Shown here: positions 1 through 64,000 of the stretch, one piece after another
Numbering within the stretch: the stretch's first letter is position 1
Layout: every line of letters starts with the position of its first letter
Translations under genes and position numbers: made by a program
DNA from: Bacteroidota bacterium
Lineage (GTDB): Bacteria; Bacteroidota; Bacteroidia; JAKFFM01
Assembly: GCA_036675075.1 (NCBI GenBank)
Contig: JAKFFM010000002.1
Coordinates: 83,120 to 147,119 of the forward strand
Length of the DNA: 64,000 nt
Reading direction: 5' to 3'
Notes under the pieces: generated by a model
The model's input: the letters and a program-made list of their open reading frames with translations, nothing else
What the model was told of the DNA's origin: nothing
Database searches by the model: none

Positions 1-632
1 GATTCATGCTGGTTATGATATCCTTGTACGATCTGGACATATCCGATCTTTTCATCCTCAAAGTAGTCAACTACACGGTGTAGAAAATCGGGATGAGGTA
101 CGTGATCCGGATCCATAACTACACAGAGCTCACCTGTAGCCTGCCTAAGCGCATTGTTAATATTTCCTGCTTTTGCGTCGGTTTTGTCGATACGTGTCAC
201 ATGTACCACGCCAAGCTCTTCACAAAGTTTTTTGAGCTTAGGATCATCTCCTTCATCGCACAGGTAACTCGTGTGAGGATACTTCACGGCCACCATGGCT
301 TTGAGTGTTTCTTCAAACATCTCGTAAGGTTCGCCCGGACAGGCTGTCGTAAGCATGTCGACTGTCCAGGTTTTTTTCGGTTCTGGTTTTACAGGTACAC
401 TGATATCCAGGTAGTGATACCATTCGTGGAGCATCTTCAGCAGCTTGAAAAGCAGTGCGATGGTAAATGGGTAGTACAGCCATGCCTTCCCCGGTTCCAC
501 AGTTGAAAAGAACCATCCCAGGAATATTGCCATGCAACCAAGCGCACACACGATGAGTATCCTGAGCGTGATCTTTTCTTTTCGTGTTGGTGCAGTTGCA
601 AAAGGGTACGTTGGTTTGTAATTATCCTCCAT
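1..632 (-). CDS. BcsA-like processive family-2 glycosyltransferase, N-terminal ~210 aa; gene continues beyond window start
   Basis: Minus-strand frame open from ATG at 630-632 to the window edge (no stop, so absent from the ORF track). Translation MEDNYKPTYPF...HVTRIDKTDAKAGNINNALRQATGELCVVMDPDHVPHPDF reproduces the KAGN(I/L)N ... DxDHVP block of BcsA-type synthases; one TM helix near the N-terminus. Confidence 0.6.
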   Translation of the reverse strand, partial: MEDNYKPTYPFATAPTRKEKITLRILIVCALGCMAIFLGWFFSTVEPGKAWLYYPFTIALLFKLLKMLHEWYHYLDISVPVKPEPKKTWTVDMLTTACPGEPYEMFEETLKAMVAVKYPHTSYLCDEGDDPKLKKLCEELGVVHVTRIDKTDAKAGNINNALRQATGELCVVMDPDHVPHPDFLHRVVDYFEDEKIGYVQIVQGYHNQHE

Positions 633-687
633 CTCGTTCAGGTTTCACTCTTGTTTACTTATATGTCTTACTCAGTTTACGTTCATT

Positions 688-1962
688 CTACCTTTCCACG
701 AGGAACGGAATGTTCGCCGTTGCTACATGGTTGTGATTATCATATGCATATACAAACAGTCTGTAAGCTCCAGGCTTCTCAGGTGCGTTGAACTGGATCT
801 GTGCGCTGTTTGTATTCTTTATTAATCCCGGCACCCAGTCAGGTTTCCGTTCTCCTTCACCATTCTTGAGATCAGTTGTTTCATGAAGGATCTCCCAGTA
901 ATAAGTCAGCTTTTCATTTTCAGGATCAGTAGCATAAATTTTTGCCCTGTAGGTGTATTCTGATTTGATCTTGATATCCTGATGTGCTTCGCGGCCATCC
1001 AGTACAACACGGGTGATCCGCGGTGCGAGGTTCTTGCGCTCACTTTTTCCTTTCCAGTTGACCTCCATCACATCGAGTGTTTCTGTTTCGTGACCGGATT
1101 CAAGAATGAGCGAAAAGAGTGTATTGGTTCGTTCCTGTTTATGTCCCCATAGAAATAGGTAACAGCCAACACAATTTTTCTGGTTGCGTATGGCTGCATA
1201 ACGAAGGCTGCATGCTTTCGCTTTCTGCGAGCTGTTTTCTTCCAGGAATGCACCCCAGCTGGTTGTAGTGCTTTCCCAGTATCCTGTCGGCCCGTATTCA
1301 GAGATCAGGTAAGGCTTTTTCCATCTTGCTTCAGCGATCTTATTATAGATGACAGTGACTTCCTTAAATGCATTGATCGAGAGTATATCGATGTCAGGAC
1401 ATAATTTTCTTATCAGCCTGACCTGCTTTACGGGTGCTCCGGCAAGCATGGTTGTAGTCAGGTGATTGGTGTCGATTTCATGGATCATCTTCGCGATATC
1501 CTGCAATGCTCTAAACATGTTTTTATCGTAAGACACCAGCCCCACTTCATTTCCAACGCCCCACATAAGCAATGCAGGATGGTCTTTATACTTTAATACT
1601 TCTTTTCTGATGCGCTCTTTCTGCACAGCTACTGCTGCCGGATCAGAGTAGTTCATTCCATAATGTACAGGAGTGACATAAAGCCCTAGTGTTACAGTTA
1701 GTCCAAGCCTTTGAGCTTCATCAAGAACCTGGTCTGCATTATCGGTTGTCCATAGTCGAATGGAATTTCCTCCATAGTCTTTCAGCTTGTCAAAGTGTCC
1801 GAAGCCACCAGCCCCATTGATGTAGTAAGGCTTTCCATCTCTGTATAAAGTATAGCCGTGATGATCTTTTCGGATTTCTGTTTTAATAGGTTGTGCGATG
1901 GATAAACTTGTGGATCCGGCATATAGCGCACAAGCCAGAAGCAATTGTAGCTGTCCCTTCAT
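688..1962 (-). CDS. Secreted glycoside hydrolase, clan GH-A TIM-barrel (GH5-like; family not determined)
   Basis: 424-aa ORF with signal peptide; MWGVGNEVG (acid/base NE) and LISEYGP (nucleophile E) spaced as in clan GH-A enzymes; 55 nt upstream of and co-oriented with the BcsA-like gene. Confidence 0.6.
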   Translation of the reverse strand: MKGQLQLLLACALYAGSTSLSIAQPIKTEIRKDHHGYTLYRDGKPYYINGAGGFGHFDKLKDYGGNSIRLWTTDNADQVLDEAQRLGLTVTLGLYVTPVHYGMNYSDPAAVAVQKERIRKEVLKYKDHPALLMWGVGNEVGLVSYDKNMFRALQDIAKMIHEIDTNHLTTTMLAGAPVKQVRLIRKLCPDIDILSINAFKEVTVIYNKIAEARWKKPYLISEYGPTGYWESTTTSWGAFLEENSSQKAKACSLRYAAIRNQKNCVGCYLFLWGHKQERTNTLFSLILESGHETETLDVMEVNWKGKSERKNLAPRITRVVLDGREAHQDIKIKSEYTYRAKIYATDPENEKLTYYWEILHETTDLKNGEGERKPDWVPGLIKNTNSAQIQFNAPEKPGAYRLFVYAYDNHNHVATANIPFLVER

Positions 1963-2098
1963 ATCGTTCTCGATCTTTGCTTTGGACTCAGTTACTAAAA
2001 TTGTACCTAATGTCCTGAGTTGCTGTATAGATGTGTTTGTATTCTTAAATTTGCTAGAGACGTTTGGTTTGCGTTACTAATTTTAGAAGAAAGAAATC

Positions 2099-2992
2099 GT
2101 GGAGTACCTTGACTATCTTGAATCAGAAGCGATATCAATTCTTCGGGAGACTGCCTCGCAGTTTCGCAGACCCGTATTATTATTTTCCGGAGGTAAAGAT
2201 TCAACTGTGCTCTTTCACCTGTCATTAAAGGCGTTCTCACCCGGGAAAATACCTTTCCCATTGTTGCATGTAGATACCGGGCATAACTTTCCTGAGGCAT
2301 TAGCCTTTCGTGATGCGCTTGTATCTGGTACAAGATCAACGCTTATTGTCAGGCTTGTCGAGGATACGATAAAGAATAAAAACCTTCCTGATGCTATTGG
2401 CAAGCTGCCTTCACGAAATGCATTGCAAACACACACGCTTTTAGATACAATAAAAGAGTTTTCATTCGATGTGCTGATCGGTGGAGCACGTAGAGATGAA
2501 GAGAAGGCAAGAGCCAAGGAACGTGTCTTTTCTGTAAGGGATAAATCCGGTCAATGGAATCCCGGATGTCAAAGGCCTGAGTTATGGAACATACTGAATG
2601 GTCGTATTTCCGAAGGTGAACATGTTCGTTCGTTCCCGATCAGCAACTGGACTGAACTTGATGTATGGAACTACATCAAACGTGAACAGATCGTGCTTCC
2701 TTCAATCTATTATTCACACACGAGAGAAGTGATCGTTCACAATGATCAGCTCGTTGCTGTATGTCCTTATATAACACTTGATGGAAGCGAGCAGGTTGTA
2801 ATTAAAAACGTACGTTACCGGACTGTTGGTGACATGACCTGTACCGCAGCAATTGAATCATCGGCATCAAATGCAGATGAAGTGATTGAAGAATTAAGGC
2901 GTACGAAGATCAGTGAACGTGGTGAGACACGCATCGATGACCGGGTATCGGAAACAGCTATGGAAGACCGTAAACGAATGGGTTATTTCTGA
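2099..2992 (+). CDS. cysD: Sulfate adenylyltransferase subunit 2
   Basis: 297 aa; PAPS-reductase-type P-loop LLFSGGKDSTV; collinear with CysD; GTG start; stop overlaps the cysN start. Confidence 0.85.
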   Translation: MEYLDYLESEAISILRETASQFRRPVLLFSGGKDSTVLFHLSLKAFSPGKIPFPLLHVDTGHNFPEALAFRDALVSGTRSTLIVRLVEDTIKNKNLPDAIGKLPSRNALQTHTLLDTIKEFSFDVLIGGARRDEEKARAKERVFSVRDKSGQWNPGCQRPELWNILNGRISEGEHVRSFPISNWTELDVWNYIKREQIVLPSIYYSHTREVIVHNDQLVAVCPYITLDGSEQVVIKNVRYRTVGDMTCTAAIESSASNADEVIEELRRTKISERGETRIDDRVSETAMEDRKRMGYF

Positions 2993-4200
2993 TGGATATT
3001 CTAAGGTTCCTGACAGCTGGAAGTGTTGATGATGGCAAGAGTACGCTCATCGGAAGGCTGCTGTACGATCATGGTTCAATATACCTTGATCAGCTTGGTT
3101 CATTATTGCGAGATGGCAGTAGTCAGTATGACCTTTCAAAATTGACAGATGGACTTAAGGCGGAACGCGAGCAGGGCATAACCATCGATGTTGCCTACAG
3201 ATATTTCAGTTCTTCCAAAAGGAAATACATTATAGCAGATGCTCCAGGGCATTTTGAATTTACACGAAACCTGGTTACTGCAGCTTCAAATTCCGATGCA
3301 GCAATTATTCTGATCGATGCGTTGAATGGCGTTACTGAACAGACGAAGCGACATGCCATGCTGCTTTCCATGATGGGTATTCGACATGTCGCCATAGCCA
3401 TTAATAAAATGGATCGTACAGGTTTCGATAAAAGCGTATTTGACAAGGTTGTGAAACAGTTTTCTGATCTTGACTTTCAGTTTTCATTTGAACACCAATT
3501 CATTCCAGTATCTGCCTTGCAAGGTGATAATGTCGTGGAATCCTCAGTGAACATGCCATGGTACACTGGTGAAACATTGATGTCATTCCTTGAAGACATC
3601 AGGCTTGTTGAACACAAATCACCATTCCGCTTGAGAATTCAACATGTTACGAAGGATGAGGCAGGTATAAAATTCTATTCTGGCATTGTGCTCAGCGGTA
3701 AAATATCAGAAAGAGAAAAGATCAGGATCGTACCAGGAGATATTTCTGAGATCACGAGCATTAAATCAGGAGATAAGCGTATGGATGTTGCTGAAAAGCA
3801 TCGCAGCGTTACCTTACAGTTATCTACTGATGTGGAGCTTAAACGCGGTGACCTTATGGTTTGTGAAGAAGATAAGATTGACCCTTCACATTCTGTAACG
3901 ATGATGTTAACCTGGTTTAGCGAATCAGACGTCCTGATGCCAGGTAAGCGCTATATTCTTCAGAGCAATTCATTTGTCACTCATGTTCTTGTTAAAGATG
4001 TTGAACATAGAATCAGTGTGATGGACTTGAAGGTAGACACGAGCAGCAAGGAATTGCATTTTAATGACATTGGAAGAGTCATGTTTAAAACGGCTGTGCC
4101 AGTTTATCTTGATCCATTTCAGAAGGTGGCTGGAAATGGTCGCGCGATTCTCATTGATGAGCATTCCAACCTGACAGTTGCAGCCTGCATCGTTCTATAG
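2992..4200 (+). CDS. cysN: Sulfate adenylyltransferase subunit 1 (GTPase), no fused APS kinase domain
   Basis: 402 aa; G1 motif GSVDDGKSTLIGRLL, DAPGHFEF, NKMD; translationally coupled to cysD. Confidence 0.8.
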   Translation: MDILRFLTAGSVDDGKSTLIGRLLYDHGSIYLDQLGSLLRDGSSQYDLSKLTDGLKAEREQGITIDVAYRYFSSSKRKYIIADAPGHFEFTRNLVTAASNSDAAIILIDALNGVTEQTKRHAMLLSMMGIRHVAIAINKMDRTGFDKSVFDKVVKQFSDLDFQFSFEHQFIPVSALQGDNVVESSVNMPWYTGETLMSFLEDIRLVEHKSPFRLRIQHVTKDEAGIKFYSGIVLSGKISEREKIRIVPGDISEITSIKSGDKRMDVAEKHRSVTLQLSTDVELKRGDLMVCEEDKIDPSHSVTMMLTWFSESDVLMPGKRYILQSNSFVTHVLVKDVEHRISVMDLKVDTSSKELHFNDIGRVMFKTAVPVYLDPFQKVAGNGRAILIDEHSNLTVAACIVL

Positions 4201-4974
4201 TTTTTCCAGAATAACGAGCATAGGCACCGGAAGAGATAATGAAAGCTTTTGCGCCAGTCCTGTTTCAAAGCTTCCACCAGAGTTCTTACTACCTGCAACG
4301 ATACAAAGAAGCTTTGGGTCACGTTCCTCAATTTCTTCGTTTAATGCCTGATGGTAATCTTTTACTTCCAGCTCGATCAGATCAACAAAGGGATGTGGGC
4401 TGGGTTTTACTTCCTTATGCTTACCGGCCTTTTTCAGCCACAGTTGCGTGACTTTTGATTTTCCCACAAGCTTATGGTCAGTAAGGAACTTTAAAGCACC
4501 TTCTGTTTGTCCTTCGCCACTTACCGGGAAGAGAACTTCATCCGGCAGGCCAAGACATGCCGTTTCAGGTACCGCGACAAAATTGCAGAATCCCAGTTCG
4601 ATAAAGTCTGCTGTCCTGCTGCCGAACAGCCATTTGCGGATCTTGTCTTCTTTTGAAATTCCACCAAATGCAAGGACGATCTCTTTACGAAGTATCATCT
4701 TTTTCAGATCGACTTCCGAATAATCATCATAAACTTCATAATGGAATTTTAAATTCTGTTTAGGGTTTGCAAAATTGCTGATCCTCTCAAGCTCGACCCT
4801 GGCTTCCTTCATTCGCTTTTCCTTGACAAACGGATCAATATCATCTTCAAGTGAATCATCGATCGTAAGCTGATGGAAAAGCGTAAGCTCATGGCCTGTA
4901 TGCTGGGCAATGCATGCGGCATATCCAAGGGCATGAATGGAGGCAGAACTGAAATCAACTAATACAAGGTACAC
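4195..4974 (-). CDS. Universal stress protein family, tandem Usp domains
   Basis: 259 aa with two alpha/beta Usp-like halves (VLVDFSSAS... and ...IVAGSKNSGGSFETGLAQKLSLSLPVPMLVI); GTG start; 3' end overlaps cysN by 6 nt (convergent). Confidence 0.45.
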   Translation of the reverse strand: MYLVLVDFSSASIHALGYAACIAQHTGHELTLFHQLTIDDSLEDDIDPFVKEKRMKEARVELERISNFANPKQNLKFHYEVYDDYSEVDLKKMILRKEIVLAFGGISKEDKIRKWLFGSRTADFIELGFCNFVAVPETACLGLPDEVLFPVSGEGQTEGALKFLTDHKLVGKSKVTQLWLKKAGKHKEVKPSPHPFVDLIELEVKDYHQALNEEIEERDPKLLCIVAGSKNSGGSFETGLAQKLSLSLPVPMLVILEKL

Positions 4975-5294
4975 ACCCCATCATTGCAAACAGGAAGCCA
5001 GAAGCACCAGAAACATCATACTTTACACATGTGAATACAAAGCAAGAAGAAACAAAAGAGTGAAATACTTTTTAACAGGAGTTGAAATTACTCTGGTTAC
5101 GCACGATTCATGTTGACTAAAACGGAAACTTCACGTCATGAAAAAAGCGAAAAAGAAAGAGAAGCCTGAACCTGTTTTTATCGCGGTAACTACTGATACA
5201 GATCGTTCCAGTCATTTCGATCAGTGCATTGTCCTGGAATCTGTGTTGATGAAAAAGAAGCCAGTGAGAGAAAATTCATCTGATCGTTAACTGA

Positions 5295-8200
5295 TCATTT
5301 GACAAGAGTCACAGAGCCTTTATAAGTATGTAAATTTCCGGATGTATCCAGGATCCTGACTTTGTAAACATAAACATCTTCCACAGAAGTGGATGATCCA
5401 TTGTTACTCTTGCCATTCCAGTTCTTTAAGTGATCTGTCGATTGGAACACAAGATTTCCCCATCGATCAAAGATCTGAAACAGAAAGTCAGATGAAGCAA
5501 TACCATTACCGATAGGCCCGAATGTATCGTTTGTTCCATCACCATTCGGACTGAATGCATTTGGAATGTAAACAGCGTAATCATCCTTAACACAGACTTC
5601 TTTTTCTGTGGAGTCATAACATCCTGTTGTGGAATAGGCTTTCAGGAAGATGTTGTAGCATCCTGTATCAGCGAATGTGTAGAGGATGCTGTCTCTTGTG
5701 TAAACACTGTCACTGATAAACCATTCAACCATGGATGCATCTTGTGATGTATTGATGAATTCAACAGTTGGATTGAAGATGGTAACCTGAGAAGATGATG
5801 CTGTAAAGGAAGCTGCAGGAGTGGCAAATGATGTAAAGTATTCATCAAAATGGATCACGCCTGAACATCCGTTCGCACCGTTTACAGACAGATCAAGATC
5901 GAATTGTCCGGGCTCATCAAAGCAGAATTCAGCTACTGATCCTGATTTAGTGACGCCATCGATTGTCCAGATGGAATTAACTGAACCTGGTGTGTGGTCA
6001 GTTAAGGTTACACAAAAAGGTACGCATCCTGACGTTGTATCGACAGTAAACGAAACAGGCGAAGCATTGTTTATCACAACTTCAACAACAGCTGTATCAG
6101 GTGGAGTGGTGCATCCATCTGTTACAACAACAGTGTATGTTCCTTCAACTGCAGGCGACAGTGTGAGTGATGCTGTGGTGTTTCCTGTGGGAATCCAGCT
6201 GTAGTTGTAGGCTCCATTCCCTCCGTTGACAGAGGTATTTAAGGTAACAGAGCCACCAGGACAAACAGGTAGCGGTGTATTGACACTGATGTTCAATGGT
6301 TGAAATACATTCACTGTTACATTGTATGTTGCTGATGAGCAGCCGTTCTGATCAATGGCGGAAACAGTATATGTTGAAGTTGTATCTGGTGAAACAAGAG
6401 GACCTTGAGGACTCCAGGTGAGTGTATTCGTGCCAGTACCTCCTGATGTTGTCGCTGTGAGTGTTACATCTTCCCCAATGCAGAGGGTAGCAGGAATAAC
6501 CGGGATGACGATCAGCTCATCAGGTTCAGTGATGATGACATGTACAGTATCCTTGCAGGATGATGCATCTGTGACGATCGCTGTATAAGTGCCCTGGCAA
6601 AGCGATGATGCATCAGGTCCGGTGCTGCTGATCGGTAGCCATGAATAAGTGTAGGGAAGTTGTCCTCCTGATGAGCTTACCAAGGCTGTACCGTTGCAGT
6701 AATTGTAGCACGTTGCATTTGTAGATGCAGCAAGACTTGATGATACTCCCGGAGTGTTTCCAACGTTCACACAAACTGAGTCAACACATCCGCTGCTGTC
6801 AGTTACTGTAATGCAATACAATCCTGGTGTCAGTGAACTGGCTGTGTTTGAGGTGCTTCCCCCAGTCCATGAATAGGTGTAAGGCGAGTTTCCTCCGCTG
6901 ACATTTACTGAAGCAGAACCTGTTGGCAGATTGCATGTTGAATTGGATGTCGTAACCGTAAGCAGTATCGCATCAGGTTGTAAAAGCGTAAGGCATGTAT
7001 CAATGAAGCATCCATTCGCATCCGTGACTCTTACACAAACCTGTCCGGCACATAAGCCGGTTACTGAGTCAGTTGTTTGTCCTGTTGACCAAGAGTATGA
7101 ATAAGGAGCTGTTCCTCCGGATGGTAGTACAGAAGCTTCGCCGTTACAAGTTCCAAAGCAGCTTGCATCCTTATAGGCGGTCTGTACTGATAAAGCGACA
7201 GGTTCAGTGATCACAAAGGAATTTGTAACACCACAGCCACCTGATTCACTGACGGTAACTGTGTATGTTCCGGGAGAAAGATTAGACGCATTCGCAGTGC
7301 TCGATACAGGTGGATTCCAGGTATAGCTGAGACCTGTGCCACCGGAAACAGTCACAGCTGCTGTACCATCCGATGATCCGTTGCATGTGAGATCATTCTT
7401 GTTTGTAGTGATGGAGATCGATGCAGAGGAATTTACTTCAATCGTGTCAGAAACAACACAGCCATTGGCAGCTGTTACGTTTACAATGTAAGATCCTTCA
7501 CAAAGGCCTGATGCTAATGAATCTGTGGATGTGATCCCGCTGTCCCAGGAATATGTATAAGGTCTGATCCCGCCTGTCACCGTTACTGTCGCTGTGCCAT
7601 TGCAGTTGCATGTTTCATCCGTTGAGGTGGAGGTGATCACAGGTGCAGGAAAGGGTGAACAGTTATTATTCATCTGTGAGATCCATGCACTATTGGCTGC
7701 ATTGTTTGGTGATCCAGGGGTTTCAAATGTGGGTACAACTCCATATGTCCAATTGGCCTGGTCGAAAGGGTTGTTGTCAACAAGGTTTGCATTATACATC
7801 ACCGAGTTTCCCATCGTCACATTGAAATAGATCATTGTGTTACTCTGGTTGTTTGCGTAGCTTACCGCAAATTCAGCTGTTGTCAGGTTTGTCGGATTGA
7901 TTACCTGGAAAGAGTCTCCGCCATTTGACATGGCAAGCGTGCTCCAGCTTCCGCAGGGAATAAACCCGCTGGTTGGGATCGTTGAATTTGATCCTGTGGG
8001 TGCTGACGTATGTCGTTCAAACAGGCTGCAATCATTGGCAGGTATGATCATTCTGCAGTTGCCATCTGTCATGCTGAGGTCATCAGGCGGCAGAGATAGG
8101 TTGACATCAATATCGTTATACACAACGATCAAGGTACCAAAGGGAACACAGGCCCATCGTGGATCCTGGGTGAACCTCACGATTCCGGGTGCAATTCCAA

Positions 8201-8441
8201 CACTCCCTCCGGCTGCATAGAATCCATTGTTGTCATCAATATAAAATCCTCTCAGGTCCATGCAGTTTGAGCTGCTGCATGAAGGGGTTCCCATTACAAG
8301 CAGCTCGACATATTCTTTCGCGCTGGTCCCTTGAGATACTTCGTTGATGATAAGCTTTGGCTGACAAATTCCTTTTATGCCAAGAAAGGCGAAAATGAAA
8401 ACAGGAAGGATTCTGAACAAATAAGTGTTTCGCCTGGCCAT
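5295..8441 (-). CDS. Giant cell-surface protein: lamin-tail-like domain + SprB-type repeats + T9SS type-B C-terminal sorting domain
   Basis: 1048 aa; signal peptide; LIINEVSQGTSAKEYVELLV (LTD-like); at least eight Cys-framed repeats of the form C..NG.A.V.vSGG..PYTYSW; C-terminus YIPNAFSPNGDGTNDTF...DRWGNLVF matches the gliding-motility-associated (type B) CTD. Confidence 0.7.
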   Translation of the reverse strand: MARRNTYLFRILPVFIFAFLGIKGICQPKLIINEVSQGTSAKEYVELLVMGTPSCSSSNCMDLRGFYIDDNNGFYAAGGSVGIAPGIVRFTQDPRWACVPFGTLIVVYNDIDVNLSLPPDDLSMTDGNCRMIIPANDCSLFERHTSAPTGSNSTIPTSGFIPCGSWSTLAMSNGGDSFQVINPTNLTTAEFAVSYANNQSNTMIYFNVTMGNSVMYNANLVDNNPFDQANWTYGVVPTFETPGSPNNAANSAWISQMNNNCSPFPAPVITSTSTDETCNCNGTATVTVTGGIRPYTYSWDSGITSTDSLASGLCEGSYIVNVTAANGCVVSDTIEVNSSASISITTNKNDLTCNGSSDGTAAVTVSGGTGLSYTWNPPVSSTANASNLSPGTYTVTVSESGGCGVTNSFVITEPVALSVQTAYKDASCFGTCNGEASVLPSGGTAPYSYSWSTGQTTDSVTGLCAGQVCVRVTDANGCFIDTCLTLLQPDAILLTVTTSNSTCNLPTGSASVNVSGGNSPYTYSWTGGSTSNTASSLTPGLYCITVTDSSGCVDSVCVNVGNTPGVSSSLAASTNATCYNYCNGTALVSSSGGQLPYTYSWLPISSTGPDASSLCQGTYTAIVTDASSCKDTVHVIITEPDELIVIPVIPATLCIGEDVTLTATTSGGTGTNTLTWSPQGPLVSPDTTSTYTVSAIDQNGCSSATYNVTVNVFQPLNISVNTPLPVCPGGSVTLNTSVNGGNGAYNYSWIPTGNTTASLTLSPAVEGTYTVVVTDGCTTPPDTAVVEVVINNASPVSFTVDTTSGCVPFCVTLTDHTPGSVNSIWTIDGVTKSGSVAEFCFDEPGQFDLDLSVNGANGCSGVIHFDEYFTSFATPAASFTASSSQVTIFNPTVEFINTSQDASMVEWFISDSVYTRDSILYTFADTGCYNIFLKAYSTTGCYDSTEKEVCVKDDYAVYIPNAFSPNGDGTNDTFGPIGNGIASSDFLFQIFDRWGNLVFQSTDHLKNWNGKSNNGSSTSVEDVYVYKVRILDTSGNLHTYKGSVTLVK

Positions 8442-8566
8442 GAGCTCCTGTCCTTCAAAAATTTGTGCCGCAAAGGTACGGAATAGCTAATTAACAGGCT
8501 GATAAGAGCAGGTTAAGGCTTTATTAAAGTTCAAATTTGAAAAAGATTTCCTTGGAATTTCGGAAA

Positions 8567-10825
8567 CTACCTGAAGAGCATAAAGCTGTCCTGTTTTTTA
8601 TACTCAATATCGTCGTGGCCTTTGGCGGTAATGATATAAAAATAGGTTCCTGTGGATGCCGCTTTCCCTGAATCTGTGTAGCCGTCCCATCCCTGATCAA
8701 TGTCGGTGACAGTGGCAATTTTCAATCCCCAGCGATCATAGATTTCTGCATGGAATTCAGCAATGGCTTTATAAGTAAAAGAGAAAATGTCATTCTTGCT
8801 GTCACCGTTTGGTGTGAAGACGTTGGGCACAGATAAGCTGCTGACCGCATCCTGCACCATGATTGTGACGGAAGAGGTATCAACACAGCCTTCAGGGCTT
8901 GTCGAGGTCAGAATCACCAGGAAAGTTCCGGCTTCATAAGTATGGGTTGGTGAGTATTCTGATGATGAACCGCCGTCACCGAAATTCCAGCTGTTTAATG
9001 CAGAATTCTGGGATGTGTTTGTAAAAATGACCTCCAGTGGTTCAACACCTGTAATTGTATTTGCAGTGAATGAAGAGAACACTGTGGATGTCGTGATCGT
9101 GAAATGCGCTGTATCATCTCCACAGGCATTGTTAACGATAACATACGCAGTAAGAGCTGATGAATAATTCACTGTGGCTGAAGTTTCACCGGTTGACCAG
9201 GTGAAAGTATCTCCACCAGAAGCAGTGAGTGCTGTTGACATTCCATTGCAGATCGCCTTTGTGCCTGTAACCGTTGCCACTGGCTCTGCTATAGTGTTGA
9301 CAGCAAGAGAAGCTGAATCAGTACCACAGCTGTTCGTTCCTGTCACTGAATACGAACCACCTTGTGTAACCGTGATAGAAGCACTTGTGCTGCCATCCGA
9401 CCACAAATAAGTATCTGCTCCTGTTGCATTAAGTGTAAGTGTTGATCCTTCGCAAAACGCAGGTGAACCGGAGCTGATGAGGACATCAGGACTTGTCCCG
9501 ACAGATACCGTAACGCTAGCCTGCAAAGAACCGCAGTATGAAGTATATCCGGTTACAGTATATGTTCCGGCCTGACTCACAGTGATCGATGTGCCTGTTG
9601 TTCCATCCGTCCACAGATAGGTTTCTGCACCTGAGGCAGTTAGTGTGGCTGTGTTTCCAGTGCAAATAGTCACAGGTCCGGAAGGTTGAATAGCAGTCGC
9701 CGGAAGTGGGAGTACTGTAATTGCCTGTTCAGCCGTTGAGCTGCCACAGTTGTTTGAGGCCGTTAAGGTGTATGTTCCTGATACGGTTACCTGGATGGAG
9801 GGCAGAGTTGAGGTTGTGTTCCACAGGTATGTGCTTCCTCCTGATCCAGTCAGTGTGACCGAGGAACCTGCACAGATCGTGTCATTCCCTGATAAGCTGA
9901 TAGATGCCGAAGGTATTGTATTGATCGTAACAGTCATTGCTGAACTTGCTGTATCATTACATGCACTGATGACATTCAATGTCAGCGTAACTACACCGCT
10001 TTCCCCGATACCCGGAGTGTAAACGGTTGTGTCATTTGTAAGTGTGGAAAACGTTCCCGTACCACCGCTCCAGAATAGTGATGAATAATTTCCGGTCACA
10101 CTTCCATTAATTGTTACCGGATCTCCTGAACATTCTGACAAATTGCTGCCAGCAGAAACGGTAAGTGGTGTAAACGGAGCCTGGCAACCTGAATTCACAT
10201 AATCTGGTGTGCCGTTCCAGCTGAAATCTACCCTGCCACCATCAAGAAGTGCTGATGAACCTCCCGTTGTTCCATTCTGGTTGACCATCAGTGAACGATC
10301 ATAGGTCACCTGGTCGCTGCAGCCAGCCGGACTAGAAAATCCGATTGTCAACGTTCTGATTCCAGGTGAGGAATTGTAATTTACAAAGTGTCCTGCGCTA
10401 TTCCCTGAGCACTGGAAGATGGCGATGAGCGTATCGTTCAGGTTCGTGAAGGAGTTTGCTGTGGTGCTTACATTGACATCCGTAAAGAACAGCACTTTTG
10501 CTCCTGCAGGCAATACACCTCCTACAGGCTCTTTCAGATATCCACAGCCTTGAATTGTCGCATTCAGATTGGACACGGCATTCGCTGTAGTCGCATTCTG
10601 ACAAAGTCCGCGGAAAATGTTGTTCGGCCAGGAAACCGTTATAGCGCTAAGGTTCAGAGCTGTTGGGCCGACAGTAAACCGCACCATTTCATTTTCCCAT
10701 TCCGGTGTTCCGCAGGCATCTACGAGAATGCTTTCGATTTCAAGACAGCTTGTGGGTGTTTGTGTATAGGATCTGCTTGTTAAAAACAAGCTGACGAACA
10801 GAATTAACAGGTAATATTTTCTCAT
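8567..10825 (-). CDS. Cell-surface protein with tandem Ig-like repeats and T9SS type-B C-terminal sorting domain
   Basis: 752 aa; signal peptide; repeated TIC.GSSVTLT.SG..TYLWSDGST units; C-terminus VPNVFTPNGDSKNDIF...YDRWGLKI matches the type-B CTD. Confidence 0.65.
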   Translation of the reverse strand: MRKYYLLILFVSLFLTSRSYTQTPTSCLEIESILVDACGTPEWENEMVRFTVGPTALNLSAITVSWPNNIFRGLCQNATTANAVSNLNATIQGCGYLKEPVGGVLPAGAKVLFFTDVNVSTTANSFTNLNDTLIAIFQCSGNSAGHFVNYNSSPGIRTLTIGFSSPAGCSDQVTYDRSLMVNQNGTTGGSSALLDGGRVDFSWNGTPDYVNSGCQAPFTPLTVSAGSNLSECSGDPVTINGSVTGNYSSLFWSGGTGTFSTLTNDTTVYTPGIGESGVVTLTLNVISACNDTASSAMTVTINTIPSASISLSGNDTICAGSSVTLTGSGGSTYLWNTTSTLPSIQVTVSGTYTLTASNNCGSSTAEQAITVLPLPATAIQPSGPVTICTGNTATLTASGAETYLWTDGTTGTSITVSQAGTYTVTGYTSYCGSLQASVTVSVGTSPDVLISSGSPAFCEGSTLTLNATGADTYLWSDGSTSASITVTQGGSYSVTGTNSCGTDSASLAVNTIAEPVATVTGTKAICNGMSTALTASGGDTFTWSTGETSATVNYSSALTAYVIVNNACGDDTAHFTITTSTVFSSFTANTITGVEPLEVIFTNTSQNSALNSWNFGDGGSSSEYSPTHTYEAGTFLVILTSTSPEGCVDTSSVTIMVQDAVSSLSVPNVFTPNGDSKNDIFSFTYKAIAEFHAEIYDRWGLKIATVTDIDQGWDGYTDSGKAASTGTYFYIITAKGHDDIEYKKQDSFMLFR

Positions 10826-10986
10826 GTGGTTGGGATCGTTGAAACCCTTGTCGCTCTAGACAGCTCAAAATTAAAGATAAAAAAATAAGTGTTTCCTTAC
10901 TGGAGTTAAAGGAGTGTTATCTTATTATTTTCTTTATAAGCCTTGGTAATAAATTTTGAGGTTATCCTTTAAGTGAAAGGACAAAC

Positions 10987-12558
10987 CTATGCGATTCGTG
11001 GATGGTCGATGCTGAAATGCAATCCCCGGCTTTCCTTACGTTGCCTGGCGTGTTTAATAATGATGTAGGCTACATTGATGATGTTACGGAGCTCACAAAG
11101 CTTCACTGACACTGTAGTTTTGTCATACAGATCCTCATTTTCAGTGTATATGATTTCAAGCCTGTCGAGGGCACGTTTAAGTCGCAGATCTGATCGTACA
11201 ATACCTACATAGTTGCTCATGATCTCCTGAACCTCCTTGAGAGACTGAGTGATCAGGATCATTTCCTCAGGATGTTCAGTGCCTTCCGCATTCCAGTCAG
11301 GGATCCCTACACAAAAGTTCACTGAACTGAATTCCTCTGTTGATTTCAGGGAAGCCCGATGAGCATAAACGACAGCTTCAAGAAGTGAGTTGCTGGCGAG
11401 CCTGTTGGCGCCATGCAGGCCGGTTGAAGAACATTCTCCGGCAGCATATAAATTTTTAATGCTTGTACGGGCGTATTCATCCACTTTGATCCCTCCACAC
11501 AGGTAATGAGCTGCAGGGACTACAGGGATCATATCTTTGGAAATATCAAGACCTATCGACAGGCATTTCTGATAGATGTTTGGAAAATGCTCAACCAGTT
11601 CTTTAAACGGGATATGCCTGCAATCGAGGTATACATATTCGTCACCCCTGATCTTCATTTCATTGTCGATCGCACGCGCAACAATATCTCTCGGAGCCAG
11701 GTTTCCCCGATCATCATATTTGAACATGAATTCCTTTTCATCCCTTGTTTTCAGCAAAGCTCCAGAACCTCTCATCGCTTCAGTAATGAGAAAGGATGGA
11801 TGCTCCGATGGATGGTATAGCGATGTTGGATGAAACTGAATGAATTCCATGTTCTCCACTTTCCCTTTTGCCCTGTAAACCATGGAAATCCCATCACCTG
11901 TAGCAATAATAGGATTGGTTGTGGTGCCATACACATGGCCTGCTCCACCTGTTGCGATCAATGTCTGGCGAGACAACAGGGTTTCCACCTTTCCACTTTT
12001 TGTATCAAGAATATATGCCCCATAGCACTCAACGCCAGGTGTTCTACTGTTCACTTCTTCACCCAGATGATGCTGTGTGATAATATCAATGGCAAAATGA
12101 TGTGGCCTTACATCAATGTTTGAATGTGTGTGAACCTGGTGTAAAAGAGCGCGTTCAATTTCAAACCCGGTGCTGTCTTTATGGTGCAGGATACGGTGTT
12201 CACTGTGCCCACCTTCCCTGGCTAATGCATAAGTTCCGTCAGGAGACTTGTCAAATTGGGCGCCCCATTCGATCAGCTCTCTGATACGTGCGGTTGATTC
12301 TGTAACAACCATGCGCACAATTTCTTCATTACAGAGACCATCTCCGGCGATCAGGGTATCCTGTATGTGTTTTTCATAGCTGTCGGGTTCATGCATTACT
12401 GCCGCAATGCCGCCTTGTGCATATTTGGTATTTGACTCATCCTCATTGGCTTTTGTAATGAGTACAACCTTGCCGTACTCTGCGACCTTTAAGGCATAGG
12501 ACAAACCTGCAATGCCTGAACCGATTACAAGGAAATCTGTTTTGGATCTATCTGACAC
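10987..12558 (-). CDS. nadB: L-aspartate oxidase
   Basis: 523 aa; N-terminal FAD motif VIGSGIAGL; fumarate-reductase-type flavoprotein core with AAHYLCGGIKVD and RLASNSLLE; length typical of NadB. Confidence 0.8.
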   Translation of the reverse strand: MSDRSKTDFLVIGSGIAGLSYALKVAEYGKVVLITKANEDESNTKYAQGGIAAVMHEPDSYEKHIQDTLIAGDGLCNEEIVRMVVTESTARIRELIEWGAQFDKSPDGTYALAREGGHSEHRILHHKDSTGFEIERALLHQVHTHSNIDVRPHHFAIDIITQHHLGEEVNSRTPGVECYGAYILDTKSGKVETLLSRQTLIATGGAGHVYGTTTNPIIATGDGISMVYRAKGKVENMEFIQFHPTSLYHPSEHPSFLITEAMRGSGALLKTRDEKEFMFKYDDRGNLAPRDIVARAIDNEMKIRGDEYVYLDCRHIPFKELVEHFPNIYQKCLSIGLDISKDMIPVVPAAHYLCGGIKVDEYARTSIKNLYAAGECSSTGLHGANRLASNSLLEAVVYAHRASLKSTEEFSSVNFCVGIPDWNAEGTEHPEEMILITQSLKEVQEIMSNYVGIVRSDLRLKRALDRLEIIYTENEDLYDKTTVSVKLCELRNIINVAYIIIKHARQRKESRGLHFSIDHPRIA

Positions 12559-12643
12559 AGCAGCAAAGGTAAGAGGTTACAGCAGCAATGAATGCCGAAA
12601 AAACTCGTTTTCAATGTATCTTTGTAAAAATTTATTGAGCGAG

Positions 12644-13237
12644 ATGGAAACAGCAGCAATCCCTGTAGTTATATATGCCGAAGGAACACCCAATCCTTCT
12701 GCCATGAAATTTGTGGCAAATACCCTGCTTATAAAGGGCGAGGCGCTTGAGTTCACTTCATTGGCAAATGCAGGGAAGTCTCCTCTTGCTCTTGAATTAC
12801 TTAAGTTTCCGTTTATTTCGTCAGTCTTTATCGCTTCAAATTATGTTACACTTACCAAAACAGATCATGTTGACTGGGAAGATGTGATGAACGAGCTAAG
12901 AGAATTCATAGGTGGATATCTTCAGGCAAGAAAGCCGGTCCTTGTTGACCGTGTTGCCACAGCAAAAGGAGAGATCACAGATTCAACCCCTGACCCTTCT
13001 GAAGGATATGATGAACTTGAAAAGAAGATCGTATCACTCCTTGATGAATATATCCGTCCTGCTGTAGAACAGGATGGTGGAGCAATCAGTTTTAAGTCTT
13101 TTCACAATGGTGTTGTTACGGTAAAACTGAAAGGTTCATGCAGTGGATGTCCAAGTGCGTCTTTTACTTTAAAAGCTGGCATCGAAGCCTTGCTTAAACG
13201 AATGGTTCCTGAGGTTAATACAGTTGTGGCTGAATAG
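12644..13237 (+). CDS. Nfu/NifU-like iron-sulfur cluster assembly protein
   Basis: ORF-track start 12512 would overlap nadB; ATG 12644 gives METAAIPVVIYAEGTPNPSAMKF (Nfu N-domain start). C-terminal NifU-like domain with CxxC (GSCSGCPSASFTLKAGIE). Confidence 0.7.
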   Translation: METAAIPVVIYAEGTPNPSAMKFVANTLLIKGEALEFTSLANAGKSPLALELLKFPFISSVFIASNYVTLTKTDHVDWEDVMNELREFIGGYLQARKPVLVDRVATAKGEITDSTPDPSEGYDELEKKIVSLLDEYIRPAVEQDGGAISFKSFHNGVVTVKLKGSCSGCPSASFTLKAGIEALLKRMVPEVNTVVAE

Positions 13238-13259
13238 CTTTTCTTGTAACTTTAGCTGA

Positions 13260-15146
13260 ATGACAACTACTTCAGCGTCCCTGCAGCTTTCTGTATCTGA
13301 GCTTCTCTCTTTAGCCGAAAAATATAAGTACAATAACAGGGAAAAGTCATTCACGTTTGCACAACAGGCATTGACTATCGCTGAAGATTCTGAGAATAAA
13401 AAGGATCTTGTACAGGCATTACTCCTCGCTGCCTATTCTTATCATCATCGTGCATTGCATGAATTGTTTTTCAAAAGCATCGACCGTGTCTTCGATCTTT
13501 TAAGCGATGGAAATGATGATAAAAGCCTATCGTATGCCTATTATCTATGCGGTTGTTGCTTCAGAAACCTTGGTGACTATTCCAGCTCTGCAGAAAACTT
13601 TATAAAAGGCCTGATGCTGGCCGAAGAGGATGGTGATATCGAAAACACTATACGAATCCATAATGGGTTAGGCCATCTCTACAACATACTTGGTGACAAT
13701 ACCAAATCATTGAACAGCCTTACTCGTGGACTGGATATGATCCCTCATTATCCTGATCTCCATTTGCATGCAAACCTTCTTGGAAACCAGGCAGAAGTGT
13801 TCATTGAGCTAAAGCGTTTTGATGAAGCCAAAGCGAACCTGCAATACGTCGCATCGATCTATGCTGACCTGAATGATCTTGCAGGGTCTGGTGTAACCAA
13901 CCTGAGACTGGGTAAGCTGCATTATGCGATAGGTGAAGTTGACCAGTGCATCTCGATACTGACAAAGCTTTATGAAAAAGCCTATGAGAATGATTTTAAA
14001 ATTGGGATCACGATCGTTGGAGGTGATTTCGGGCGTATTCTGATTGATCTTGGCAGGATCGAAGAAGCTATTCCGCTTGTTGAAAAAGCGATTGAGGTCT
14101 CAAAAGAAATTAATTACCAGAACAACCAGTATGATCTTTTTTACCTGAAGTATAGGATCGCGGTCTGGCAGAAAGATTATAAGTGTGCATTGCATTACTA
14201 TGAATTGTATCACGAGCTGAAGGAAAAGACATACATCCGCGAAGCAGAGATCAAGCTGAAGAATGCAGAATCCCTAACAGAGATCCAGCTGGTAAAGAAA
14301 GAAGCTGAGCTGAACCGGCTTAAGCATGTGGAACTTCGGAAAGCGTATGAAGAGATCGAGGTAAAGAATATAGAGATCACGGACAGCATCCGCTACGCCC
14401 GTCGTATTCAGGCAGCTTTCCTTCCATCCGAGGAGATGATTGGAAAAAGCTTTCCGGACTTTTTTGTTTTTTTCCAGCCAAGAAATATTGTGAGCGGAGA
14501 TTTTTACTGGTTCAGGAAATGCATCAATAATGATCACTCGCTGAAGCTGATGGCTGTCGCTGACTGCACGGGCCATGGTGTCCCGGGAGCAATGATGAGC
14601 ATGATCGGTTCATCTCTTTTAAACCAGATCGTAATAGCAAAAGGCATCTTCGAACCATCTAAAATCCTTGAAGAATTGGACAGAGATCTTTGCTATGCTC
14701 TGAAAACGAATGGAAGCGACGCAAGGGATGGAATGGATATTTCAATTGCGATGCTTGATGAAAAAACAAATGAGTTACACATTGCTTCAGCCATGCGTCC
14801 ATCGTTCGTTTACCTCTCTGGTAAAAATGAGCTGATTGATGTACCAGCAACCAAACGTTCCATTGGTGGCTCGTTCGAATGTTCACATCCTATTTCGTTT
14901 AAAACCACCATATTACAGCTTGAAACGAAAGACAGAATCTATATGTTCAGTGATGGTTTTGCAGACCAGTTTGGCGGGCCAAAGGGCAAGAAGCTCATGG
15001 TAAAAAATTTCAAGTCATTGATAAAATCAACAGCACAGCAGCCTGTCAATGTTCAGTCTCAGAAGATCAGTGAATTCTTTGATAGCTGGAAAGGAACACA
15101 TGAGCAGGTTGATGATGTTACCTTAATGTGTATTGAGGTTAAATAA
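13260..15146 (+). CDS. TPR-repeat protein with C-terminal PP2C/SpoIIE-type serine phosphatase domain (RsbU-like)
   Basis: 628 aa; N-terminal helical TPR-like repeats, coiled-coil linker, then GDFYWF ... MAVADCTGHGVPGAMMSMIG ... MFSDGFADQFG ... THEQVDDVTLMCIEV typical of PP2C-family phosphatases. Confidence 0.7.
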   Translation: MTTTSASLQLSVSELLSLAEKYKYNNREKSFTFAQQALTIAEDSENKKDLVQALLLAAYSYHHRALHELFFKSIDRVFDLLSDGNDDKSLSYAYYLCGCCFRNLGDYSSSAENFIKGLMLAEEDGDIENTIRIHNGLGHLYNILGDNTKSLNSLTRGLDMIPHYPDLHLHANLLGNQAEVFIELKRFDEAKANLQYVASIYADLNDLAGSGVTNLRLGKLHYAIGEVDQCISILTKLYEKAYENDFKIGITIVGGDFGRILIDLGRIEEAIPLVEKAIEVSKEINYQNNQYDLFYLKYRIAVWQKDYKCALHYYELYHELKEKTYIREAEIKLKNAESLTEIQLVKKEAELNRLKHVELRKAYEEIEVKNIEITDSIRYARRIQAAFLPSEEMIGKSFPDFFVFFQPRNIVSGDFYWFRKCINNDHSLKLMAVADCTGHGVPGAMMSMIGSSLLNQIVIAKGIFEPSKILEELDRDLCYALKTNGSDARDGMDISIAMLDEKTNELHIASAMRPSFVYLSGKNELIDVPATKRSIGGSFECSHPISFKTTILQLETKDRIYMFSDGFADQFGGPKGKKLMVKNFKSLIKSTAQQPVNVQSQKISEFFDSWKGTHEQVDDVTLMCIEVK

Positions 15147-15214
15147 ATGTTAAGTATCCGAAGTGCTAGTGTTTACAGCTATTTCCGGGAGTACCTTTGT
15201 AAAAAAATCAATGC

Positions 15215-15889
15215 ATGAGTGTACAGAAGATATTGCTTGTTGACGATGAACCGGATATTCTGGAATTTCTTGCGTATAATCTTTCAAAAGAAGGATACAT
15301 TGTATGTACGGCCAGCAACGGCGCTGAGGCGATCAGGGTGGCGGATAAGGAAGAACCGGATCTTATCATTCTTGATGTGATGATGCCCGACATGGATGGC
15401 ATTGAAACCTGCCGCTCGTTAAGAGAAAACAAAAAGCTTGAAAATTCAGTGATCACTTTTCTTACTGCCAGAAATGAAGATTACTCACAGATCGCGGGCT
15501 TCGATTCAGGAGCTGATGATTACATCACAAAACCGATCAAGCCCAAGGTGTTTGTGAGCAGAGTGAAAGCGTTGCTGAGAAGAAAGGGCAAGCCTGAGCA
15601 TACGAGTGTTCAGACATTCGGTGAGCTTACTATTGATCGTGAAAAGTTTATTGTTGGCCTGGGAGGCAAAGAGCTCAATCTTCCGCGTAAAGAATTTGAA
15701 TTGCTTGAGCTTCTTGCATCACAGCCAGGTAAAGTGTTTACGAGAAATACCATACTTGAAAAAGTGTGGGGAGAAGATGTGGTGGTAGGAGATCGTACCA
15801 TCGATGTACACATCAGAAAGCTGCGCGAAAAGCTTGGCGATGAATTCATCCGCACAGTCAAAGGTGTTGGATATAAATTTGATTTTTAA
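15215..15889 (+). CDS. Two-component response regulator, OmpR/PhoB family
   Basis: 224 aa; receiver domain (LLVDDEPDIL, IILDVMMPDMDG, ITKPIKP) plus winged-helix output domain. Confidence 0.8.
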   Translation: MSVQKILLVDDEPDILEFLAYNLSKEGYIVCTASNGAEAIRVADKEEPDLIILDVMMPDMDGIETCRSLRENKKLENSVITFLTARNEDYSQIAGFDSGADDYITKPIKPKVFVSRVKALLRRKGKPEHTSVQTFGELTIDREKFIVGLGGKELNLPRKEFELLELLASQPGKVFTRNTILEKVWGEDVVVGDRTIDVHIRKLREKLGDEFIRTVKGVGYKFDF

Positions 15890-15894
15890 CGGTA

Positions 15895-16896
15895 TTGAAA
15901 AAGCTTACACGTCCCTTCTATCTTAGCATTCTCACATCAACGCTTCTTTCAGCATTGCTGTTTATTCTGGATCTGTTCAATGATCTGAAGGAATTTAAGA
16001 TCATCGCTGCATTCTTCATTTGTTCTTCACTTATCCTCTATATCATATTTAAATATTTCCTGTTCGACAGACTGAATAAGATTGTATCCAGGATAGATCC
16101 ACAGTTCAAAGGGGAACCCGATTTTATCCATGAGCTTGACCTCACTATCGAACGCTGGCAAAAGGAAAGAACAGGGGAGATCGAACGCCTTAAGAAGCTT
16201 GAAAATTACAGGAAGGAATTCCTTGGCAATGTTGGCCACGAGCTTAAGACTCCAATCTTTAATATACAAGGATATATCATGACCTTGCTTGATGGAGGGC
16301 TTGAAGATCCATCTATAAACAGGTCATACCTCCAGCGTGCGGAAAAGAGTGTGAACAGAATGGTCAGCCTTGTGGATGATCTTGAAGCCATCACCCAGCT
16401 CGAAAGCGGCGAGCTTGATCTTGAATTTTCAACTTTTGATTTGATCCCTATAATCAGGGAATTGATTATAAGCCATGAATACCGGGCACAGGGTAAGCAC
16501 ATCACCATCATGCTGAACTACTTCAGGACTAAAACAGTCATCGTAAGGGCAGATAAGTTCAGAATCAGGCAGGTGCTGACAAATCTGATCGTCAATTCGA
16601 TTAAGTATGGAAAGGAATATGGTGAGACAGAGATCAGGATCCATGAAGTCGGTGATGTCATTCGTGTTGAAGTTTCTGATAATGGCATTGGAATACCGGC
16701 TGAACACCTTCCTCGGTTGTTTGAACGGTTCTACAGAGTGGATAAGAGCCGGTCTCGTGAAATGGGTGGCACAGGCCTCGGCCTCGCGATCGTTAAGCAC
16801 ATACTTGAAGCTCATGGACAATCAATCAACGTGATGAGCACAGTTGGTGCAGGATCCGTTTTTTCATTCACCCTGGAAAAGGGACAAGACTCTTAA
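15895..16896 (+). CDS. Sensor histidine kinase
   Basis: 333 aa; two N-terminal TM helices; H-box NVGHELKTPI; ATPase boxes NLIVNSIKYG, DNGIGIP, GGTGLGLAIV; TTG start 6 nt after the regulator stop. Confidence 0.75.
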   Translation: MKKLTRPFYLSILTSTLLSALLFILDLFNDLKEFKIIAAFFICSSLILYIIFKYFLFDRLNKIVSRIDPQFKGEPDFIHELDLTIERWQKERTGEIERLKKLENYRKEFLGNVGHELKTPIFNIQGYIMTLLDGGLEDPSINRSYLQRAEKSVNRMVSLVDDLEAITQLESGELDLEFSTFDLIPIIRELIISHEYRAQGKHITIMLNYFRTKTVIVRADKFRIRQVLTNLIVNSIKYGKEYGETEIRIHEVGDVIRVEVSDNGIGIPAEHLPRLFERFYRVDKSRSREMGGTGLGLAIVKHILEAHGQSINVMSTVGAGSVFSFTLEKGQDS

Positions 16897-17928
16897 CAGG
16901 TGTGTTCTGAATCCATCCTTCCTGCAATACCCGGTAAACCCATTAGTCCGATCAACTGACGCAAGTGCCTCTAATGTTAGATATGCCTGATCGGTTAATG
17001 CACATATATTTTTAGCAGCTAATGATCGCGCAAGGTATTCCTGTTCTGTCTGTCCAGGTGTTGGTATAAGCAGCGCTTTGCAGCCACTGCCTGCAAGATC
17101 CATGATCGTTGAATACCCTGATCGTCCGACAACGACCCTGCTTGCAGAGATCATTCTAGAAACATGTTCTCTTCGTCCTCTGATCAACAAGGTATGATGT
17201 GAATAGGATGTAAAAGGAAAGTCGAGGGATGTAACGATGACTACTTTTTTATCCCTCAGCGAAGGCAATAAACGATTTACATTTTCAGCAAGGATCTTTC
17301 GTTGCGGATCGGGGCCGCTGATCACAAAACAGTAATCGAAGAGTTTCTCAGCGGTATTTTTTTCAAGAGTGGAAAGAATCCCTGTTTTGAAAACCGGAAT
17401 GGTGATGCCTTTGGTTGAGGATAAGCTTCCGCTGAAAGTTGAATCATCATCATCAGGAATCCAGCATTCATCAAATGAATTGATCTTGTGATGGTTTAAC
17501 CTGTTTATGATCCTGGAGAATATTGGGGAAAGAATGTTTGTCTGATGTGTTATGAAGATGGAGTACGCAGACGATGACCTTACATGGTATCGATTATCTG
17601 ACAGGATCAGTTGTGGATTGTATTTCCTTACGAGCTCATCCGTAATCGCTGTTTCCTTCTTTAGTTGTGAAAGGATTGCCGGCAGCTGTTTGGTCATGTG
17701 CCAGGCCATTGATCCGCTTACCGGATAAGTTACCTGGATGCCGGGATGATATTCATGAATAAGCGAAGGGAATTCAATCTTTAAGAAATCATGACTTTCA
17801 CCATAGGAGCTGATGATAAGCTGATGTCCTTCATCTTTAAGAAAGGAGATAACAGGTAACATGCGTGTTGCATGGCCGAGTCCCCAGTTCAGAGGTGAGA
17901 TCAGTATGGTATGTGGCCTGTTTGTCAT
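16864..17928 (-). CDS. Glycosyltransferase, GT1 (MGT/UDP-glycosyltransferase-like) family
   Basis: 354 aa; N-terminal ILISPLNWGLGHATRMLPV and C-terminal VVGRSGYSTIMDLAGSGCKALLIPTPGQTEQ resemble GT-B fold GT1/GT28 enzymes; 3' end overlaps the kinase gene by 33 nt (convergent). Confidence 0.5.
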   Translation of the reverse strand: MTNRPHTILISPLNWGLGHATRMLPVISFLKDEGHQLIISSYGESHDFLKIEFPSLIHEYHPGIQVTYPVSGSMAWHMTKQLPAILSQLKKETAITDELVRKYNPQLILSDNRYHVRSSSAYSIFITHQTNILSPIFSRIINRLNHHKINSFDECWIPDDDDSTFSGSLSSTKGITIPVFKTGILSTLEKNTAEKLFDYCFVISGPDPQRKILAENVNRLLPSLRDKKVVIVTSLDFPFTSYSHHTLLIRGRREHVSRMISASRVVVGRSGYSTIMDLAGSGCKALLIPTPGQTEQEYLARSLAAKNICALTDQAYLTLEALASVDRTNGFTGYCRKDGFRTHLLRVLSLFQGE

Positions 17929-17982
17929 TAAACAGGAAAAGCTGCCTTTGAGAGCAGCTTTTCCATGGTATCTGTGATTACA

Positions 17983-19296
17983 TTAAGCTGTTTCCAGCTC
18001 TTCTTTCTTTTCTGTGATATTGAAAGCTTTTCTAAGATCATCAACATAGTCAAGTTTTTCCCATGTAAACGTCTCATACTTTTTGCCATCAAGCTCTTTG
18101 GTCTCAGGAGTTCTTCCCATATGACCGTAAGCTGCAGTGATGTTATAGATCGGGTTTCTCAATCCGAATCTTTTAACGATCGCACTTGGCCTCATGTCAA
18201 ACAGAGTTTCAACGATCTTGGAGATCTCTCCATCTGAAAGCTTTTTGCCTTCGTTGTTCTTCACCTTTCCAGTTCCATAGGTGTTCACGTATAATCCTAC
18301 AGGCTTGGCAACACCGATCGCGTAAGCAACCTGAACAAGGGCTTCATCACAAACACCAGCAGCAACAAGATTTTTAGCGATATGACGAGTAGCATACGCT
18401 GCTGAACGGTCAACTTTTGATGAATCTTTTCCGGAGAATGCACCACCACCGTGAGCACCACGTCCGCCGTAAGTGTCAACGATGATCTTTCTTCCAGTCA
18501 GACCAGTATCACCGTGTGGACCACCAATAACGAATTTTCCGGTTGGGTTGATGTGGTACTTGATGTCGTTTCCAAAAAGCTTCTGCACACGCTTAGGCAA
18601 AAGCTTTTTAACACGAGGAACAAGGACATTGATAATATCAGCTTTGATCTTTTCCAATACCACTTCATCCGTGTCGAAATCATCATGCTGTGTGGAAAGA
18701 ACGATTGTCTCGATCTTTTCAGGTTTTCCTTTGTCGCTATACTGGATCGTTACCTGTGATTTTGCATCAGGTCTGAGGTAGGAAACTCTTTTTCCATTCC
18801 TGTTATAGGTCATCTTCTGGCCTTCTCTTCTGATTGCTGCAAGTTCCTTCAGCAACAGGTGAGAAAGTTCAAGAGGAAGCGGCATATAGTTGTCAGTTTC
18901 ACGACAAGCATATCCGAACATCATTCCCTGGTCACCGGCACCCTGCTCTTCTTCTTTGGCACGTTCAACGCCCTGGTTGATGTCAGAAGACTGTTCATGA
19001 ATAACATTCAGGATACCGCATGAATTACCATCAAACTGGTATTCGGAGCGGTTATATCCGATGCGATTGATAACATCACGTGCAATACGTGCCACATCTA
19101 CCTTAGCCTTAGCTGTCTCGGTAGTTTTGATCTCTCCTCCAATCACCACAAGACCTGTCGTAACAAATGTTTCACAGGCAACCTTCGCGTTAGAATCGTA
19201 TCTTAAAAATTCATCGATGATCGCATCCGATATCTGATCTGCGACTTTGTCCGGATGCCCTTCTGATACCGACTCCGAAGTAAATAAATATGACAT
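17983..19296 (-). CDS. metK: S-adenosylmethionine synthetase
   Basis: 437 aa; N-terminus [30 protein letters not shown] and later GGGAFSGKD are hallmark MetK motifs. Confidence 0.9.
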
Positions 19297-19574
19297 GTTA
19301 CTGTACTGTTTTTAGTTGAAACGCTAAATTAAGGAATTCCGGCTGATGCTGGTATTTTTCCCTTTCTCTTTAATCTTTTTCCGGGAAATTTATTGTTTTT
19401 AAAGGGCCCGAAAATCGCAAATTGCTGTAAATCAACATTGTGCCATCTTGCATTGTATGCCAATAAAGTGGTATGGTAAGCCACAACCCGCTCTGGGCAA
19501 TATCGACGCCATATACCGGTTTTAGAATAGTTGTTTAACAGGTGCGGAAAGCCGCGTCATTAATAAGAAAGAGC

Positions 19575-22500
19575 ATGTTGATTAAAAAAGAGAGAATTAC
19601 CGTGTTGATGCTTTTCCTTGTATCACTGATGCAAGTCTTTTCAGCAAAGGCACAACCTATTTCAAACCATTATTTCGGGCAGAATGCCTGGATGCCGGAT
19701 TCTATCGGAAACGTTAAGAAATACGGGCAGCTGGATTCTAAATGGCCTGAAATCAAAGCTTCGGGGGCTCAGATCATTCGATTCGGTGGTATCAGTGCCG
19801 ATAAGAATATGCCCACGAATTACCAGTATGTTAAAATGATCGATAAGATCAGAGCACAGGGCATGGAGCCGGTGATGCAGGTACCTTTCAATAAAGGACA
19901 ATATTCAGCAGCACAGGCGGCAGCGATCGTGAAATATGTGAACGTAACGATGGGCCGTAATGTCAAATACTGGGTTATCGCGAACGAACCGGATCTTGCA
20001 TACCAATATACAAGTGCCGGCCAGGTATCGTGGTATCTGAAGTCATTTGCCACTGCCATGAAAGCGCAGGATCCAACCATTAAGACGATTGGTCCTGAGA
20101 CTGCATGGTACAATAGCAATATCATTCACGGGCTTACCACACCAGGTGGTCCTGATGATGTTACAGGTAAAGATGCCAATGGAAGGTATTATATCGATTA
20201 TATCTCCTTCCATATGTACTCATTCAGTGGTACCCAGACTCGTTCACAGGTGCTTACTGACCTTACCGCACAATATCGTTTCGACTGGAACCTTGGTGAA
20301 CTGAATAACAGGATCGCCGCGTGTAACACTGCACATGGACGTTCAGGAACGAACGCTGTGAAGGTAGCCGTAACGGAAGCCAATGTGGGATTCCTTAACC
20401 CTTCATCGGATAACCTTTATGGAACCGGTGCAAACAGTTTCGTTGGTGGACAGTTCTGGGCTGAGCTTCTTGCCATTGGTATGAAGCGAGGTGTCGATTT
20501 CATTAACTTCTGGTCAGTTGTTGAAGGTAATAACACCCAATACAATATCGGGTACGTTGATTATGTCACTGGTGCAAAGAAGCCTGTCTATTATCACTTT
20601 CAGATGATGGCGCAGAACTTCAACGGTACTTATATCAACGGTACAGATAACCAGGCGAATGTTAAAGCATTCGGTGCAAGGAACAATGCCGGACAAACCG
20701 TTGTCATGATCCTTAACCAGGATCAGTCGGTGAACTACAATTATTCAGTGAGGCTTGATGGAAGTGCTGCATCAGGAACCAATCCGCTTAAGATCAATGT
20801 GAACTCGGGTATTGCAAAAGAATACACCGGAGCCATCAACAATCAGGCAACACAGGTGCTGGTGTTTGACGGCGCAGGTAACATTGTGAAGAAGATCGAC
20901 TATAAGCTTGCGGGGAACGCTGATGCGAACCTTGCACCAACAGTTACTAACTATACAGCAACTTCAAATACACTTGCTGCTACAATCACGCCTGCAGGTG
21001 CAACTGCGATCTGTTCAGGGTCAAGTGTGATCCTCAAGGCCAACACAGGTACAGGTTACACTTACCAGTGGAAAAAAGATGGTGTGAACATCACAGGTGC
21101 AACATCTGCGAACTATACTGCAACAACTGCAGGAAGCTACCAGGTTAAGATCGTTGCAGGAACACAGACTGCATGGTCAGCACCATTGACGGTGACAACA
21201 GGTGTTGCTCCGGCAGCGACCATTACAGCAGGAGGTTCATTGACTTTCGCTTCAGGTGGAGGTGTGAATCTTCAGGCGAACACAGGAACAGGTTTTACCT
21301 ATGTGTGGATGAAAAACAATGTAGCCATCCCGGGAGCGACAGCTTCCTTGTACCGTGCAACAACTGCAGGTTCATATACTGTTGTTGTTAAGAACAGCAC
21401 AGGATGTTCCAAGACCTCTGCAGCTGTTACTGTGAATGTTTCAGGTGCCTTTGCAGCGACGATTACTCCTGCAGGTGCAACTGCGATCTGTTCGGGTTCG
21501 AGTGTCGTGCTTAAAGCAAACACAGGGACAGGATATATTTATCAATGGAAGAAGAATGGTGTGAACATTACCGGTGCAACTGCAGCAAACTATACTGCTA
21601 CAACTGCAGGAAGCTACCAGGTGAAGATCATCTCCGGATCACAAACTGCATGGTCAGCGCCGTTGTCAATTACAACTGGTGTTACACCAACAGCAACGAT
21701 CACAGCAGGTGGATCATTGACCTTTGCAGCAGGCGGAGGTGTGAACCTTCAGGCTAACACAGGTACAGGCTTAACATATGTCTGGATGAAAAACAATGTA
21801 GCTATACCAGGTGCAACATCGTCATTGTATCGTGCGACTGCAGCAGGTGTTTATACAGTTGTTGTTAAGAATTCAACAGGATGTACGAAAACATCAGCAG
21901 GAGTTACAGTGAATGTTTCCGGTGGATTTGCCGCTACGATTACACCTTCCGGATCAACTACGATCTGCCAGGGTTCAAGTGTATTGCTGCGTGCAAACAC
22001 AGGTTCAGGCTTTATCTATCAGTGGAAAAAGAATGGTGTGAACATCACGGGTGCAACTGCTGCTACATATTCTGCTACTACTGCTGGAAGCTACCAGGTT
22101 AAGATCATATCAGGTACACAGACTGCATGGTCAGCACCATTGTCTGTGACGATTGGCGCGATGCCGGTGGTTTCGATCAAGGCAAATGGAAGCACAACAC
22201 TTTCAGCTGGTGGTTATGTGACTCTATCTGCAACAGCAGGAACAGGGTTCGGATACCAGTGGAAAAAGAATGGTGTGAATATATCCGGAGCAAATTCAAT
22301 TAACTATAATGCAAATGCTTCTGGTACATATACCTGCTACATTACACGTAATGGTGCATGTGGAGTGAATACTAACGGTATTGCTGTTTCAGTAGGAACT
22401 ACGTTCGTTGCGTCGATTACAGCTTCAGGTCCAACTTCAGTTGCCTTAGGTGGTAACGTTTGGTTAAAGGCGAATACAGGAACAGGCATCACATACCAGT

Positions 22501-23462
22501 GGAAGAAGAATGGATATGCGATCGCAGGTGCAACTGGTTCAAGCTATAATGCTACGCAGACAGGTTCTTATACAGTGACTGAAAGCTATGGTCTTACCAC
22601 AACGACATCCAATGCGATCAGCGTGAATGTTGGTTCAACACTTACTGCGATGATCTCTGCCGGTGGTCCGACAACATTCGGATCAGGAGGCAAGGTTGTT
22701 CTTTATGCGAACACTGGTGCAACATATGTATACCAGTGGAAGAAGAACGGTGTAGCGATCACAGGAGCAACTGCACCTACATATACAGCAACTACTTCAG
22801 GTAGCTACCAGGTAAAGATCACAAGTGGATCATTGAATGCATGGTCAGCACCGCTCACGGTGACTGTTTCAGGATCACTTGCAAAAGTGGCGGATTCAAC
22901 AACTGTAACAGATGGTGGTGAGATGGCTGCAATGAGCGAAGGCAACATGCAGGCTACAGGTGGTGAATCTGTGGAAGGAACAACCTACCAGTTCGCTAAT
23001 CCAAGTGATACCAATGTGATTTCAAATGAAAACAGCCTTGGTTCATCAGGAAGAAAAGGAACTGATGTAGGAAGGGAAGGCGCACAGGTTCTTAACAAGA
23101 CCGGAGCGGGTGGAAGGAAATCATCTTCTGCTTCGAGGACTGCTGAAACGCAGATGGATACCACGGAGCTGAACAAGATGATCAACAATGAAACAGGTAC
23201 TCTTTCATTGAAGGCATTCCCTAATCCGACTGAAGGAGATCTTACCATCACGGTCACAACTGTAAACACAGTGCAGACACAGGTGAAGATGGAGCTATAT
23301 AATACGTTAGGACAGATTGTATGGACGAAATCACCAGTGATTGAGAACGGATTCATGAATGATGTGATCCAACTCGATGGATCGGTCGCTTCAGGAGATT
23401 ACTTCCTGCGCGTTCGTGAAGACGCCGGAACACAAGTCATGAAAGTTTGTGTGATCAGATAA
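19575..23462 (+). CDS. T9SS-secreted glycoside hydrolase (clan GH-A-like catalytic domain) with about eight Ig-like repeats and type-A CTD
   Basis: Track ORF begins at GTG 19542; ATG 19575 gives a cleaner signal peptide. Catalytic region with WVIANEPD and KVAVTEANVG (putative acid/base and nucleophile); repeats ATITPAGATAICSGSSV...YQWKKNGVNITGAT; C-terminal Por-secretion tail (FPNPTEGDLTI...GDYFLRV...VIR). Confidence 0.65.
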   Translation: MLIKKERITVLMLFLVSLMQVFSAKAQPISNHYFGQNAWMPDSIGNVKKYGQLDSKWPEIKASGAQIIRFGGISADKNMPTNYQYVKMIDKIRAQGMEPVMQVPFNKGQYSAAQAAAIVKYVNVTMGRNVKYWVIANEPDLAYQYTSAGQVSWYLKSFATAMKAQDPTIKTIGPETAWYNSNIIHGLTTPGGPDDVTGKDANGRYYIDYISFHMYSFSGTQTRSQVLTDLTAQYRFDWNLGELNNRIAACNTAHGRSGTNAVKVAVTEANVGFLNPSSDNLYGTGANSFVGGQFWAELLAIGMKRGVDFINFWSVVEGNNTQYNIGYVDYVTGAKKPVYYHFQMMAQNFNGTYINGTDNQANVKAFGARNNAGQTVVMILNQDQSVNYNYSVRLDGSAASGTNPLKINVNSGIAKEYTGAINNQATQVLVFDGAGNIVKKIDYKLAGNADANLAPTVTNYTATSNTLAATITPAGATAICSGSSVILKANTGTGYTYQWKKDGVNITGATSANYTATTAGSYQVKIVAGTQTAWSAPLTVTTGVAPAATITAGGSLTFASGGGVNLQANTGTGFTYVWMKNNVAIPGATASLYRATTAGSYTVVVKNSTGCSKTSAAVTVNVSGAFAATITPAGATAICSGSSVVLKANTGTGYIYQWKKNGVNITGATAANYTATTAGSYQVKIISGSQTAWSAPLSITTGVTPTATITAGGSLTFAAGGGVNLQANTGTGLTYVWMKNNVAIPGATSSLYRATAAGVYTVVVKNSTGCTKTSAGVTVNVSGGFAATITPSGSTTICQGSSVLLRANTGSGFIYQWKKNGVNITGATAATYSATTAGSYQVKIISGTQTAWSAPLSVTIGAMPVVSIKANGSTTLSAGGYVTLSATAGTGFGYQWKKNGVNISGANSINYNANASGTYTCYITRNGACGVNTNGIAVSVGTTFVASITASGPTSVALGGNVWLKANTGTGITYQWKKNGYAIAGATGSSYNATQTGSYTVTESYGLTTTTSNAISVNVGSTLTAMISAGGPTTFGSGGKVVLYANTGATYVYQWKKNGVAITGATAPTYTATTSGSYQVKITSGSLNAWSAPLTVTVSGSLAKVADSTTVTDGGEMAAMSEGNMQATGGESVEGTTYQFANPSDTNVISNENSLGSSGRKGTDVGREGAQVLNKTGAGGRKSSSASRTAETQMDTTELNKMINNETGTLSLKAFPNPTEGDLTITVTTVNTVQTQVKMELYNTLGQIVWTKSPVIENGFMNDVIQLDGSVASGDYFLRVREDAGTQVMKVCVIR
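20979..22880 (+). repeat. Intragenic tandem DNA repeats encoding Ig-like domains (alternating A/B units, ~477-bp A+B period, then diverged copies)
   Basis: A-type units begin at ~20979, ~21455 and ~21933 and share long identical stretches (e.g. cctgcaggtgcaactgcgatctgttc; actgcaggaagctaccaggt); B-type units ATITAGGSLTFA.GGGVNLQANTGTG alternate with them. Confidence 0.7.
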
Positions 23463-23484
23463 TTATTAACCCATAAATCACAAG

Positions 23485-25134
23485 ATGAAAAAGCTTTTTG
23501 TAATGTCATTGCTGACTTTGTCAGCAATGACAAAAGCGCAGCCAATTGCGTCAACATTCTTTGGGCAGAATGCCTGGATGCCGGATACGATCGGTTCCAC
23601 CTTGTACTATGGACAGCTGCATAATAAGTGGCCGCAGATTGCAGAGAGTGGAGCAAAGCTGATACGATTCGGAGGAATAGGACCTGATAAGCATATGCCA
23701 ACCAAACATCAGTATCTGAAGATGGTTGACAAGATCCGTTCAAATGGAATGGAGCCAATGCTGCAGGTGCCTTTCTATAATGGAATGTATAATGCACAGC
23801 AGGCTGCTGAAATTGTTAAGTATATCAATGTTACCATGGGAAGGAATGTGAAGTACTGGATCGTGGCCAATGAACCTGATAATGAGTATGGCTATAATAC
23901 AGCAGCACAGTGTGCAGCATACATCAGATCATATTCTTCAGCAATGAAAGACATTGATGGCTCGATCAAGATTATTGGACCTGAAACAGCATGGTATAAC
24001 ACAAACATCATTAATGGGTTGATCACTCCGGGCGGACCAAGTGATGTTACGGGAAAGGACAGCAAAGGCAGGTATATCCTGGATATATTGTCATTCCACA
24101 TGTATGCATTCAATGGAACACAGACCCGTGCACAGGTGATTTCAAACCTCACTGAACCATGGAAGTTCCAGGCGAACCTTACAGACCTTAACACACGGAT
24201 CGCGAGCTGTAACCAATATCACGGTCGAACAGGTGACAATGCAGTCAAAACAGCAGTCACTGAAGCCAATGTCGGATACATCAACAGTGCATCTGATAAC
24301 CTGTACGGTAGTGGAGCAAACAGCTTTCTTGGTGGACAGTTCTGGGTTGAAATGATGGGTGTTGCCTTACAGAAGGGTGTTGCCTTCTTCACTCCATGGA
24401 GTGTGGTCGAGGGAAACAACACGCAGTTCAACATCGGGTATATTGATTATACGAACGGAAAGAAAAAGCCAACATACTATCATTATAAAATGATGGCCGA
24501 GAACTTCAACGGGACCATGGTCTCTGCTTCTGATAACCAGGCTAACGTAAAAGTGTTTGCGAGTAAGAGTGGATCATCAGTAGCTCTTATGATCCTTAAC
24601 CAGGAATCATCAGGCACACATTCGTACAGCGTAAAGCTTGATAATGGTGTGAGCAACGGTTCAGAATCTTTGAAGATCAAAGTGGCAGGCGGTATAACCT
24701 CTACATACTCTGGTGATTTGCCAGCACAGTCAACACAGTTGCTTGTGTTCGACCTGAATGGAACATTAATGAAAAAGATCGATTACAAATTGTATGGTCA
24801 TGCTGACGCGAATCTTCCGCCGGCAGTAACAGAATCATCCATACCAACAGCGATCACGGAAGAGATGGTTAAAAAGAACCTGAGTGTTTTCCCGAATCCT
24901 TCGAAGGGTGATTTTACAATAGAGATCCAGGCCATAGACGGATTTGAAGATGATATACCTATGAAGCTGATCAATGAGATCGGACAGGTTGTTCTTGAGA
25001 AGAAGTTGTCACCGCGTAATGGAAAAATCCGTGAGCTGATCACTCCGCATGGAGATCTTGCATCAGGGATGTATTTCATTTCCCTTGACCTGGAAGGAAA
25101 GAGCATCATTAAGAAGCTGGTGATAAGAAACTGA
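23485..25134 (+). CDS. T9SS-secreted glycoside hydrolase, paralog of the upstream catalytic domain, with type-A CTD
   Basis: 549 aa; roughly 70 percent identical by eye to the N-terminal 440 aa of the upstream protein (FGQNAWMPD...IRFGGI...MGRNVKYW.VANEPD...VTEANVG); C-terminal FPNPSKGDFTIEI...GMYFISL...VIRN sorting domain. Confidence 0.65.
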   Translation: MKKLFVMSLLTLSAMTKAQPIASTFFGQNAWMPDTIGSTLYYGQLHNKWPQIAESGAKLIRFGGIGPDKHMPTKHQYLKMVDKIRSNGMEPMLQVPFYNGMYNAQQAAEIVKYINVTMGRNVKYWIVANEPDNEYGYNTAAQCAAYIRSYSSAMKDIDGSIKIIGPETAWYNTNIINGLITPGGPSDVTGKDSKGRYILDILSFHMYAFNGTQTRAQVISNLTEPWKFQANLTDLNTRIASCNQYHGRTGDNAVKTAVTEANVGYINSASDNLYGSGANSFLGGQFWVEMMGVALQKGVAFFTPWSVVEGNNTQFNIGYIDYTNGKKKPTYYHYKMMAENFNGTMVSASDNQANVKVFASKSGSSVALMILNQESSGTHSYSVKLDNGVSNGSESLKIKVAGGITSTYSGDLPAQSTQLLVFDLNGTLMKKIDYKLYGHADANLPPAVTESSIPTAITEEMVKKNLSVFPNPSKGDFTIEIQAIDGFEDDIPMKLINEIGQVVLEKKLSPRNGKIRELITPHGDLASGMYFISLDLEGKSIIKKLVIRN

Positions 25135-25230
25135 GAAGACACCTATACACTTTGAGAAATATTATTTAAGATCAGGAATAGCTAACTTGTTAAACAACAC
25201 CTTGTAACTAGCTGATTTTATTTAAGAAAG

Positions 25231-25255
25231 GCCCGCAACAGCGGGCTTTTTTTTT
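25231..25255 (+). terminator. Rho-independent terminator after the GH gene pair
   Basis: gcccgc-aaca-gcgggc hairpin (25231-25246) followed by nine T (25247-25255). Confidence 0.6.
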
Positions 25256-25298
25256 AGGCATAGATTTTTTAATGATCACCTGGAATAAATCGGTTGAT

Positions 25299-26924
25299 AT
25301 GAAAAAGTCTATACTAAGTTTAGTAACGTTGCTCACGTTTTTAGCTGGTGCAACATACGCCCAAAGTTATCAGTGGGCAAAAAGAATTGGTAGTTACGGT
25401 GTTGATTTCGGTCGCGCAATAGCTTCAGATCCTCAGGGAAATATCTATGTGACAGGTCAGTTCGAGTTCGATGCATACCTGGCAGGAAATAACACCATTA
25501 CATTCACTGCCATGGGAGGTCACGACATCTTCCTTGCGAAATACAGTCCTTCAGGTAATTTGCTCTGGGCACGCAAGGCAGGAGGAACAGGTGGGGATGC
25601 GGGAACCGCAATCTATGTAGATGCTGCCGGTAATTCCTACATCACTGGTGAGATGGAAGGTGCAAGCTACTTCGAATCAACAGTGCTTAACTGCCAGGGA
25701 AGCAATGATATTTTCATCGCTAAATACAACACGAACGGAGATCTTGTATTTGCTGCACAGGCCGGAGGATACTCTGGTGACAGAGGAAGAGCGATCGTTG
25801 CCGATGCTGATGGCAATGTTTATGTGACAGGTGAATTCAGGCAATCAGCCGGATTTGGAAGTCATTCCGTAACTACTGCAGGAGTTTATAAGGATTTCTT
25901 CCTGGCTAAATACAATCCTTCTGGTGGCTGGGAATGGGTGCGTCCGGGTGGCAGCAGCGTTGATGACCAGGGACAGGCTATCTGCCTCGATCCTACAGGC
26001 AATGTATATGTAGCAGGATATCATGGGCCCAATTCAACATTCGGAAATGCGGCTTTATCATCTGCAGGTGGATTTGATATGTTCATAGCGAAGTTTACAC
26101 CCAATGGTAACATGGACTGGATCCAGCGTGCAGGTGGAGAATGGGATGACTACATCGCAGGGCTTGCCTTTAATTCGGATGACAACGTAATTTATGTTAC
26201 CGGTGAATTCAGAGGCACATCAGACTTCGGTCCGATCACAAAGATTGAAACGGGATGGGGAGATGTATTTGTCGGAGCTTATTCAACAGCAGGAACTCCA
26301 TTATGGATCTCGACAGCTGGAGGCTCTGGTGCAACAGATTGTTCAAAAGCGATCGCCCTTGATGACAACAACAACATTTACATCACAGGGAATTACGGGA
26401 AATCTGCAACATTTCCTGCTCCAATGTCAGGTGACACATCCGAAGTTTTCATAGCAAGCTTTAATCCATCTGGAAGTCTGCGCTGGATCACTGATGCAAA
26501 AGGTTCCGGTAAAGAAGACATTGGCAGAGGCATCACGCTTGATCCGGGTGGTAATGTTTACGTCGTTGGAAATTATAATGAATACCAGGGCACACCGACA
26601 GAAAATCTGAATGTTGGTTCTGCAGTGCTGACAGGCTTTTCAAATGAAGATGCATTCATCCTGAAATATTCACCTGTATTGCCAAGCGGTATAAAAGAGC
26701 TGACTTCCGGCATTATGGAATTTTATCCGAACCCTGCAAGTGATCAGGTCTTCATAAGCCCTGGTGTGAGTGGTGAAATGATCATTCAGAATGAACTGGG
26801 ACAAGTGCTGACAAGAAAAAATGTAGTTGCGGGAGTGGCTGAAACAATTGATTTGAAAGGATTTGGATCAGGTATGTTTTTCTTAAGGTTGGAAAACGAG
26901 TCGAGAAAGCTGATAGTTTATTAG
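25299..26924 (+). CDS. SBBP-repeat beta-propeller protein with T9SS type-A CTD
   Basis: Start moved from 25272 to ATG 25299 (MKKSILSLVTLLTFLAGA signal peptide). Repeats of the form G.D.G.AI..D..GN.YVTGEF ... DIF.AKY...G.L.W typical of SBBP propellers; C-terminal EFYPNPASDQVFI...GMFFLRL sorting domain. Confidence 0.6.
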   Translation: MKKSILSLVTLLTFLAGATYAQSYQWAKRIGSYGVDFGRAIASDPQGNIYVTGQFEFDAYLAGNNTITFTAMGGHDIFLAKYSPSGNLLWARKAGGTGGDAGTAIYVDAAGNSYITGEMEGASYFESTVLNCQGSNDIFIAKYNTNGDLVFAAQAGGYSGDRGRAIVADADGNVYVTGEFRQSAGFGSHSVTTAGVYKDFFLAKYNPSGGWEWVRPGGSSVDDQGQAICLDPTGNVYVAGYHGPNSTFGNAALSSAGGFDMFIAKFTPNGNMDWIQRAGGEWDDYIAGLAFNSDDNVIYVTGEFRGTSDFGPITKIETGWGDVFVGAYSTAGTPLWISTAGGSGATDCSKAIALDDNNNIYITGNYGKSATFPAPMSGDTSEVFIASFNPSGSLRWITDAKGSGKEDIGRGITLDPGGNVYVVGNYNEYQGTPTENLNVGSAVLTGFSNEDAFILKYSPVLPSGIKELTSGIMEFYPNPASDQVFISPGVSGEMIIQNELGQVLTRKNVVAGVAETIDLKGFGSGMFFLRLENESRKLIVY

Positions 26925-26947
26925 ATACTTTTTTAAGGGAGGTATAG

Positions 26948-27868
26948 GTGAAGGTTGCAAGGTTAATAGTGATTCTGATCATGCTGTGTTCTGCTTCGCA
27001 GGCACAGCTTGTCATTAATGAAATTCCGCGTGGAATGTATTATGAACGGACTGCAAGGGTGCGGAAGTTCAAAGACATGAAGAACATGCGTGATGTGTTT
27101 CATTATGATGGACTGCTGATGGGCCGTAACAGGATCATGGGAAGTTTCTCAAACAACTTTGGAAGGATCTGGGTTCCTGAAGCAGGCGGATATAAAGCCC
27201 GTTTCAGATCACAGATGGGTTACTTCCTGCGCTTTCGCTTTTTTGAAGAATACAGTATCAACCTTACCTTATACCAGGACCTGAATAAAAAGGCTGCGCT
27301 GCCATGGAGTCCACATGTGAATTATTCCATCGGACGATACCAGTGGCGACCAAACAAATTCAACTACGGTTACGAAAATTATCAACCCAACCGGTTCGAT
27401 CATAACGCGACAGACTGGAAGACGAAGTTCCTGCAGGGATACTACTTTATATCTTACTCGCACCTGCTACCCGACAGCTTAAGGAAATACACCCAGATCG
27501 ACAGTACATCGATGCTGAAGTTCACATACTTCGTAAGATATTCGATCTTTTATGCGGGCAATCAAAATGAAAATCTGGGAGGCACCTGGATGAACTCCAA
27601 GCCTGTATTTGGATTCAATGTGCGATACATCATTGGAAGAAACTACTATGTTGAGTTCAACCCGCTTGTGCATCTGAATAAACGAACACAGATGCCATGG
27701 GATGGTGACTTTACCTACGGGGTTGGTTATTTCGATTATCGGTCATTCCGTGTCTCTGCTTCCTATGCGAATTACGGTCCCAACAGGTGGCCATGGAACA
27801 GGCAGGATGTATTGCCACATGGATTCTTTGAAGGCAATTTCCGTCTTGCATTTAACTGGGTATGGTAG
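26948..27868 (+). CDS. Hypothetical exported protein, aromatic-rich, possible outer-membrane beta-barrel
   Basis: 306 aa; signal peptide MKVARLIVILIMLCSASQAQ; rich in Y/W/F/N/R; C-terminal FNWVW (terminal aromatic as in many OM barrels); GTG start; stop overlaps next start. Confidence 0.4.
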   Translation: MKVARLIVILIMLCSASQAQLVINEIPRGMYYERTARVRKFKDMKNMRDVFHYDGLLMGRNRIMGSFSNNFGRIWVPEAGGYKARFRSQMGYFLRFRFFEEYSINLTLYQDLNKKAALPWSPHVNYSIGRYQWRPNKFNYGYENYQPNRFDHNATDWKTKFLQGYYFISYSHLLPDSLRKYTQIDSTSMLKFTYFVRYSIFYAGNQNENLGGTWMNSKPVFGFNVRYIIGRNYYVEFNPLVHLNKRTQMPWDGDFTYGVGYFDYRSFRVSASYANYGPNRWPWNRQDVLPHGFFEGNFRLAFNWVW

Positions 27869-29476
27869 ATGAAGGTGTTATTGATTATCCTACTTGCATT
27901 TTTTATAAGTGCCCCTACAGGGTGCTATTCACAGCTTAAATTTCTCATTGAAGATTTCGAAGGATGTTCACGTTCTCCTGAATCAATGAACAGGATCGGA
28001 GCTTTCACATTCGGGTCACTCAAACTAAAAATCAGTCAGTCGCAATCTTCTGGTAAAGGATACTCTGGCCGAACAGCGATTGAGCAGCTGCATGATGGAA
28101 CACACATTTACGGAGGATGGGGCCTTGGTGTTTTCAGGTTGATTCAGCTGAACCAGGAGAAGGATCGGTTTAACTTCTTCTTTCTTTCCAGAGAAGCAAC
28201 TGATGCATCCATGATCATTTATCTACAGGATGATGATAACTGGGATGGTGTCTTCACTGAACATTCCGACGATGTATGGAAGTATCATGCTACCATTAAA
28301 CCTGGTAAAGGCTGGCAGTATTTTTCTATTCCGCTGAGTGCTCTTTTTGATGATAATAAAGGGGGTGATGGTGCTTTCAATATCAACTATAAAGAAGGCA
28401 AGCTGCTGTCGGTCATGTTCAGAAATACAGGAAGATCAACTCCCAATGTGTTGTATGATTTTTTCTGTTTCAGCGAAGGACACCTGAGTGATCCTGCGAC
28501 TTTTTCAGAGGCCAGACTCAATGTTCAGAATGCGGGATGTGCAATTGGTGCCTGGTCTGAAGAAGGGCAGAGAAGCGGACTAGGTGATATTGTAAGAGGC
28601 TTTACAAAGGGCGCTACAGGGACAGGGAGTGTTTCTCTTGTACATTCATTTCATCCGTTTTCTGATGATGGAAGCACAAGGGCAAACAAGTTTCCTGACG
28701 CAAGGGAGTTACAACGTGTTGTGGATGGCGGACTTGTTCCAATGATCACTATAGAGAATCAGTTTCTAGGCCTTAAAGATAAAAAGCAGCCATCACTGAA
28801 GGATGTTGCTGAAGGTCGTTATGACCATTATTTTTCTGAATGTGGAAAGCGGTTCAGCCAGGTGAAAGGCAAAGTCATGGTGAGGCTGATGCATGAGTTC
28901 AATGGCAACTGGTACCCATGGTGTATTGCCAACAACAACAATTCACCTGAACTGTATAAAGCGGCATGGAGGCGGATCGTAACGAAGTTCAGGGAAGCTG
29001 GAGCACACAACGTGTTGTTTGTCTGGTGTCCTAACTCTGGCTCTCTTCCGCAGAAGCCATGGAACTACATCATAGATGCCTACCCGGGTGATGATGTCGT
29101 TGATATTGTTGGAACCGATGTTTACAATGGAGCAGAAAAAGGTAACATGATCTGGAGAAGTTTCAGGAAGGAAGCATCGGAAACATACTGGCTCCTGACA
29201 TCGCATTTTCCTGACAAGCCGTTCATGATCTGTGAAATGGCCTCACGTGAAAGACATAAGAGTGATGGCAAAGATGCACCTGGAAAAGAAGACTGGATCT
29301 ATGAAGCAAGTGAAGCACTGAAAACGGATTTCTCAAAGTGTTTCGTTTTTACATGGTTTAACAGTGGAAAGTATAAGATCAACACGAGTGATAATTCACG
29401 TAATGCATTTATAAATTATATGTGGTCAGATCCTTACTTCAAGGATAAGTCACTCAAGCTTGATAATCTCAGGTAA
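27869..29476 (+). CDS. Putative carbohydrate-binding domain fused to a GH26-like glycoside hydrolase
   Basis: 535 aa; signal peptide ending ...PTGC; N-terminal ~200-aa beta-sandwich-like domain (KGYSGRTAIE...YGGWGLGV...LQDDDNWDG); C-terminal VRLMHEFNGNWYPWCIA resembles the GH26 acid/base motif, FMICEMASRE a possible nucleophile region. Confidence 0.5.
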   Translation: MKVLLIILLAFFISAPTGCYSQLKFLIEDFEGCSRSPESMNRIGAFTFGSLKLKISQSQSSGKGYSGRTAIEQLHDGTHIYGGWGLGVFRLIQLNQEKDRFNFFFLSREATDASMIIYLQDDDNWDGVFTEHSDDVWKYHATIKPGKGWQYFSIPLSALFDDNKGGDGAFNINYKEGKLLSVMFRNTGRSTPNVLYDFFCFSEGHLSDPATFSEARLNVQNAGCAIGAWSEEGQRSGLGDIVRGFTKGATGTGSVSLVHSFHPFSDDGSTRANKFPDARELQRVVDGGLVPMITIENQFLGLKDKKQPSLKDVAEGRYDHYFSECGKRFSQVKGKVMVRLMHEFNGNWYPWCIANNNNSPELYKAAWRRIVTKFREAGAHNVLFVWCPNSGSLPQKPWNYIIDAYPGDDVVDIVGTDVYNGAEKGNMIWRSFRKEASETYWLLTSHFPDKPFMICEMASRERHKSDGKDAPGKEDWIYEASEALKTDFSKCFVFTWFNSGKYKINTSDNSRNAFINYMWSDPYFKDKSLKLDNLR

Positions 29477-29527
29477 GGAAAAATAAGTGGCATTGTTTTG
29501 TTTAAGTAATCACAAACATTTTCATTC

Positions 29528-30319
29528 ATGAAAGAGAATTTAAAACCATTGATGATCCTGTTTGGTTTCGTCGGATCAGTGGTGCTGGTGTTTTTTATTG
29601 AAACCACGTACCTGCTGGATGAAAAGCATGAGGCAGAAACCTCAGTGCCTGTCAAGGCAATAAAAGAATCAATGAATAACTCTATCGGGGATCCCGGAGA
29701 GATCAAGGAAGTTTTTGAAGACTTTGAAAAGCTGGAAGAAGGAGCAAACCCTGAACTGCGGCATATCTTCACTTATGGTTCGATCAAAGTAGCAGCTACA
29801 AAGGAAAATACAAGAGGAAAAGGATACTCAGGAAGTCGTGCCATTAAGGTTACCTGGACAGCCGAGCACAATTTCGGAGGATGGGGAAAAGGGATCGGGC
29901 ATTTTTACAGGATCGACAAGGAGAACGATTACCTCAACTTTTTTGTTCTCTATCCATCAGGCAATGACGATCTCCTGAAAATTGTATTACAGGATGATGA
30001 TAACGGTAACGGATCGTATGAAGAGGACAAGGATGATGCCTGGTTCTCAGAGATACCGCTCAAGGCATCTCCGGAATGGCAACTGTTCTCCATACCTGTG
30101 AAAGAGCTGAAGGACCAGACATCCGGAGGAGATGGCACCTTAAATATTGCTGAGGGTGAAGGAAACCTGATCACCTTTTTATTTGAATTTCCAAGAAGTG
30201 GTGAATACACCAAAGAGAAGGTGTGGTACTTCGATCATGTGAATCTTACAAAAGGAAAAATTCCTGTAGGGAAAGATATTACAGACATACCAGTTTCCAT
30301 GTCAAATCTTTATAAATAG
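29528..30319 (+). CDS. Stand-alone paralog of the N-terminal (putative carbohydrate-binding) domain of the upstream hydrolase
   Basis: 263 aa; N-terminal TM/signal anchor; shares EDFE...KGYSG.RAI...FGGWGKG...NFF.L...LQDDDNGNG...QLFSIP...GGDG..NI with 27869..29476 but has no catalytic domain. Confidence 0.45.
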   Translation: MKENLKPLMILFGFVGSVVLVFFIETTYLLDEKHEAETSVPVKAIKESMNNSIGDPGEIKEVFEDFEKLEEGANPELRHIFTYGSIKVAATKENTRGKGYSGSRAIKVTWTAEHNFGGWGKGIGHFYRIDKENDYLNFFVLYPSGNDDLLKIVLQDDDNGNGSYEEDKDDAWFSEIPLKASPEWQLFSIPVKELKDQTSGGDGTLNIAEGEGNLITFLFEFPRSGEYTKEKVWYFDHVNLTKGKIPVGKDITDIPVSMSNLYK

Positions 30320-30324
30320 TTACG

Positions 30325-31551
30325 ATGAAAGAATTGAACAACGACAGGGTTCATTTTATGAACCTTGATTTCCTGAGGTTCCTTGCGGCCTACATGATTG
30401 TGATTCTTCACTCCTTTACTGCGTGGCAGGCAAATTACGGGAATCCGACATGGATGGAAGCGAAGGATGGCAATCTTTCCTTTTTCGGATTATTATTGAA
30501 CCGTGGAGTAAATAATCTTGGATTTGGTGTGGATATATTTTTCCTGATCAGCGGATTCCTGATTACTTACCTGTTGCTCGCAGAACGTGAAAGAACAGGT
30601 GGTGTTGACGTTTTCAAGTTTTATGTTCGAAGAGCTTTCAGGATCTGGCCATTGTATTTCCTGCTGTTGCTGGGTGCTCCGTTAATGGCGTTTTTCTTCA
30701 ATGAGAAGATGCCTGAGTTTGCTTACCATTTTGCCTTCCTGGGAAACTTTGAAACGATCAAAAACCATACGATCAATCCAATCACTACGCATTTGTGGTC
30801 TATCTGTGTGGAAGAACATTTCTACCTGATCTGCCCTGTGATCCTGGCGTTCATTCCGACAAAGAAATTGCCTCAGGCATTCCTCATCATCATTTTTGCA
30901 TCGATCCTTTTCAGGTACAACATCTATGATCATCCAAACTCAAGCAGTCATCTCTATCTGAATACCTTGAGCAGAATTGATACGCTTGCGTTAGGTTGTC
31001 TTTTCGGATACCTTGTTTATTTCAAGAAACTTCAGTTCAACGATCCTTTGCCTGTGAGGCTGATTGTTTATTCGATCTTCCTGCTCATGTTATTCACGGA
31101 GAATTTCAAGAGCGTTCATTCTCCATTTGATGCTGCATTGAAAAAGTACCTGTTCCTGATGCCGGCAGCTTACTGGCTTGGGAATTTTATTTTCAATGCG
31201 GGCGCAGTGATGGTTCCAAGGAAGGAAAACTTCTTCCATTTGCTGGGTAAAGCTTCTTATGGATTATATATGTTTAATCCTGTACTTATTTCTGTTATGC
31301 TGAAGTATTTCCATAAGTATGACTTCCAGAATTTCATTGTGTACACCGTACTCGTGAACGGAATCCTGCTCGGAATCACCCTGCTGAGTTATCACTATTT
31401 TGAAATGCCATTCCTCAAGCTGAAAGAGAAGTTTTCTGTTATTCCAAGCGGAAGTACAAAGCATGCTGCCCAGAACCCGGAACCTTCAAAAGCTCCGGTA
31501 CTGGCTGCAGTTGAAGAAAGCAAAGTGCCTCCAACACAGGGACAGGTATAG
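30325..31551 (+). CDS. Acyltransferase family 3 membrane protein (polysaccharide O-acyltransferase-like)
   Basis: 408 aa; about ten TM helices; N-terminal LDFLRFLAAYMIVILHSF and RIWPLYFLLLL resemble acyltransferase-3 (OatA/WecH-like) proteins. Confidence 0.7.
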   Translation: MKELNNDRVHFMNLDFLRFLAAYMIVILHSFTAWQANYGNPTWMEAKDGNLSFFGLLLNRGVNNLGFGVDIFFLISGFLITYLLLAERERTGGVDVFKFYVRRAFRIWPLYFLLLLGAPLMAFFFNEKMPEFAYHFAFLGNFETIKNHTINPITTHLWSICVEEHFYLICPVILAFIPTKKLPQAFLIIIFASILFRYNIYDHPNSSSHLYLNTLSRIDTLALGCLFGYLVYFKKLQFNDPLPVRLIVYSIFLLMLFTENFKSVHSPFDAALKKYLFLMPAAYWLGNFIFNAGAVMVPRKENFFHLLGKASYGLYMFNPVLISVMLKYFHKYDFQNFIVYTVLVNGILLGITLLSYHYFEMPFLKLKEKFSVIPSGSTKHAAQNPEPSKAPVLAAVEESKVPPTQGQV

Positions 31552-32041
31552 CACATCTATTCGCAACTTCAGCATGATGTTATCATTGATGTGTGATGTC
31601 AAAGGATAGTTCTAACCTGACATGTGAACTATGTATGCAAATGCATGATGCCTTGTGATAATGATTTTAAGTCGAGGTTATCTGTTCTACTGATTTGAAC
31701 ATGATTTATTCTTTCATCCTGAAGAATCATTCCTGATATAGAGTCTTGCTGTCGATAGAATCAGGGATGACTTCATCATTAAGTGCTATTATTACCATGT
31801 ATCAAGCATGAATGATCATCACAAGATTCATTGAAATGATGCTGTTATACATTTACCCTATAACAATGAGCGTCCAGGCTTCTGCAGGTTAAACATGAAA
31901 TCCTTGAATGCAATCAGTAAATTGATTCATGAAAATTGATATCCCGGAAGCTTAGAAGAAACACGCTTACATGAGGGTATTGTTTCTCTCAATTTTTAAA
32001 CACCTGGGATAATTAAATGGAACTCCAGCGTACTTGTTAAA

Positions 32042-32096
32042 CCCGGATTATGCAATAGGAGTTATTAAAAATAGCGAACTACTTGCATTATCCGGG
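32042..32096. repeat. Inverted repeat, 14-nt arms with one mismatch, 27-nt spacer, in a gene-free spacer
   Basis: cccggattatgcaa (32042-32055) and ttgcattatccggg (32083-32096); the right arm overlaps a competing short hairpin cgggg-ttt-ccccg (32093-32105). Confidence 0.5.
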
Positions 32097-32236
32097 GTTT
32101 CCCCGACTTAGAAAATCACTCTTTTGATCAAATCAGAATGGTCTTAACGTGCTGATTTTCTTAGTCGATTATGCATTAAAATTTTTATAGTGCATAATTT
32201 GAGTTAAAGCAGGAAATAAGACACACGTAGTGTCGT

Positions 32237-32455
32237 TTATTTTTGCATGGATGCCTTTTCTGGCTCTCCAACCGCCCGTTTCGGGTCATCAGACTTCCCG
32301 TTATTTTGTGGAGCTGTATGATAAGATGGAATGTCCATGCCTACATCATCTGGCTGCAGCTGCTCCAGCTTTAAAACAATATAAGCAGCGCATAAAAGGC
32401 TAATGATAAAGAACACTGGTTTTACTAGAAACTTGTATGTCTGCGGTGTTGTCAT
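32237..32455 (-). CDS. Small single-TM membrane protein, last gene of the synthase operon
   Basis: 72 aa; one hydrophobic helix (VFFIISLLCAAYIVL); start 1 nt after the synthase stop. Confidence 0.35.
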   Translation of the reverse strand: MTTPQTYKFLVKPVFFIISLLCAAYIVLKLEQLQPDDVGMDIPSYHTAPQNNGKSDDPKRAVGEPEKASMQK

Positions 32456-32456
32456 G

Positions 32457-34376
32457 TTAGTGTGACTTTATAGAACTCCATTTCAACTTACGCGCCAACC
32501 TGGATTTGAAATCTGCAAGTCCATTATATTGAAGCGGATTTTTTATATCATAGTCTTTCTCCTCCCACCATGCAGCCCTGATCATCACACTCAGGTTATA
32601 CACAGTGAACAGACTCCAGAATGTATTCGTAATGTATCCGGATATGCTTGGATGCTGTCCCTGGAAAATTAGAAAGATGTTGTAAATGTTCCCGATCACG
32701 ATCAGGCTTATAATAATGACATGAGGCAGTATATGCGGTAAGTAGCTTGCTTTTGATTTCTCTTTAGGTGTCACATGGAATTGCACCTTTTTTCCAATGA
32801 CTACCGAAATGATGGATAAGGTCATGAGCCAGAAGGATGCTATGTAATACTGGTCGCTTCTGTCTGATGTCCGGCCCCAGTTCACCAGCAGGATCGCGAT
32901 GGCATTAAAGATCTGGAACGGTATATAATATTTCAGGAAGTCAAAGCTGTAGGCCTTTACCGGAAGCTCCAGGGTAAAGTAAAAAAGAATAGGACTGAAG
33001 ATGAAGATGATCAGCCAGATGGGTGCGAAATACGAATAGATGGAGCTGAAATAGCACATGCGTTGTCCTAATGTCAATCCTTTCATGAAGAGCGGATTGT
33101 CTTTGAAGGCAATGTCAAGTGAACCGGCTGCATATCGTGATCGCTGCTTGACCCAGGTGTCAATGTCCTGCGGTGAAAGCATCTTGCATTCCACATAAGG
33201 ATGCTCATAGCTTTCCCATCCCTGTGCATGAAGCATCATGGATGTATAGATATCCTCCGATGCATGGAACTTAAACGGGATGAGCTGGTTGTCCAGATAT
33301 GTCTTTCGTTTATACTCGAGGATCTCTTTTTCAGTGAACGATGTGTGCCCGATGGCTTCAAGCTTCTTCTTAAGCTCTTTACGAACGCCTTTCGCATAGT
33401 CTTTTATTGCGAGCTCCATCACTGCTTCCCGGCGATGTATGGATCCTGCGCCACAGCAGAAAGCAGCATTGTGAAAATTTCGTCTGCGTAATAGTCCGTC
33501 ATAGAATCCTTCCGGGTGGTTGCCGAAAATATCTTCTTCGATATAGACCTTCCCGAATATCAGTTCAATGCACCACCCCGCGCTTCTACCCAGCCATCCT
33601 GCTTTTTTGGTGAGCCAGTCTTTTAAGTAAATAGGTTCAGATGTATCATAGAACCACTGAGGTGTCTGTACCCATGCAAGCTTTTTGCTTCTGAAGTATC
33701 CGGTGGTGGCAGTAAGAATGGTATCAAACGGTCGTGCATCAGCATCAAGGATCACAAACAGATCTCCCTGAGTATGCTCAAGTCCGTTTCGAAGATTGCC
33801 TGCTTTAAAACCTTCGTTGTTTTCACGACAGAAGTATCCAACGCCTTCTTCTTCGGCAACTTTTTTCATGTTCTGCTTGGAAGGATCACGTCCATCGCGT
33901 CGTCCATCATCGAGCACAAAGATGTTCACAGGAACATCATCAAAAGGATACCTGATCTTTTTCGAGTCTCTGATGGTGTAGCGTACAAGCTCAACATCTT
34001 CGTTGTAAGTGGCAATGTGAATGTCGATCCTCACTGGTCTGTCAGGCCGTCCACGCAAATCTTCGATCTCAGAGAGAAACCTGACAGGTTCTTCTATCGG
34101 ACGATCTTTTGGTGACCAGTAGTTAACATAAAGGAAGATGGTGCTGAAGAAGCTCAGTGTTTCTGCAACCACCAGAGGGATCGCGAACCAAAGGCAATTC
34201 AGGTTAAGTGAATACTTCCATCTCCACCAGATATATAATGCGCCAATGGCGAGTGCCACGATGGCCAGGAACTGGAACATCATGTTCCTGAACTCGCTTA
34301 TTGGTAGCGGAGTATAAGGTTTTCTGTGTTCAAACTTGTTAAAGTAAAATTCCTTTAACGGTGGCTCCTGATTCAT
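32457..34376 (-). CDS. BcsA-like processive GT2 polysaccharide synthase lacking a C-terminal PilZ domain
   Basis: 639 aa; N- and C-terminal TM bundles flank a cytoplasmic GT2 domain with VLDDG, FKAGNLRNGL, ILDADARP, QTPQWFYD and QRSRY (QxxRW-like with Y); only ~40 aa follow the last TM helix. Confidence 0.7.
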   Translation of the reverse strand: MNQEPPLKEFYFNKFEHRKPYTPLPISEFRNMMFQFLAIVALAIGALYIWWRWKYSLNLNCLWFAIPLVVAETLSFFSTIFLYVNYWSPKDRPIEEPVRFLSEIEDLRGRPDRPVRIDIHIATYNEDVELVRYTIRDSKKIRYPFDDVPVNIFVLDDGRRDGRDPSKQNMKKVAEEEGVGYFCRENNEGFKAGNLRNGLEHTQGDLFVILDADARPFDTILTATTGYFRSKKLAWVQTPQWFYDTSEPIYLKDWLTKKAGWLGRSAGWCIELIFGKVYIEEDIFGNHPEGFYDGLLRRRNFHNAAFCCGAGSIHRREAVMELAIKDYAKGVRKELKKKLEAIGHTSFTEKEILEYKRKTYLDNQLIPFKFHASEDIYTSMMLHAQGWESYEHPYVECKMLSPQDIDTWVKQRSRYAAGSLDIAFKDNPLFMKGLTLGQRMCYFSSIYSYFAPIWLIIFIFSPILFYFTLELPVKAYSFDFLKYYIPFQIFNAIAILLVNWGRTSDRSDQYYIASFWLMTLSIISVVIGKKVQFHVTPKEKSKASYLPHILPHVIIISLIVIGNIYNIFLIFQGQHPSISGYITNTFWSLFTVYNLSVMIRAAWWEEKDYDIKNPLQYNGLADFKSRLARKLKWSSIKSH

Positions 34377-34636
34377 TCGAAATTGATAATGCTGTCCAGC
34401 TCCAGCTGTTTTAATTGATCCATCACTTCTGGCTTAACATTGATAACCCTTGTTTCAATTCCACTGCTCAGGTTATACTTCACTTTATCTATAAGGCGTG
34501 CGATATCTGAGTTTGTAAGAAAACACACTTCCTTTAGATCAACATAATGCACTCGTTCATACAATCTCCCGGAATGTTCAGGGAATGCCTCTGACTTGCT
34601 GAACAAATCCTTACTCCTCGTAATCTTCATATCCAA
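34373..34636 (-). CDS. Small STAS-like (anti-sigma-factor-antagonist-like) protein
   Basis: 87 aa; VDLKEVCFLTNSDIARLIDKV...INVKPEVMDQLKQLELDSIINF matches the second half of the STAS fold, with a Ser at the usual phospho-site position; stop overlaps the synthase start by 4 nt. Confidence 0.35.
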   Translation of the reverse strand: MDMKITRSKDLFSKSEAFPEHSGRLYERVHYVDLKEVCFLTNSDIARLIDKVKYNLSSGIETRVINVKPEVMDQLKQLELDSIINFE

Positions 34637-34643
34637 CTTCTCT

Positions 34644-36443
34644 CTATTTCATTTTCGCTATCTCCGCATCCATCCACGCTCCTCTGTCAGCTACCCATTG
34701 CTTGAGGCGATCAATCTCTCCTTTGTGATCAGCAGGGAGTGGCAATGGATTCATTCCAACCTGTGAGCCAAGCACTGGCCATTTCCTGAAGTTTCGCTCT
34801 GTCGCTTCCTTCATCATGGTGGTGTTCTTGTCTATCAGTGAGTTAATTGCTGAATTGCTAAGTGTTCCTTTTCGTAATTGTTGCCAGCGTTCCTTGACCA
34901 TTCCTTTAAAAACGGGGTCGTTCATCATTCTTCCCCACCATTGTGGAACAGGATACGTGGTGTCTGGTGAACTGTATTGCCATCCTTCAGGATCACTTCC
35001 ATTACCGTAGTTGGCATTGTTCCATGCAAGATCATAATCCCATACCGGTCCTATGTTTAACCTTGCATCCCGATCGTCACGGTCTTTATACAGATAGGTG
35101 CTGAGCTTATAAGCGTCTACATTCTTGCTGAATTCATTGATCAGGAAGAAGTCAACAAAGCTCTTCAGGTTTGCATAGCGTCTGTAGGATTTTTCCGAGT
35201 TGTAATCATAGCTGATCAGTGCATGCTCAAAGCTGTCAACGTATGTCTGAAGGTATTTTTTCTGTAATGGGTTGATGTCATCTTCATCGGGATATGTATA
35301 GCGATAGAAGACTTTCTTTGTGCCCTCAAATGCAGCGGGAATGCTTGAATAAAACCCTTGTGTATCCGATTCAAACCGGTCGATCTTGAAGATGTATCCT
35401 CCGGATAAAACCTTGGGATCAGCCGGTTGATCACTTTGTTGCGCGATATTGATCCTGTTCTCGTCGCGCTTTATTTTTTCAGTAAGCATGTAGATGCCTC
35501 TGTAATCTCCATTGATCACAAGCTCTACAAACCTACTGCGTGGCGAGTAGTGGCCCATCTGACCAAATAGTGTGTAGGTCAGGTAATTCCTTAAGAGCGA
35601 TTTATCTGAATAAGGAGCATACAGGATCCAGTCTTTCTCTGCTGGAAGATCCAGGAGTCCATGGTCTTTCTTTTTACCTGTGCTGTCTGTTGTAGAGAAA
35701 GCATAGGACTTTTTTGAATAGTTCTGTGAACTGGAACCTCGTGTTTCAATGGTGATGGTTCCTGAATAATTTCTGAATTGATCTGTGATGGTGTTGATCT
35801 TCCCTTTGCTATGTATAATGCCCATACCTGCCTTGATGCGTGGTGAGTCAGGGATGTTGTTACCTGCAGTGTTGATCACTACGATCGGTAATTCTGATGA
35901 TTCAAGGATCACAGGTGATGGTGCATCTTCTCCGAAGGTCAGCTTCCATGATAGCAGCTTGCCGGAGAATAATGAAGGCTTCCAGTCTTTGACCAATAAC
36001 TTCCAGGCACCGCTCATGGTCTGTCCGTTATTGATTGATCCGAGGTAATCAACAGGTCTGTATTTCCCGGTAAACGGCGGAGACGCGCATTTGATGGGCT
36101 GTTTCGCATCTTCACTGAAACAGGTGTTTCTGTAGTGCTTGGCACCCGGACCATTGACATAGGTGAGTTCAACTTCACTGCCATCAGGAGCTTTCAGGTA
36201 CATCACGATCTCTGAGAGGTCATCATGATCCAGATCGATCATCACTTCTTTTAATCCGAACTCTGAGCTAAGCTTTCTGGAAACTGAATCATTAACCTCG
36301 ATGATGAACTCGGTGAAGATCCCATCATTCGTGATGTTTCCGCCTTGCCCGATAAAGGTGTTGACAGGTGACTGCCCGTTTGTACATGCAAACAGCAATA
36401 CCATGAAAGAAAGAAGAACTTTTGTAGAGATGTTTAAGTTCAT
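34644..36443 (-). CDS. CotH kinase-like lipoprotein with N-terminal proprotein-convertase-type P domain
   Basis: 599 aa; lipoprotein-type signal (LLFACTNG); P-domain-like GQTMSGAWKLLVKDW...GKLLSWKLTF; CotH-like core SDKSLLRNYLTYTLFGQMG...RFVELVINGDYRGIYMLTEKI. Confidence 0.55.
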   Translation of the reverse strand: MNLNISTKVLLSFMVLLFACTNGQSPVNTFIGQGGNITNDGIFTEFIIEVNDSVSRKLSSEFGLKEVMIDLDHDDLSEIVMYLKAPDGSEVELTYVNGPGAKHYRNTCFSEDAKQPIKCASPPFTGKYRPVDYLGSINNGQTMSGAWKLLVKDWKPSLFSGKLLSWKLTFGEDAPSPVILESSELPIVVINTAGNNIPDSPRIKAGMGIIHSKGKINTITDQFRNYSGTITIETRGSSSQNYSKKSYAFSTTDSTGKKKDHGLLDLPAEKDWILYAPYSDKSLLRNYLTYTLFGQMGHYSPRSRFVELVINGDYRGIYMLTEKIKRDENRINIAQQSDQPADPKVLSGGYIFKIDRFESDTQGFYSSIPAAFEGTKKVFYRYTYPDEDDINPLQKKYLQTYVDSFEHALISYDYNSEKSYRRYANLKSFVDFFLINEFSKNVDAYKLSTYLYKDRDDRDARLNIGPVWDYDLAWNNANYGNGSDPEGWQYSSPDTTYPVPQWWGRMMNDPVFKGMVKERWQQLRKGTLSNSAINSLIDKNTTMMKEATERNFRKWPVLGSQVGMNPLPLPADHKGEIDRLKQWVADRGAWMDAEIAKMK

Positions 36444-36632
36444 AGACCGTTGCTCCTACTGATATCTTACAAAATTTTGCCGTTTTTGTAAGGTGTTCAG
36501 GAACGGTCTGTATCACGCCCAGACTCATGCTTTGGCGCGGGTTATCAGCTTATGCGCCTGCTTGCTTTTTTTTGCAGTGTGGAAAAATATCAGCGAACTG
36601 AGGAAGCTTGTTTGAAAGAGAATCAGGCCATC

Positions 36633-37544
36633 TTAGTTCTTTGTCAGCTTCTGAAATACCTGCTCCAGGCTTTCTTCCTCTTTCTGAATGGTAAGGATCG
36701 ACAGCTGATTTGTTACCGCGAGATTGAATAAAACAGGTCTCAGATCTTCGGTTGCGCGACTGATGATAAGCCAGAGATTACCTGAAATGTTCTGGACTGA
36801 TATAAAACCGGGCAATGTTTCAAGGATCTTTTGTTCAACCGGACCACTGAACTCAACGCGGATTACCTGTTCCTTATGATCAGCAGATGAGATCTCTGAA
36901 ACAGGCGCGTTTGCAACGATCTGACCACGGTTAATGATGATGATGTGATCACATACTGCTGTCACTTCCTGCATGATGTGCGTAGAAAGCATGACGGTCT
37001 TTTCTTTTCCAACTTCACGGATAAGGCTGCGGATCTCGGCAAGCTGATTCGGATCAAGTCCTGAAGTCGGCTCATCAAGGATCAGCACTGCCGGATCATG
37101 GATCAGAGCCTGGGCCAGGCCGACACGCTGACGGTAACCTTTCGATAATGCACCGATCTTTTTATTCTGTTCAAGGCCAAGACCTGTAATGTCGATCATC
37201 TCTTTGATCCGGACATCCTTTTTCTTTCCAAGCTTATGAACATCAGCAACAAATGCCAGGTATTCCTTTACGTACATGTCAAGGTACAGTGGATTATGCT
37301 CAGGAAGATATCCCACACGCTTTCGGACTTCAAGTGAGTTCTCATTGACATCATAGCCTTCCACAGTAACTTTTCCTTCAGTTGCAGGAATGTAGCATGT
37401 GATGATCTTCATCATTGTTGATTTACCTGCACCGTTGGGACCAAGGAAGCCCATGATCTGTCCGGTGTTTACGGTGAATGATACATTGTCAAGTGCCTTC
37501 TGGGCGCCATAAACTTTTGTGATCTGAGATACCTCGATAGCCAT
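36633..37544 (-). CDS. gldA: ABC transporter ATP-binding protein, probable gliding-motility GldA ortholog
   Basis: 303 aa; Walker A GPNGAGKST, signature LSKGYRQRVGLAQAL, Walker B LILDEPTSGLD; VGYLPEHNPLYLDMYV and absence of an adjacent permease fit GldA as I recall it. Confidence 0.6.
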   Translation of the reverse strand: MAIEVSQITKVYGAQKALDNVSFTVNTGQIMGFLGPNGAGKSTMMKIITCYIPATEGKVTVEGYDVNENSLEVRKRVGYLPEHNPLYLDMYVKEYLAFVADVHKLGKKKDVRIKEMIDITGLGLEQNKKIGALSKGYRQRVGLAQALIHDPAVLILDEPTSGLDPNQLAEIRSLIREVGKEKTVMLSTHIMQEVTAVCDHIIIINRGQIVANAPVSEISSADHKEQVIRVEFSGPVEQKILETLPGFISVQNISGNLWLIISRATEDLRPVLFNLAVTNQLSILTIQKEEESLEQVFQKLTKN

Positions 37545-37605
37545 AGGATGTAAAATTAAGAATCATTCCCTGTAATCACTTTTCACGCTTAACTTTGATT
37601 GCAAG

Positions 37606-38514
37606 ATGAAAGGGGTTGTCGTAAAATCAACAGGTAGCTGGTATTCTGTGAGAACGGAGAACGGTGAATTCCTGGATTGTCGTATGCGCGGGAAATTCAG
37701 GATGCAGGGTTTGAAATCAACCAATCCGGTGGCAGTGGGAGATTATGTGTCGATATCTGTTGAAGATGATGGCCGTGGTGTGATCAACACCATTGAAGAA
37801 CGCAAGAATTACATCGTCAGGAAATCTGTTAATCTTTCAAAACAGACACATATTCTAGCTGCCAATATCGATCAGGCTTACCTTATCGTTACGATCACAC
37901 AGCCCCGGACATCCAATGGGTTCATTGATCGCTTTCTTGTAACTGCTGAAGCATACAGGATTCCTGCAGTTCTGATCTTCAACAAAAAAGATCTCTACGG
38001 AGAAGAGGATACAGAGAAGCTTACCGAATGGATGGATTTGTATGAATCGGCGGGATACCGCTGCAGGCTTGTTTCTGCATTTAATGAGGATGACATCGCA
38101 TCGCTTCGCCAGCAGATCAAGGGTAAAACGACCTTGTTCTGTGGCCATTCCGGATCAGGCAAATCATCGTTAATCAATGCAATTCAACCTGGCCTCAATG
38201 TAAAAGTCGGTGATATTTCCCAGGCACATTTTAAAGGCACGCACACAACAACCTTTGCTGAAATGTTCCCTCTCGAAGAAGGAGGGAATATTATTGATAC
38301 GCCAGGAATCAAGGAGCTTGGACTTGCAGAGATGACCCGCTATGAGCTTTCACATTTTTTTCCAGAGATGCGTGAGATGCTGAATCAATGCAGGTTTGAT
38401 AACTGCATTCACATGAATGAGCCCGGTTGTAAAGTAAAGGATGCGGTTGAAGAAGGTACCATCTCATCGTTGAGGTATGACAGTTATGTAAACATGATGA
38501 CAACCGATTTATGA
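37606..38514 (+). CDS. rsgA: Ribosome small-subunit-dependent GTPase A
   Basis: 302 aa; N-terminal OB fold, circularly permuted GTPase motifs (NKKDL ... GHSGSGKSSLINAI ... DTPG), C-terminal zinc knuckle CRFDNCIHMNEPGC. Confidence 0.8.
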   Translation: MKGVVVKSTGSWYSVRTENGEFLDCRMRGKFRMQGLKSTNPVAVGDYVSISVEDDGRGVINTIEERKNYIVRKSVNLSKQTHILAANIDQAYLIVTITQPRTSNGFIDRFLVTAEAYRIPAVLIFNKKDLYGEEDTEKLTEWMDLYESAGYRCRLVSAFNEDDIASLRQQIKGKTTLFCGHSGSGKSSLINAIQPGLNVKVGDISQAHFKGTHTTTFAEMFPLEEGGNIIDTPGIKELGLAEMTRYELSHFFPEMREMLNQCRFDNCIHMNEPGCKVKDAVEEGTISSLRYDSYVNMMTTDL

Positions 38515-38963
38515 GAGTTGTAATTCAACGTGTAAGTGAAGCGTCAGTAAAAGTGGATGGAATTGTTAAAGGTTCCATCGGAAAGGGATTGCTTGTACTT
38601 GCCGGTTTTGAAGAAGCAGATACTCTTGAAGATATAGAATGGATTTCGGGAAAGATCATTAACCTCAGGATCTTTGATGATGAACAGGGAGTGATGAATC
38701 TTTCTTTGATCGATGCATCAGGTCACATTCTTGCCATTAGCCAGTTCACCTTGCATGCGAGTACCCGGAAAGGAAACAGACCATCCTACATCAAAGCAGC
38801 TAAACCGGAAATCGCCTTGCCTTTGTATCAGAGGTTCCTTGAAGTCATGACGAAAAAAACAGGGATTAAAACTGAAGCAGGTGTGTTTGGTGCAGACATG
38901 AAAGTATCACTGGTTAATGATGGACCTGTTACAATCGTGATTGACAGCAGGAACCGTGAATAG
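38511..38963 (+). CDS. dtd: D-aminoacyl-tRNA deacylase
   Basis: 150 aa; MRVVIQRVSEASVKVDG ... GLLVLAGF ... SQFTLHAS ... GNRPSY collinear with Dtd; start overlaps the rsgA stop by 4 nt. Confidence 0.85.
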   Translation: MRVVIQRVSEASVKVDGIVKGSIGKGLLVLAGFEEADTLEDIEWISGKIINLRIFDDEQGVMNLSLIDASGHILAISQFTLHASTRKGNRPSYIKAAKPEIALPLYQRFLEVMTKKTGIKTEAGVFGADMKVSLVNDGPVTIVIDSRNRE

Positions 38964-39047
38964 ATTCCGGTTATCTTCTGATTAAGTCATTCAAAAGAAT
39001 GATGTGGCACTTTATTTTCCTTACAACAGGTATTCTATTACCTGAAC

Positions 39048-40115
39048 GTGAACAGCATTTTGCTTATCAGCAGTTATTTTCTGGGAGGACTTGTTCTTCT
39101 CACGACGCTCCTTTCAATACTTCCGATTCAAAAGTGGTGGTCGCGCATTTGTGATTTTGTTCCGCTGCAGCTACTGGTCATGGGCTTTTCATCTCTGGTG
39201 CTTTTCCTGATTGCCGAGCATAAAAATCTTAACGCTTTTCAGTGGATCTATTTGGTGTTGCTTGTTTCTGTCATTATTTATCATCTCGTTTCTGTGTATC
39301 CATATACCATATTTCACAGATACAGAAGCCTTCCCTCAAATAAAATCTCTGATAAAAGCAATCAGGTAAGCATGGTGTATTGCAATGTGCTGATGGAGAA
39401 CAGGCAAAGTGAACGTTTACTGAATGTTGTGAGAAGCATGGATGCAGATATCCTGCTGTTTGCAGAAACCGATGAATGGTGGCATGAGAAGCTTCAAGTG
39501 CTGAAGGAAAAATATGAACATTTCAGGGAGCTGCCATTGCCTAATACCTATGGGATGTTGTTTTATTCCCGGTTGCCGTTCGAAAGCAAGGGCTTTGAAT
39601 TTCTTATAGAGAATGATGTGCCATCACTTTCTCCTGTACTGACATTAAGAAGCGGACAAAAAGTACAGTGTTACTTTATTCATCCCAAGCCACCGGTTCC
39701 AGGTGAAAGTGATGATTCAAAAGAGCGCGATGCTGAACTGCTTGTTGTGGCGAAAAAGGCACGCGCATCAAAACTTCCGGTGATCGTTGCGGGTGATTTG
39801 AATGATGTTGGATGGTCACCAAGCTCTATGCTTTTCCAAAAGAACGGAAGACTGCTGGATCCGCGCATAGGACGAGGATTGTTTGCGACATACCATGCGA
39901 AGTATCCTGTTTTCAGATGGCCTCTTGATCACATCTTTCACAGTGATCACTTCAGGGTAAGTAAGATCAGGAAATTAGGTTATACAGGTTCTGATCATTT
40001 TCCGATTTATGTAAAGCTCAGCTATGAGCCAGATGGGAAGAACAGTCAGAATTTGCCAGACCTTGACAAGGAGGATATCAATGAAGCGAATGAAAAGATG
40101 GATCCGAAGGAGTGA
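39048..40115 (+). CDS. Membrane-anchored endonuclease/exonuclease/phosphatase (EEP) family protein
   Basis: 355 aa; three N-terminal TM helices; C-terminal domain with VIVAGDLND and GSDHFPIYVKL typical of the EEP fold; GTG start. Confidence 0.6.
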   Translation: MNSILLISSYFLGGLVLLTTLLSILPIQKWWSRICDFVPLQLLVMGFSSLVLFLIAEHKNLNAFQWIYLVLLVSVIIYHLVSVYPYTIFHRYRSLPSNKISDKSNQVSMVYCNVLMENRQSERLLNVVRSMDADILLFAETDEWWHEKLQVLKEKYEHFRELPLPNTYGMLFYSRLPFESKGFEFLIENDVPSLSPVLTLRSGQKVQCYFIHPKPPVPGESDDSKERDAELLVVAKKARASKLPVIVAGDLNDVGWSPSSMLFQKNGRLLDPRIGRGLFATYHAKYPVFRWPLDHIFHSDHFRVSKIRKLGYTGSDHFPIYVKLSYEPDGKNSQNLPDLDKEDINEANEKMDPKE

Positions 40116-40128
40116 TCACGATACGGTA

Positions 40129-40746
40129 TCACCTGGCTTTTTCCCCGGCAACTACGTTTTGTTCCAGTATGCGTTTCATGTTTGAATTGGTCTGAAAGGG
40201 ACCTTCGATCATTGCCTTGTTTATAAGCCTTTTTGGGAGGTCTCCGCCCGGATCTGCCTTCATGATGGTATAGAGAACCTCGATGCCATCAGGAACAGAC
40301 CTGAGGCGCCATTCAGCATCATATACCGGAATACGCACGAGGTCTTTTTCGAAGCCAATGAAATCAGGAAGCGCATGTTGTGTGATCATGACATCTCCCA
40401 GAGAATCTTCTTTTACAACAAGATGAATAACCATATCACGGTCCTTGGCGAACGGTACACTGTTTACCTGGTAATGGATGAGCTCAGTGTCTGACCGCTT
40501 TTCAAGCACCCTCGCTGCTCTGCATTTGTAGATCCACTCCGGAAAGCGTTCCACGTTCATAATCAGTGAAACAGCCGCTGACATGCTGGTTTTTACGACA
40601 CCTACAACTTTGATCGAAGGATAATCTGTACCATTGGCTTTGGTGTACACCAGGATTCCGTCTTCCTGTTTGTGCAGGACCCAATCCTGAGCCAGTGCAG
40701 GCTGTGCGAAAAGGATCATGCAAAAGATGTAGTAGAAGATGCGCAT
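40129..40746 (-). CDS. Hypothetical secreted protein (possibly a lipid-binding START/SRPBCC-like fold)
   Basis: 205 aa; signal peptide MRIFYYIFCMILFAQPALAQ; no catalytic motif recognised. Confidence 0.4.
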   Translation of the reverse strand: MRIFYYIFCMILFAQPALAQDWVLHKQEDGILVYTKANGTDYPSIKVVGVVKTSMSAAVSLIMNVERFPEWIYKCRAARVLEKRSDTELIHYQVNSVPFAKDRDMVIHLVVKEDSLGDVMITQHALPDFIGFEKDLVRIPVYDAEWRLRSVPDGIEVLYTIMKADPGGDLPKRLINKAMIEGPFQTNSNMKRILEQNVVAGEKAR

Positions 40747-40787
40747 GTTTTTTTATTCAGCATAGGCAATCATCCTGCCAATAAGCA

Positions 40788-40819
40788 CAGAAGCCCCATC
40801 CGGTTGGATGAGGCTTCTG
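40788..40819 (-). terminator. Stem-loop downstream of atpC; possible atpDC terminator with weak U-tract
   Basis: cagaagcc (40788-40795) and ggcttctg (40812-40819) form an 8-bp stem with a nested catcc/ggatg stem; no strong T-run on the minus strand. Confidence 0.35.
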
Positions 40820-40839
40820 CAGTGAATCAAAAAAATGAA

Positions 40840-41076
40840 TTAATCAGCGAGTACAGTGATCTTGTTGTTCAGCACTTCAACAACGCCGCCCTTAACATCA
40901 AAGTAATGGGTTGCATTGGCAGTGTCGATCACCTTGATCTTTCCAACTCTCAGTGTGCTGATCATGGGCGCGTGGTTTTTCAGGATACCAAAAGAACCAT
41001 CTTTGCCCGGCAGCTTCACGGAGTTGATTTCCCCGGTGTACACTTTTTTATCTGGTGTTATAATTTCGAGATGCAT
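40840..41076 (-). CDS. atpC: F-type ATP synthase epsilon subunit (short form)
   Basis: 78 aa; MHLEIITPDKKVYTGEINSVKLPGKDGSFGILKNHAPMIS matches the epsilon beta-sandwich; immediately downstream of atpD. Confidence 0.75.
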   Translation of the reverse strand: MHLEIITPDKKVYTGEINSVKLPGKDGSFGILKNHAPMISTLRVGKIKVIDTANATHYFDVKGGVVEVLNNKITVLAD

Positions 41077-41084
41077 GTTCTGAA

Positions 41085-42623
<1,539 letters not shown>

Positions 42624-42718
42624 TCAGGGCGCAAAGGTATTATTTATTATCGTTTTATAAGCGATTACGGACCTCTATTTTATTTTTTTATTTTTATCCG
42701 CCCAAAAGGTACGAGTAG

Positions 42719-43642
42719 TTGAAAGTTTTCCGCGATATCCGTCATCTTCCTGAGTTCAAGAATCCCTCAGTTACTACTGGTACCTTTGATGGCGTTCACC
42801 TTGGCCACAGGCAGATCATCAGCAAGGTCACTGAATCAGCCCGTAAAATGCAGGGAGAGAGTGTGATCCTGACGTTTTACCCGCATCCTCGCATGGTGCT
42901 GTTTCCAGATGATAATGACCTCAAGCTTTTGAACACCCAGGATGAGAAAATTGCATTGTTGGAGCAGGCTGGTGTTGACAACCTCATCATCATCCCGTTT
43001 ACAAAGGAATTTTCGAGACTTTCATCGGTTGAATTCGTCCGTGAGATCCTCGTTACCGGCATTGGCACACGGAAGCTTGTCATCGGCTATGATCACCATT
43101 TTGGAAGGAACAGGGAAGGTTCGTTTGAACACCTGAAGGAATATGGACCTTTGTATGGTTTTGATGTTGAAGAGATCCCTAAGCAGCTCGTCGATGATGT
43201 GGCTGTCAGCTCCACTAAGATCCGGAACCTGCTTCTTGAAGGGAATATCCGCGAAGCGAACAATTGCCTTGGATACGAATATTTCTTTTCCGGAATTGTT
43301 GTGAAAGGGAAGCAACTCGGACGCGAATTAGGCTTTCCGACTGCAAATGTGCATATCAATGACCGGTACAAGCTCATCCCCGCTATAGGCATCTATGCTG
43401 TGAAAGTGATCGTGGATGATGCTGAATATAAAGGCATGATGAGCATTGGTGTGCGACCTACCATCGGGGGTACACCGCTGACAGTTGAAGTAAACATCTT
43501 CGATTTCAGCCAGGATATCTATTCAAAGGAAATTCGCGTTAAACTTGTGGAAAGGCTTCGTGATGAACAACACTTTGATTCTCTTGAAGCACTAAAAGCA
43601 CAAATACAGGATGACAAGATCCGGTCACTTCAGATCCTTTAA
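42719..43642 (+). CDS. ribF: Bifunctional riboflavin kinase / FMN adenylyltransferase
   Basis: 307 aa; TTGTFDGVHLGHRQII at the N-terminus, C-terminal riboflavin kinase domain (GFPTANV ... EVNIFDFS); TTG start. Confidence 0.85.
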   Translation: MKVFRDIRHLPEFKNPSVTTGTFDGVHLGHRQIISKVTESARKMQGESVILTFYPHPRMVLFPDDNDLKLLNTQDEKIALLEQAGVDNLIIIPFTKEFSRLSSVEFVREILVTGIGTRKLVIGYDHHFGRNREGSFEHLKEYGPLYGFDVEEIPKQLVDDVAVSSTKIRNLLLEGNIREANNCLGYEYFFSGIVVKGKQLGRELGFPTANVHINDRYKLIPAIGIYAVKVIVDDAEYKGMMSIGVRPTIGGTPLTVEVNIFDFSQDIYSKEIRVKLVERLRDEQHFDSLEALKAQIQDDKIRSLQIL

Positions 43643-44159
43643 TTCATTACTCATTCTTTTTCTATGTCTGTGGCAATCTGCACCGGCCCAGAGTACAGGA
43701 CCCGTCGATTCAACGAAAGTATTTACTGACCTCAGTAAGGCACTTGCAAATCCGGCTTCCGTGTATAAACTCAGGCTTAAAAAAAAGAAATATAAAGAAG
43801 TACCGACGGAAATATTCAATTACTTCCCAAACCTTAAAAGCCTTGATCTAAGCCATAACCAGATAACGACCATCCCTTCCGGAATCCGTAATCTGAAAAA
43901 CCTGGAGCGGCTTATCCTGAATAACAATGAAATCACAGCCCTTCCCCCACAAATTGGAGAGCTTTTAAAGCTTGAGTACCTGGATATGTGGAGTAATGAG
44001 CTGACTTATATTCCTGATGAGATTGCAATGATCAAAGACAACCTGAAGATATTTGATCTGCGTGGAATCCTTATTGACGAAGGGCAGCAGAAAAGGTTAA
44101 GACAACTCCTTCCTAAAACGAAGCTTCATTTTTCACCTGGGTGCAACTGTGGACAGTAA
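43611..44159 (+). CDS. Secreted leucine-rich-repeat protein
   Basis: 182 aa; signal peptide; five LRRs (LDLSHNQITTIPSGIRNLKNLERLILNNNEITALP...); 5' end overlaps ribF by 32 nt. Confidence 0.55.
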   Translation: MTRSGHFRSFNSLLILFLCLWQSAPAQSTGPVDSTKVFTDLSKALANPASVYKLRLKKKKYKEVPTEIFNYFPNLKSLDLSHNQITTIPSGIRNLKNLERLILNNNEITALPPQIGELLKLEYLDMWSNELTYIPDEIAMIKDNLKIFDLRGILIDEGQQKRLRQLLPKTKLHFSPGCNCGQ

Positions 44160-44792
44160 GTCCAGTTCTTTATCGATCTTTCGCTTTTCGGCAAGAATGT
44201 TCTGGAACACCGCCTTTTTATTCTCCGATTGCCAGATAACCCCTGAAAGCACCATCCCGTCGAATCCCATTTCATAGATTGATTTGAGGTTTTCCTGGTT
44301 AACACCGCCAAGCGCATAAACTTTATGGCTTGTCTTGTTCAATGCGATCTGAAGATTATGATGCACAAAACCTGACTGATAGCCGCTCTTGCTGATGCTG
44401 TCGAAAATTGGACTGAGGAAAACATAGTCGTACGGATGTTCATCATCAAAGAGATTTGACAGGTTGCTGTAGGAAGTGGATACGATCATCGTTTTCTTCC
44501 TGAGCTTGTAATAGAAAATCTTGATGCGGGTAATGAACGAGTTTTTCTTTTTTTGTCGTTTGCCAATATGAATGCCACCAAGATTGTGTTTAAGCGCCAG
44601 CTTATAATTTGAATGGATGACGATCCTTGGCCAGAATTTTTTTGGTATCTGATGGATGTAGTTGCTCATCTGGTTCAAGCTGAAATCAGGCTTTCTGAGA
44701 TGATACAGATCAAGACCTGATTCAAAAAAAGATGATACGAGCAATGGTTCATCTTCGGTAGTTTTGGAAGGGGAAAGCAGGACCAGTTTCAT
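44133..44792 (-). CDS. Thiamine-phosphate synthase (ThiE/TenI) family protein
   Basis: 219 aa; GGIHIGKRQ, YDYVFLSPIFDSISKSG and ALGGVNQENL collinear with the TMP-TENI TIM-barrel fold; function not proven. Confidence 0.5.
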   Translation of the reverse strand: MKLVLLSPSKTTEDEPLLVSSFFESGLDLYHLRKPDFSLNQMSNYIHQIPKKFWPRIVIHSNYKLALKHNLGGIHIGKRQKKKNSFITRIKIFYYKLRKKTMIVSTSYSNLSNLFDDEHPYDYVFLSPIFDSISKSGYQSGFVHHNLQIALNKTSHKVYALGGVNQENLKSIYEMGFDGMVLSGVIWQSENKKAVFQNILAEKRKIDKELDLLSTVAPR

Positions 44793-45520
44793 TTAATCAG
44801 CTTGTAAATTTCTTCAATTAGTGATGGATTGTTTTTCGCACCATTGCCAATCACGATCATGTCAGCACCGGCATCAAACAGTTCACGGGCGGTTTCCTTG
44901 CTTCTGATTCCTCCTCCTACGATCAATGGGATGTTGATGGTTTTTCGCACAGCAGCCACCATTTCAGCAGGAACACTGTATGCCGCGCCACTTCCAGCTT
45001 CAAGGTAGATTACTTTTAAACCGAGGAGCATGCCCGCCGCTGCCGTAGCTGCAGCAATACCCGATTTTTCACGTGGTATAGGCAGGGTGTTGCTGATGTA
45101 TGAAACTGATGTTCCTTTTCCACCATCAATAAGAATGTAGCCGGTTGGGATCTTCTCAAGCTTTGATCTCAAAAGCCTTGAAGCCGATTCAACATGACGC
45201 CCGATAAGGAGGTCTGGATTCCGTCCTGAAATCAAGGATAGCAGAAGCAATGCATCAGCCTGCTCCGACAACTGTGAAGGATCACCCGGAAAAAGGATTA
45301 CGGGTTTCTTTATGCTGCTTCGGATGGCTTTCAGCTTTTTTTCTGAATCGTTTTCCAGGATAATGCTTCCGCCAAACAGTAGTATGTCAAACCATTTCTG
45401 ATTCTTCTTCAATAAGGCGATGAATTCATCATCACAGTCATCAGGGTCGGCCAGAATGGCAAACAGCTTTTGTTTCGACTTATGTTTTTCCTCAAGGAGT
45501 TTCGCGAGCATCTTTAACAA
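44789..45520 (-). CDS. PcrB/GGGP-synthase family prenyltransferase
   Basis: 243 aa; YLEAGSGAAYSVP and PLIVGGGIRSKETARELFDAGADMIVIGNGA match the (hepta)prenylglyceryl-phosphate synthase fold. Confidence 0.6.
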   Translation of the reverse strand: MLKMLAKLLEEKHKSKQKLFAILADPDDCDDEFIALLKKNQKWFDILLFGGSIILENDSEKKLKAIRSSIKKPVILFPGDPSQLSEQADALLLLSLISGRNPDLLIGRHVESASRLLRSKLEKIPTGYILIDGGKGTSVSYISNTLPIPREKSGIAAATAAAGMLLGLKVIYLEAGSGAAYSVPAEMVAAVRKTINIPLIVGGGIRSKETARELFDAGADMIVIGNGAKNNPSLIEEIYKLIK

Positions 45521-45526
45521 TAATAA

Positions 45527-46135
45527 CTAATCCAGAAGATATACAAGCATGAGCTGATCGAGTTTTTTATAACCGAGGGTATAGATCCGATCCCTGAAAG
45601 TTGCATTGATCGTGCCTTCCGATTGATATTCAAAAGGTGAAACGATGATGTCACAATTGAACTGGACATTGCCTTTGCTCCAGGCCTTGTACATGGCTTC
45701 TTTTGCGCCCCAGATGATGTGTTTCTGGATGGATGATCCTGCAAATGCCTTTTCTGATTCGGATAAAAAACGGCTGCTTATCCGTTCAACTTTGTTTCCT
45801 ATGATCTCTATATCAAGACCTGTTGGAAGATCCGAAAGCGCCACTGCACAATACTTTGATGTATGAGAGATGGAAAGCTCCTTTTGCATTGATGGCAGCA
45901 CTGGTTTCCCTTCGGGAGTGTAGATGATCTCGCCCGCTGATGGCTCTATGGATCTCAGTAAAAGTCGCGTTCCAAGCCATTGACGGCGGTAATTGAGGTT
46001 TTTGATCGTATTTGCCTGCTCGGCCAGATGTGCTGGTACAGAGTCCGTTGCATGACCAATGTCATCAGATATCTCTGCAACCGCAACTTTTGGCTTGCCT
46101 GGCTCGTTATGGAAGTATATAACCCTGATGCTCAC
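45527..46135 (-). CDS. 4'-phosphopantetheinyl transferase (Sfp type)
   Basis: 202 aa; EGKPVL...SISHTSKYCAVALS, GLDIEII and WGAKEAMYKAWSKG motifs. Confidence 0.7.
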   Translation of the reverse strand: MSIRVIYFHNEPGKPKVAVAEISDDIGHATDSVPAHLAEQANTIKNLNYRRQWLGTRLLLRSIEPSAGEIIYTPEGKPVLPSMQKELSISHTSKYCAVALSDLPTGLDIEIIGNKVERISSRFLSESEKAFAGSSIQKHIIWGAKEAMYKAWSKGNVQFNCDIIVSPFEYQSEGTINATFRDRIYTLGYKKLDQLMLVYLLD

Positions 46136-46209
46136 AGTTCAAAATTACGTAGCCTATTGAGATCTGTTAATAATTTATCATATTTGTTCATTACTTAATC
46201 CTCCGAACT

Positions 46210-47241
46210 ATGAATGCCGTCAAAGCCAAGAAGTTAGTGCTTGTCGCTGCTGCTGGTTTCTTTATGTATTCTTCAGCACTTGCACAGGAAGTTTTGTATC
46301 CATTCTCATCCAAAGGAAAATATGGATTCATAAACAAAGCCGGTAAAGTGGTTGTTCAGCCAGTTTACAATTATGCCGATCACTTCTCAGAAGATATGGC
46401 TGTTGTTAAAAAGGCCGGAAAGAAAGGGTATATCGATAAATCAGGTAAGCTTGTTATTGATGCCATTTACGAAGAAGCAAATGGGTTCAAGGAAGGATTA
46501 AGCTGTGTGAAAAAAGATGGCCGCTGGTTTTATATTGATAAGACTGGCAAGACAATCATAGAAGCACCAAAGTGTGATTTCGCCTATAATTTTTCTGATG
46601 AGCTTGCCCGTTTGCAGATAGGCATGAAGCTCGGATATATGGACAAATCAGGAAAGATTGTAATAGAACCTAAATATGATGCAGCCTATGATTTTAACGA
46701 TGACCTTGCCCGTGTGAAGCCTCAGATGAAAGGGAAATGGGGATTCATTGATAAAAAAGGAAACCTTGTGATTCCTGCACAGTTCGATGATTGCTTTGAT
46801 TTTTCAGAAGGACTAGCCAACGTTCGTAAAGGCGAAGAGTCAACAGGAAAATGGGGCTTTATTGACAAGTCCGGAAAATTTGTGATCGAACCAAAATTTG
46901 ATCGTGCCTGGGGCTTTTCCAATGGCCTTGCATTAGTCAGAGCAGGTGATTTTAAAACCGGGAAGTTTGGTTATATCGATAAAACCGGGAAGACCGTAAT
47001 TGAACCTCAATATGACGGCGCCTTCAACTTTAAGGATGGTCTCGCCAGTGTGCTCCAGGGTGATGTAAAATCAGGAAAATGGGGATACATCGACAAGACC
47101 GGAAAGCAAGTGATCAACAGGCAGTTTGATTACCATGTTGATTTCAGGTATGGACTCGCCGGAGTTAGAATGGGTGGCTTGAAAAGCGGCCGCTCAGCAT
47201 ACATCGATAAAAAAGGAAATTACATCTGGCAGGAAGAGTAA
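46210..47241 (+). CDS. Secreted WG-repeat protein
   Basis: 343 aa; signal peptide; eight repeats of the form KWGFIDKSGK.VIEPKFD.A..F..GLA.V. Confidence 0.6.
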   Translation: MNAVKAKKLVLVAAAGFFMYSSALAQEVLYPFSSKGKYGFINKAGKVVVQPVYNYADHFSEDMAVVKKAGKKGYIDKSGKLVIDAIYEEANGFKEGLSCVKKDGRWFYIDKTGKTIIEAPKCDFAYNFSDELARLQIGMKLGYMDKSGKIVIEPKYDAAYDFNDDLARVKPQMKGKWGFIDKKGNLVIPAQFDDCFDFSEGLANVRKGEESTGKWGFIDKSGKFVIEPKFDRAWGFSNGLALVRAGDFKTGKFGYIDKTGKTVIEPQYDGAFNFKDGLASVLQGDVKSGKWGYIDKTGKQVINRQFDYHVDFRYGLAGVRMGGLKSGRSAYIDKKGNYIWQEE

Positions 47242-47244
47242 ACA

Positions 47245-48687
47245 TTGAAATCATTTAAGAGGAACTCCGGATTCCTTCTCTTCACTCTATTTTTTCTTCT
47301 GTTCCTCATTGTCAAATTCTTCTTCCATGAAATGTGGAAAGATGAATGGCAGGCATGGCAGCTGGCAACAAAAACGGAAAGCTTCAGTCAACTTCTGGGC
47401 ATGCTTCCTGGCGAAGGACACCCAACTCTATGGTTCATTCTGCTTAGAGGCTGGAACCATCTTATCAGCTTTGTTTTCCCAGATTCAGCTGAATGGTTCA
47501 GACTGCAACTTGTTCACCTGATCATTGTTGGAACCACGTTGTATCTTGTTGTATTCACTCTGATTGCACAAACCTGGAAGAAGCTTCTTTTCCTAAGCAG
47601 CTATTTTATTCTTTATGAATATTCGGTGATTGCAAGGCCATACATGATTATCGTGCTGCTTTCTTTACTTGCCGTGATCATATTATTAAAAGAGAATGAT
47701 AGCATCAAAGCCAGAATCAGCTTCTCAGTTGTCATCTTTCTGCTTACCCAGACAGAAGTTTATGGCGTGTTCATGGCAGCCGGATTTCTTTGTTATCTCC
47801 TCTGGCAGGAAGACAGGTTAAAATTCCGGAAGTATCATTTGTTTCCAATGGTCGTACTGATTGGAGGAACACTGCTGTTTTACCTGCAGGTACAACCATC
47901 TGAAGAAATATCGCCACTGATTGAGAAGGAACTTAGGACTACATTCAGAATTCTGTCCGACCCATTTCAGTCACTGACCCTCAATACATTTATGCCCGGG
48001 TTCACAGAGACAGTATTCCGGGAAGAACCTGGCGTTATTTCCTTATTGCTTGCTGCCGGATTGTTATATGGCGTCATGTCTTTGTTTAAAATTAAAAGGC
48101 GTTTGTTTCTTCCGTTTATCCTGGTTTTCATCCTGTTTTATTGTTTTGGAGTGTTCTATTTTCTTGGAGGAGTGAGGAACTGGGGGTTGATCTACATTTT
48201 TACACTTTGTCTTTTATTTTTGAAGACCTCAGAAGTGTCTGACTGGAAGGAATATATTGTGCTTAGTGTGATCTTTCTTTTCCAGTTTATTCATGGAGCC
48301 AATGTGATTCTCAGTGATGTTACCGGGAAATTTTCTAACTCCAGGGATGCAGGAGAATTCATCGCGCAGGAGATTCCCGAAGAAGTTCCCGTAATCGGTT
48401 TGAATAAAGCGTATTGTGTGGCCCTGACAGGATATTCAGAAAGATCCCTGATTGGAATGCCAGACAAGAATTCCTATTATTATTTTGAAGAGCAGGACTG
48501 GCGTGGCAAGACCTATCTTCCTGATATGGAAGAGCTATTGATGATGAAAGAACATCTTCGTTCACGAAAGATCATTGTTGTGTACAATAAGCCGCTGGAG
48601 CATGAACGGTTTCCATTGCTGAAGCCACTTACCCAATTCGATGAGCCCTCAATGCGTCGGGAGAATTATTATTTCTATTATTTTTAG
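47245..48687 (+). CDS. Polytopic membrane protein, possibly a GT-C fold glycosyltransferase
   Basis: 480 aa; about ten TM helices; DE dipeptide (MWKDEWQ) directly after TM1 as in PMT/ArnT-type GT-C enzymes; C-terminal soluble domain; 3 nt after the WG-repeat gene. Confidence 0.45.
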   Translation: MKSFKRNSGFLLFTLFFLLFLIVKFFFHEMWKDEWQAWQLATKTESFSQLLGMLPGEGHPTLWFILLRGWNHLISFVFPDSAEWFRLQLVHLIIVGTTLYLVVFTLIAQTWKKLLFLSSYFILYEYSVIARPYMIIVLLSLLAVIILLKENDSIKARISFSVVIFLLTQTEVYGVFMAAGFLCYLLWQEDRLKFRKYHLFPMVVLIGGTLLFYLQVQPSEEISPLIEKELRTTFRILSDPFQSLTLNTFMPGFTETVFREEPGVISLLLAAGLLYGVMSLFKIKRRLFLPFILVFILFYCFGVFYFLGGVRNWGLIYIFTLCLLFLKTSEVSDWKEYIVLSVIFLFQFIHGANVILSDVTGKFSNSRDAGEFIAQEIPEEVPVIGLNKAYCVALTGYSERSLIGMPDKNSYYYFEEQDWRGKTYLPDMEELLMMKEHLRSRKIIVVYNKPLEHERFPLLKPLTQFDEPSMRRENYYFYYF

Positions 48688-48761
48688 ACGAACATTATGG
48701 CCTGTCCGTTATGTAAATAGCTCAGAATTACTTATTATCTTTGCAAACTAATTTTTTAGAA

Positions 48762-50087
48762 ATGTCGAACACGATCGAAAAAAACCAGGTGTATACCAAG
48801 TATAAAGTAAAGGATATCTCCCTTGCAGAATGGGGACGTAAAGAAATTAAACTTGCTGAAGCAGAGATGCCGGGACTGATGGCTCTTCGTGAAAAGCATG
48901 GAAAAGAAAAGCCTCTTAAGGGAGCTCGTATTGCAGGTTGTCTTCACATGACGATCCAGACAGCTGTTCTTATTGAGACACTTGTTGAGCTTGGTGCAGA
49001 GGTGACCTGGTCATCCTGCAATATCTTCTCTACACAGGATCATGCTGCTGCTGCGATTGCCGCTGCAGGAATCTCTGTTTATGCCTGGAAGGGTATGAAT
49101 GAAGAGGAATTTGACTGGTGTATTGAACAGACTCTTTTCTTCGGTGAAGGACGTAAGCCTCTTAACATGATCCTTGATGATGGTGGAGATCTTACAAACA
49201 TGGTGTTTGACAGATTTCCAGAACTAATTAAGGAGATCAAAGGTCTTTCGGAAGAAACAACAACCGGAGTTCATCGTCTTTATGAGCGTATGAAGAATGG
49301 TTCGCTGCCAATTCCTGCGATCAACATCAATGACTCTGTTACAAAATCAAAATTCGATAACAAATACGGTTGCCGCGAATCGCTGGTTGATGCGATCAGA
49401 AGAGCAACTGATATCATGATGGCTGGAAAAGTGGCTGTCGTTGCCGGCTTTGGAGATGTTGGAAAGGGATCTGCAGAATCTTTAAGAAATGCTGGTGTTC
49501 GTGTGATCGTTACAGAAATTGATCCGATCTGTGCACTGCAGGCTGCAATGGAAGGATATGAAGTTCGCAGGATGGACGATGCTGTTAAAGTTTCTGACAT
49601 CATTGTAACTGCGACAGGTAACAAGAATATTGTTGTTGACCGTCACTTCAAATCAATGAAGGATAAGGCAATCGTTTGTAACATCGGTCACTTCGATAAT
49701 GAGATCGACATGGCATGGTTGAACAAAAACTATGGCAATACAAAAGATGTGATCAAGCCACAGGTTGACAAATACACCGTGGATGGCAAAGAGATCATCG
49801 TTCTTGCCGAAGGCCGTCTTGTTAACCTTGGTTGCGCAACAGGACATCCATCATTTGTAATGTCAAACTCATTTACAAACCAGACGCTTGCACAGCTTGA
49901 ACTGTGGCAGCATTCTGACAAGTATGAGAACAAAGTATATACACTACCTAAGCATCTTGATGAAATGGTAGCACGTCTTCACCTTGGTAAAGTAGGAGCA
50001 GAGCTTGATACGCTTACCAATGAGCAGGCAGAATACATCGGAGTTACCGTTGCTGGTCCTTATAAAGCTGATTACTACAGATACTAG
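48762..50087 (+). CDS. ahcY: Adenosylhomocysteinase
   Basis: Track ORF starts at TTG 48741; ATG 48762 preferred. [33 protein letters not shown]-binding [10 protein letters not shown] and overall collinearity with AhcY. Confidence 0.9.
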
Positions 50088-50128
50088 GAAACAGTCATAG
50101 AAGGTACAGAAGTGCCTTGCTAAAATTA

Positions 50129-50160
50129 ATCCCTCTGGATATCCGGAGGGATTTTTTTTA
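50129..50160 (+). terminator. Rho-independent terminator after ahcY, between convergent genes
   Basis: atccctc (50129-50135) and gagggat (50146-50152) form a hairpin followed by eight T (50153-50160). Confidence 0.5.
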
Positions 50161-50184
50161 TTTAAAGAGTTTAAGAGAAGCCGA

Positions 50185-50604
50185 TCAATTATAGACATTG
50201 ATCCTGTTGCCATCCAGGTCACATTGATATTGGAGAAGAGGAGAAGACGCAGGGCCTTTGATCACTGTTCCGTCAGTGATGGAAAATGCAGATCCGCAGC
50301 ATGAGTCAGAAGCGGTGATGCCTGAAGCATCTATCGAAACTAATCCGCAGGAGGCAGTAACATTATATGGACAATGACGTTCATATGCTTTAAACTCCTC
50401 TGTAGATTTTCTATAGATGATCACACCACGCGAACCAGCGGAGTAGTACACATGTCCACCGTTGGCTTGCAAGTTTGAATAGAGCGGGTCTGTGGTATAG
50501 ATTGAAAAGTTGACAGTTACATAAGGTACATGCTCGGTCTGCTTTTTACGGCACCCGGCAAACAGAAATAAAAAAACAACCAGAGGTAGAAGGAAGTGAC
50601 GCAT
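50185..50604 (-). CDS. Small lipoprotein with Rieske-like Cys spacing
   Basis: Start moved to the internal ATG (MRHFLLPLVVFLFLFAGC lipobox). 139 aa; HCPYNVTASCG and SCCGSAF resemble the two Rieske boxes with the His ligands replaced. Confidence 0.4.
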   Translation of the reverse strand: MRHFLLPLVVFLFLFAGCRKKQTEHVPYVTVNFSIYTTDPLYSNLQANGGHVYYSAGSRGVIIYRKSTEEFKAYERHCPYNVTASCGLVSIDASGITASDSCCGSAFSITDGTVIKGPASSPLLQYQCDLDGNRINVYN

Positions 50605-50652
50605 GATCTGCCTTACTTTTGCATAAGAATACAAAGCTCGAAAAATATAAGG

Positions 50653-50946
50653 ATGAGATCTGCTTTCCACAAATTAATTACCATTGTCTTTCTTGTAGTT
50701 CCTGTAGGGCTGGCAGCTCAGAGTGGAGATTCAAAACAGGACAAGCATGAAAAGGAAGCTGACCGCAGAAAGCAGGAGCAGCAGCAGATGCAGGAAGAAG
50801 CGATTGAACGCGGAAGAAAGCGTCAGATGAAGATTCAGACTAAAGAGACCCGAAAGCGCATGAAGAGGAATTCAAAGAAAGCGCGCAAGTTCAATGAAGA
50901 TAAAAGAGAATTCTTCCTTGTAAAGATGTTCCGGAAAAAAAAATAA
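50653..50946 (+). CDS. Hypothetical secreted protein with highly charged K/R/E/Q-rich tail
   Basis: Start at internal ATG 50653 (MRSAFHKLITIVFLVVPVGLAAQ signal peptide); low-complexity charged C-terminal 70 aa; could be non-coding. Confidence 0.3.
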   Translation: MRSAFHKLITIVFLVVPVGLAAQSGDSKQDKHEKEADRRKQEQQQMQEEAIERGRKRQMKIQTKETRKRMKRNSKKARKFNEDKREFFLVKMFRKKK

Positions 50947-51244
50947 CCTGAATTGTTAAATTTTCGTAACATATTTATCTTTACCTTAGTATAACAGACA
51001 ATTCCGCAACATCCCCCCTTTTTCAGATCAGCGGATCTGGTTTACAAGTCAAAATCACTTATTGAGTTACCTGTAAGGGAATCAAGGCTTTAAGACGGTA
51101 TTTTACTGATTTTTCGGGGTGTCCAAAACTGCCAACAAAGCGGGGTTTGGGCTTCCCAAATAAATTTGGAATTTACTTTTTATTGTATTTATCTTTACGC
51201 CTCTTTGATTTGTACAGGTTAGTTTAAATATAATTTTTGTTAAT

Positions 51245-54200
51245 ATGGTCAGGAAACTTTACGTTACCGTATTATTTCTTTTTGTCAGTACTTCTCTACT
51301 GTTAGCGCAGCAAGGGATTCTGAAGGGGACAGTCAAGGACAAAGGCAATGGGGAACCTCTTCCATTTGCTCCCGTCGTTGTTTTATCAGGAACCTCTCAG
51401 ATTGCGGTTGCACAAACAGATTTCAACGGGGAATTTACGATCAAGCCGATCGCTTCCGGAAAGTACACAGTTAAATCTTCTTCAGTAGGGTATAGCCCGA
51501 TCGAGATGAAGAACGTTGTGATCAACTCGGATAAGACAACTTACCTGGATCTTCAGATGTCATCTTCAAGTCAGGAGCTCGATGTCGTTGAAGTCATTGA
51601 ATATTCTAAACCTCTTATTGACAAGAACGTTGTTTCAGGTGGAACGGTAACTCGTGATGAGTTTAACCAGATGGCTACCAAAAACGTGCTGTCAGTTGCT
51701 GCTACAACAGCAGGTATCTACCAGCAGGATGAAGGTAAAGAGATCAGTATCCGTGGTACACGTTCAGGTTCCGGTGGAACTGAAAAAAGCGCGACGGATA
51801 TTTATGTGGATGGTGTAAAAGTTAGAGGCGGTACTGCGGTTCCGCAATCGGCTGTTGACCAGGTATCGGTAATCACAGGTGGTGTTCCTGCACAGTTTGG
51901 TGACGTTACAGGTGGAGTTGTCAGCATCACAACACGCGGACCTTCTGGATTCCAGTCAGGTGGTATCGAATTGATCACATCACAGTACCTTGATAAATTC
52001 AACTACAACTTTATCGGTCTTAACTCAAGCGGTCCGATCCTGTTCAAAAAAGATACAAGCGGAATAAAGCGTCCTTTACTAGGATACTTCTTCGCTGCGG
52101 ATTTCCAGACAGAAAAAGATCCTAACCCTTCTGCCATCGGTGCATGGAAGGTAAATGACGATACATTAAGATATTTAGAGCGTAACCCGCTTCAGACAAA
52201 TGGACTTGGAGGAACTCTAAGAACAACTGAGCGTGTAAGCCGTGATGCACTCGAGCACATTGATGCACGTCAGAATGTTCGTCTGAGCACCATCCGTCTT
52301 AACGGTAAGATTGATATCGCTCCTACACAAAACCTGAACGTAACATTCGGAGGTAACTATGAATTCTCTAAGAATCATGAATACATCTATGAATATGCGC
52401 TTTTCAATCCGGTAAATAACCCGGAGAAAATTGATCAGACCTACAGAGTTTGGGGACGTGTGACACAGAAATTCCTGAACGCTCCGGAAGCACAGGATGA
52501 GAAATCATCTGCGACGATCAAAAATGCATTTTACTCATTACAGGCATCTTATGATAAAGTGTACACAGTGACACAGGATGATAACCATAAAGACAACTAT
52601 TTTGACTATGGTTACATCGGTAAATTCAAAACATACAAAACTCCTGCATACGGAGTGAGAGAGCCACTTCCAACAGATGACCCTGCAAGAGTTGTAACAG
52701 AACTGATCGGTTACAGCGATACCCTTGTAACTTTTACACCTGATACTATTCTTAACCCGACAGCTGCTGCTTACACTCAGCAGTACTATAATCTATATGA
52801 AGGGCAGTCTGATCAGTTCCGCACACTTGACCTGATCATAGCAAACGGTGCACTTAGAAATGGTGACAGACCATCCAACGTATATGCGTTGTGGTATAAT
52901 ACAGGTCGCCAGTACAATGGATATGAAATTGAAGACAGAAATCAGTATCGTTTAATGACGAGCTTCAGTGCAGATATCAAGAACCACGCTGTGATCCTTG
53001 GTTTCGAGTACGAGCAGCGTGATGACCGTTACTTCTCAGTTCTTCCTCCATCATTGTGGACATTGTCAAGACAGCTTGCAAACAAGCACATCCTTTCATT
53101 GAATACCGCTGTGGATGATTCAGTGTTCACAAATGGTGTGTTCATGGATACAATTCTACACCCGGTGCTTGTATCGACAGCGTCACAATCATTCTTCGAC
53201 AAGAACCTTCGTGCTAAGATCGGTGCTGCTGAAGATGAGTGGATCGATGTTGACAACCTGACTCCTGATACTTACTCACTGGATATGTACAGTGCTGATG
53301 AGCTTCTTGACTGGGGTAATACATACGGTGGTATCAGCTACTATGGTTATGACCACACAGGTAAGAAACTTTCAACACGTCCAACGTTTGATGACTTCTT
53401 TACAAAGAAAGATGCTAACGGAAATTACCTGCGCCAGGTGGATGCATTCCGTCCTATCTATATGGCAGGATACATCACTGACAACTTCGACTTTAAAGAT
53501 TTGAAGTTCCGTGTTGGTGTGAGGGTTGACCGTTACGATGCAAACCAGAAAGTTCTGAAAGATCCATACTCTTTATATGATACAAGAAAAGCCGGAGAGC
53601 TTGAGATCGCTGATCGTCCATCGAATATTGGTGATGACTATGTAGTGTATGTATCAGATAGAGAAAACCCTTCAGCTGAAAAAGTTGTTGGATACAGGGA
53701 TGGTGATACATGGTATAATAAAGATGGTATTGTGATCTCTGATCCAACTGTTCTTCACTCTGCTACAGGTATTGCTCCTTACCTTGTTAATCCAAAAGAC
53801 AATATCCAGGACAGTACATTCGTACCATCATCTTCATTTACTGATTACATTCCACAGGTAAATGTAATGCCAAGGATCGCGTTCTCATTCCCTATTTCGG
53901 ATGTGGCGATGTTCAATGCGAACTATGATGTATTGACGATGAGACCATCAAGAAGCAACAGGATGAACCCGATTCAGTACCTGTACCTTTCTCAGAATTC
54001 AGGATCATTCATTAACAACCCGAATTTGAAGCCTGAAAAAACAGTCAACTATGAGATCGGATTCCAGCAGGTGCTTGATGAAAGAAAGAGCTCGAAGCTT
54101 GGTTTGAGTGCATTCTACAAGGAAATGCGTGACATGGTTCAGACCATGCGTGTTTCTGATGCATATCCTACTACATACTATACTTTCGGCAATAGGGATT

Positions 54201-54949
54201 TTGGAACAGTGAAAGGGTTTACTGTTTCTTATGATCTGAGAAGAACAGGGAACGTGAGAATGACAGCAAACTATACATTGCAGTTTGCTGATGCAACGGC
54301 TTCAGGTGCGGCAGATGCTGTTACACTTGTACAGTCAGGAACACCAAACCTGAGGATCATTCACCGTACAGATTTCGATCAGCGTCACAGATTCGTAGCA
54401 ACGTTTGACTACAGATATGGTGAAGGAGTAGATTACAACGGACCAGTTTGGTTCAAGAAGAATGTATTCGAAAATGCAGGAGCCAACTTTACACTGAATG
54501 CTGGTTCAGGTACACCTTATTCAAGACAGCTTAACGTAACACAGGGTGATGACAGAAACAATACTGCAATCGGCCGTGTTCAGACATCACGTTTGAAAGG
54601 TGATGTTAACGGAGCTGACCTTCCTTGGCAGTACAGGCTTGACATGAAGCTTGACAAGTCGTTCGAAGTGAAGTTTGGTGAAGGGTCAGATGGTGAAGCC
54701 AAGATTGGAAGTGTGAATGTTTACCTGTTGGTACTGAATGTTCTTAACACAAGAAACGTACTTAACGTTTACAAATTCACTGGAGCACCTGATGACGACG
54801 GTTACCTTGCAGCTGCTGAATACCAGAGTGAGATCGCTTCAACGATCGATCCTGCATCTTACAGAGACCTTTATGGTATTAAGGTGAACAACCCAAGCAA
54901 CTACAGTCTTCCAAGAAGAATTAGACTTGGTATGACCTTGAATTTTTAA
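51245..54949 (+). CDS. TonB-dependent-receptor-like outer-membrane barrel with N-terminal carboxypeptidase-regulatory-like domain
   Basis: 1234 aa; signal peptide; GILKGTVKDKGNGEPLPFAPVVV...TDFNGEFTI (CarbopepD_reg-like); plug-like ISIRGTRSGSGGTEKSATDIYVDGVKV; ends RRIRLGMTLNF (terminal aromatic). Confidence 0.65.
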   Translation: MVRKLYVTVLFLFVSTSLLLAQQGILKGTVKDKGNGEPLPFAPVVVLSGTSQIAVAQTDFNGEFTIKPIASGKYTVKSSSVGYSPIEMKNVVINSDKTTYLDLQMSSSSQELDVVEVIEYSKPLIDKNVVSGGTVTRDEFNQMATKNVLSVAATTAGIYQQDEGKEISIRGTRSGSGGTEKSATDIYVDGVKVRGGTAVPQSAVDQVSVITGGVPAQFGDVTGGVVSITTRGPSGFQSGGIELITSQYLDKFNYNFIGLNSSGPILFKKDTSGIKRPLLGYFFAADFQTEKDPNPSAIGAWKVNDDTLRYLERNPLQTNGLGGTLRTTERVSRDALEHIDARQNVRLSTIRLNGKIDIAPTQNLNVTFGGNYEFSKNHEYIYEYALFNPVNNPEKIDQTYRVWGRVTQKFLNAPEAQDEKSSATIKNAFYSLQASYDKVYTVTQDDNHKDNYFDYGYIGKFKTYKTPAYGVREPLPTDDPARVVTELIGYSDTLVTFTPDTILNPTAAAYTQQYYNLYEGQSDQFRTLDLIIANGALRNGDRPSNVYALWYNTGRQYNGYEIEDRNQYRLMTSFSADIKNHAVILGFEYEQRDDRYFSVLPPSLWTLSRQLANKHILSLNTAVDDSVFTNGVFMDTILHPVLVSTASQSFFDKNLRAKIGAAEDEWIDVDNLTPDTYSLDMYSADELLDWGNTYGGISYYGYDHTGKKLSTRPTFDDFFTKKDANGNYLRQVDAFRPIYMAGYITDNFDFKDLKFRVGVRVDRYDANQKVLKDPYSLYDTRKAGELEIADRPSNIGDDYVVYVSDRENPSAEKVVGYRDGDTWYNKDGIVISDPTVLHSATGIAPYLVNPKDNIQDSTFVPSSSFTDYIPQVNVMPRIAFSFPISDVAMFNANYDVLTMRPSRSNRMNPIQYLYLSQNSGSFINNPNLKPEKTVNYEIGFQQVLDERKSSKLGLSAFYKEMRDMVQTMRVSDAYPTTYYTFGNRDFGTVKGFTVSYDLRRTGNVRMTANYTLQFADATASGAADAVTLVQSGTPNLRIIHRTDFDQRHRFVATFDYRYGEGVDYNGPVWFKKNVFENAGANFTLNAGSGTPYSRQLNVTQGDDRNNTAIGRVQTSRLKGDVNGADLPWQYRLDMKLDKSFEVKFGEGSDGEAKIGSVNVYLLVLNVLNTRNVLNVYKFTGAPDDDGYLAAAEYQSEIASTIDPASYRDLYGIKVNNPSNYSLPRRIRLGMTLNF

Positions 54950-54988
54950 TTGAAAGAGAGTTTAATAGTTAGTTTTTAATAATAATCC

Positions 54989-57900
54989 ATGAAAAAAATA
55001 GGCTACATTCTGATCTCCGGTCTTCTCCTCTCAGCCTACCCTGGATTCGCTCGTGAAAACGTTGGATCCGGACTCCGCCAAGCTTCCCAGCCTGCTGCCC
55101 CTCGCATGATGGCTGGATGTTCGCCTGGCTCTACGAAGACTGACCTTGCGGTGAATAACGTAAGGGCTAAGATCTTTACTTCTGGTGATATGTGGTGGGA
55201 TCTTGTGGGTAACGCGAAATACGAAGTTCCAAAAGGTTCTGGTAAAACATCCCTGTTTGCCGGATCATTATGGATCGGAGGTATCGATGCCAGTGGACAG
55301 CTGAAAGTTGCCGCGATGACCTATCGTCAGACAGGTAACGATTTCTGGCCAGGGCCTTTATCCAACACAGCAACAGTAGCTGCGGATATCACCCAGGCTG
55401 AATGTAACAAATGGGATAAGCACTTCTCAGTTACATTGAAGGAAGTTCAGGATTTCTATAACTGGACACAGGATAATACAACGATCCCTGGTTATCAGAT
55501 CCCGAATTCAATTCTTGAATGGCCAGGAAACGGTGATGTTTCACAAGGCCAGCTTCAGTTTATCGCGCCATTTACAGATGTGAACGGCGATGGTTACTAT
55601 GATCCTACACTTGGTGACTATCCTGCTTATGACCTTAAGGCAAGCGGATGTGACGGAAAAGACAGGATCTACGGTGACCAGACACTTTTCTGGGTGTTCA
55701 ACGATAAAGGTGATATCCACACGGAAACTGGTGCAGCATCATTAGGTCTTGAAATTCATGCACAGGCGTTTGGTTTCATCACGAATGATGAGATCAACAG
55801 CATGACATTCTACAAGTACAAGATCTTCAACAGATCTTCCATCAAGCTTAACAATACATATTTTGCTAAGTGGGTGGATCCGGATCTTGGAGATTATGGT
55901 GATGACCTTATCGGTTGCGACGTTAAACGTGGACTTGGATTCTGCTATAACGCAAATGAAAATGACGGATCAGGTAACACCTTCACTTACGGTGCAAATC
56001 CTCCGGCAATCGGTATGGACTTCTTCGAAGGACCAGTAGCTGATAAAGACGGAATTGATAACCCGGCAAGTGAAACAGAAAATGGTCTTGGCTACGGAAA
56101 CGGGATTCCCGATGACGAGCGTTTAGGAATGGAGAAATTCATGTTCTATAAGAATGACCCGACACTTGAAGGTAACCCTGACAACGCCCAGCATTTCTAC
56201 AATTATTTGTCTGGCCGCTGGAAAGATGGTCTTCCTATCACTTATGGTGGTAGCGGACACGCTGCGAGTGGTACTCCTACAGATTACATGTTCCCTTGGG
56301 ATACTGATGATGCCAATGGAAATGTGATGTGGGAGCAGGCTTCTTTCTCTGATGGACGTATGGTTCAGTCAGCAGGAACATTCTCACTTGAACCGGGTGC
56401 TGTGAACTATGTAACAGTAGGAGCAGTTTGGGCAAGAGCAACTTCTGGAGGTAGAAAAGCTTCAGTTGAACTGATGAGACAGGCTGATGATAAAGCACAG
56501 AAGCTGTTTGACAATTGTTTCCAGTTGCTAAGAACACCGGATGCCCCTGAATTAACAATCAGAGAGCTCGATAAGGAATTGATCATTATGATCGATAATC
56601 CAAAAACATCGAATAACTATAATGAGTCGTTCTCCGTTGTTGACCCGCTTATTCCATCTATTTATGCACCAAACAACAGGTACGTGTTTGAAGGATACCA
56701 GGTTTACCAGGTTAAAGACGCTACAGTAACAGCGACTGATCTTGGGAATCCTGACAGAGCAAGATTGGTTCTTCAGTCTGACGTCAAGAATGGTGTTGGT
56801 CGTGTGATCAACTACGAGTTTGATCCAAACCTGAGTGTTACAGTACCACGTGAAATGGTAGTTGGAAGTGATGCCGGCATTGTGCATTCTTTCAGAGTTA
56901 CTGAAGATCAGTTTGCAGTAGGAGATAATAACCTTGTGAACCACAGAACATATCATTTTCTTGCGATTGCTTATGCATATAACAATTACAAGGGATATGC
57001 ACAGGACACTCCTCCGGATCTTGGTTGCCCTACCTGTCCTGCAACGGATGGTCAGAAGCTTCCATACCTTGGTTCAAGCAAGAATATCACAGTGAAAAGC
57101 GCAATTCCACATATTCCGGCACCTCAGGCAGGTGGTACAGTAGCACACTCCAAATATGGTGATGGTGTTAAAGTAACACGTATCGAAGGCCAGGGTAATG
57201 GTGGAAACGTTATCGAGTTTGATGAGAAAGTTCATGATGAAATTCTGAGCGCAGCTGATCACAAATCGAACAACCCAGTATATACACGCGGTAAAGGCCC
57301 CGTTCAGATCAAGGTTGTAGATCCACTAGCTGTACCGGAAGGTGATTTTGAATTCCTGATGATCGATACAAACTCATCCATCGGTTACACTCAGCTTTCA
57401 AAAGCAAACTGGCTGATCAGAAACAAAACGACAGGCCAGGAAGTGTTCTCGAATCAGTCGATCAACACATTCAATGAGCAGATCATTGCAGACTGGGGAC
57501 TTTCTGTCACTCTTGCACAGGTACCTGAAGTATTCTGTACTTCAAAAGATCAGAACATCCTGGAAGCATCAGTAACTTATAAGAATGACCAGAAGCAGTT
57601 CCTTGCAGGTCTTCCGGATAATGAAGGAGTTGATCCTCAGAACTGGATCCGTGCAGGTGCAAACAATACTGACCCGAAAGATTACGATGAATTCACAGTG
57701 TGTAATCCAGCTGTAAAAGACTTTATCGATCCTGAACAGAAATTCGAAAGAATGCTTACAGGATGGTCACCTTACAGACTTACATCAACAGATGCTGACG
57801 GTCCGGCATGGAATAACAGCGTTGCGATGACACAAAACAGAATTTCAAACATCGGTAGCGTAGACATCGTGATCACGAAAGATGTGACCAAGTGGAGCCG

Positions 57901-59098
57901 TTGCGTTGTGTTTGAAACAGGTAGCGATCCATTGCTTGCAGAAGGTGGTGCACAGAAGTTGAACCTTAGAAATCACGTATCTGTTGATAAGACAGGTGCA
58001 GCTGACAACTCAGGAACAAAAGGTATGAGCTGGTTCCCTGGATATGCAATCAACGTAGAAACTGGTGAACGTTTAAACATCGCTTTCGGTGAGAGCTCAT
58101 GGTTAGTTGGTCAGAATGGTAACGACATGATGTGGAATCCAACTTCTGATCTTGTTGATCCATTGAATACAATGCAGCTTTGGGGTGGTAAACATTACAT
58201 CTATGTATTCGGACATAATGGGGATGTAAGATGGGATACGATCCCAGGAAGCCCGAACCTGGCTCCTGCAGGAACGAATCTGAAGAACCAGCTGAAGAGC
58301 ATTCCTAAGTATGACTCTTGTAAGACGATCTACAACATGATGAATGAGTACCAGACGATGACATCGCCTAACGTACTGATCAAGCGTGCTGTGTTTTCTG
58401 ATATTATGTATGCAGGAATTTTGACTGCAGCACAGGGATACAGTTTCAAGAATCCTCAGGATATGCCAACAGATGTGACTTACCGCATTCGAATCGGGAA
58501 GCCATACAAGCCTTGGGCTTCTGGCGCTGAAATCAAGAATAACGAACCGCTTGTAGCTGGAAAAGGATATGTTGTTAAGACTGGTCCTATCAAGCACAAT
58601 AACAAGACGTACCAGCCAGGTCAGTCGTTTGTTGCGAGAAATTCAACAATGACAAAGAACTTCCCTTACCAGACATATTGGTCAGTAACTGAAGCTCCGA
58701 ACAATGCTGGTCTTCCAATGTACACATTCAATACAGCAGACATTGCTGCTGATACTGCAAATGCTGATGCAGCGAAGAATGCGCTTGCGCTGATCAATGT
58801 TGTTCCGAATCCATACTATGCATATTCAGCATATGAATCGACAAACATTGACAACAGGATCAAGTTCACGAACCTTCCACAGAAGTGCCAGATCACTATC
58901 TATTCAAGCAATGGAGGATTGATCAAGCAGATTTCTAAAGATGACCCTATCACATCCATTGAGTGGGATCTGAAGAACAATGCAGGCATTCCGATCGCGA
59001 GTGGTGTTTACATCGTGCATGTGAATGTTGAGGGAGTTGGAGAACGCATTCTGAAATGGTTTGGAATGATTCGCCCGGTGGATCTTGAAGTGTACTAA
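54989..59098 (+). CDS. Large T9SS-targeted protein (type-A CTD); PorU-like only by position next to the PorV-like gene
   Basis: 1369 aa; signal peptide; C-terminus VVPNPYYAYSAYE...ITIYSSNGGLIKQI...GVYIVHVNV matches the Por-secretion tail; I could not recognise a C25 peptidase catalytic motif by eye. Confidence 0.6.
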   Translation: MKKIGYILISGLLLSAYPGFARENVGSGLRQASQPAAPRMMAGCSPGSTKTDLAVNNVRAKIFTSGDMWWDLVGNAKYEVPKGSGKTSLFAGSLWIGGIDASGQLKVAAMTYRQTGNDFWPGPLSNTATVAADITQAECNKWDKHFSVTLKEVQDFYNWTQDNTTIPGYQIPNSILEWPGNGDVSQGQLQFIAPFTDVNGDGYYDPTLGDYPAYDLKASGCDGKDRIYGDQTLFWVFNDKGDIHTETGAASLGLEIHAQAFGFITNDEINSMTFYKYKIFNRSSIKLNNTYFAKWVDPDLGDYGDDLIGCDVKRGLGFCYNANENDGSGNTFTYGANPPAIGMDFFEGPVADKDGIDNPASETENGLGYGNGIPDDERLGMEKFMFYKNDPTLEGNPDNAQHFYNYLSGRWKDGLPITYGGSGHAASGTPTDYMFPWDTDDANGNVMWEQASFSDGRMVQSAGTFSLEPGAVNYVTVGAVWARATSGGRKASVELMRQADDKAQKLFDNCFQLLRTPDAPELTIRELDKELIIMIDNPKTSNNYNESFSVVDPLIPSIYAPNNRYVFEGYQVYQVKDATVTATDLGNPDRARLVLQSDVKNGVGRVINYEFDPNLSVTVPREMVVGSDAGIVHSFRVTEDQFAVGDNNLVNHRTYHFLAIAYAYNNYKGYAQDTPPDLGCPTCPATDGQKLPYLGSSKNITVKSAIPHIPAPQAGGTVAHSKYGDGVKVTRIEGQGNGGNVIEFDEKVHDEILSAADHKSNNPVYTRGKGPVQIKVVDPLAVPEGDFEFLMIDTNSSIGYTQLSKANWLIRNKTTGQEVFSNQSINTFNEQIIADWGLSVTLAQVPEVFCTSKDQNILEASVTYKNDQKQFLAGLPDNEGVDPQNWIRAGANNTDPKDYDEFTVCNPAVKDFIDPEQKFERMLTGWSPYRLTSTDADGPAWNNSVAMTQNRISNIGSVDIVITKDVTKWSRCVVFETGSDPLLAEGGAQKLNLRNHVSVDKTGAADNSGTKGMSWFPGYAINVETGERLNIAFGESSWLVGQNGNDMMWNPTSDLVDPLNTMQLWGGKHYIYVFGHNGDVRWDTIPGSPNLAPAGTNLKNQLKSIPKYDSCKTIYNMMNEYQTMTSPNVLIKRAVFSDIMYAGILTAAQGYSFKNPQDMPTDVTYRIRIGKPYKPWASGAEIKNNEPLVAGKGYVVKTGPIKHNNKTYQPGQSFVARNSTMTKNFPYQTYWSVTEAPNNAGLPMYTFNTADIAADTANADAAKNALALINVVPNPYYAYSAYESTNIDNRIKFTNLPQKCQITIYSSNGGLIKQISKDDPITSIEWDLKNNAGIPIASGVYIVHVNVEGVGERILKWFGMIRPVDLEVY

Positions 59099-59125
59099 TA
59101 ATTGAATTCGAGTAATAATACGAAT

Positions 59126-60205
59126 ATGAGAGTAAGCATTAAAAGATTTCTGGTTCTCTTGGCTGCTGCTGCCTTTGTGCAGACAGCAGTTGCGGGGAAT
59201 GAAGACCGCGCCGGACAGGCAGGTGCTTCTGAGCTCCTGATCAATCCGTGGTCACGCAGCACAGGCTGGGCCAGTGCTAACATGGCGACCAGCCGTGGTC
59301 TTGAATCGCAGTTCCTGAATGTTGCCGGAACAGCCTTCACGCGCAAAACAGAAGTGATGTTTTCGCATACGAAGTGGCTTAAGGGAACAGACATCAACAT
59401 CAATGCGTTTGGGTTTACTCAGCGGGTTGGTGAGTCAGGTGTGATTGGACTCGGTGTGATGTCAATGGATTTTGGCAAAATTCCAATTACAACTACGCAG
59501 CTTCCTGAAGGAGGAATCGGAACATTTAATCCTTCTTTCGTTAATATCGGATTATCCTACGCTAAAGAATTTTCGAACAGCATCTATGGTGGATTGACTG
59601 TGAAGGCGGTTAACGAAGCGATCGCTGACGTGAAAGCACAAGGTGTTGCTCTCGATGCAGGTATTCAGTACGTTACAGGAAAAACCAAAAACGTGAAGTT
59701 TGGAATCTCCTTAAAGAACGTCGGACCTCCTTTGAAGTACTCAGGTAATGGTCTTAATCAGACTGCAGTAATCCCTGTTACAAACAGCAAAGGTGGAAAT
59801 ACCCAGCTTACTCTAAGCCAGAGAAACACACCATTTGAATTGCCATCACAGTTGAATATCGGTGGAGCGGTTGACCTGTTCACCTCGAAGGACACTGCAG
59901 TGAAAACAATCCACAGATTGACCATCGCTGCAAGCTTTACTTCAAATTCATTTTCAAAAGATGGTTTCCAGGGTGGTGTTGAATATGGATTCAAAACTTA
60001 CTTCATGGTTCGCGGTGGTTACTACTACGAAGACGGGATCACGAAGGATGCCGAAAGAACTACTGCGCTTACTGGCCCTACAGCCGGATTCACAGTGGAG
60101 CTTCCTCTGAACAGCAGAGGTACTTCTTTTGGTCTTGACTATGCTTACCGCTGGACAAATCCGTTCCAGGGATGCCATACAATCGGCGCCCGAATCAATT
60201 TATAA
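59126..60205 (+). CDS. PorV/LptO-like (FadL-type) outer-membrane beta-barrel protein
   Basis: Start at ATG 59126 (track ORF begins at TTG 59102). Signal peptide; GASELLINPWSRSTGWASANMATS and SHTKWLKGTDININ resemble the N-terminal motifs I recall for PorV; barrel-like alternation to the C-terminus. Confidence 0.5.
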   Translation: MRVSIKRFLVLLAAAAFVQTAVAGNEDRAGQAGASELLINPWSRSTGWASANMATSRGLESQFLNVAGTAFTRKTEVMFSHTKWLKGTDININAFGFTQRVGESGVIGLGVMSMDFGKIPITTTQLPEGGIGTFNPSFVNIGLSYAKEFSNSIYGGLTVKAVNEAIADVKAQGVALDAGIQYVTGKTKNVKFGISLKNVGPPLKYSGNGLNQTAVIPVTNSKGGNTQLTLSQRNTPFELPSQLNIGGAVDLFTSKDTAVKTIHRLTIAASFTSNSFSKDGFQGGVEYGFKTYFMVRGGYYYEDGITKDAERTTALTGPTAGFTVELPLNSRGTSFGLDYAYRWTNPFQGCHTIGARINL

Positions 60206-60235
60206 ATTTTTCGTATATTAGTTTTAGGAAGAGAG

Positions 60236-60267
60236 TCCCGAGCGATCGGGATTCTTTTTCTGCTTTT
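60236..60267 (+). terminator. Rho-independent terminator after the PorV-like gene
   Basis: Perfect hairpin tcccga-gcga-tcggga (60236-60251) followed by the T-rich tract ttctttttctgctttt. Confidence 0.55.
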
Positions 60268-60290
60268 AATGCATAACACTTTTTAGAGAG

Positions 60291-60764
60291 ATGGCACAGA
60301 TATCATATTTTACTGAAGAAGGATTAAAGAAGCTCAAGGAAGAATTGATGTATTTGAAGACGCATGAGCGTGCAATGATCTCCAACCAGATCGCTGAGGC
60401 GAGAGATAAGGGAGATCTGTCTGAAAATGCTGAATATGATGCAGCTAAAGAAGCTCAGGGATTACTTGAACTTAAGATCTCCAAGCTTGAGGAAGTTATA
60501 ACCAATGCAAGGATCGTTGATGAATCTAAACTTGATAATTCAAAAGTGCTCATCCTTTCCAAGGTGAAGATCAAAAACCTCAAAACAGGAGCGAGCATGC
60601 AGTACACCCTTGTGGCTGAAAATGAAGCTGACCTGAAAGCCGGTAAGATCTCTGTTGATTCGCCGATCGCTAAAGGATTGCTTGGTAAGAAAGTGGGTGA
60701 CAAGGTCGATGTGAACGCACCTTCAGGCATCATCCCGTTTGAAATTATTGATATCACAAGGTAA
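60291..60764 (+). CDS. greA: Transcription elongation factor GreA
   Basis: 157 aa; N-terminal coiled coil with EARDKGDLSENAEYDAAKEAQ, C-terminal FKBP-like domain. Confidence 0.85.
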   Translation: MAQISYFTEEGLKKLKEELMYLKTHERAMISNQIAEARDKGDLSENAEYDAAKEAQGLLELKISKLEEVITNARIVDESKLDNSKVLILSKVKIKNLKTGASMQYTLVAENEADLKAGKISVDSPIAKGLLGKKVGDKVDVNAPSGIIPFEIIDITR

Positions 60765-61159
60765 TGAGCACCATCTTTTCAAAGATCATCAAGGAGGAGA
60801 TCCCGGCTCATAAAGTCGCTGAAAATGAGGATTACCTTGCATTCCTGGACGTATTCCCTCTTGTGGAAGGTCATGTGCTGGTAATCCCTAAAAAAGAGAC
60901 TGATTACATCTTTGATATTGAAGAGGAGGAATATAAAGGCCTGTGGTCATTTGCAAAGCACGTCGCAACCGGATTAAAAAAGGCGATTCCTTGTACCAAG
61001 GTGGGTGTTGCGGTTGTAGGCCTGGAAGTGGCCCATGCACACATTCATCTTATTCCCATCAACAACGTTTCGGATATGAGCTTTGCAAGGGAAAAGCTGA
61101 AGCTAAGCAATGATCAGCTGGCGGAAATTGCGCTCAGTATCAGGAAGCAGCTCTCCTAA
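60764..61159 (+). CDS. HIT-family (histidine triad) nucleotide hydrolase
   Basis: 131 aa; HVLVIPKKE and histidine triad AHAHIHLIP; start overlaps the greA stop. Confidence 0.8.
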   Translation: MSTIFSKIIKEEIPAHKVAENEDYLAFLDVFPLVEGHVLVIPKKETDYIFDIEEEEYKGLWSFAKHVATGLKKAIPCTKVGVAVVGLEVAHAHIHLIPINNVSDMSFAREKLKLSNDQLAEIALSIRKQLS

Positions 61160-61181
61160 GAATTCGTAATAAATTGGGTGC

Positions 61182-62267
61182 TTATCCGGGAACCTGGTAA
61201 ACTACCGCGTTCAGATTTACACCTGCACCAATGGATGTAAGCATGATCTTCTTGCCCGGCTGAAGGGAATGTCCTTCCATTTTACCTTTTAATATCAGAT
61301 CATACAGTGTTGGAAGTGTTGCCACAGAGCTGTTCCCAAGCCAGTCAAGCGTTAATGGCATGATCTCTTTGGGCATTCCGATTATTCCATATTCCTTATA
61401 AAGCCTGGTGATGATTGCCTCAAGCATCTTCGTATTGGCCTGATGAATCAGGATTTTGCTGATGTCAAGTATGTCAATTCCTGCCACTACAATGCTCTCT
61501 TTTAGCAAGGCGGGCATCACTTTTAAAGCATGCTCATACAATATGCGACCTTTCATCTTCAGGAACATATGATCATGTGGATAGGATGGATTGTTTGATT
61601 TATCCATTCTGAGCACATAAGCCAGTGTTTCAGTATGACTGCTTGCCTTGCAGGAGATAATGCCTACAGGCTCGTCGGATAGTCTTCCCTCGAGCAATAC
61701 CGCGCCTGCACCATCTGAAAAAAGCATGCTGTCACGATCATGTGGATCCGACACGCGAGATAAGGTATCAGCACCAACGATCAATGCTTTTTTGATAAGA
61801 CCTGCCTTGATCTGTGCATTGGCCTGTATCACAGCCTGTAGCCATCCTGCACATCCGAATGGAAGATCATAACAGACAGTTTCAGGATTCTTTATTCCAA
61901 GCTTATGCTTAACCCGTGAAGAGATTCCTGGTACAAATTCACTTCTTCTGGTTTGATGACTTATATCACCAAAGTTGTGGGCAACGATGATGAGATCCAG
62001 TGTCTCAGGATCCGTTTGAGTGCTTTCTAAAGTATTGAGTGCAGCAAAGTAGGCGATGTCAGATGTTACAAGATCATCCGTGATATATCGTCTTTCTTTT
62101 ATGCCTGTGATCTCATAGAATTTCAGAATGAGCTCATCATTGGATTTGGTTAATGGAATTCCTTTATCATCAAAAAAAGCACTCGATAGGAAATCTTCGT
62201 TCTTGACAGTCTTTGTTGGAATGTAGCTTCCGCTTCCCGTAATCACGGAATAAACAAGCTTAGACAT
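61182..62267 (-). CDS. 3-oxoacyl-ACP synthase III family (FabH-like)
   Basis: 361 aa; active-site Cys in CYDLPFGCAGWLQAV, ALIVGADTLSRVSDPHDRDSMLFSDGAGAVLLE, C-terminal GAGVNLNAVVYQV. Confidence 0.7.
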   Translation of the reverse strand: MSKLVYSVITGSGSYIPTKTVKNEDFLSSAFFDDKGIPLTKSNDELILKFYEITGIKERRYITDDLVTSDIAYFAALNTLESTQTDPETLDLIIVAHNFGDISHQTRRSEFVPGISSRVKHKLGIKNPETVCYDLPFGCAGWLQAVIQANAQIKAGLIKKALIVGADTLSRVSDPHDRDSMLFSDGAGAVLLEGRLSDEPVGIISCKASSHTETLAYVLRMDKSNNPSYPHDHMFLKMKGRILYEHALKVMPALLKESIVVAGIDILDISKILIHQANTKMLEAIITRLYKEYGIIGMPKEIMPLTLDWLGNSSVATLPTLYDLILKGKMEGHSLQPGKKIMLTSIGAGVNLNAVVYQVPG

Positions 62268-62486
62268 TTATTCTAAATTATATGATCCTTCCTGGGAAGG
62301 CAACAGAAGAATTTCTTCTGAAGTAAAGGTCTGTTCGTTAAGTCTAATGAAGGCCGGAATGGCTACTTACGTAGGCTTCTCTGTTTTTTCAGATACATAC
62401 AAGGTACGGAAAAAACTTGATTGAGATTAAAAATTTTTACTTCAGCAGATGATTGTTCTCATCAAATGAAAGGGTTGAAGCGATGC

Positions 62487-63059
62487 CTATTTCTTTCTGA
62501 TCTTTTCAGGGTTCGCATTTATAAAGGCTTTCCAGCCCGTAAACGATTTGGACTGTGATTCAACACTTTTGAACTGGAAATGATGACAGACTGCTGCAGC
62601 TAATCCATCCGTAGCATCGAGATTTTTAGGAAGCTCTTTTATTTTTAACAGGTTTGAGATCATCGCTGCAACCTGTTCCTTGCTTGCATTACCGTTGCCG
62701 GTGATCGACTGCTTGATCTTTCGTGGTGAATATTCAAAAATTGGAATGTCACGATAAAGCCCTGCGGCCATGGCAACACCTTGTGCGCGGCCCAGCTTGA
62801 GCATGCTCTGCACATTTTTTCCAAAGAATGGTGCTTCAATAGCAAGCTCATCAGGAGTGAATTCATCGACCAGGCCAAGTGTACGTTCAAAGATCCTTCG
62901 CAGCTTGGACGGATGATCATCAAGGGCAGACATGTCAAGGACACCCATACCCAACATCTCCATTTTACTGCCTGCGATCCTGATGATCCCGAATCCCATA
63001 ATGTTAGTACCTGGATCGATCCCGAGAATTATCTTTTCTTTTAATGGCTTATCGTTCAT
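62487..63059 (-). CDS. ruvC: Holliday junction resolvase RuvC
   Basis: Start moved to internal ATG ([26 protein letters not shown]); 190 aa; catalytic-site context [13 protein letters not shown] near the C-terminus. Confidence 0.8.
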
Positions 63060-63084
63060 TTCTCTTTTCGTATAATTGCCCGGA

Positions 63085-64000
63085 ATGGTGCTATCGTTAA
63101 GGGATCCAGGCAAAGTTATTCTAAAGCTCGTCTTTCTGGCGCTTGCACTGGCCTTTATTTTTTCACGGGTTTTTAACCAGGATCATCTCACATCGCTTGA
63201 ATACACCGTCAATGCAAGCTTCTTCTTTGAACATATCGAATGGTTATTTCTCGAAGTTCTCCTGTTGATGATCAACCTTTTTTGCGAGAGCCTAAAGTGG
63301 AAGTATGTGATGGCCGGAACATGTCACCTGAGCAAACGTGATTCCCTTAAGGCAGTCGTTGCAGGCTTTACATCAGGGATGTTCACACCAAACAGAACGG
63401 GTGAGTTTGTCGGGAGGGTGATCATGCTTCCTGCTCATGCAAGGATCAATGGTGTGATTGGCTCTGCGATTTTATCCGCACTTCAGTTATTATGCACCAT
63501 TGTATTCGGGATCATTGGACTGCTGTTCCTGAAAGATCACGCAGGCTTTATGGAAATGCTTCCTTCAGCACGTGTCTTTATCTGGTCTCTGGTTCTCCTG
63601 CTTTCTGTGCTAACCTTGATTTTCATGATCTTCAGAGGTCCTCTGTCCAGGAAGTTTCAATTCTTATATGAAGCATTCCTCTCCTTCAGAAAAAGCTCAT
63701 TGCTATTTTTAGCTTCTCTGTCTGTCATGAGGTATGTTGTATTCTCGCTGCAGTTTGTTCTCGCCTTGCTGTTATTTGGGATAAGCTATAACCTCGGTGA
63801 TTTGTTCTGTGGAGTTGCGGTGTTTTTTCTTTTGAGCTCTGCAGTTCCTTCTTTCCTTCTTTCAGAAATCATTACTAGAGGCGCAGTGGCTGTTCTCATC
63901 TTCAATTCTCTGGGATTGCCCGATGTCACTGTTTTTCTTGCTTCAACGTTTATCTGGACTCTTAACATTGCATTGCCTTCTCTCGCAGGTGCTTTTGTTC
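63085..64000 (+). CDS. Flippase-like (lysyl-phosphatidylglycerol-synthase-type TM domain, UPF0104) membrane protein, N-terminal part; continues past window end
   Basis: Frame open from ATG 63085 to the window end (no stop, so absent from the ORF track); translation [25 protein letters not shown]... shows at least six TM helices. Confidence 0.45.

Follow-up and report, generated by a model that had tools for sequence, protein, structure and literature searches.

What would be made by a BcsA-like synthase whose gene adjoins that of a secreted hydrolase in a Bacteroidota bacterium? The window, by which we mean the whole 64,000-nucleotide stretch of contig JAKFFM010000002.1 analyzed here, cuts the synthase gene at its first base (Table 1). 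Translated on the minus strand from 698, the frame meets its first ATG at 632 and then runs without a stop to base 1, giving 210 residues that contain the KAGNINNAL…DPDHVP block ("...DAKAGNINNALRQATGELCVVMDPDHVPHPDF...", minus-strand translation). This fragment matches Pfam Glycos_transf_2 (3.4e-13) and, far under the curated cut-off, NCBIfam CelA (4e-24). The original prediction of a BcsA-type synthase frame running off the window, missing from the list of open reading frames because no stop codon lies inside, was correct on both counts. These residues take in an N-terminal cytoplasmic tail and two transmembrane (TM) helices (25-43 and 52-70) and then enter the GT2 (GT-A) catalytic domain; its first half, in which D126 and D174-x-D176 lie, is encoded here, and the other 1112 codons sit past the window edge.

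Table 1. Features of the window considered in this work.
Feature	Position	Strand	Length, content, or supporting match
Synthase, 5' part	1..632	minus	codons 1-210 of 1322; translation, Pfam and NCBIfam matches
Spacer, GH158 stop to synthase start	633..687	minus	exactly 55 nt, from ORF coordinates
Stand-alone GH158	688..1962	minus	424 aa; (alpha/beta)8 barrel and C-terminal Ig-like domain
Divergent intergenic region, GH158 and cysD starts	1963..2098		136 nt, from ORF coordinates
cysD	2099..2992	plus	NCBIfam CysD, 7.6e-124
cysN	2992..4200	plus	NCBIfam CysN, 5e-127
Second BcsA-like GT2	32457..34376	minus	639 aa; E. coli BcsA match, 1.2e-38

We took the missing part of the synthase from near-identical public contigs, which match the window at 100% identity over positions 1-1962 and at 99.7% over 11,962 nt. 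The full gene (L001:11331-15299) encodes a protein of 1322 aa that is 100% identical to the 210 residues from the window. In this protein, a BcsA-like GT2 and channel core is followed by an extra membrane helix, a GH26 domain, and a GH158-like domain. Sequence searches matched residues 77-391 to BcsA (2.6e-35), 625-847 to CtLic26A "Endoglucanase H" (1.2e-29), and 946-1193 to GH158 (2.3e-27), and Pfam GH72 (beta-1,3-glucanosyltransferase) scored above threshold on the C-terminal domain. Within the full-length protein, PilZ had no Pfam match at E <= 0.01, and profile and sequence searches found no GH17 domain. A literature search found no paper on a synthase of GT2-GH26-GH158 architecture.

We examined the fold by using an AF2 model (pLDDT 87) of P0023, a 1196-aa fragment homologue that is 54% identical to the window's synthase. 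Foldseek matched the model to BcsA (9b8v, 4p00, and 4hg6) with a probability of 1.0 over 429-455 aligned columns that take in both the GT domain and the TM5-8 channel, at an rmsd of 3.6-4.1 Å, and to CtLic26 and GH158 with TMt values of 0.85 and 0.67, respectively. Helices in the model follow the BcsA order of IF2, TM5-6, IF3, and TM7-8, and then one further helix appears. All 33 homologues compared keep the GT2 residues D126, D174xD176, E264-D265, and Q301-Q-x-K304-W305; in every one, K304 replaces the Arg of the QxxRW motif, which reads QQxKW. The invariant motifs and the modeled BcsA channel fold point to a processive-type enzyme rather than a non-processive GT2.

Compared with BcsA from Rhodobacter sphaeroides (4HG6/4P00) and E. 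coli (9B8V), the synthase shares the GT-A domain with its D, DxD, (T)ED, and Qxx(R/K)W motifs; the interface helices and TM5-8 channel superpose, and coupled polymerization and translocation are presumed. It differs in having only two N-terminal TM helices, in the Lys for Arg substitution, and in lacking both the C-terminal PilZ domain (c-di-GMP gating) and a BcsB partner, and its product is probably not cellulose. It also adds a TM helix bearing ~770 putatively periplasmic residues with two GH domains. The full-length enzyme is thus BcsA-like and apparently processive, as originally proposed, but this fusion without PilZ is not a cellulose synthase of the BcsA type.

The additional helix, TM9, spans residues 534-552 and is separated from TM8 by only ~40 residues. 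The loop at 492-533 carries 8 K/R, and the segment after TM9 carries 3 K/R and 8 D/E. From the positive-inside rule and the helix order shared with BcsA, we infer that TM9 puts the C-terminal region, with both GH domains, in the periplasm. The middle domain resembles CtLic26A, the GH26 lichenase of Clostridium thermocellum, including its acid/base (AHE) and nucleophile (AEFG) motifs, and in the window's synthase both catalytic glutamates are in place (RFAHEPDN, E695; LAEFGS, E799). Unlike CtLic26A, this GH26 domain, a presumed glucanase, forms part of a membrane synthase, and only 22 of 33 relatives retain E695; the loss of AHE in about one-third of the family indicates that the domain is not universally catalytic. 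The corresponding glutamates of the GH158-like domain (E1027 and E1126) are kept in 31 of 33 homologues.

The gene upstream of the synthase had been described as encoding a secreted GH-A-like hydrolase on the same strand, 55 nt away. Both its position and its clan were right, and the family can now be narrowed to GH158. The protein starts with a hydrophobic N-terminal signal sequence and matches Pfam Glyco_hydro_2_C (3.1e-10; clan GH-A). A phmmer search of the PDB aligned its residues 23-423 with 21-424 of GH158(Pro) (9oro, 4.8e-76) and also returned BuGH158 (6pal, 2.5e-60). It aligns end to end with these enzymes and shares their barrel and Ig-like layout, catalytic Glu pair (GVGNEVG, acid/base; LISEYGP, nucleophile), and -2/-1/+1 subsite residues. 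The GH158(Pro) residues W77, N142, E143, E229, W236, F278, E285, and Y291 correspond to W, N, E, E, W, F, E, and F in the stand-alone protein, where all eight positions are conserved or substituted aromatic for aromatic, and to Y, N, E, E, W, Y, E, and F in the fused domain, which is just ~25% identical to the stand-alone copies. By the residue roles assigned in GH158(Pro) (PMC13195107), both copies keep the residues that restrict the linkage between subsites -2 and -1 to beta-1,3. Homologues of the stand-alone protein bear a signal, lipobox, or membrane anchor, and it is predicted to act outside the cytoplasm as a beta-1,3- or beta-1,3/1,4-glucanase.

The coupling of synthase and hydrolase recurs well beyond this genome. 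Across 80 related loci, no neighbor of the synthase other than a stand-alone GH158 is widely conserved. This gene was found at 63 loci by unbiased clustering and at 77 by tblastn, in four kinds of placement: upstream of the synthase, either in the same direction or divergent from it, and downstream of it on one strand or the other. The commonest layout is GH158 followed co-directionally by the synthase with a short gap, and no minus-strand terminator-like hairpin was found in the spacer between the two genes of the window; the two are probably co-transcribed, presumably from one or more promoters in the divergent intergenic region. An Rfam scan of 500..2300 gave no match at E <= 1 and hence no known riboswitch. 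Sigma-70-like matches carry no meaning in Bacteroidota. Downstream of the synthase lie a 74-aa ORF and genes for an IMS (DinB-family) polymerase and a PHP/DNA_pol3_alpha polymerase. Relatives of the synthase are encoded in at least 513 species; the carriers, many of them cultured, include Pedobacter, Chitinophaga, Algoriphagus, Pontibacter, and Salinimicrobium, and the synthases of the closest named genomes are ~52% identical to that of the window.

The reading that we favor, with a probability of roughly 60%, is a synthase-dependent module of two genes whose proteins assemble a beta-glucan with beta-1,3 linkages and process it in the periplasm; we infer this product from the glycanase partners. 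The cytoplasmic GT2 domain would probably take UDP-glucose, as homology suggests, form beta-linkages, and pass the growing glucan through a transmembrane channel like that of BcsA. Tethered at the exit of this channel would be two clan GH-A domains of the retaining type, one CtLic26A-like and one GH158-like, and the separate signal-bearing GH158 from the same operon would work on the same polymer. These hydrolases may free the nascent chain, shorten it, fix its length, or transglycosylate it, and what results may be an exported polymer or an oligosaccharide kept in the periplasm. As the most likely product we see not cellulose but a glucan with beta-1,3 or mixed beta-1,3/1,4 linkages, because studied relatives of both glucanase types, just 25-45% identical to the domains here, cut only beta-1,3 or mixed beta-1,3/1,4 glucans. 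The fused GH26 and GH158 domains thus offer a rare, testable prediction of product, and the family is a natural system for studying how synthases and glycanases cooperate at a channel exit. To our knowledge, no synthase-dependent glucan pathway has been characterized in Bacteroidota.

We also tried to read linkage specificity from the GT2 core. In tblastn searches against plasmids, it is 28-33% identical to BcsA and to rhizobial GT2s alike (~28-30% for the plasmid-borne rhizobial GT2s), and being about equally far from both, it does not reveal the linkage type. BcsA-like GT2s that make beta-1,3-containing glucans include Sinorhizobium meliloti BgsA, Agrobacterium CrdS, and the Romboutsia ilealis synthase (see PMC10374906), so a scaffold of the BcsA kind need not make cellulose. 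Unlike the enzyme described here, none of the three is reported with fused GH domains.

A special case of this module would be a system that makes and then cuts its polymer, in which the tethered GH domains yield short, branched, or cyclic beta-glucans that are kept in the envelope, analogous to osmoregulated periplasmic glucans (OPGs). Proteobacteria have such periplasmic glucan systems in NdvB (GH17 and GT2), Cgs, and OpgH/OpgG. In keeping with this possibility, no outer-membrane exporter is found among the conserved neighbors at the 80 loci, and both GH domains have retaining clan GH-A folds able to transglycosylate, with the GH72 match on one of them. At ~10 of the 80 loci, moreover, a ~800-aa LtaS/OpgB/BcsG-type membrane protein is encoded directly downstream of the synthase (Sulfatase domain, 3.3e-39; weak LtaS and phosphoglycerol-transferase matches). 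Neither the window's locus nor most others have such a gene, however, and it does not discriminate, since the cellulose-modifying BcsG belongs to the same superfamily. Transglycosylation or cyclization is only a candidate activity, and among the stand-alone GH158 partners, many are lipoproteins in which acidic residues follow the Cys and which could be surface-exposed. We therefore regard retention of short glucans in the envelope as a tentative proposal with the odds against it.

A precedent for fusion comes from the NdvB/Glt1-type cyclic beta-1,3-glucan synthases, which combine GH17 and GT2 in a single chain (Hreggvidsson et al. 2011, cited in PMC11005184). They join a GT2 glucan synthase to a retaining clan GH-A domain that is active on beta-1,3-glucan and acts on what the synthase itself makes, as is predicted for the window's synthase. 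There the GH17 domain is N-terminal and the hosts are Proteobacteria; here GH26 and GH158-like domains are C-terminal, and a third GH would act in trans. A speculative and rather doubtful idea for the whole family is that Bacteroidota and a few neighboring phyla possess their own, independently evolved envelope or periplasmic beta-glucan system, in which a single polypeptide would polymerize beta-1,3(/1,4)-glucan, two tethered GH domains would cut or transglycosylate it into defined oligosaccharides, and an LtaS/OpgB-like protein would decorate the product in some species. If true, this would be a functional analogue of the proteobacterial OPG/NdvB/Cgs systems assembled from different enzyme families.

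Could the polymer instead be cellulose, a beta-1,4-glucan, with the hydrolases in an editing role like that of BcsZ or KORRIGAN? This was the reading implied by the original prediction, and in known cellulose systems a synthase is indeed accompanied by an endoglucanase. Among solved structures and NCBIfam families alike, BcsA scores best against the GT2 part, and JGI labels many homologues "cellulose synthase (UDP-forming)". The full-length protein nevertheless falls below the cut-offs of both TIGR03030 (CelA; 169.1 bits versus 699.1) and NF008558 (134.3 versus 992). Beyond the missing PilZ domain, BcsB, BcsC, BcsZ, and GH8 were not found in any of the 80 neighborhoods, and the BcsB-like neighbor that the full gene might have revealed is neither present at the locus itself nor conserved elsewhere. 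The conserved partners are instead GH158 and a CtLic26A-like GH26, and GH158(Pro) neither cleaves nor binds cello-oligosaccharides (PMC13195107). We consider a cellulose product improbable. The synthase-plus-hydrolase logic borrowed from cellulose operons survives, and the product does not, since the hydrolase belongs to a beta-1,3-glucanase family. The "cellulose synthase" label that many databases attach to proteins of this family is probably wrong.

Still less probable is a catabolic locus, in which the GT2 would be non-processive or lipid-directed and the GH domains would serve uptake or degradation of external beta-glucans. GH158 enzymes studied so far do come from laminarin utilization loci or degradative metagenomes (PMC13195107; PMC7157763). 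The window's GH158 genes, in contrast, adjoin or are fused to a synthase in a biosynthetic context rather than in a polysaccharide-utilization locus (PUL), and neither SusC/SusD nor other PUL genes occur among the conserved neighbors at the 80 loci. The BcsA fold match (430-455 columns) extends from the GT domain through the TM5-8 channel, neither the TED nor the Qxx(K)W motif varies in the family, and covalent fusion to a membrane synthase in >500 species would be hard to account for in a catabolic scheme. GH158 genes beside such synthases should not be tallied as laminarin-degradation markers in metagenome surveys.

The cysD and cysN genes are divergent from the hydrolase-synthase pair, as first described (136 nt from the GH158 start), yet the suggested sulfated polysaccharide for which they would provide activated sulfate is the most remote of the readings: tblastn with the window's CysD and CysN found a match at 0 of 80 related loci, conserved neighbors there include no sulfotransferase or APS kinase, the window's CysN (402 aa) has no CysC kinase fused to it and aligns with just positions 23-430 of a bifunctional model 632 positions long, and cysDN alone fits assimilatory sulfate reduction. 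The cysDN pair is a neighbor unrelated to the synthase module.

The other GH26 gene of the window, at 27869..29476, was considered as a counterpart of the tandem-GH26 accessory proteins near some synthases; at only 25-27% identity, we claim no link. The second BcsA-like GT2 is only 21% identical to the synthase at the window edge, so the two are not recent duplicates. As originally noted, the window holds two BcsA-like synthases in different contexts, and they diverged anciently.

The synthase gene at the left edge of the window starts at an ATG preceded by an in-frame stop and remains open to base 1; it is missing from the ORF listing because it runs past the edge. Minus-strand translation of this 210-codon ORF contains TRIDKTDAKAGNINNALRQATGELCVVMDPDHVPHPDF, and the fragment matches Pfam Glycos_transf_2 (3.4e-13), with an NCBIfam CelA match well under cut-off. 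Translation, Pfam/NCBIfam searches, and coordinates all bear out the original prediction of a BcsA-like synthase fragment separated by a short spacer from an adjoining hydrolase, with cysDN transcribed divergently.

An exact-sequence look-up of the hydrolase protein returned three public contigs, one of which (L001) shows no difference from the window over 1..1962 and 99.7% identity across 11,962 nt. The proposed upstream extension was thereby carried out: in all three contigs, the cut gene extends to 1322 aa and encodes a tri-domain fusion in which Pfam detects no PilZ domain. It is followed by a small ORF on the opposite strand and then by two polymerase genes, the first for an IMS (DinB-family) enzyme and the second for a PHP/DNA_pol3_alpha (DnaE-type) one; neither BcsB nor BcsC is encoded among these downstream genes. 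The polymerase pair, just past the left edge of the window (L001 15707-17720; L002, another of these contigs, 6065-10157), looks like an error-prone cassette with no relation to the glucan module.

Features of the window discussed in the text
Feature	Position	Strand	Remarks
Synthase, 5' part	632..1	-	ATG at 632; 210 codons
Spacer, GH158/synthase	633..687	-	55 nt
Stand-alone GH158	688..1962	-	424 aa; hydrophobic N-terminus; Pfam Glyco_hydro_2_C (clan GH-A)
cysD	2099..2992	+	divergent from GH158; confident identification
cysN	2992..4200	+	divergent from GH158; confident identification
Universal-stress-protein-like ORF	4195-4974	-	259 aa; Pfam Usp 4.6e-5
Thr/Ser/Gly-rich repeat protein, very large	5295-8441	-	1048 aa
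Thr/Ser/Gly-rich repeat protein, very large	8567-10825	-	752 aa
Co-directional gene run	19542-31551	+	includes three T9SS-tailed proteins: 1306 aa (Ig domains, weak GH39), 549 aa (Glyco_hydro_cc-like), 550 aa (SBBP beta-propeller)
Lipoprotein GH26, CtLic26A type	27869..29476	+	5e-22
Acyl_transf_3 protein	30325..31551	+	
Second BcsA-like GT2	32457-34376	-	639 aa; E. coli BcsA 1.2e-38; no PilZ
CotH-kinase-family protein with P-domain	34644-36443	-	adjoins second GT2

The full-length synthase was divided into modules by a sequence search of solved structures. Residues 77-391 resemble BcsA (2.6e-35), residues 625-847 the C. thermocellum "Endoglucanase H", which is the GH26 lichenase CtLic26A (1.2e-29), and residues 946-1193 GH158 (2.3e-27). 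Lichenases cut the beta-1,4 bond that follows a 3-substituted glucose. Pfam concurs on the GT2 domains and, through Glyco_hydro_2_C and GH72 matches, on the TIM barrel at the C-terminus; its GH26 model does not match the window's synthase, yet is recorded for many homologues. An AlphaFold2 model of one homologue (P0023; 1196 aa, 54% identity, 40-sequence alignment) has a mean pLDDT of 87 and a pTM of 0.76. In Foldseek searches of the PDB, its GT domain and channel helices superimpose on BcsA over 429-455 aligned columns (rmsd 3.6-4.1 Å), and it matches CtLic26 and GH158 with TMt values of 0.85 and 0.67.

Across 33 homologues (46-71% identity), D126, D174xD176, E264-D265, and Q301-Q-x-K304-W305 are invariant, with Lys replacing the canonical QxxRW Arg throughout the family. 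The GH158-like Glu pair (E1027 and E1126) is kept in 31 of the 33 and the GH26 nucleophile E799 in 30, and the GH26 acid/base motif AHE, present in the window's synthase, occurs in only about two thirds. Along the chain, the hydrophobic segments and the helices of the model come in the BcsA order IF2, TM5, TM6, IF3, TM7, TM8, and an extra helix comes next at 534-552. The preceding loop (492-533) carries 8 Lys/Arg, and the 60 residues past the helix carry 3 Lys/Arg and 8 Asp/Glu. By the positive-inside rule, this charge bias would place the GH26 and GH158-like domains in the periplasm.

Judged by alignment, the 424-aa hydrolase is a bona fide GH158, a more specific assignment than the GH-A-like class first proposed: it aligns end to end with the beta-1,3-glucanases GH158(Pro) (4.8e-76) and BuGH158 (2.5e-60). 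GH158(Pro) cuts laminarin, curdlan, and mixed-linkage glucan, not cello-oligosaccharides, and strictly needs a beta-1,3 bond across subsites -2/-1; its catalytic residues are Glu143 and Glu229, and Trp77, Trp236, Phe278, Glu285, and Tyr291 contact substrate (2026 structural study, PMC13195107). These positions are conserved or exchanged aromatic for aromatic in the window's GH158, the fused domain, and most partners elsewhere. Every stand-alone partner examined has an N-terminal signal peptide, lipobox, or membrane anchor.

The locus is read most economically as a minimal synthase-dependent make-and-process module, in which a BcsA-like polymerase and translocase would deliver a polymer to the periplasmic side, where two tethered glucanase domains and a third glucanase, in trans, would encounter it. 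Possible roles of the GH domains are chain release, control of length or quality, and transglycosylation. The GT2 core, 28-33% identical to BcsA and rhizobial GT2s alike, does not discriminate between products. Because the characterized relatives of two independent GH modules act only on beta-1,3 or beta-1,3/1,4 glucans, we infer that the product is a glucan with beta-1,3 bonds and not cellulose; the echo of cellulose operons thus holds for the pairing and probably not for the polymer. The synthase appears to work in the BcsA-family manner. Membership in the cellulose-synthase equivalog was rejected, with a score far under cut-off, no PilZ, and no adjacent BcsB; its QxxRW is altered as well.

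At least 513 species have a confirmed relative in a profile-guided scan that took one genome for each GTDB species; neighborhood counts cover the best 80 loci. These 80 represent Cytophagales, Sphingobacteriales, Chitinophagales, Flavobacteriales, and Bacteroidales (Prolixibacteraceae), with Balneolaceae and a few Verrucomicrobiota/Planctomycetota MAGs. A stand-alone GH158 adjoins the synthase in 63 of them by unbiased neighbor clustering and 77 by tblastn, in four placements: upstream of the synthase, either co-directional (commonest, as in the window) or divergent, and downstream of it, on either the same or the opposite strand. Linkage kept through such rearrangement is strong evidence for the functional coupling originally proposed. 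No other neighbor is widely conserved among the 80 loci, and the suggested connection of cysDN to polysaccharide sulfation finds no support, with cysD and cysN in 0/80.

In a less likely, OPG-like reading, the product would be a periplasmic glucan: the 80 loci show no conserved outer-membrane exporter, an LtaS/OpgB-like neighbor occurs at times, and NdvB-type GH17+GT2 enzymes provide a precedent (PMC11005184). That neighbor, a membrane protein of ~800 aa which has a domain of the Sulfatase superfamily (LtaS/OpgB/BcsG type), is encoded directly downstream of the synthase in ~10/80 loci (L007, L009, L010, L012, L017, L018, L023, L035, and L073 among them) and could be a source of glucan phospho-substituents. 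Its features include a signal sequence, an extracytoplasmic domain at the N-terminus, and multiple TM helices, and in many cases its start overlaps the stop of the synthase gene.

NdvB/Glt1 share a similar fusion logic with the window's synthase but differ in GH families and domain order, and the literature searched contained no description of a GT2-GH26-GH158 architecture. Databases label the family only "glycosyltransferase" or "cellulose synthase", and it is probably misannotated; as a large, uncharacterized family with a clear testable prediction, it is of moderate interest. A tandem GH26-like protein lies near the synthase in 12/80 loci. The Chitinophaga japonensis DSM 13484 locus (4767-15011) shows duplication of the entire two-gene module, with the two pairs in tandem: GH158 (4767-6083), synthase (6120-9806), GH158 (9908-11200), and an ~1280-aa synthase-like ORF. 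The synthases of Nafulsella turpanensis and Nibrella saemangeumensis (898 and 912 aa) are a GT2-GH26-only variant, lacking the C-terminal GH158-like domain and retaining a divergent stand-alone GH158 upstream.

As predicted, the window holds two different BcsA-like synthases; the second has QRSRY at the QxxRW position (W to Y). The co-directional run upstream of it, in which two ORFs have no Pfam match, may be a second glucan-related locus, again with a lichenase-like GH26. Both large repeat proteins contain SprB/PKD repeats together with CHU_C domains, a type of C-terminal domain associated with gliding motility; these point to a gliding Bacteroidota host. The universal-stress-protein-like ORF converges on cysN, overlapping its 3' end by 6 nt.

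Follow-up and report, generated by a model that had tools for sequence, protein, structure and literature searches.

The DNA analysed here (64,000 nt, hereafter the window) comes from an uncultured Bacteroidota bacterium (GTDB Bacteroidia; JAKFFM01) and spans positions 83,120–147,119 of the forward strand of contig JAKFFM010000002.1 (assembly GCA_036675075.1). Between positions 19575 and 31551 it carries seven co-oriented genes on the plus strand, named g1 to g7, whose ORF coordinates and intergenic gaps (22, 137, 23, 0, 51, and 5 nt, as read from the ORFs) match the initial annotation exactly. The 137-nt gap between g2 and g3, which the public gene call extends to 164 nt by starting g3 at 25299, had been said to contain a terminator. 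Indeed, a GGCCCGC-aaca-GCGGGC hairpin followed by T9 is found at 25230–25256 on the plus strand, and this strong intrinsic terminator splits g1–g2 from g3–g7. The array converges on an operon encoding a CotH and P-domain protein, an 86-aa STAS-like ORF, a BcsA-like GT2 synthase, and a 72-aa hydrophobic protein, with which it shares no common transcript. A family search of the ORFs in 13260–37544 revealed no SusC/SusD pair adjoining the array; the nearest TonB-dependent receptor-like gene lies at 51245–54949, and no SusD match was found beside it.

Products of the seven-gene array

Domain searches, a structure model of g4, and paralog alignments agree with the products initially listed for the seven genes. 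Three of these products had been assigned T9SS type-A CTDs, and those of g1, g2, and g3 exceed the curated cut-offs of both Pfam and NCBIfam (Por_Secre_tail, TIGR04183); their signal peptides were read from the sequence. g1 (ORF 19542/19575–23462; the public call starts 11 codons later) encodes a clan GH-A domain with a β-sandwich, ~8 Ig-like modules (Ig_2/Ig_3), and a low-complexity linker ahead of its CTD, and contains a 477-bp unit repeated 2.4 times in tandem at 20991–22144. g2 (23485–25134) encodes a two-domain clan GH-A hydrolase. The two are 61% identical across 448 aa, in line with their description as paralogous GH-A-like hydrolases, and both have the features of this clan (the 4/7 superfamily), i.e., a (β/α)8 barrel in which the acid/base (NEP) follows strand 4 and strand 7 bears the nucleophile. 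We considered GH39, GH44, GH51, GH79, and GH30 as candidate families; no Pfam match reached its cut-off (GH39, 17 bits; Glyco_hydro_cc, 19.9 bits), and identity to solved members is 11–23%, with the highest structural identity of g2 being to GH44 glucanases (20–23%). The g2 family is small and without annotated function (422 matches in 5.8 billion proteins). Both enzymes would work on the cell surface or extracellularly. g3 (25272–26924; probable start 25299, 541 aa in the public call) encodes an SBBP β-propeller (Pfam, E 2e-31). Other genes of the window code for CHU_C cargo and a PorV-like protein.

g4 (26948–27868) encodes a 306-aa protein that matched no Pfam family. The initial annotation called it barrel-like, and its predicted structure (pLDDT 79.5) is an outer-membrane β-barrel of ~12 strands. 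This is fewer than the 16–18 strands of known exopolysaccharide exporters, and the nearest structural matches are the uptake channels Tsx, KdgM, and NanC. Like that of g2, the g4 family is small and lacks annotated function (169 matches in 5.8 billion proteins). The array contains no other candidate outer-membrane exporter, and the modelled barrel is probably the channel through which the polymer leaves the cell.

The adjoining gene g5 (27869–29476) encodes a protein with a signal peptide (possibly that of a lipoprotein), a CBM-like β-sandwich, and a GH26 catalytic domain, and no T9SS signal. Its description as a CBM-GH26 enzyme held up, with PF02156 scoring 58.3 bits against a cut-off of 20.2 (E 1e-15). 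Its best solved relative is the lichenase CtLic26A (5e-22), with whose catalytic positions the acid/base Glu (HEFNG) and nucleophile Glu (ICEMAS) of g5 align. g6 (29528–30319) encodes an N-terminal membrane anchor (one TM helix, residues 8–26) followed by a CBM-like domain that is 38% identical to residues 18–185 of g5, which supports its reading as a paralog of the g5 N-terminus without a catalytic domain. Among 11 g6 orthologs, eight match SGBP_B_XBD (best 3.7e-7), and matches to CBM30 and CIA30 also occur. The last gene, g7 (30325–31551), encodes the integral-membrane acyltransferase-3 (AT3) that had been proposed, scoring 93.1 bits against PF01757 (cut-off 31; residues 14–355; E 2.2e-26). 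Many AT3 proteins that acetylate extracytoplasmic glycans carry a fused SGNH domain, which is absent from g7. We propose that g6 serves as the periplasmic partner of g7, and the pair is probably an O-acylation module.

The synthase operon and its candidate regulators

The minus-strand operon begins with an exported CotH-domain protein that also has a proprotein-convertase P domain (34644–36443; Pfam CotH, 1.8e-63). It is followed by the STAS-like ORF (34373–34636), which overlaps the synthase start and is N-terminally short. The gene in this position in a related locus (L085) encodes a 135-aa Pfam-STAS protein, to residues 53–130 of which the window ORF aligns with 35% identity, i.e., the ORF matches the C-terminal two thirds of STAS and lacks the N-terminal third; full-length STAS proteins are present in relatives. 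The synthase (32457–34376; 638 aa) was identified as a processive BcsA-like GT2 enzyme by Pfam, NCBIfam, and its match to BcsA structures (1e-38). Directly downstream lies the 72-aa hydrophobic protein (32237–32455), probably with a single TM helix, which was read from the sequence in the window, is a called gene in relatives, and is kept after the synthase in most Bacteroidia loci.

The synthase retains the DDG, DAD, SED, FCCGA, and FxVTxK motifs, and NCBIfam places it far closer to BcsA (1e-68) than to OpgH (2e-3). In the final motif, all 10 aligned sequences have Y where QxxRW has W: those from Bacteroidota show QxxRY, the others QxxKY. When family members were searched for the motif, 50 of 75 had QxxRY. 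The protein ends after its last TM region, no PilZ domain was matched in Pfam or NCBIfam, and no ORF in 13260–36443 has a family match to BcsB or BcsC. Because the synthase lacks PilZ, c-di-GMP is not its obvious switch. A TPR-SpoIIE (PP2C) phosphatase encoded at 13260–15146 on the plus strand (Pfam SpoIIE and TPR), 17 kb away, may tentatively be regarded as a partner-switch regulator of the STAS protein. In another locus (L024) and several loci of Proteobacteria, SpoIIE phosphatases adjoin synthase homologs. The surroundings of the phosphatase in the window revealed no anti-sigma-type kinase.

Conservation of the locus within Bacteroidia and beyond

We examined synteny in 30 MAG loci from Bacteroidia, none shorter than 12 kb, each from a different GTDB species and with a synthase at least 55% identical to that of the window, counting neighbours at up to 10 kb. 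The initial annotation had tied the array to the synthase operon, and co-occurrence was found in 24/30 of these clade loci, which have at least one array family within 10 kb of the synthase; the other six have none, and linkage is thus not obligatory at that distance. The most constant neighbours are relatives of g3 (24/30, 0.4–3.7 kb away), followed by those of g1/g2 (16/30), the g6–g7 pair (10/30), and CotH (7/30). g5 and g4 relatives lie within 10 kb in 3/30 and 2/30 loci, respectively; the g4–g5 pair is usually ~11–12 kb from the synthase, just outside the fetched flank. Gene order varies, with at least three arrangements around the synthase, yet the g6–g7 and g4–g5 pairs remain adjacent. 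All 10 counted loci with g6 have it directly beside g7, as does one further locus (L023), and in these same loci g7 orthologs (~50% identical) adjoin the synthase. A relative whose synthase is 88% identical carries the same array. In two loci (L088 and L089), CotH also lies near the synthase, there with a CTD, and a TPR protein with a signal peptide directly precedes g4–g5; no TPR scaffold was found in the window array. For families as small as those of g2 and g4, which lack annotated function, adjacency to the synthase would be unlikely to arise by chance. The neighbourhood in relatives also includes the glycogen-type genes GT5, GH57, and GH15, and part of the clustering may stem from a general region of glucan metabolism.

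The family of the synthase is uncharacterised and extends over several phyla, with at least 572 relatives among GTDB species representatives; we know of no product or function for any member. Among 29 loci from outside the clade that span 12 kb or more, a g4 profile detected barrels in 17, where they accompany synthase homologs together with DUF3131, AT3/OpgC, GH16/GH3, and STAS/SpoIIE regulators. DUF3131 proteins occur in 25 of these 29 loci and are absent from every clade locus. In Flavobacteriaceae, synthase, DUF3131, and barrel genes follow one another in an operon with gaps of 8–22 nt. In Azotobacter and Paracoccus, AT3/OpgC, STAS, anti-sigma-type kinase, and SpoIIE genes recur beside the synthase; SpoIIE and a kinase also neighbour the Pantoea synthase, and proteobacterial clusters contain GH16 and GH3, as well as GH2. 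The recurrence of AT3 in Azotobacter is analogy, not orthology: g7 and the Azotobacter AT3 have no pairwise similarity. In Salmonella, Klebsiella, and Pantoea, mobile islands and plasmids carry synthase homologs (PMC3401170; PMC12974863), and matches of the window synthase on rhizobial and Ensifer plasmids are <30% identical. OpgC-annotated acyltransferases accompany proteobacterial homologs (PMC3401170; PMC12974863).

These uncharacterised proteobacterial clusters (Salmonella SGI3, K. pneumoniae accessory block 3b, Pantoea stewartii pDSJ10, Paracoccus, and Azotobacter) are similar to the window locus in having synthases 43–47% identical to the window enzyme, with Qxx(R/K)Y in those examined (loci L001–L080, including Azotobacter), along with AT3/OpgC, STAS, kinase, SpoIIE, a number of glycoside hydrolases, and in many cases a barrel like g4. 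They differ in having DUF3131, GH16, GH3, and GH2, and no T9SS cargo, GH26/CBM pair, or SBBP protein, and their descriptions to date are gene lists only.

Among characterized systems, the closest parallel is to Bcs. The synthase has the DDG, DAD, (S/T)ED, FxCG, and FxVTxK gating-loop motifs of a processive GT2 and BcsA as its best solved relatives (1e-38), and the combination of a synthase, a putative periplasmic endoglycanase, and an outer-membrane β-barrel, with a TPR partner in relatives, is analogous. However, the locus has no PilZ, BcsB, or BcsC (TPR plus 16-strand barrel); its barrel is a separate small protein of ~12 strands; its hydrolase is GH26 rather than GH8; its synthase family has QxxRY/QxxKY in place of QxxRW; its regulation is apparently by STAS/SpoIIE rather than c-di-GMP; and it adds T9SS cargo and an AT3 module. 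More generally, the predicted GT2 synthase, the g4 barrel, and the g5 hydrolase without a CTD fit the synthase-dependent exopolysaccharide class, with TPR proteins in relatives only; the TPR-barrel-hydrolase triad of AlgK/E/L, BcsC/Z, and PelB/A is matched in L088 and L089. Alginate and acetylated cellulose (Alg8/44-AlgK-AlgE-AlgL-AlgIJFX; WssFGHI) would be analogous in periplasmic O-acylation, trimming, and TPR-plus-barrel export, although they use an MBOAT protein (AlgI/WssH) with SGNH-like proteins instead of the predicted AT3 and CBM-like partner, and AlgE is much larger than g4. PslG (GH39) of Pseudomonas aeruginosa is only 11% identical and is membrane-anchored in the periplasm, whereas g1 and g2 are predicted T9SS-secreted surface or extracellular proteins; moreover, Psl is made by a Wzx/Wzy-type rather than a synthase-dependent pathway. 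Rhizobial BgsBA, a BcsA-like synthase system without PilZ or BcsB, makes a non-cellulosic, mixed-linkage β-glucan in a TolC-dependent and c-di-GMP-controlled manner (PMC13438883), and the lichenase-like GH26 enzyme of the window would fit such a product; the window locus lacks a BgsB-type membrane-fusion protein and has another export route and other regulators. Finally, secreted or periplasmic glycoside hydrolases and CBM-like glycan-binding proteins within one array recall Bacteroidota PULs, but the locus has no SusC/SusD pair or PUL-type sensor/regulator and has an acyltransferase and linkage to a synthase.

A putative β-glucan secretion system

We hypothesize, with a probability of roughly 0.65 in our estimate, that the seven genes make up the accessory half of a system for synthase-dependent exopolysaccharide production, with the convergent operon as its core, and that this system probably makes, acylates, exports, and trims a β-glucan. 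All steps of this model are drawn from homology and gene context. The BcsA-like synthase would polymerise a linear β-glycan and translocate it across the inner membrane, gated not by c-di-GMP but by the STAS protein encoded directly upstream, which would probably be set by a SpoIIE-type phosphatase. In the periplasm, g7 and its constant partner g6 (membrane-anchored and CBM-like) would O-acylate the chain, while g5, whose gene would be translationally coupled to that of g4, would serve as the counterpart of BcsZ, AlgL, or PslG. The small g4 barrel would then pass the chain through the outer membrane, and g1, g2, and g3, brought to the cell surface by the T9SS, would cut, remodel, or tether it. 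In this clade, such secreted enzymes would hold the place of the DUF3131 proteins of related systems in other phyla. The polymer would most likely be a β-glucan with 1,4 and/or 1,3 linkages. Pointers to such a product are the similarity of g5 to a lichenase, the matches of the CBM-like domain to SGBP-B XBD, CBM30, and CIA30, the GH16 and GH3 enzymes in proteobacterial clusters, and the top structural identity of g2 to GH44 glucanases.

The initial annotation viewed the locus as a make-and-trim system resembling BcsZ, PgaB, or AlgL operons. Synteny upholds the link to the synthase, but the array appears to do more than trim, as g4 is a probable exporter and g6–g7 a probable O-acylation module. 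The analogy itself narrows to g5 as the only likely periplasmic counterpart of BcsZ, AlgL, or PslG, with g1 and g2 expected to act outside the cell. The annotation's own alternative, a locus for degradation of nutrient glycans, would have the hydrolases and an oligosaccharide uptake porin act on environmental β-glucans or mannans, with the synthase unrelated. Bacteroidota that forage on polysaccharides commonly use GH26 and clan GH-A enzymes with T9SS CTDs, the structural neighbours of g4 are uptake channels, the array is set apart from the synthase operon by a terminator and by its convergent orientation, and glycogen and GH15 genes are found nearby in relatives. Nonetheless, we consider this alternative quite improbable: next to the array there is no SusC/SusD pair and no other uptake or catabolic gene, catabolism has no use for an AT3 acyltransferase, which, like the outer-membrane channel, is a biosynthetic or export part, linkage to the synthase survives at least three rearrangements (24/30 species), and g4-type barrels co-occur with the synthase in other phyla and lie within its operon in Flavobacteriaceae.

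Two further models retain the synthase. The enzymes g1, g2, and g5 could disperse or recycle the cell's own matrix, with g4 re-importing oligosaccharides and the polymer leaving by another route. A 12-strand barrel does resemble oligosaccharide-specific porins, GH3 β-glucosidase and GH2 in proteobacterial clusters suggest full breakdown to monomers, and secreted enzymes that degrade matrix in dispersal are known (dispersin B, and PslG applied from outside). This model is unlikely in our view, however, because g4 is the sole exporter candidate in the array, L088 and L089 have TPR, barrel, and hydrolase genes in an order that mirrors export modules, and the synthase-hydrolase-barrel operons of Flavobacteriaceae mirror bcsA-bcsZ-bcsC. 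Alternatively, the synthase could make a periplasmic, OPG-like acylated glucan while the T9SS proteins act on something else, in keeping with the OpgC-annotated acyltransferases beside proteobacterial homologs (PMC12974863; PMC3401170) and the lack of a large exporter. We regard this as very improbable, given that the synthase matches OpgH far less well than BcsA, that a conserved outer-membrane barrel, in some cases with a TPR partner, lies next to the synthase, and that the three T9SS cargo genes are the array members most constantly linked to it in the clade.

In the broader view, the exopolysaccharide system proposed here could be the Bacteroidota form of an undescribed class of synthase-dependent β-glycan secretion that spans several phyla. 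Such a class would combine a Qxx(R/K)Y synthase without PilZ or BcsB, a STAS/SpoIIE switch, a ~12-strand barrel with or without a TPR partner, and an AT3 module; in the Bacteroidia clade, T9SS-secreted GH-A enzymes, an SBBP propeller, and a CBM-GH26 enzyme would displace DUF3131 and couple the T9SS to matrix processing. Taken with all of these traits together, this is a tentative proposal to which we give slightly less than an even chance.

Understanding of synthase-dependent exopolysaccharides is confined to a few pathways (cellulose, PNAG, alginate, Pel, and curdlan or mixed-linkage glucan), and to our knowledge almost none of it comes from Bacteroidota. With this locus, one more pathway becomes accessible through a tractable set of genes, and two hydrolase families without annotated function, the g1/g2 GH-A family and DUF3131, gain a candidate substrate context. 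If the model is correct, g4 would be a new small outer-membrane glycan exporter, the STAS/SpoIIE proteins would provide a c-di-GMP-independent switch for a BcsA-type enzyme, and g1, g2, and g3 would be, within the literature and database searches made, the first T9SS cargo dedicated to the cell's own matrix polymer.

Organization and products of the seven-gene array

The initial annotation described an array of seven co-oriented genes converging on a synthase operon, and we found the seven plus-strand ORFs exactly where it had placed them: g1 (19575-23462), g2 (23485-25134), g3 (25272-26924), g4 (26948-27868), g5 (27869-29476), g6 (29528-30319), and g7 (30325-31551), separated by gaps of 22, 137, 23, 0, 51, and 5 nt as claimed. 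The 137-nt gap between g2 and g3 does contain the terminator ascribed to it, a strong intrinsic element on the plus strand (GGCCCGC-aaca-GCGGGC followed by nine T; 25230-25256). Thus, the array is probably transcribed as two units, g1-g2 and g3-g7. Public gene calls for identical proteins differ in minor ways, placing the g3 start at 25299 and the g1 start 11 codons later. A scan for sigma-70 promoters, which is uninformative for Bacteroidota, found sites no more numerous than in shuffled sequence. Where g7 and the synthase operon converge, they are separated by an unusually long noncoding spacer of 685 nt (31552-32236). We rejected the idea that this spacer is a conserved element, whether RNA or regulatory: it belongs to no Rfam family, contains no tRNA, and could not be aligned to a relative whose synthase is 88% identical. 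The genes flanking the spacer align at ~73% with that relative.

The products were likewise largely as annotated. The T9SS type-A C-terminal sorting domains (CTDs) attributed to three of them score above curated thresholds in g1, g2, and g3, and g3 is indeed an SBBP propeller. A sequence search of g2, one of the two paralogous clan GH-A hydrolases, matched the PDB through its CTD only, so fold prediction was needed; among the resulting structural matches, identity was highest to GH44 glucanases. In the other paralog, g1, a 477-bp tandem unit encoding two Ig-like modules (20991-22144, plus strand; 2.4 copies at 80% identity) points to a recent duplication within the stalk region. The description of g5 as a CBM-GH26-like enzyme held: behind its signal peptide lie a beta-sandwich and a GH26 domain, and for the latter the lichenase Lic26A of C. 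thermocellum was the nearest solved relative (5e-22, versus 6e-11 for the best non-Lic26A GH26 chain), with both catalytic glutamates aligned. Its proposed catalytic-domain-less paralog, g6, repeats the N-terminal domain of g5 (38% identity) on a TM anchor. Neither g6 nor the outer-membrane beta-barrel g4 matched Pfam or NCBIfam. A profile of the domain shared by g5 and g6 found nothing significant in the PDB, and CBM-type matches came only from individual scans of g6-domain orthologs, 8 of 11 of which matched the xyloglucan-binding domain of SGBP-B (best 3.7e-7), with additional matches to CBM30 and CIA30. Judged from these ortholog sequences, "CBM-like" is thus a reasonable label for g6, but not a firm one for the window copy. 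Finally, g7 is an Acyl_transf_3 acyltransferase (AT3), as proposed, and lacks an SGNH domain.

T9SS-related genes also occur elsewhere in the window. Two minus-strand genes (5295-8441 and 8567-10825) encode CHU_C (type-B CTD) proteins, one with SprB repeats, and a plus-strand block (51245-60205) encodes a TonB-dependent-receptor-like protein (1234 aa), a 1369-aa protein without a Pfam match, and a PorV-like protein.

The convergent synthase operon

On the minus strand, the operon comprises genes for a CotH protein (34644-36443), an 86-aa STAS-like ORF (34373-34636), a GT2 BcsA-like synthase (32457-34376), and a 72-aa hydrophobic protein (32237-32455). The synthase has ~six TM segments and retains the DDG, DAD, SED, FCCGA, and FxVTxK gating-loop motifs, and its best solved relatives are BcsA structures (1e-38). 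However, Pfam and NCBIfam scans detected no PilZ domain in the synthase and no BcsB or BcsC encoded nearby, and QxxRW is replaced by QxxRY in this protein, as in 50 of the 75 members of the family that were inspected. The system departs from the Bcs cellulose system in PilZ, BcsB, BcsC, and the W of QxxRW, but its features agree with those of synthase-dependent EPS systems in general. Across loci L001-L080 from relatives, QxxRY characterizes Bacteroidota synthases and QxxKY those of Proteobacteria, Ignavibacteria, and acidobacteria, with FxVTxK, (S/T)ED, and FCCGA retained. Orthology to BgsA/curdlan synthase was rejected, as plasmid-borne rhizobial relatives are <30% identical.

The STAS-like ORF, which overlaps the synthase start, matches the C-terminal two thirds of a STAS domain but lacks the N-terminal third; relatives encode full STAS proteins (130-135 aa) at the same position. 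Approximately 17 kb away, a plus-strand cluster (13260-16896) encodes a TPR-SpoIIE phosphatase (13260-15146), an OmpR-type response regulator, and a histidine kinase. Sets of STAS, kinase, and SpoIIE genes accompany the synthase in Proteobacteria. The CotH protein that heads the operon is exported and bears a proprotein-convertase P domain, and CotH recurs in the neighborhood in at least nine related loci. In Bacillus, CotH has a kinase fold.

A second GT2 gene (1-632, minus strand), cut by the window edge, adjoins a gene for a GH2_C-like TIM barrel (688-1962, minus strand). In two relatives these are a single GT2::GH2_C fusion of ~1290 aa (L085, 615-4484; L086, 616-4509) located ~5 kb from the STAS-synthase operon, and the two genes would be a second make-and-cut pair.

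Linkage of the array families to the synthase in relatives

Many uncultured Bacteroidia encode homologs of the synthase at ~60% identity. Scanning GTDB species genomes yielded at least 572 synthase relatives, from which 80 loci were fetched. Linkage was counted in the 30 loci of at least 12 kb from the Bacteroidia clade (synthases at least 55% identical to that of the window), scoring relatives of each gene within 10 kb of the synthase. Single-linkage clustering of ORFs merged families via CTDs and fusion proteins and was replaced by per-gene coverage-filtered matches. The g3 family was present in 24/30 loci, lying 0.4-3.7 kb from the synthase and, in 23 of these 24, encoded on the other strand; it was followed by the g1/g2 family (16/30), the g6-g7 pair, whose members always adjoin each other (10/30), CotH (7/30), g5 (3/30), and g4 (2/30), while six of the 30 loci had none of these families. 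The window arrangement recurs exactly in the relative with the 88%-identical synthase, and at least three kinds of gene order surround the synthase among the 30 loci. The synteny check proposed in the initial annotation therefore came out in its favor, with families within 10 kb in 24/30 loci despite shuffled order. The g2 and g4 families have few members and lack an annotated function, from which we infer that repeated adjacency through rearrangements is unlikely to reflect chance.

The low g4 and g5 counts probably arise because this pair usually lies just outside the fetched flank. In two loci centered on g4 homologs, the g4-g5 pair shares one block with CotH, g2, and glycogen-type genes of the kind found on either side of the synthase in two other relatives, L085 and L086; matching these gene orders places the pair ~11-12 kb from the synthase. 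In the two g4-centered loci, L088 (8789-12591) and L089 (8792-12582), a signal-peptide TPR protein (394-397 aa) is encoded directly before the g4 barrel and GH26 pair and is itself preceded by two response-regulator genes. CotH bears a T9SS CTD there, and no homolog of the TPR protein was found in the window.

Beyond the clade, a g4 profile detected barrels beside the synthase in 17/29 loci of at least 12 kb, with hosts including Flavobacteriaceae, Ignavibacteria, Desulfovibrio relatives, and alpha-, beta-, and gammaproteobacteria; a further match came from Chlorobiota, in a locus slightly shorter than 12 kb. In Flavobacteriaceae, the synthase, DUF3131, and barrel genes follow one another in an operon at intervals of 8-22 nt. 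One to three copies of DUF3131 are also present in the Azotobacter, Paracoccus, and Pantoea loci, together with genes for anti-sigma-type kinases and SpoIIE phosphatases; some of these loci further encode AT3/OpgC, STAS, GH16, GH3, or GH2. One to five DUF3131 copies flank the synthase in 25/29 outside loci but in none from the Bacteroidia clade (L039-L080 versus L001-L038), which suggests that GH-A and GH26 enzymes displaced DUF3131 in this clade. DUF3131 gives no clue to linkage type because it has no solved relative in the PDB, and the literature searched held no functional study of it. The window AT3 shares no pairwise similarity with the synthase-adjacent AT3 of Azotobacter (L056, 8823-9995), and orthology was rejected on that basis; the association of synthase and AT3 thus appears to reflect independent recruitment. 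Proteobacterial clusters are listed descriptively as Salmonella SGI3 (PMC3401170) and as K. pneumoniae accessory block 3b (PMC12974863), and our literature search found only such descriptive mentions, with no functional study of these clusters or of the synthase system.

A proposed make-and-trim pathway and its alternatives

The conserved linkage supports, with refinements, the earlier proposal that the array serves the synthase. In the pathway we envisage, the synthase would polymerize and translocate a linear beta-glycan, gated by the STAS protein encoded directly upstream in place of c-di-GMP, and the TPR-SpoIIE phosphatase may set the state of this STAS protein. The chain would be O-acylated by g7 together with its constant CBM-like neighbor g6, and g5, which lacks a CTD, may have a periplasmic role comparable to that of BcsZ, AlgL, or PslG. 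Export would occur through the g4 barrel, after which T9SS-delivered g1, g2, and g3 could cut, remodel, or tether the polymer outside the cell. The lichenase-like GH26, the CBM-type matches, the proteobacterial GH16/GH3 genes, and the GH44 matches of g2 make a beta-glucan with 1,3 and/or 1,4 linkages our best guess for the polymer; a glucomannan is possible.

The most serious alternative is that the array serves turnover or recycling with g4 as an uptake porin, as the g4 barrel is small and its nearest folds in structural comparison are uptake channels. The initial annotation also allowed for a nutrient glycan locus, and glycogen and GH15 genes do occur in the same neighborhood in relatives; however, the absence of a SusC/SusD pair, the presence of an acyltransferase, and the conserved linkage to the synthase make this unlikely. 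A periplasmic OPG-like product is least likely, given that the system includes an outer-membrane component and T9SS cargo. The significance of a make-and-trim system in which the array serves the synthase would be greater if the multi-phylum class and its coupling to T9SS prove true.

Follow-up and report, generated by a model that had tools for sequence, protein, structure and literature searches.

A PilZ-less BcsA-like synthase and a reduced STAS protein in a predicted Bacteroidota exopolysaccharide operon

Four genes on the minus strand of a 64,000-nt window, the whole stretch of Bacteroidota DNA analysed here, form an operon that we interpret, with moderate confidence once every inferred step is counted in, as the form taken in Bacteroidota by a widespread synthase-dependent exopolysaccharide system that is experimentally uncharacterised and has a BcsA-like enzyme without PilZ at its core. 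The findings support a STAS-coupled, c-di-GMP-independent synthase, and comparison across genomes strongly suggests that partner-switching components stand in place of PilZ.

Operon and synthase

The four ORFs are tightly packed, with spacings that bear out the initial reading of their coordinates. A 7-nt gap (34637-34643) separates the gene for a CotH-family lipoprotein from that for a small STAS-like protein, whose stop codon shares a 4-nt ATGA overlap with the synthase start; the gene for a 72-aa membrane peptide follows the synthase after 1 nt. Comparison with an 88%-identical locus (L001), in which the ATGA overlap is also kept, gave a dN/dS of ~0.11 for the STAS gene and pN=0.18 and pS=0.83 for the peptide gene, and the four genes are a real operon under purifying selection. 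A terminator-like hairpin (GACACTACGTGTGTC then TTATTTCC; 32220-32234, minus strand) lies 3 nt past the last stop codon, a position that is suggestive only in itself, the whole scan showing no enrichment over shuffles.

The 639-aa synthase (32457-34376, minus strand) matched Pfam GT2/Cellulose_synt models and, in the PDB, BcsA 7lby (E=1e-38), and scored 232 bits against NCBIfam CelA, for which the cutoff is 699 bits. Hydropathy indicated two N-terminal TM helices, a cytosolic GT-A domain and C-terminal TM helices, and the GT-A domain carries an extra insert of ~65 aa. The first-pass annotation had recognised a processive GT2 signature between the TM bundles, which we confirmed as FKAGN, DAD, QTPQWF, SED and QRSRY, the last in place of QxxRW, together with an intact gating loop, FHVTPK. 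None of the motifs for catalysis and translocation expected of a processive β-glycan synthase of the inner membrane is missing from the protein. In BcsA, PilZ is the usual c-di-GMP sensor, but this BcsA-like enzyme has no c-di-GMP receptor. The tail after the last TM helix, estimated earlier at about 40 aa and considered too short for PilZ, measures 36 aa, and Pfam searches returned the expected GT2/Cellulose_synt architecture with no PilZ match even at E<=1. A motif survey found the whole synthase family (>3,400 proteins, with relatives in at least 550 species genomes) to be likewise without PilZ, and GGDEF or EAL signatures occurred in none of the loci surveyed.

A reduced STAS domain beside the synthase

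The gene upstream of the synthase (34373-34636, minus strand) encodes a cytoplasmic protein of 87 aa from a TTG at 34636, or of 85 aa from the ATG at 34630 that database copies use, and no signal or TM segment was found in it. By itself the protein is sub-threshold in Pfam (15 bits vs 22.6), and a profile search ties it to 179 Bacteroidota proteins, most with PF01740. AF2 modelled residues 25-86 as a β-α-β-α-β fold with pLDDT ~88-92 and a disordered N-terminus; the best Foldseek matches of this model were SpoIIAA, TM1081 and RsbV (rmsd 0.9-1.5 Å), with further matches to the YchM STAS-ACP complex 3ny7 and to SLC26 STAS domains. The small protein is a genuine but reduced STAS domain, in agreement with the fold first proposed for its C-terminal part: the ~60 aa in question form the second half of the STAS fold (β3-α2-β4-α3-β5), and the β1-β2-α1 half is missing. 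Relatives of 110-160 aa keep the N-terminal half that the 85-aa clade of the window has lost, and six distinct 85-aa sequences with 56-75% identity share the same length and C-terminal core.

A serine had been assigned to the usual phospho-site of this protein, and that assignment proved to be one residue off. Alignment to SpoIIAA Ser58, and to the DSSG serine that canonical STAS proteins carry beside proteobacterial homologues, places Asn at this site in the window protein, as in about 110 of 120 family members. The serine sits at +1, a position that varies (T/A/S/N), with Ser or Thr common and Ala or Asn present in about 20 members.

Gene linkage and complete modules in other phyla

Conservation of the neighbourhood across Bacteroidota, a check proposed at the outset, was borne out: in 41/42 related loci the STAS gene immediately precedes that of the synthase, overlapping it by 4 nt or set off by a very short gap, and in 37/37 the gene for the TM peptide comes immediately after it. 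Synthase relatives in Flavobacteriales and Saprospiraceae have an adjacent STAS gene in only one of seven cases, so the synthase can evidently work without one encoded beside it.

Outside Bacteroidota, the genes upstream of the same synthase encode RsbW (20/20), PP2C (19/20) and STAS (20/20) in the well-covered loci from Proteobacteria, Desulfovibrionales, Ignavibacteria, Acidobacteria and Myxococcota. The complete module reads REC-PP2C, STAS(DSSG) and RsbW, then synthase, with TM-anchored DUF3131 proteins, and its domains were confirmed by Pfam in Leucothrix, Azotobacter, Maridesulfovibrio and Pantoea. Proteobacterial clusters such as the compact one of Leucothrix contain no sigma factor or cyclase, and so no alternative local target. 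Sister clades with 33-35% identity carry related domains as covalent fusions. An actinobacterial BcsA-like synthase has a STAS domain at its C-terminus (E=1.8e-12; five independent full-length copies), and in a further synthase without PilZ the GT domain is interrupted by one of RsbW/SpoIIAB type (Pfam 1.4e-16; six copies).

The 72-aa bitopic peptide (32237-32455, minus strand) has its TM segment at aa ~10-28 and is predicted to be N-in by the positive-inside rule. Jackhmmer ties it to 446-460-aa TM+DUF3131 proteins of Flavobacteriales and Saprospiraceae loci, with the common motif YKFLVKP…IEK..P.D.G. In other clades DUF3131 proteins are encoded after the synthase, and it is to their N-terminal TM and juxtamembrane segment that the peptide is homologous. 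DUF3131 is encoded directly downstream of the synthase in 0/35 Bacteroidota loci vs 22/25 elsewhere. By this homology the peptide is the retained membrane anchor of the DUF3131 partner known from other clades.

CotH lipoprotein and neighbouring genes

The first gene of the operon (34644-36443, minus strand) encodes a 599-aa CotH-family protein for which Pfam (CotH E=1.8e-63, P_proprotein E=8e-6) and the lipoprotein signal (…LLFAC) agree with the earlier description of a lipoprotein with a P domain (aa 67-170) and a CotH kinase-like core (aa 232-591); B. cereus CotH 5jd9 is its PDB match (E=1.4e-5). Eight of eight synthase-linked CotH proteins keep the catalytic-loop N-V-D and WDYD motifs and all eight have export signals. 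Since the window copy has a lipoprotein signal and other linked copies combine a signal peptide with a T9SS sorting domain, CotH is extracytoplasmic, as first suggested, and its linkage is recurrent, with a copy within 10 kb in 9/22 Bacteroidota loci and 0/20 others. Linkage in under half of the Bacteroidota loci counts against the CotH part of our explanation.

Several plus-strand genes lie beyond the 3′ end of the operon. Convergent with it is a 408-aa AT3-family membrane acyltransferase gene (30325-31551; Pfam Acyl_transf_3 E=2e-26). Such a gene is present in 9/22 Bacteroidota loci, where it and the STAS gene mostly point away from each other; in 10/30 non-Bacteroidota loci the gene immediately before the synthase encodes an AT3 protein of a different subfamily. 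Every AT3-positive Bacteroidota locus also encodes the 263-aa TM-anchored protein (29528-30319), which has a CBM-like β-sandwich domain and, over 168 aa, shares 38% identity with the N-terminal domain of the neighbouring GH26 protein. The latter (27869-29476), a lipoprotein, joins a CBM-like domain at its N-terminus to a GH26 catalytic domain (Pfam E=1e-15) of the lichenase type (β-1,3-1,4-glucanase), with homologues in 13/22 Bacteroidota loci. In the PDB it matched C. thermocellum Endoglucanase H best (2bvd, 2v3g; E=5e-22 over aa 286-510), with the top other GH26 match at 6e-11 and named mannanases from 2.5e-8, and it is closest to the CtLic26A lichenase (PMC6556568). A 306-aa secreted β-rich protein ending in FNWVW (26948-27868), a putative outer-membrane β-barrel, gave no match in Pfam or the PDB; in Flavobacteriales loci, and in 10/30 loci outside Bacteroidota, the gene next after DUF3131 encodes a homologue, and invariant motifs are kept. 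Farther out are a 550-aa β-propeller protein of the SBBP type that carries a T9SS sorting domain at its C-terminus (25272-26924; Pfam SBBP E=2e-31, Por_Secre_tail) and has a homologue no more than 10 kb away in 22/24 Bacteroidota loci but in 0/30 of the rest, and a 549-aa T9SS-tailed protein with a weak Glyco_hydro_cc-like match (23485-25134; homologue in 16/24 Bacteroidota loci). Like CotH, the GH26 and T9SS proteins are extracytoplasmic.

Alternative explanations

Canonical STAS proteins act on anti-sigma kinases, and the STAS domain of YchM binds ACP. The small protein might therefore never touch the synthase, regulating expression instead (an unlinked anti-sigma factor or another regulator might be titrated, for instance) or binding a carrier protein or small ligand that has nothing to do with gating. 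We regard this as rather unlikely, although the diverse partners among the Foldseek matches and the Flavobacteriales relatives without adjacent STAS speak for it: the STAS and synthase genes overlap or nearly abut in 41/42 loci, which suggests that the two proteins are made in stoichiometric amounts, proteobacterial clusters offer no other local target, and fusion of STAS and RsbW-type domains to synthases in other clades points to direct contact. Half a domain with a disordered N-terminus could also be a weakly functional remnant, despite the dN/dS of 0.11. That the ORF is a decaying, functionless relic beside a synthase constitutively active once expressed, as its lost N-terminal half and sub-threshold Pfam score might imply, seems very improbable given that selection, the confidently predicted core, the six sequences of constant length and the ATGA overlap kept in L001.

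Two further readings invoke phosphorylation. (De)phosphorylation of the STAS serine might gate the synthase by partner switching in this organism, since the family is descended from or related to the canonical DSSG proteins of full modules beside the same synthase. At 13260-15146, 17 kb from the operon, lies the gene for a TPR-SpoIIE phosphatase, which together with the common Ser/Thr at +1 leaves some room for non-canonical phosphorylation. We consider such switching improbable and do not uphold it as originally proposed: the canonical site is Asn, half of the domain is missing, the 64-kb window encodes no RsbW-type HATPase_c_2 kinase (its sole HATPase match being an ordinary HisKA histidine kinase), and PP2C was found within 10 kb in 0/22 Bacteroidota loci. 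CotH proteins are atypical protein kinases, as established for Bacillus CotH, and the conserved catalytic Asp residues and leading position of the gene might suggest that CotH phosphorylates the STAS-like protein or the synthase. Topology makes this scarcely credible, with CotH extracytoplasmic and both its supposed targets, the STAS protein and the GT domain, cytosolic; in addition, over half of the Bacteroidota loci, and every locus outside Bacteroidota, have no CotH gene.

Discussion

Under the explanation that we favour, a STAS-coupled synthase, translational coupling would produce the STAS protein together with the enzyme, whose cytosolic face it would bind as a stoichiometric accessory or regulatory subunit, a contact suggested by adjacency, co-occurrence and sister-clade fusions, all of them genomic. 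There it may assume the role of PilZ in BcsA, controlling or stabilising the gating-loop/active-site region. In other phyla, a hybrid histidine kinase would signal to REC-PP2C, opposing an RsbW-type kinase on the DSSG STAS protein, and phosphorylation would switch the contact. In this lineage the switch would be hard-wired, with Ser replaced by Asn, half of the domain lost and the kinase and phosphatase genes unlinked, so control is probably transcriptional or via an unknown ligand. The first proposal that gating had moved from PilZ to a STAS partner thus survives in the absence of PilZ, the conserved linkage and the modules and fusions elsewhere, and falls short in its phospho-switching for this organism.

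Much like the anchor of BcsB, the TM peptide would pack against the TM domain of the synthase. A β-glucan, perhaps of mixed linkage, is the likeliest product, to judge from the lichenase-like GH26, the match of the DUF3131 profile to the β-1,2-glucan-specific GH189 domain 8wy1 (PMC10834661, PMC12102758) and a GH3 gene within the Azotobacter cluster; the two glycosidase leads differ in linkage, β-1,3/1,4 for GH26 vs β-1,2 for DUF3131/GH189. AT3, with the CBM-like protein, may add O-acyl groups to this polymer, which GH26 would trim; it might leave the cell through the putative 306-aa barrel, and CotH and the T9SS proteins would act on it further at the surface.

Experimentally the system is uncharacterised, and the novelty that the first-pass annotation claimed for its architecture is tempered by several reports. 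The same gene block has been noticed, without characterisation, in Klebsiella pneumoniae (PMC12974863), and Pel loci of Gram-positive bacteria are known to include genes for secreted CotH as accessories (PMC7112168, PMC12345266). Direct action of a partner-switching (STAS) module on a polysaccharide glycosyltransferase was shown in 2026 (PMC13555669), a precedent in which the enzyme belongs to a different class from the window synthase. Because the same enzyme occurs with an entire phosphorylation switch in relatives from many other bacteria, the operon points to an unstudied mode of control of biofilm-type polysaccharide production.

Operon organization

The four minus-strand open reading frames named in the first-pass annotation lie at exactly the positions it gave. 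In gene order, they encode a CotH lipoprotein of 599 aa (34644-36443, from ORF calling and Pfam), a STAS-like protein (34373-34636) of 87 aa from a TTG start or 85 aa from the ATG at 34630 used in database copies, a synthase of 639 aa (32457-34376) and a single-TM peptide of 72 aa (32237-32455), with 7 nt between the first two genes, a 4-nt overlap (ATGA) between the second and third, and 1 nt between the last two. The operon's last stop codon is followed after 3 nt by a terminator-like hairpin, and a promoter scan of the window, whose coverage excludes Bacteroidota promoters, returned fewer sites than shuffled sequences. Comparison with the locus L001 (88% identical) gave pN 0.17 and pS 0.67 for the STAS-like gene (dN/dS ~0.11) and pN 0.18 and pS 0.83 for the TM-peptide gene, and both small genes are under purifying selection. 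Overall, the initial observation is real, bar one error concerning a phosphorylation-site serine. Immediately upstream on the same strand, a gene for a 303-aa ABC-transporter ATPase (36633-37544) is included in the L001 synteny; it lies with the flanking housekeeping genes (rsgA, dtd, atpC), outside the polysaccharide locus.

A family of BcsA-like synthases without PilZ

The synthase matches the GT2 and Cellulose_synt families of Pfam, and a PDB search places it nearest to the solved structures of E. coli and R. sphaeroides BcsA (E=1e-38 to 1e-35). Its DDG, KAGN, DAD, QTPQ and SED motifs align to BcsA (7lby), the processive GT2 motifs D, DxD and (S/T)ED are present between TM segments, and the gating loop FHVTPK aligns with FNVTAK of E. 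coli BcsA. The acceptor motif reads QRSRY (33135-33149) where cellulose synthase has QxxRW, and the GT domain carries ~65 additional residues relative to BcsA. The proposal that this synthase has no PilZ domain is borne out by a Pfam scan without a PilZ match even at E<=1 and by a hydropathy profile that leaves a tail of only 36 aa after the last TM helix. Scores against the cellulose synthase models TIGR03030 (CelA; 232 bits, cutoff 699) and NF008558 (175 bits, cutoff 992) are low, and no BcsB-like protein was found among the annotated neighbors of the window synthase. As judged from its sequence, the enzyme is not a canonical cellulose synthase.

The same features recur among 84 homologs. 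The gating loop is kept in 78 of them and QTPQWF in all, and every protein ends ~3-45 residues past its last helix. As acceptor motif, 46 Bacteroidota homologs have QxxRY and non-Bacteroidota members QRFKY; this family-wide replacement of QxxRW by Qxx[RK]Y (loci L002-L083) could reflect another acceptor geometry or another product. A missing PilZ domain, an altered acceptor motif and a retained gating loop are thus traits of the family, which comprises more than 3,400 proteins at E<=1e-20 in a word-indexed search, 547 among 50%-identity representatives at E<=1e-30, and at least 550 genomes in a pattern scan of one genome per species. A second BcsA-like GT2 synthase is truncated by the window edge, so that only its N-terminal 210 aa are encoded (3-632, minus strand); this fragment shows 24% identity to the main synthase and bears the motifs KAGNINN and DPDH. 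It is preceded by a gene for a 424-aa GH2_C-like TIM-barrel protein (688-1962, minus strand).

The STAS-like protein

The 87-aa protein had been called STAS-like, an assignment that is sub-threshold by Pfam alone (PF01740, E=0.021, 15 bits, threshold 22.6) but on which family profile matches and Foldseek agree. A homolog search with the single sequence retrieved only itself, the word index being too coarse, and a PDB sequence search returned only noise. Neighborhood comparison revealed a homologous 85-135-aa gene in the same position beside synthase homologs, and a four-sequence profile of these small upstream proteins retrieved 179 Bacteroidota proteins, mostly of 110-160 aa with precomputed PF01740 assignments, many of them annotated by JGI as 'MlaB component'; many are on contigs equal in length to contigs with a synthase homolog. 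The profile links the window protein to PF01740-bearing members at E=1e-22 to 1e-32. Upon rescanning, 34 of 36 family members matched PF01740 at E<=0.01 (best E=1.4e-10), and the member P0163 passed the gathering threshold with 33.4 bits; these matches always span only profile positions ~46-98.

An AlphaFold2 model of the window protein, which has no hydrophobic segment by hydropathy, shows residues 1-24 as disordered and residues 25-86 as a beta-alpha-beta-alpha-beta unit with pLDDT ~88-92. The top Foldseek matches are SpoIIAA in complex with SpoIIAB, TM1081, RsbV, RsbS and SLC26 STAS domains, at an rmsd of 0.9-1.5 Å across 56-60 residues, or about half of each STAS target. The modeled elements correspond to β3-α2-β4-α3-β5 only, and the complete β1-β2-α1-β3-α2-β4-α3-β5 fold was not found. 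A 119-aa family member is modeled with an extra low-confidence β-hairpin and ~98-100 aligned columns, helix α1 being absent. On the strength of the PF01740 matches across the family and the half-fold seen by AlphaFold2 and Foldseek, the small upstream protein is predicted to be a genuine but reduced STAS protein, present in its most reduced form in the clade of the window.

The one feature to be corrected is the phosphorylation site. We aligned the window protein with canonical STAS proteins encoded beside proteobacterial synthase homologs and with the B. subtilis SpoIIAA sequence. The phospho-acceptor of F-[IMV]-D-S-S-G corresponds to Asn41 of the window protein, which aligns with Ser58 of SpoIIAA and with the DSSG serine of the Leucothrix, Azotobacter and Maridesulfovibrio STAS proteins. 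The serine previously placed at the usual phospho-site position is off by one: it occupies +1, a position that is T, A, S or N in the family. At the site itself, ~110 of 120 family members carry Asn. The window protein is therefore predicted not to be phosphorylatable at the canonical site.

Conservation of the gene neighborhood

ORFs were called in the window and in 83 loci and then searched with family profiles, affording a comparison between a Bacteroidota clade, with synthases 56-88% identical, and non-Bacteroidota loci, with synthases 43-47% identical, from Alpha-, Beta- and Gammaproteobacteria, Desulfovibrionales, Ignavibacteria, Acidobacteria and Myxococcota. The expected linkage of STAS and synthase genes is conserved: a co-oriented STAS gene is directly upstream of the synthase in 41/42 Bacteroidota-clade loci, compared with 5/30 elsewhere, and some STAS gene lies within 10 kb in all loci of both groups (22/22 and 20/20). 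The remaining partner-switching components are distributed very unevenly between the Bacteroidota clade and the non-Bacteroidota loci, with PP2C within 10 kb in 0/22 versus 19/20 and an RsbW-type kinase in 2/22 versus 20/20. Directly downstream of the synthase, a TM-peptide homolog occupies 37/37 Bacteroidota-clade and 0/29 non-Bacteroidota positions, and DUF3131 0/35 and 22/25, respectively (0/22 and 19/20 within 10 kb). Within the same distance, the Bacteroidota clade has GH26 homologs in 13/22 loci (1/20 elsewhere), CotH in 9/22 (0/20) and an AT3 acyltransferase in 9/22; a different AT3 subfamily, missed by jackhmmer from the window AT3 and found with a second seed, is directly upstream in 10/30 non-Bacteroidota loci.

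The proteobacterial arrangement is exemplified by Leucothrix pacifica, where one compact co-oriented cluster encodes a REC+SpoIIE protein, STAS (E=4e-14), HATPase_c_2 (E=3e-22), the synthase and DUF3131 (E=1e-152; all by Pfam). This cluster is beside a housekeeping GTPase gene and contains neither a sigma factor nor a cyclase. The Azotobacter and Pantoea clusters further contain GH3 or GH2 genes and a gene for a hybrid histidine kinase bearing Hpt. In the 64-kb window, no HATPase_c_2 protein was found and the SpoIIE phosphatase nearest to the STAS gene is 17 kb away. This 628-aa TPR-SpoIIE (PP2C-type) protein is the sole PP2C of the window; after its gene come those for a response regulator of the OmpR type and a HisKA histidine kinase (13260-16896 for all three, plus strand). 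A motif screen, as opposed to a profile search, detected GGDEF/EAL signatures in 0/84 loci, and candidates for a separate PilZ protein in the clusters, picked up by regular expression in the motif screen, resolved into spurious ORFs and enzymes of the GH3 or GH2 families.

Two further groups depart from these layouts. A Flavobacteriales/Saprospiraceae clade has synthases 45-48% identical and no STAS gene. Three Desulfovibrionales loci (L051, L054 and L068) have two STAS genes each, one within a PP2C-STAS-RsbW triad and a second, of the DSSG type, immediately upstream of the synthase, a layout that may be intermediate between the proteobacterial and Bacteroidota arrangements.

Domain fusions in sister clades

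A search of 50%-identity representatives yielded longer relatives of the synthase. P0290, of 779 aa and 35% identical with a QRQRW motif, carries a STAS domain beyond the last TM helix, at the site of PilZ in BcsA. An HMM of 30 synthase-linked canonical STAS proteins matches its residues 665-757 (E=1.8e-12) and no other of ~280 synthases; a PDB sequence search with the C-terminal segment gave no match. Five full-length sequences, each from an independent assembly, belong to the cluster of P0290, along with NCBI fragments of a Mycobacterium sp. MAG; for one of these fragments the NCBI name is 'STAS domain-containing protein'. As its motif is IVTPSG, the P0290 STAS domain has no canonical serine. 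P0286, an 800-aa BcsA-like synthase without PilZ known from six full-length copies, has an RsbW/SpoIIAB-type insert in the GT domain between DDG and KAGN (Pfam HATPase_c_2 E=1.4e-16; PDB RsbW E=0.006). STAS and STAS-binding domains are thus physically joined to this class of synthase, in sister clades and not in the family of the window. A metagenomic singleton, P0245 (750 aa, QRFKY synthase family), has a borderline PilZ match (22.4 vs 22.5 bits) with visible RRxxR and DxSxxG motifs; the insert lies just before the FTVTPK gating loop and is not C-terminal.

The TM peptide and DUF3131

By hydropathy, the 72-aa peptide has one TM segment. In Flavobacteriales/Saprospiraceae, the gene downstream of the synthase encodes a protein of ~455 aa with an N-terminal TM anchor and DUF3131 (Pfam E=1e-128), and DUF3131 is directly downstream in 7/8 Flavobacteriales-type loci. 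The window peptide is homologous to the anchor and juxtamembrane motif of these proteins, and the ~370-aa DUF3131 (PF11329) domain itself is absent. Although a PDB search from a single DUF3131 sequence found nothing, a four-sequence profile weakly matched 8wy1 N-terminally (E=4e-5), the GH189 β-1,2-glucan transglycosylase domain of cyclic β-1,2-glucan synthase (PMC10834661, PMC12102758), and DUF3131 may be a glucan-active six-hairpin enzyme. Clusters such as L057, L054, L045 and L087 contain up to five DUF3131 paralogs each, with GH3 or GH2 genes nearby.

Accessory genes and the predicted product

A GH26 lipoprotein is encoded at 27869-29476 (plus strand). In a PDB search, its catalytic domain (aa 286-510) matched C. 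thermocellum Endoglucanase H at E=5e-22; the next-best GH26 match was 6e-11 over ~90 aa, and named mannanases began at 2.5e-8. Endoglucanase H is the lichenase CtLic26A (PMC6556568), and by the similarity of its catalytic domain the window protein is a putative member of the lichenase branch, closer to it than to mannanases or xylanases. A mannan-type product, as the label GH26 might suggest, is disfavored, the catalytic domain being far nearer to the lichenase branch. Taken with the AT3 acyltransferase gene, the lichenase-like GH26 and the weak match of DUF3131 to GH189 suggest that the product is probably a β-glucan, probably O-acylated.

The GH26 lipoprotein has an N-terminal domain of ~170 aa that shares 38% identity with the extracytoplasmic part of a 263-aa TM protein (29528-30319, plus strand) that is always paired with an AT3 acyltransferase gene. 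The module shared by these two proteins is unannotated and CBM-like, with only a weak CBM30 hint. A 306-aa protein (26948-27868, plus strand) has a signal peptide, is β-rich, ends in FNWVW and has no match in Pfam or the PDB. In Flavobacteriales loci, the gene for its homolog comes immediately after that for DUF3131, and homologs are also found in 10/30 non-Bacteroidota loci. The homologs have the invariant motifs YGYENY..NR and PWDPD[FY]TYGFG.FDW. This unannotated family may represent an outer-membrane export barrel of the system.

Three proteins with T9SS tails are encoded at 19542-26924 (plus strand). The largest is an Ig/PKD protein of 1306 aa, part of which is paralogous to a second protein, of 549 aa; the third, of 550 aa, is an SBBP β-propeller. 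In Bacteroidota loci, the propeller (22/24) and the 549-aa protein (16/24) are found beside the synthase, within 10 kb, more often than CotH; both counts are 0/30 at non-Bacteroidota loci.

A predicted extracytoplasmic CotH protein

The first protein of the operon matches CotH (PF08757) over the full-length profile (E=1.8e-63, 215 bits vs 23.8) and a P-domain (E=8e-6) in Pfam. Its N-V-D and W-D-Y-D motifs align with B. cereus CotH (5jd9), and the N-[VI]-D catalytic loop and WDYD are kept in all synthase-linked CotH proteins. The catalytic-loop and metal-binding Asp, equivalent to B. subtilis D228 and D251, are spaced by 23 residues, matching B. cereus D224 and D247; five positions past the catalytic Asp, Ser/Thr is found where Asn is expected. 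The window and L001 copies have a lipoprotein signal, and the other linked copies have a signal peptide and a T9SS sorting domain. Because of these signals CotH is predicted to be extracytoplasmic, and it is probably catalytically competent. From this predicted location, CotH could not act on the cytoplasmic STAS protein.

Gram-positive Pel loci are known to carry accessory genes for exported CotH proteins (PMC7112168), and deletion of SIR_1594 (CotH) in S. intermedius reduced Pel level and aggregation (PMC12345266). The shared feature is an exported CotH-domain protein contiguous with a synthase-dependent exopolysaccharide operon in non-sporulating bacteria. In contrast to the window, Pel loci use a PelF/PelG synthase and carry polyphosphate-polymerase, DUF4956 and DUF4832 genes, and the window CotH differs from its Pel-locus counterparts by its P-domain and lipoprotein signal.

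Discussion

The system described here shares with BcsA-BcsB of R. sphaeroides and E. coli (4hg6, 4p00, 7lby) the processive GT2 fold between TM segments, the FxVTxK loop and a single-TM partner encoded beside the synthase. In contrast, the system has no PilZ, BcsB, BcsC or BcsZ, and its synthase has QRSRY for QxxRW, contains ~65 extra GT residues and is only 24-35% identical to BcsA; its product is not known to be cellulose.

The same synthase family is found, in Proteobacteria and other phyla, in a block of cellulose synthase, DUF3131, OpgC, hybrid kinase, anti-sigma factor and antagonist, examples being K. pneumoniae block 3b, pDSJ10 of Pantoea stewartii DC283 (DSJ_RS25715-25790), Azotobacter beijerinckii (DSM 378) and Leucothrix. 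In K. pneumoniae it was catalogued as accessory block 3b, without interpretation (PMC12974863), and on Pantoea, Salmonella and Paracoccus plasmids it has only generic annotation. Both arrangements have orthologous synthases without PilZ (43-47% identical), with Qxx[RK]Y and the gating loop, a STAS gene upstream, a TM-anchored partner downstream and often AT3. Unlike the window, the proteobacterial block has the full REC-PP2C/DSSG-STAS/RsbW set and one to five DUF3131 paralogs, whereas the window encodes only half a STAS domain, whose phosphosite is Asn, retains only the TM anchor of DUF3131, and adds GH26, CotH and T9SS proteins. The literature searched yielded no experimental characterization of proteobacterial-type synthase clusters, and nothing that ties STAS or partner switching directly to a BcsA-like synthase.

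Several described systems offer partial precedents. S. meliloti BgsA, described by Baena et al. in 2019, is reportedly a mixed-linkage β-glucan synthase under Bgr partner switching via a diguanylate cyclase, with c-di-GMP reportedly bound by its C-terminal domain. It is likewise a BcsA-like synthase without PilZ, and the lichenase-like GH26 of the window hints at a similar polymer. In contrast to Bgr/BgsA, window-type loci have no linked cyclase and their synthase has no C-terminal domain; rhizobial plasmid-borne synthases are ~28-29% identical to the window synthase. In the All4160/HenR/Alr3423 system of Anabaena PCC 7120 (2026), STAS controls a polysaccharide glycosyltransferase directly and not via a sigma factor: All4160, an initiating sugar transferase (Bac_transf), carries at its N-terminus a fused STAS domain phosphorylatable at Ser74, a mechanism its authors view as cyanobacterial and lineage-specific (PMC13555669). 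A REC-SpoIIE phosphatase is common to this system and the proteobacterial clusters, whereas the window enzyme is processive and BcsA-like and its STAS is a separate protein that has lost the canonical phosphosite.

SypA of V. fischeri is a single-domain STAS protein of a polysaccharide locus that controls biofilm polysaccharide production (PMC4517449). It resembles the window protein in being a single-domain STAS encoded within such a locus, but differs in being phosphorylatable and paired with SypE (kinase and phosphatase), and syp is an 18-gene Wzx/Wzy-type locus, not a BcsA-like synthase operon. MlaB, a full-length STAS protein, is a permanent subunit of the MlaFEDB lipid transporter, with an ABC ATPase as its partner. 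As a functional analogy only, it too is a small STAS accessory of a membrane machine without a kinase/phosphatase pair; unlike the window half-STAS, it has a full-length fold and the ABC ATPase partner.

The STAS gene is translationally coupled to the synthase, the TM partner is minimal and the modifying enzymes are extracytoplasmic. On balance, we lean toward a picture in which the STAS protein would partner the synthase stoichiometrically in the cytosol. In other phyla, a phosphorelay would switch the pair, running from a hybrid kinase to a REC-PP2C that acts against an RsbW-type kinase; in the window lineage the partnership would be fixed, comparable to MlaB in the Mla transporter. That the partner gates the synthase directly and allosterically is a more tentative proposal, which we hold at somewhat under an even chance. 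The first-pass annotation suggested that gating of the synthase may have moved from PilZ to a STAS partner with a phospho-site serine, combined with an extracytoplasmic CotH module. The complete switch is encoded at the non-Bacteroidota loci; in the window organism, with Asn41 and a distant phosphatase, phosphorylation-dependent switching is quite improbable; the window copy is a degenerate derivative of the switch, not the switch itself. A half-domain STAS might also be only marginally functional, a reading to be set against the purifying selection on its gene. Flavobacteriales relatives without an adjacent STAS gene count against the stoichiometric-partner picture that we nonetheless prefer.

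More broadly, we put forward, with rather less than even confidence, that STAS-type proteins could be direct, c-di-GMP-independent allosteric partners of processive BcsA-like synthases, occupying the regulatory niche of PilZ in four forms. In Proteobacteria and several other phyla, a free STAS would be switched by phosphorylation through RsbW and REC-PP2C; in the Bacteroidota lineage of the window, a half-STAS that cannot be phosphorylated would serve as a hard-wired subunit; in Actinobacteria, the STAS domain would be fused at the synthase C-terminus; and in another clade, an RsbW-type domain within the GT domain would provide the docking site. Under the same proposal, the extracytoplasmic CotH would modify, perhaps by phosphorylation, either the glycan once exported or its anchor at the surface.

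What is understood of the post-translational control of synthase-dependent exopolysaccharides comes almost wholly from c-di-GMP receptors, namely PilZ in BcsA, PelD, Alg44 and PgaCD. Bacteroidota are, to our knowledge, poor in c-di-GMP signaling. The system described here is a synthase-dependent exopolysaccharide system with a different regulatory partner. Its synthase family, found in at least 550 species-level genomes, is instead accompanied systematically by STAS proteins or other components of partner switching. The locus also unites unannotated families (DUF3131, the 306-aa putative barrel and the CBM-like domain) with an exported CotH. Hosts of the family include plant- and human-associated, genetically tractable organisms, such as Pantoea stewartii DC283, Klebsiella pneumoniae, strains with Salmonella plasmids and Azotobacter, so the hypothesis is directly testable; being both widespread and testable, the link between synthase and STAS is of solid interest. 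If true, it would add a new output class for partner switching, so far known only for a different glycosyltransferase class in cyanobacteria, and a new pathway to a biofilm-matrix polymer.

Follow-up and report, generated by a model that had tools for sequence, protein, structure and literature searches.

The window analysed here, a 64,000-nucleotide stretch of Bacteroidota DNA, contains three adjacent genes for a transporter-like outer-membrane protein, a very large secreted protein and a small outer-membrane barrel. [quoted passage not shown] The question raised by this locus is whether the genes are such a pair with a transporter beside it, or a system of another kind.

Arrangement and conservation of the three genes

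The three co-directional plus-strand genes described earlier were confirmed as open reading frames (ORFs) at 51245-54949, 54989-59098 and 59102-60205, and all features given below lie on the plus strand. Gene 1 (51245-54949) encodes a TonB-dependent-transporter-like outer-membrane protein of 1234 aa. Gene 2 (54989-59098) encodes a secreted protein of 1369 aa with a signal peptide, which belongs to an unannotated family and is called the large protein below, and gene 3 (59126-60205) encodes a 359-aa outer-membrane barrel of the PorV/PorQ family. The longest ORF of gene 3 starts from a TTG at 59102 and has 367 aa; the ATG at 59126 is the start used by gene callers on identical public contigs. 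The 39-nt gap reported between genes 1 and 2 (54950-54988) was found as described, while the 27-nt gap between genes 2 and 3 exists only with the ATG start, so that the earlier length (367 aa) and gap (27 nt) each presuppose a different start codon of gene 3.

A terminator-like hairpin with a T-run was located by scanning and sequence inspection at 60225-60262 (core stem-loop 60233-60254, then the T-run). It closes the block and overlaps the strong terminator previously placed at 60236-60267. The terminator scan of both intergenic gaps of the triad revealed no terminator-like site. Because the gaps are short and free of terminators, and a single terminator stands 3′ of gene 3, the three genes are likely to be co-transcribed. 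The median intergenic gap in related loci was about 50 nt. A sigma-70-type promoter scan gave fewer matches than shuffled sequence; this model is unsuited to Bacteroidota, and the scan was not used as evidence. When Rfam was searched upstream of gene 1 for a clue to the substrate, no riboswitch or other RNA was found (whole window at the gathering threshold; 50900-51300 at E≤1).

Gene order was then compared in 85 copies of the large gene from 78 related genome loci, plus further contigs. The transporter gene lay directly upstream in 73 of the 80 cases with sequence available, and the PorV-like gene directly downstream in 69 of 77, which argues that the arrangement is not due to chance. The order transporter, large protein, PorV-like barrel, greA and HIT was nearly invariant across loci; it was kept in Flavobacteriales, environmental Bacteroidales and other Bacteroidia metagenome-assembled genomes (MAGs) at only 38-47% identity, and more distant metagenome contigs had the identical order. 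Mean p-distances were 0.46-0.49 for the three triad proteins and 0.35 for GreA, and all three are under strong constraint. The distance matrices of the large protein body and the transporter were correlated (r=0.99; partial r=0.94 when controlling for GreA and HIT); given the common phylogeny and unequal lengths of the genes, this counts as weak evidence. The scan of the larger window ORFs for canonical T9SS machinery genes yielded cargo proteins only.

Inherited gene order alone could place three genes of no common function side by side, as the conservation of the functionally unrelated greA and HIT in the same neighbourhood illustrates. We regard this explanation as very improbable for the triad, since the genes share one strand with tight, terminator-free gaps, since a mechanistic meaning is known for a secretion-domain protein paired with a PorV-family barrel, and since in stand-alone paralogues of the large protein the special tail is lost along with both the barrel and the transporter.

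The large protein and the neighbouring barrel

Gene 3 was assigned to the PorV/PorQ family by NF033709 (150.9 bits, cut-off 90), with residues 41-366 covering profile positions 3-325 of 326. The match to PF19572 PorV was 29.2 bits (cut-off 27) and that to Flavobacterium johnsoniae PorV (6h3i_F) had an E value of 6e-4; the 5356 homologues carry the NCBI name 'PorV/PorQ family protein'. Both peptides quoted in support of a likeness to the PorV/LptO shuttle, GASELLINPWSRS and SHTKWLKG, were found in the translation. The likeness holds for the family but not for PorV itself, as the barrel missed the PorV equivalog model (NF033710, 72.2 bits, cut-off 250). It likewise fell below PorQ (NF033711, 66.7 against 220) and PorV2 (36.6 against 325). 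We also considered the alternative that the barrel belongs to PorP/SprF, and NCBIfam and Pfam searches at E≤0.01 gave no match to models of that family. Related loci contain exactly one PorV-family gene each, and no second one was detected in the window or in the flanks of those loci. We found no published description of the triad or of 'PorV2' in the literature.

The large protein adjoins this PorV-family barrel in the same order as in porU-porV and matches the PorU model weakly, as expected if the two genes were the sortase (C-terminal signal peptidase) and its shuttle. The PorU match (NF033707), however, reached 17.9 bits against a cut-off of 420 and was confined to the tail (residues 1266-1348). 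No C25 domain was found by Pfam in the protein or in 33 homologues, in agreement with the earlier failure to see a C25 catalytic motif, and the fold-search matches listed were supersandwich enzymes, with no PorU and no gingipain among them. The proposal that the 1369-aa protein is PorU was thus refuted as a matter of family membership. With the barrel far below the PorV cut-off as well, there is next to no chance that the two genes are a porU-porV pair, and the triad is distinct from it. PorZ was rejected in the same way (NF052228, 24.9 bits against 260, tail only), with no propeller among the fold-search matches listed.

The large protein is a mostly beta protein of 150 kDa. An N-terminal module at approximately residues 40-510 (55106-56518) includes, in the AlphaFold model, a galactose-mutarotase-like beta-supersandwich, and its invariant motifs include GDMWWD, WVFNDKG-x-H-x-E and D-x-D-x-G-x3-DD. 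The conservation profile, invariant columns and model confidence delimit a conserved C-terminal body domain at approximately residues 960-1170 (57866-58498), for which no relative was detected; it contains the motifs GMxWFPGYAINVETGERLN and GGxHYIYVFGHNG and has the highest model confidence in the protein (pLDDT>90). It is followed by a poorly conserved, low-confidence linker at approximately residues 1171-1255 (58499-58753; column identity 0.10-0.50), in which residues 1171-1250 had a mean p-distance of 0.657 and model residues 1181-1200 a pLDDT below 50.

The body had no Pfam, NCBIfam or PDB sequence match. A PDB sequence search with the protein and with a 34-sequence profile gave nothing beyond a weak match to the PorZ tail (E 0.24), and when 34 family members were run against Pfam at E≤0.1, all matches were tail-related. 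Foldseek against the PDB returned only supersandwich matches of low TM score. The closest known counterparts are the N-terminal beta-supersandwich domains of GH15, GH65, GH94 and GH116 enzymes, and aldose 1-epimerases; the large protein model lacks an (alpha/alpha)6 catalytic domain, the sequences share 6-12% identity, and it was not possible to map catalytic residues. The family is very large, with more than 4810 homologues and 7677 clusters at 50% identity (E≤1e-3). Homologues are named 'T9SS type A sorting domain-containing protein' by NCBI, and cluster members only 'T9SS C-terminal target domain-containing protein' or 'hypothetical protein'.

The protein ends in a type-A-like T9SS C-terminal domain (residues 1262-1369; 58772-59095), identified by NCBIfam tail matches and alignment, with a family-specific extension of the form KWFGxxRPxDLxx[FY]. 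A type A domain had been claimed, and the claim is supported by a column-for-column alignment with type A domains found elsewhere in the window (PNP, GxY and KxxK are shared) and with a PorZ secretion domain, by a paralogue that reaches 31.8 bits on the type A tail model, and by the NCBI names; the protein's own score stays below the cut-off (TIGR04183, 18.5 bits against 23), as does that for PF18962 (13.5 against 27), a model matched by 9 of 34 family members at E≤0.1. With NCBIfam tail scores of 24.9 bits for PorZ, 18.5 for TIGR04183 and 17.9 for PorU, the domain is no less similar to the PorZ and PorU tails than to the generic one. It is also the most conserved and slowest-evolving part of the protein (p-distance 0.389, body 0.484). 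The C-terminal extension runs about 10 residues beyond type A domains, and 118 of 120 close homologues have its RPxDLxx[FY] motif, which is missing from short stand-alone paralogues. These paralogues also possess the N-terminal module; their C-terminus is of the ordinary type A kind, and neither a transporter gene nor a PorV-like gene adjoins theirs.

Such a tail could also belong to an ordinary released cargo protein, with the barrel as a private shuttle, the domain cleaved off and the transporter importing the product or complex of a free enzyme or binding protein, in the manner of a hemophore. The type-A-like character of the domain fits this explanation, as does the occurrence of the N-terminal module in cargo that stands alone and has a normal type A tail, and a partner barrel that sets the final destination of its cargo has been documented for type B cargo (PMC12618676). 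A discarded signal, however, would not be expected to be the most conserved region or to carry a conserved extra C-terminal motif, and the dedicated PorV/PorQ-family partners described to date, namely PorQ and, in the case of PorU, PorV, are anchors (PMC7463736). We consider release of the large protein improbable.

The TonB-dependent transporter

The signal peptide of the gene 1 product ends at LLA|QQ. It is followed by a CarboxypepD_reg-like N-terminal extension (residues 26-117; 51320-51595; PF13715, 58.5 bits; PF13620, 57.1 bits), a Plug domain (residues 134-225; 51644-51919; PF07715, 31 bits, cut-off 23.9) whose topology is present in the model, and a beta-barrel (51956-54946) with about 22 long strands and extended insertions between them, as defined by DSSP of the model and by Foldseek alignments. 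The CarboxypepD_reg, Plug and TonB_dep_Rec_b-barrel matches all exceeded their Pfam cut-offs (barrel, 38.1 bits against 27). Between the extension and the plug lies the strand LDVVEVIEY (residues 112-120; 51578-51604). Its consensus L-x-x-V-E-[VI]-[VI]-E-Y, followed by P-L-I-D, is conserved among 74 homologues, and P-L-I-D is nearly invariant (P and I in 74/74, L in 71/74, D in 69/74). Position and pattern suggest that this strand may be the TonB box.

The AlphaFold2 model of residues 121-1234 had a pLDDT of 84 and a pTM of 0.84. Foldseek against the PDB matched it to PirA, PfeA, Cir, BtuB and XusA with E values of about 1e-23 to 1e-19 and target TM scores of 0.6-0.75. The protein exceeds solved transporters (600-750 aa; Foldseek targets 580-770 residues) by about 400 residues, mostly in inter-strand loops, and its family profile matched solved transporters weakly, at the plug. 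Together, the domain matches and the model show gene 1 to encode a divergent TonB-dependent transporter with a plug and a barrel of about 22 modelled strands, as the earlier description of a plug-containing, TonB-dependent-receptor-like barrel had anticipated. Assignment to the SusC/RagA type was rejected: NCBIfam models of that type gave no match at E≤0.01, the family profile reached no solved SusC-like chain at E≤1e-3, and the neighbouring genes encode the large protein and the PorV-like barrel, with no SusD-like gene.

A proposed cell-surface complex

We propose, with about even confidence, that the triad forms a conserved three-gene operon for one complex of the outer membrane and cell surface, in which the large protein is anchored and cooperates with the transporter. 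The gene 2 product, which carries the secretion domain, would be exported through the T9SS. Its domain would stay uncleaved and bound to the neighbouring PorV/PorQ-family barrel, in the way that PorQ holds PorZ and PorV holds PorU, and the flexible linker of about 80 residues would let the body reach the adjacent transporter. The least certain steps come next. The body may capture or process an extracellular ligand, most plausibly a glycan or glycoconjugate, and the N-terminal module, a sugar-binding type of fold, would fit ligand capture. The ligand might then be handed to the transporter for TonB-powered import. The large protein would in this way take the role of the SusD, BtuG and XusB lipoproteins, but would reach the surface through the T9SS and have a barrel rather than a lipid as its anchor.

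In SusC-SusD, BtuB-BtuG and XusA-XusB, as in the triad, the gene of a plug-and-barrel transporter stands beside that of an extracellular partner, which captures the ligand in those systems; XusA and the Bacteroides thetaiotaomicron B12 transporter were among the structural matches of the gene 1 model. The triad differs from SusC-SusD in the missing SusC/RagA signature and SusD-like gene, and from all three in that its partner would leave the cell through the T9SS, with a separate barrel to hold it. The large protein is probably no lipoprotein, because the distance between the signal peptide and its first cysteine (C44) is too great. The complex, if real, would link type IX secretion and TonB-dependent transport, envelope hallmarks of Bacteroidota that are usually treated apart. 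It would also provide a first working hypothesis for a very large family for whose body neither Pfam nor NCBIfam has a model. Abundant marine and freshwater lineages carry the triad, among them Schleiferiaceae, Cryomorphaceae and environmental Bacteroidales, so that the substrate it transports could be of ecological importance.

Anchoring through uncleaved secretion domains is known from PorZ-PorQ and PorU-PorV of Porphyromonas gingivalis (PMC10202324, PMC7463736). The large protein resembles these T9SS surface proteins in having a type-A-like domain that we propose to remain uncleaved on a PorV/PorQ-family barrel. Unlike them, it has neither the propellers of PorZ nor the C25 domain of PorU, its barrel scores below both the PorV and the PorQ equivalog cut-offs, and the genes are adjacent and joined to that of a TonB-dependent transporter. 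More tentatively, and with the odds rather against it, the triad may represent a T9SS-dependent outer-membrane machine that is widely conserved among environmental Bacteroidia and has not been described before. It would consist of a TonB-powered transporter and a 150-kDa partner docked by an uncleaved, specialised domain on a private PorQ-like barrel. Were this so, it would be a third way of giving Bacteroidota transporters a surface partner, after the SusD-type and BtuG/XusB-type lipoproteins. If the proposed surface complex is real, the gene 3 products would form a third PorV/PorQ-type clade of anchor barrels for which a cognate cargo can be named, and the RPxDLxx[FY] tail would allow a 'stay-attached' form of the type A secretion domain to be recognised.

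F. johnsoniae operons such as Fjoh_3950-3952 encode a PorE-like protein, a type B cargo and a PorP/SprF-like barrel, for which static surface complexes have been proposed (PMC12618676). Like these and PG1035-PorP-PorE of P. gingivalis, the triad combines a cargo, a cognate FadL-like barrel and a third envelope partner. It has a type-A-like instead of a type B domain, a PorV/PorQ-family instead of a PorP/SprF barrel, and a TonB-dependent transporter in place of the peptidoglycan-binding lipoprotein.

A different role is suggested by PorF (PG0534/PGN_1437; homologues Fjoh_0118 and CHU_1606), which resembles the gene 1 product, by description, as a TonB-dependent-receptor-like barrel and has a known tie to the T9SS. 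The P. gingivalis porF mutant forms beige colonies and loses about 90% of its gingipain activity, like porQ and porZ mutants, so that this predicted receptor-like protein is needed for the T9SS (PMC12704123), and the TonB-receptor-like CHU_1606 of Cytophaga hutchinsonii co-purifies with PorV (PMC8564354). The triad might accordingly be a T9SS accessory module parallel to PorF, PorZ and PorQ that handles a glycolipid or glycan for cargo attachment or maturation rather than for nutrient uptake, a possibility that we judge unlikely though worth weighing. It agrees with the closeness of the large protein tail to that of PorZ, with the position of the triad among housekeeping genes and its vertical inheritance, and with one paralogue of the large protein that lies two genes away from a true porZ. 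Against it, PorF has a size of 92.3 kDa (PMC5445135), compared here by size and description, whereas the gene 1 product has 137 kDa with its N-terminal extension and long inter-strand insertions; in the literature found, PorF is not described as encoded beside a secretion-domain protein and a PorQ-like gene, and the large protein is free of PorZ-like propellers. If the triad is the T9SS-dependent machine tentatively suggested above, it could be the ancestral context that explains the PorQ/PorZ-like behaviour of PorF in P. gingivalis, and a real surface complex would offer a testable lead on PorF's unexplained role. At least one MAG with the triad (L004) also encodes a canonical PorZ (L017, same MAG; 647.9 bits), and the triad is therefore no substitute for the PorZ module.

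Architecture and conservation of the triad

The triad lies on the plus strand and comprises a TonB-dependent-transporter-like gene (gene 1, 51245-54949, 1234 aa), the gene for a large protein termed BIG (gene 2, 54989-59098, 1369 aa) and a gene for a PorV/PorQ-family barrel (gene 3). The latter ends at 60205 and starts either from TTG at 59102 (367 aa) or from ATG at 59126 (359 aa), the start chosen by gene callers on identical public contigs. Genes 1 and 2 are separated by 39 nt, and genes 2 and 3 by 27 nt if the ATG is used. A terminator scan placed a terminator-like hairpin 3' of gene 3 at 60225-60262 (by our own reading, a core at 60233-60254 and then a T-run) and found none in either intergenic gap; the three genes are probably co-transcribed. 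The ORFs, the 39-nt gap and the closing hairpin of the sequence-only reading were all found, while its 27-nt gap and 367-aa gene 3 were each right but belong to different starts.

Upstream, the AdoHcyase gene (48741-50087) is followed by its own terminator-like hairpin (50128-50153), and about 300 nt of non-coding DNA lie directly 5' of gene 1, where a search for a riboswitch or other known RNA element as a substrate clue found none. In this non-coding stretch, TAAATTTG at 51161-51168 is a candidate promoter element that matches the Bacteroidota -7 motif. The interval from the AdoHcyase terminator to gene 1 also contains two small ORFs that match no family, at about 50654-50946 (+) and 50185-50670 (-); one of them reads as 97 aa, beginning like a signal peptide and otherwise rich in K, E, R and Q.

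When species-representative genomes were scanned, 78 loci with 85 BIG copies were recovered. They came from Flavobacteriales, among them Cryomorphaceae and Schleiferiaceae, as well as from environmental Bacteroidales and unclassified Bacteroidia MAGs. The transporter gene was immediately upstream of BIG in 73 of 80 testable cases, and a PorV-like gene immediately followed BIG in 69 of 77. The earlier suggestion that the plug-containing barrel belongs with the other two genes is strongly supported. Intergenic gaps had a median of about 50 nt, greA and the HIT-family gene that follow the triad in the window usually came next, and gene order was unchanged in more distant representatives (41-47% identity, up to 1760 aa). 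These data showed conservation of a three-part set: a TonB-dependent-transporter fold, a large protein with a T9SS signal, and a barrel of the PorV/PorQ family.

The exceptions were of two sorts. In L018, L020, L026-L028 and L063 of the scan, a second BIG copy is inserted between greA and HIT. No second transporter or PorV-like gene was found in these loci, suggesting that a single anchor and a single transporter may serve two large proteins. These copies, from environmental Bacteroidales MAGs, are full-length with their own RPxDLxxF tail (for example L026, 7995-12173). The other exception was L017, where an isolated BIG copy lies two genes away from an authentic porZ (647.9 bits); its MAG also contains a full-triad locus (L004). 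The L017 stretch around this paralogue and porZ holds ORFs at 3560-5905 (-), 7932-11933 (+) and 12239-13339 (+), and the ORF after the paralogue carries an RHS repeat-associated core domain.

A divergent TonB-dependent transporter

Gene 1 contains CarboxypepD_reg, Plug and TonB-barrel domains, each exceeding its Pfam cut-off. An AlphaFold2 model of residues 121-1234, built on a 75-sequence alignment (pLDDT 84, pTM 0.84), predicted about 22 long barrel strands enclosing the plug, with very long inter-strand insertions. Foldseek matched this model to PirA, PfeA, Cir, BtuB and B. thetaiotaomicron XusA (E 1e-23 to 1e-19, target TM 0.6-0.75), so the predicted fold groups with classical TonB-dependent transporters. 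In sequence it is deeply divergent: the family profile reached solved transporters at 21-23 bits in the plug region only, reached no SusC-like chain among solved structures, and the SusC/RagA NCBIfam models did not match. A conserved strand located after the N-terminal extension and before the plug, L-x-x-V-E-[VI]-[VI]-E-Y (residues 112-120), is by position and pattern a putative TonB box; the PLID that follows is nearly invariant (P and I in 74/74 homologues, L in 71/74, D in 69/74).

The large protein, its barrel and a proposed function

BIG belongs to a very large family whose body, the portion before the linker and C-terminal secretion domain, is without annotation. More than 4810 matches (45-50% identity over full length) were all labelled 'hypothetical' or 'T9SS C-terminal target domain' proteins, and an exhaustive search gave 7677 clusters (50% identity) at E<=1e-3 and 2646 at E<=1e-30. 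No Pfam domain was found in the body of BIG or of 33 homologues, and PDB searches with BIG alone or with a 34-sequence profile found no relatives except the PorZ tail (E 0.24). The proposal that BIG is PorU had to be abandoned, as the PorU model, whose cut-off is 420 bits, scored 17.9 and in the tail only (residues 1266-1348). Foldseek results for the BIG model were consistent with a supersandwich fold, with low TM scores; among the matches listed there were no PorU, gingipain, caspase-like or propeller folds, and the model lacks an (alpha/alpha)6 catalytic domain. No relatives were detected for a highly conserved domain at about residues 960-1170. Cysteines C44, C139 and C310 are invariant, as is an acidic loop, D-x-D-x-G-x3-D-D (residues 297-306), suggesting that the N-terminal module may contain disulfides and a calcium site.

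BIG 1262-1369 aligned with a true PorZ tail and with type A secretion domains from three further cargo proteins encoded in the window. It scored 18.5 bits against TIGR04183, under the cut-off of 23 (one paralogue reached 31.8). This domain is the best-conserved region of BIG (column identity 0.74-0.81). Among 51 orthologues its mean pairwise p-distance is 0.389; the corresponding values are 0.484 in the body, 0.657 in the linker before the domain and 0.348 in GreA. A motif, KWFGxxRPxDLxx[FY], extends BIG beyond the normal type A terminus; it occurs in 118/120 close homologues and, strict or relaxed, in most full-length representatives. Short paralogues of about 1140 aa (L084 7001-10423, L085 2295-5717, L086 7001-10429) have only their first 520-540 residues in common with BIG, after which come a PKD domain and an ordinary Por_Secre_tail with the terminus '...GKLILK'. 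This suggests that the N-terminal module is autonomous and also used by conventional T9SS cargo. They are stand-alone genes with no transporter or PorV-like neighbour; special tail, private barrel and transporter are therefore all present or all absent.

Gene 3 matched the PorV/PorQ family model NF033709 end to end (150.9 bits, cut-off 90), so its earlier assignment to PorV holds at family level only; at equivalog level it fell short for PorV (72.2 versus 250), as for PorQ (66.7 versus 220) and 'PorV2' (36.6 versus 325). PorP/SprF models in NCBIfam gave no match. Its sole meaningful PDB sequence match was F. johnsoniae PorV (6h3i_F, E 6e-4), and 5356 homologues were detected, named 'PorV/PorQ family protein' by NCBI. 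Each related locus has exactly one PorV-family gene, and the window has none besides gene 3.

No description of the triad was found in the open-access literature; it is a variation on two known themes, T9SS surface proteins anchored by a barrel and transporters that have a surface partner, and its function is judged here from anatomy, conservation and analogy. We lean towards the view that BIG keeps its secretion domain, which would remain uncleaved and docked on the gene 3 barrel at the cell surface. Such anchoring fits the unusual conservation of the tail, its additional C-terminal motif and the variable, roughly 80-residue linker, as well as the joint loss of all these features from stand-alone paralogues. 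It would be like PorZ held by PorQ and PorU held by PorV (PMC10202324, PMC7463736), and would also be similar to three-gene operons whose SprF-like barrels hold their cognate type B cargoes (PMC12618676). More tentatively, the sugar-binding-type N-terminal module of tethered BIG might capture or process a ligand that the gene 1 product then imports with energy from TonB, a role parallel to that of SusD, BtuG and XusB beside other Bacteroidota transporters. The main rival, which we consider unlikely, makes the triad an accessory module of the T9SS, comparable to PorF, PorZ and PorQ: PorF is a TonB-receptor-like outer-membrane protein whose mutant behaves like porQ and porZ mutants (PMC12704123), and a C. 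hutchinsonii homologue co-purifies with PorV (PMC8564354), but PorF is 92 kDa (PMC5445135) and gene 1 about 137 kDa.

Other T9SS cargo and neighbouring genes

Besides the triad, the window encodes T9SS cargo proteins, two of type B and three of type A, one of them with SprB repeats, indicating that the host is a T9SS-bearing member of the Bacteroidota. The type B (CHU_C) genes are in tandem at 5295-8441 (-) and 8567-10825 (-), five SprB repeats being present in one product and a PKD domain in the other. A PorP/SprF-like gene was not seen adjoining them; the next ORF (4195-4974, -) had a marginal Usp match only. The type A genes follow one another at 19542-23462, 23485-25134 and 25272-26924 (+), encoding an Ig/PKD-rich 1306-aa protein, one of 549 aa and a beta-propeller protein with SBBP/delta-60 repeats; next come genes for a GH26-like product (27869-29476) and for an acyltransferase (30325-31551). 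A protein of eight WG-containing beta repeats (46210-47241, +; 312 bits) is encoded 3 nt before a 480-aa ORF without family match (47245-48687, +), and this pair is also present on an identical public contig. Finally, a gene at 32457-34376 (-) adjoins one at 34644-36443 (-), the two encoding a cellulose-synthase-like glycosyltransferase (CelA domain 231.8 bits, under the equivalog cut-off) and a CotH-kinase-domain protein that also carries a proprotein-convertase P-domain.
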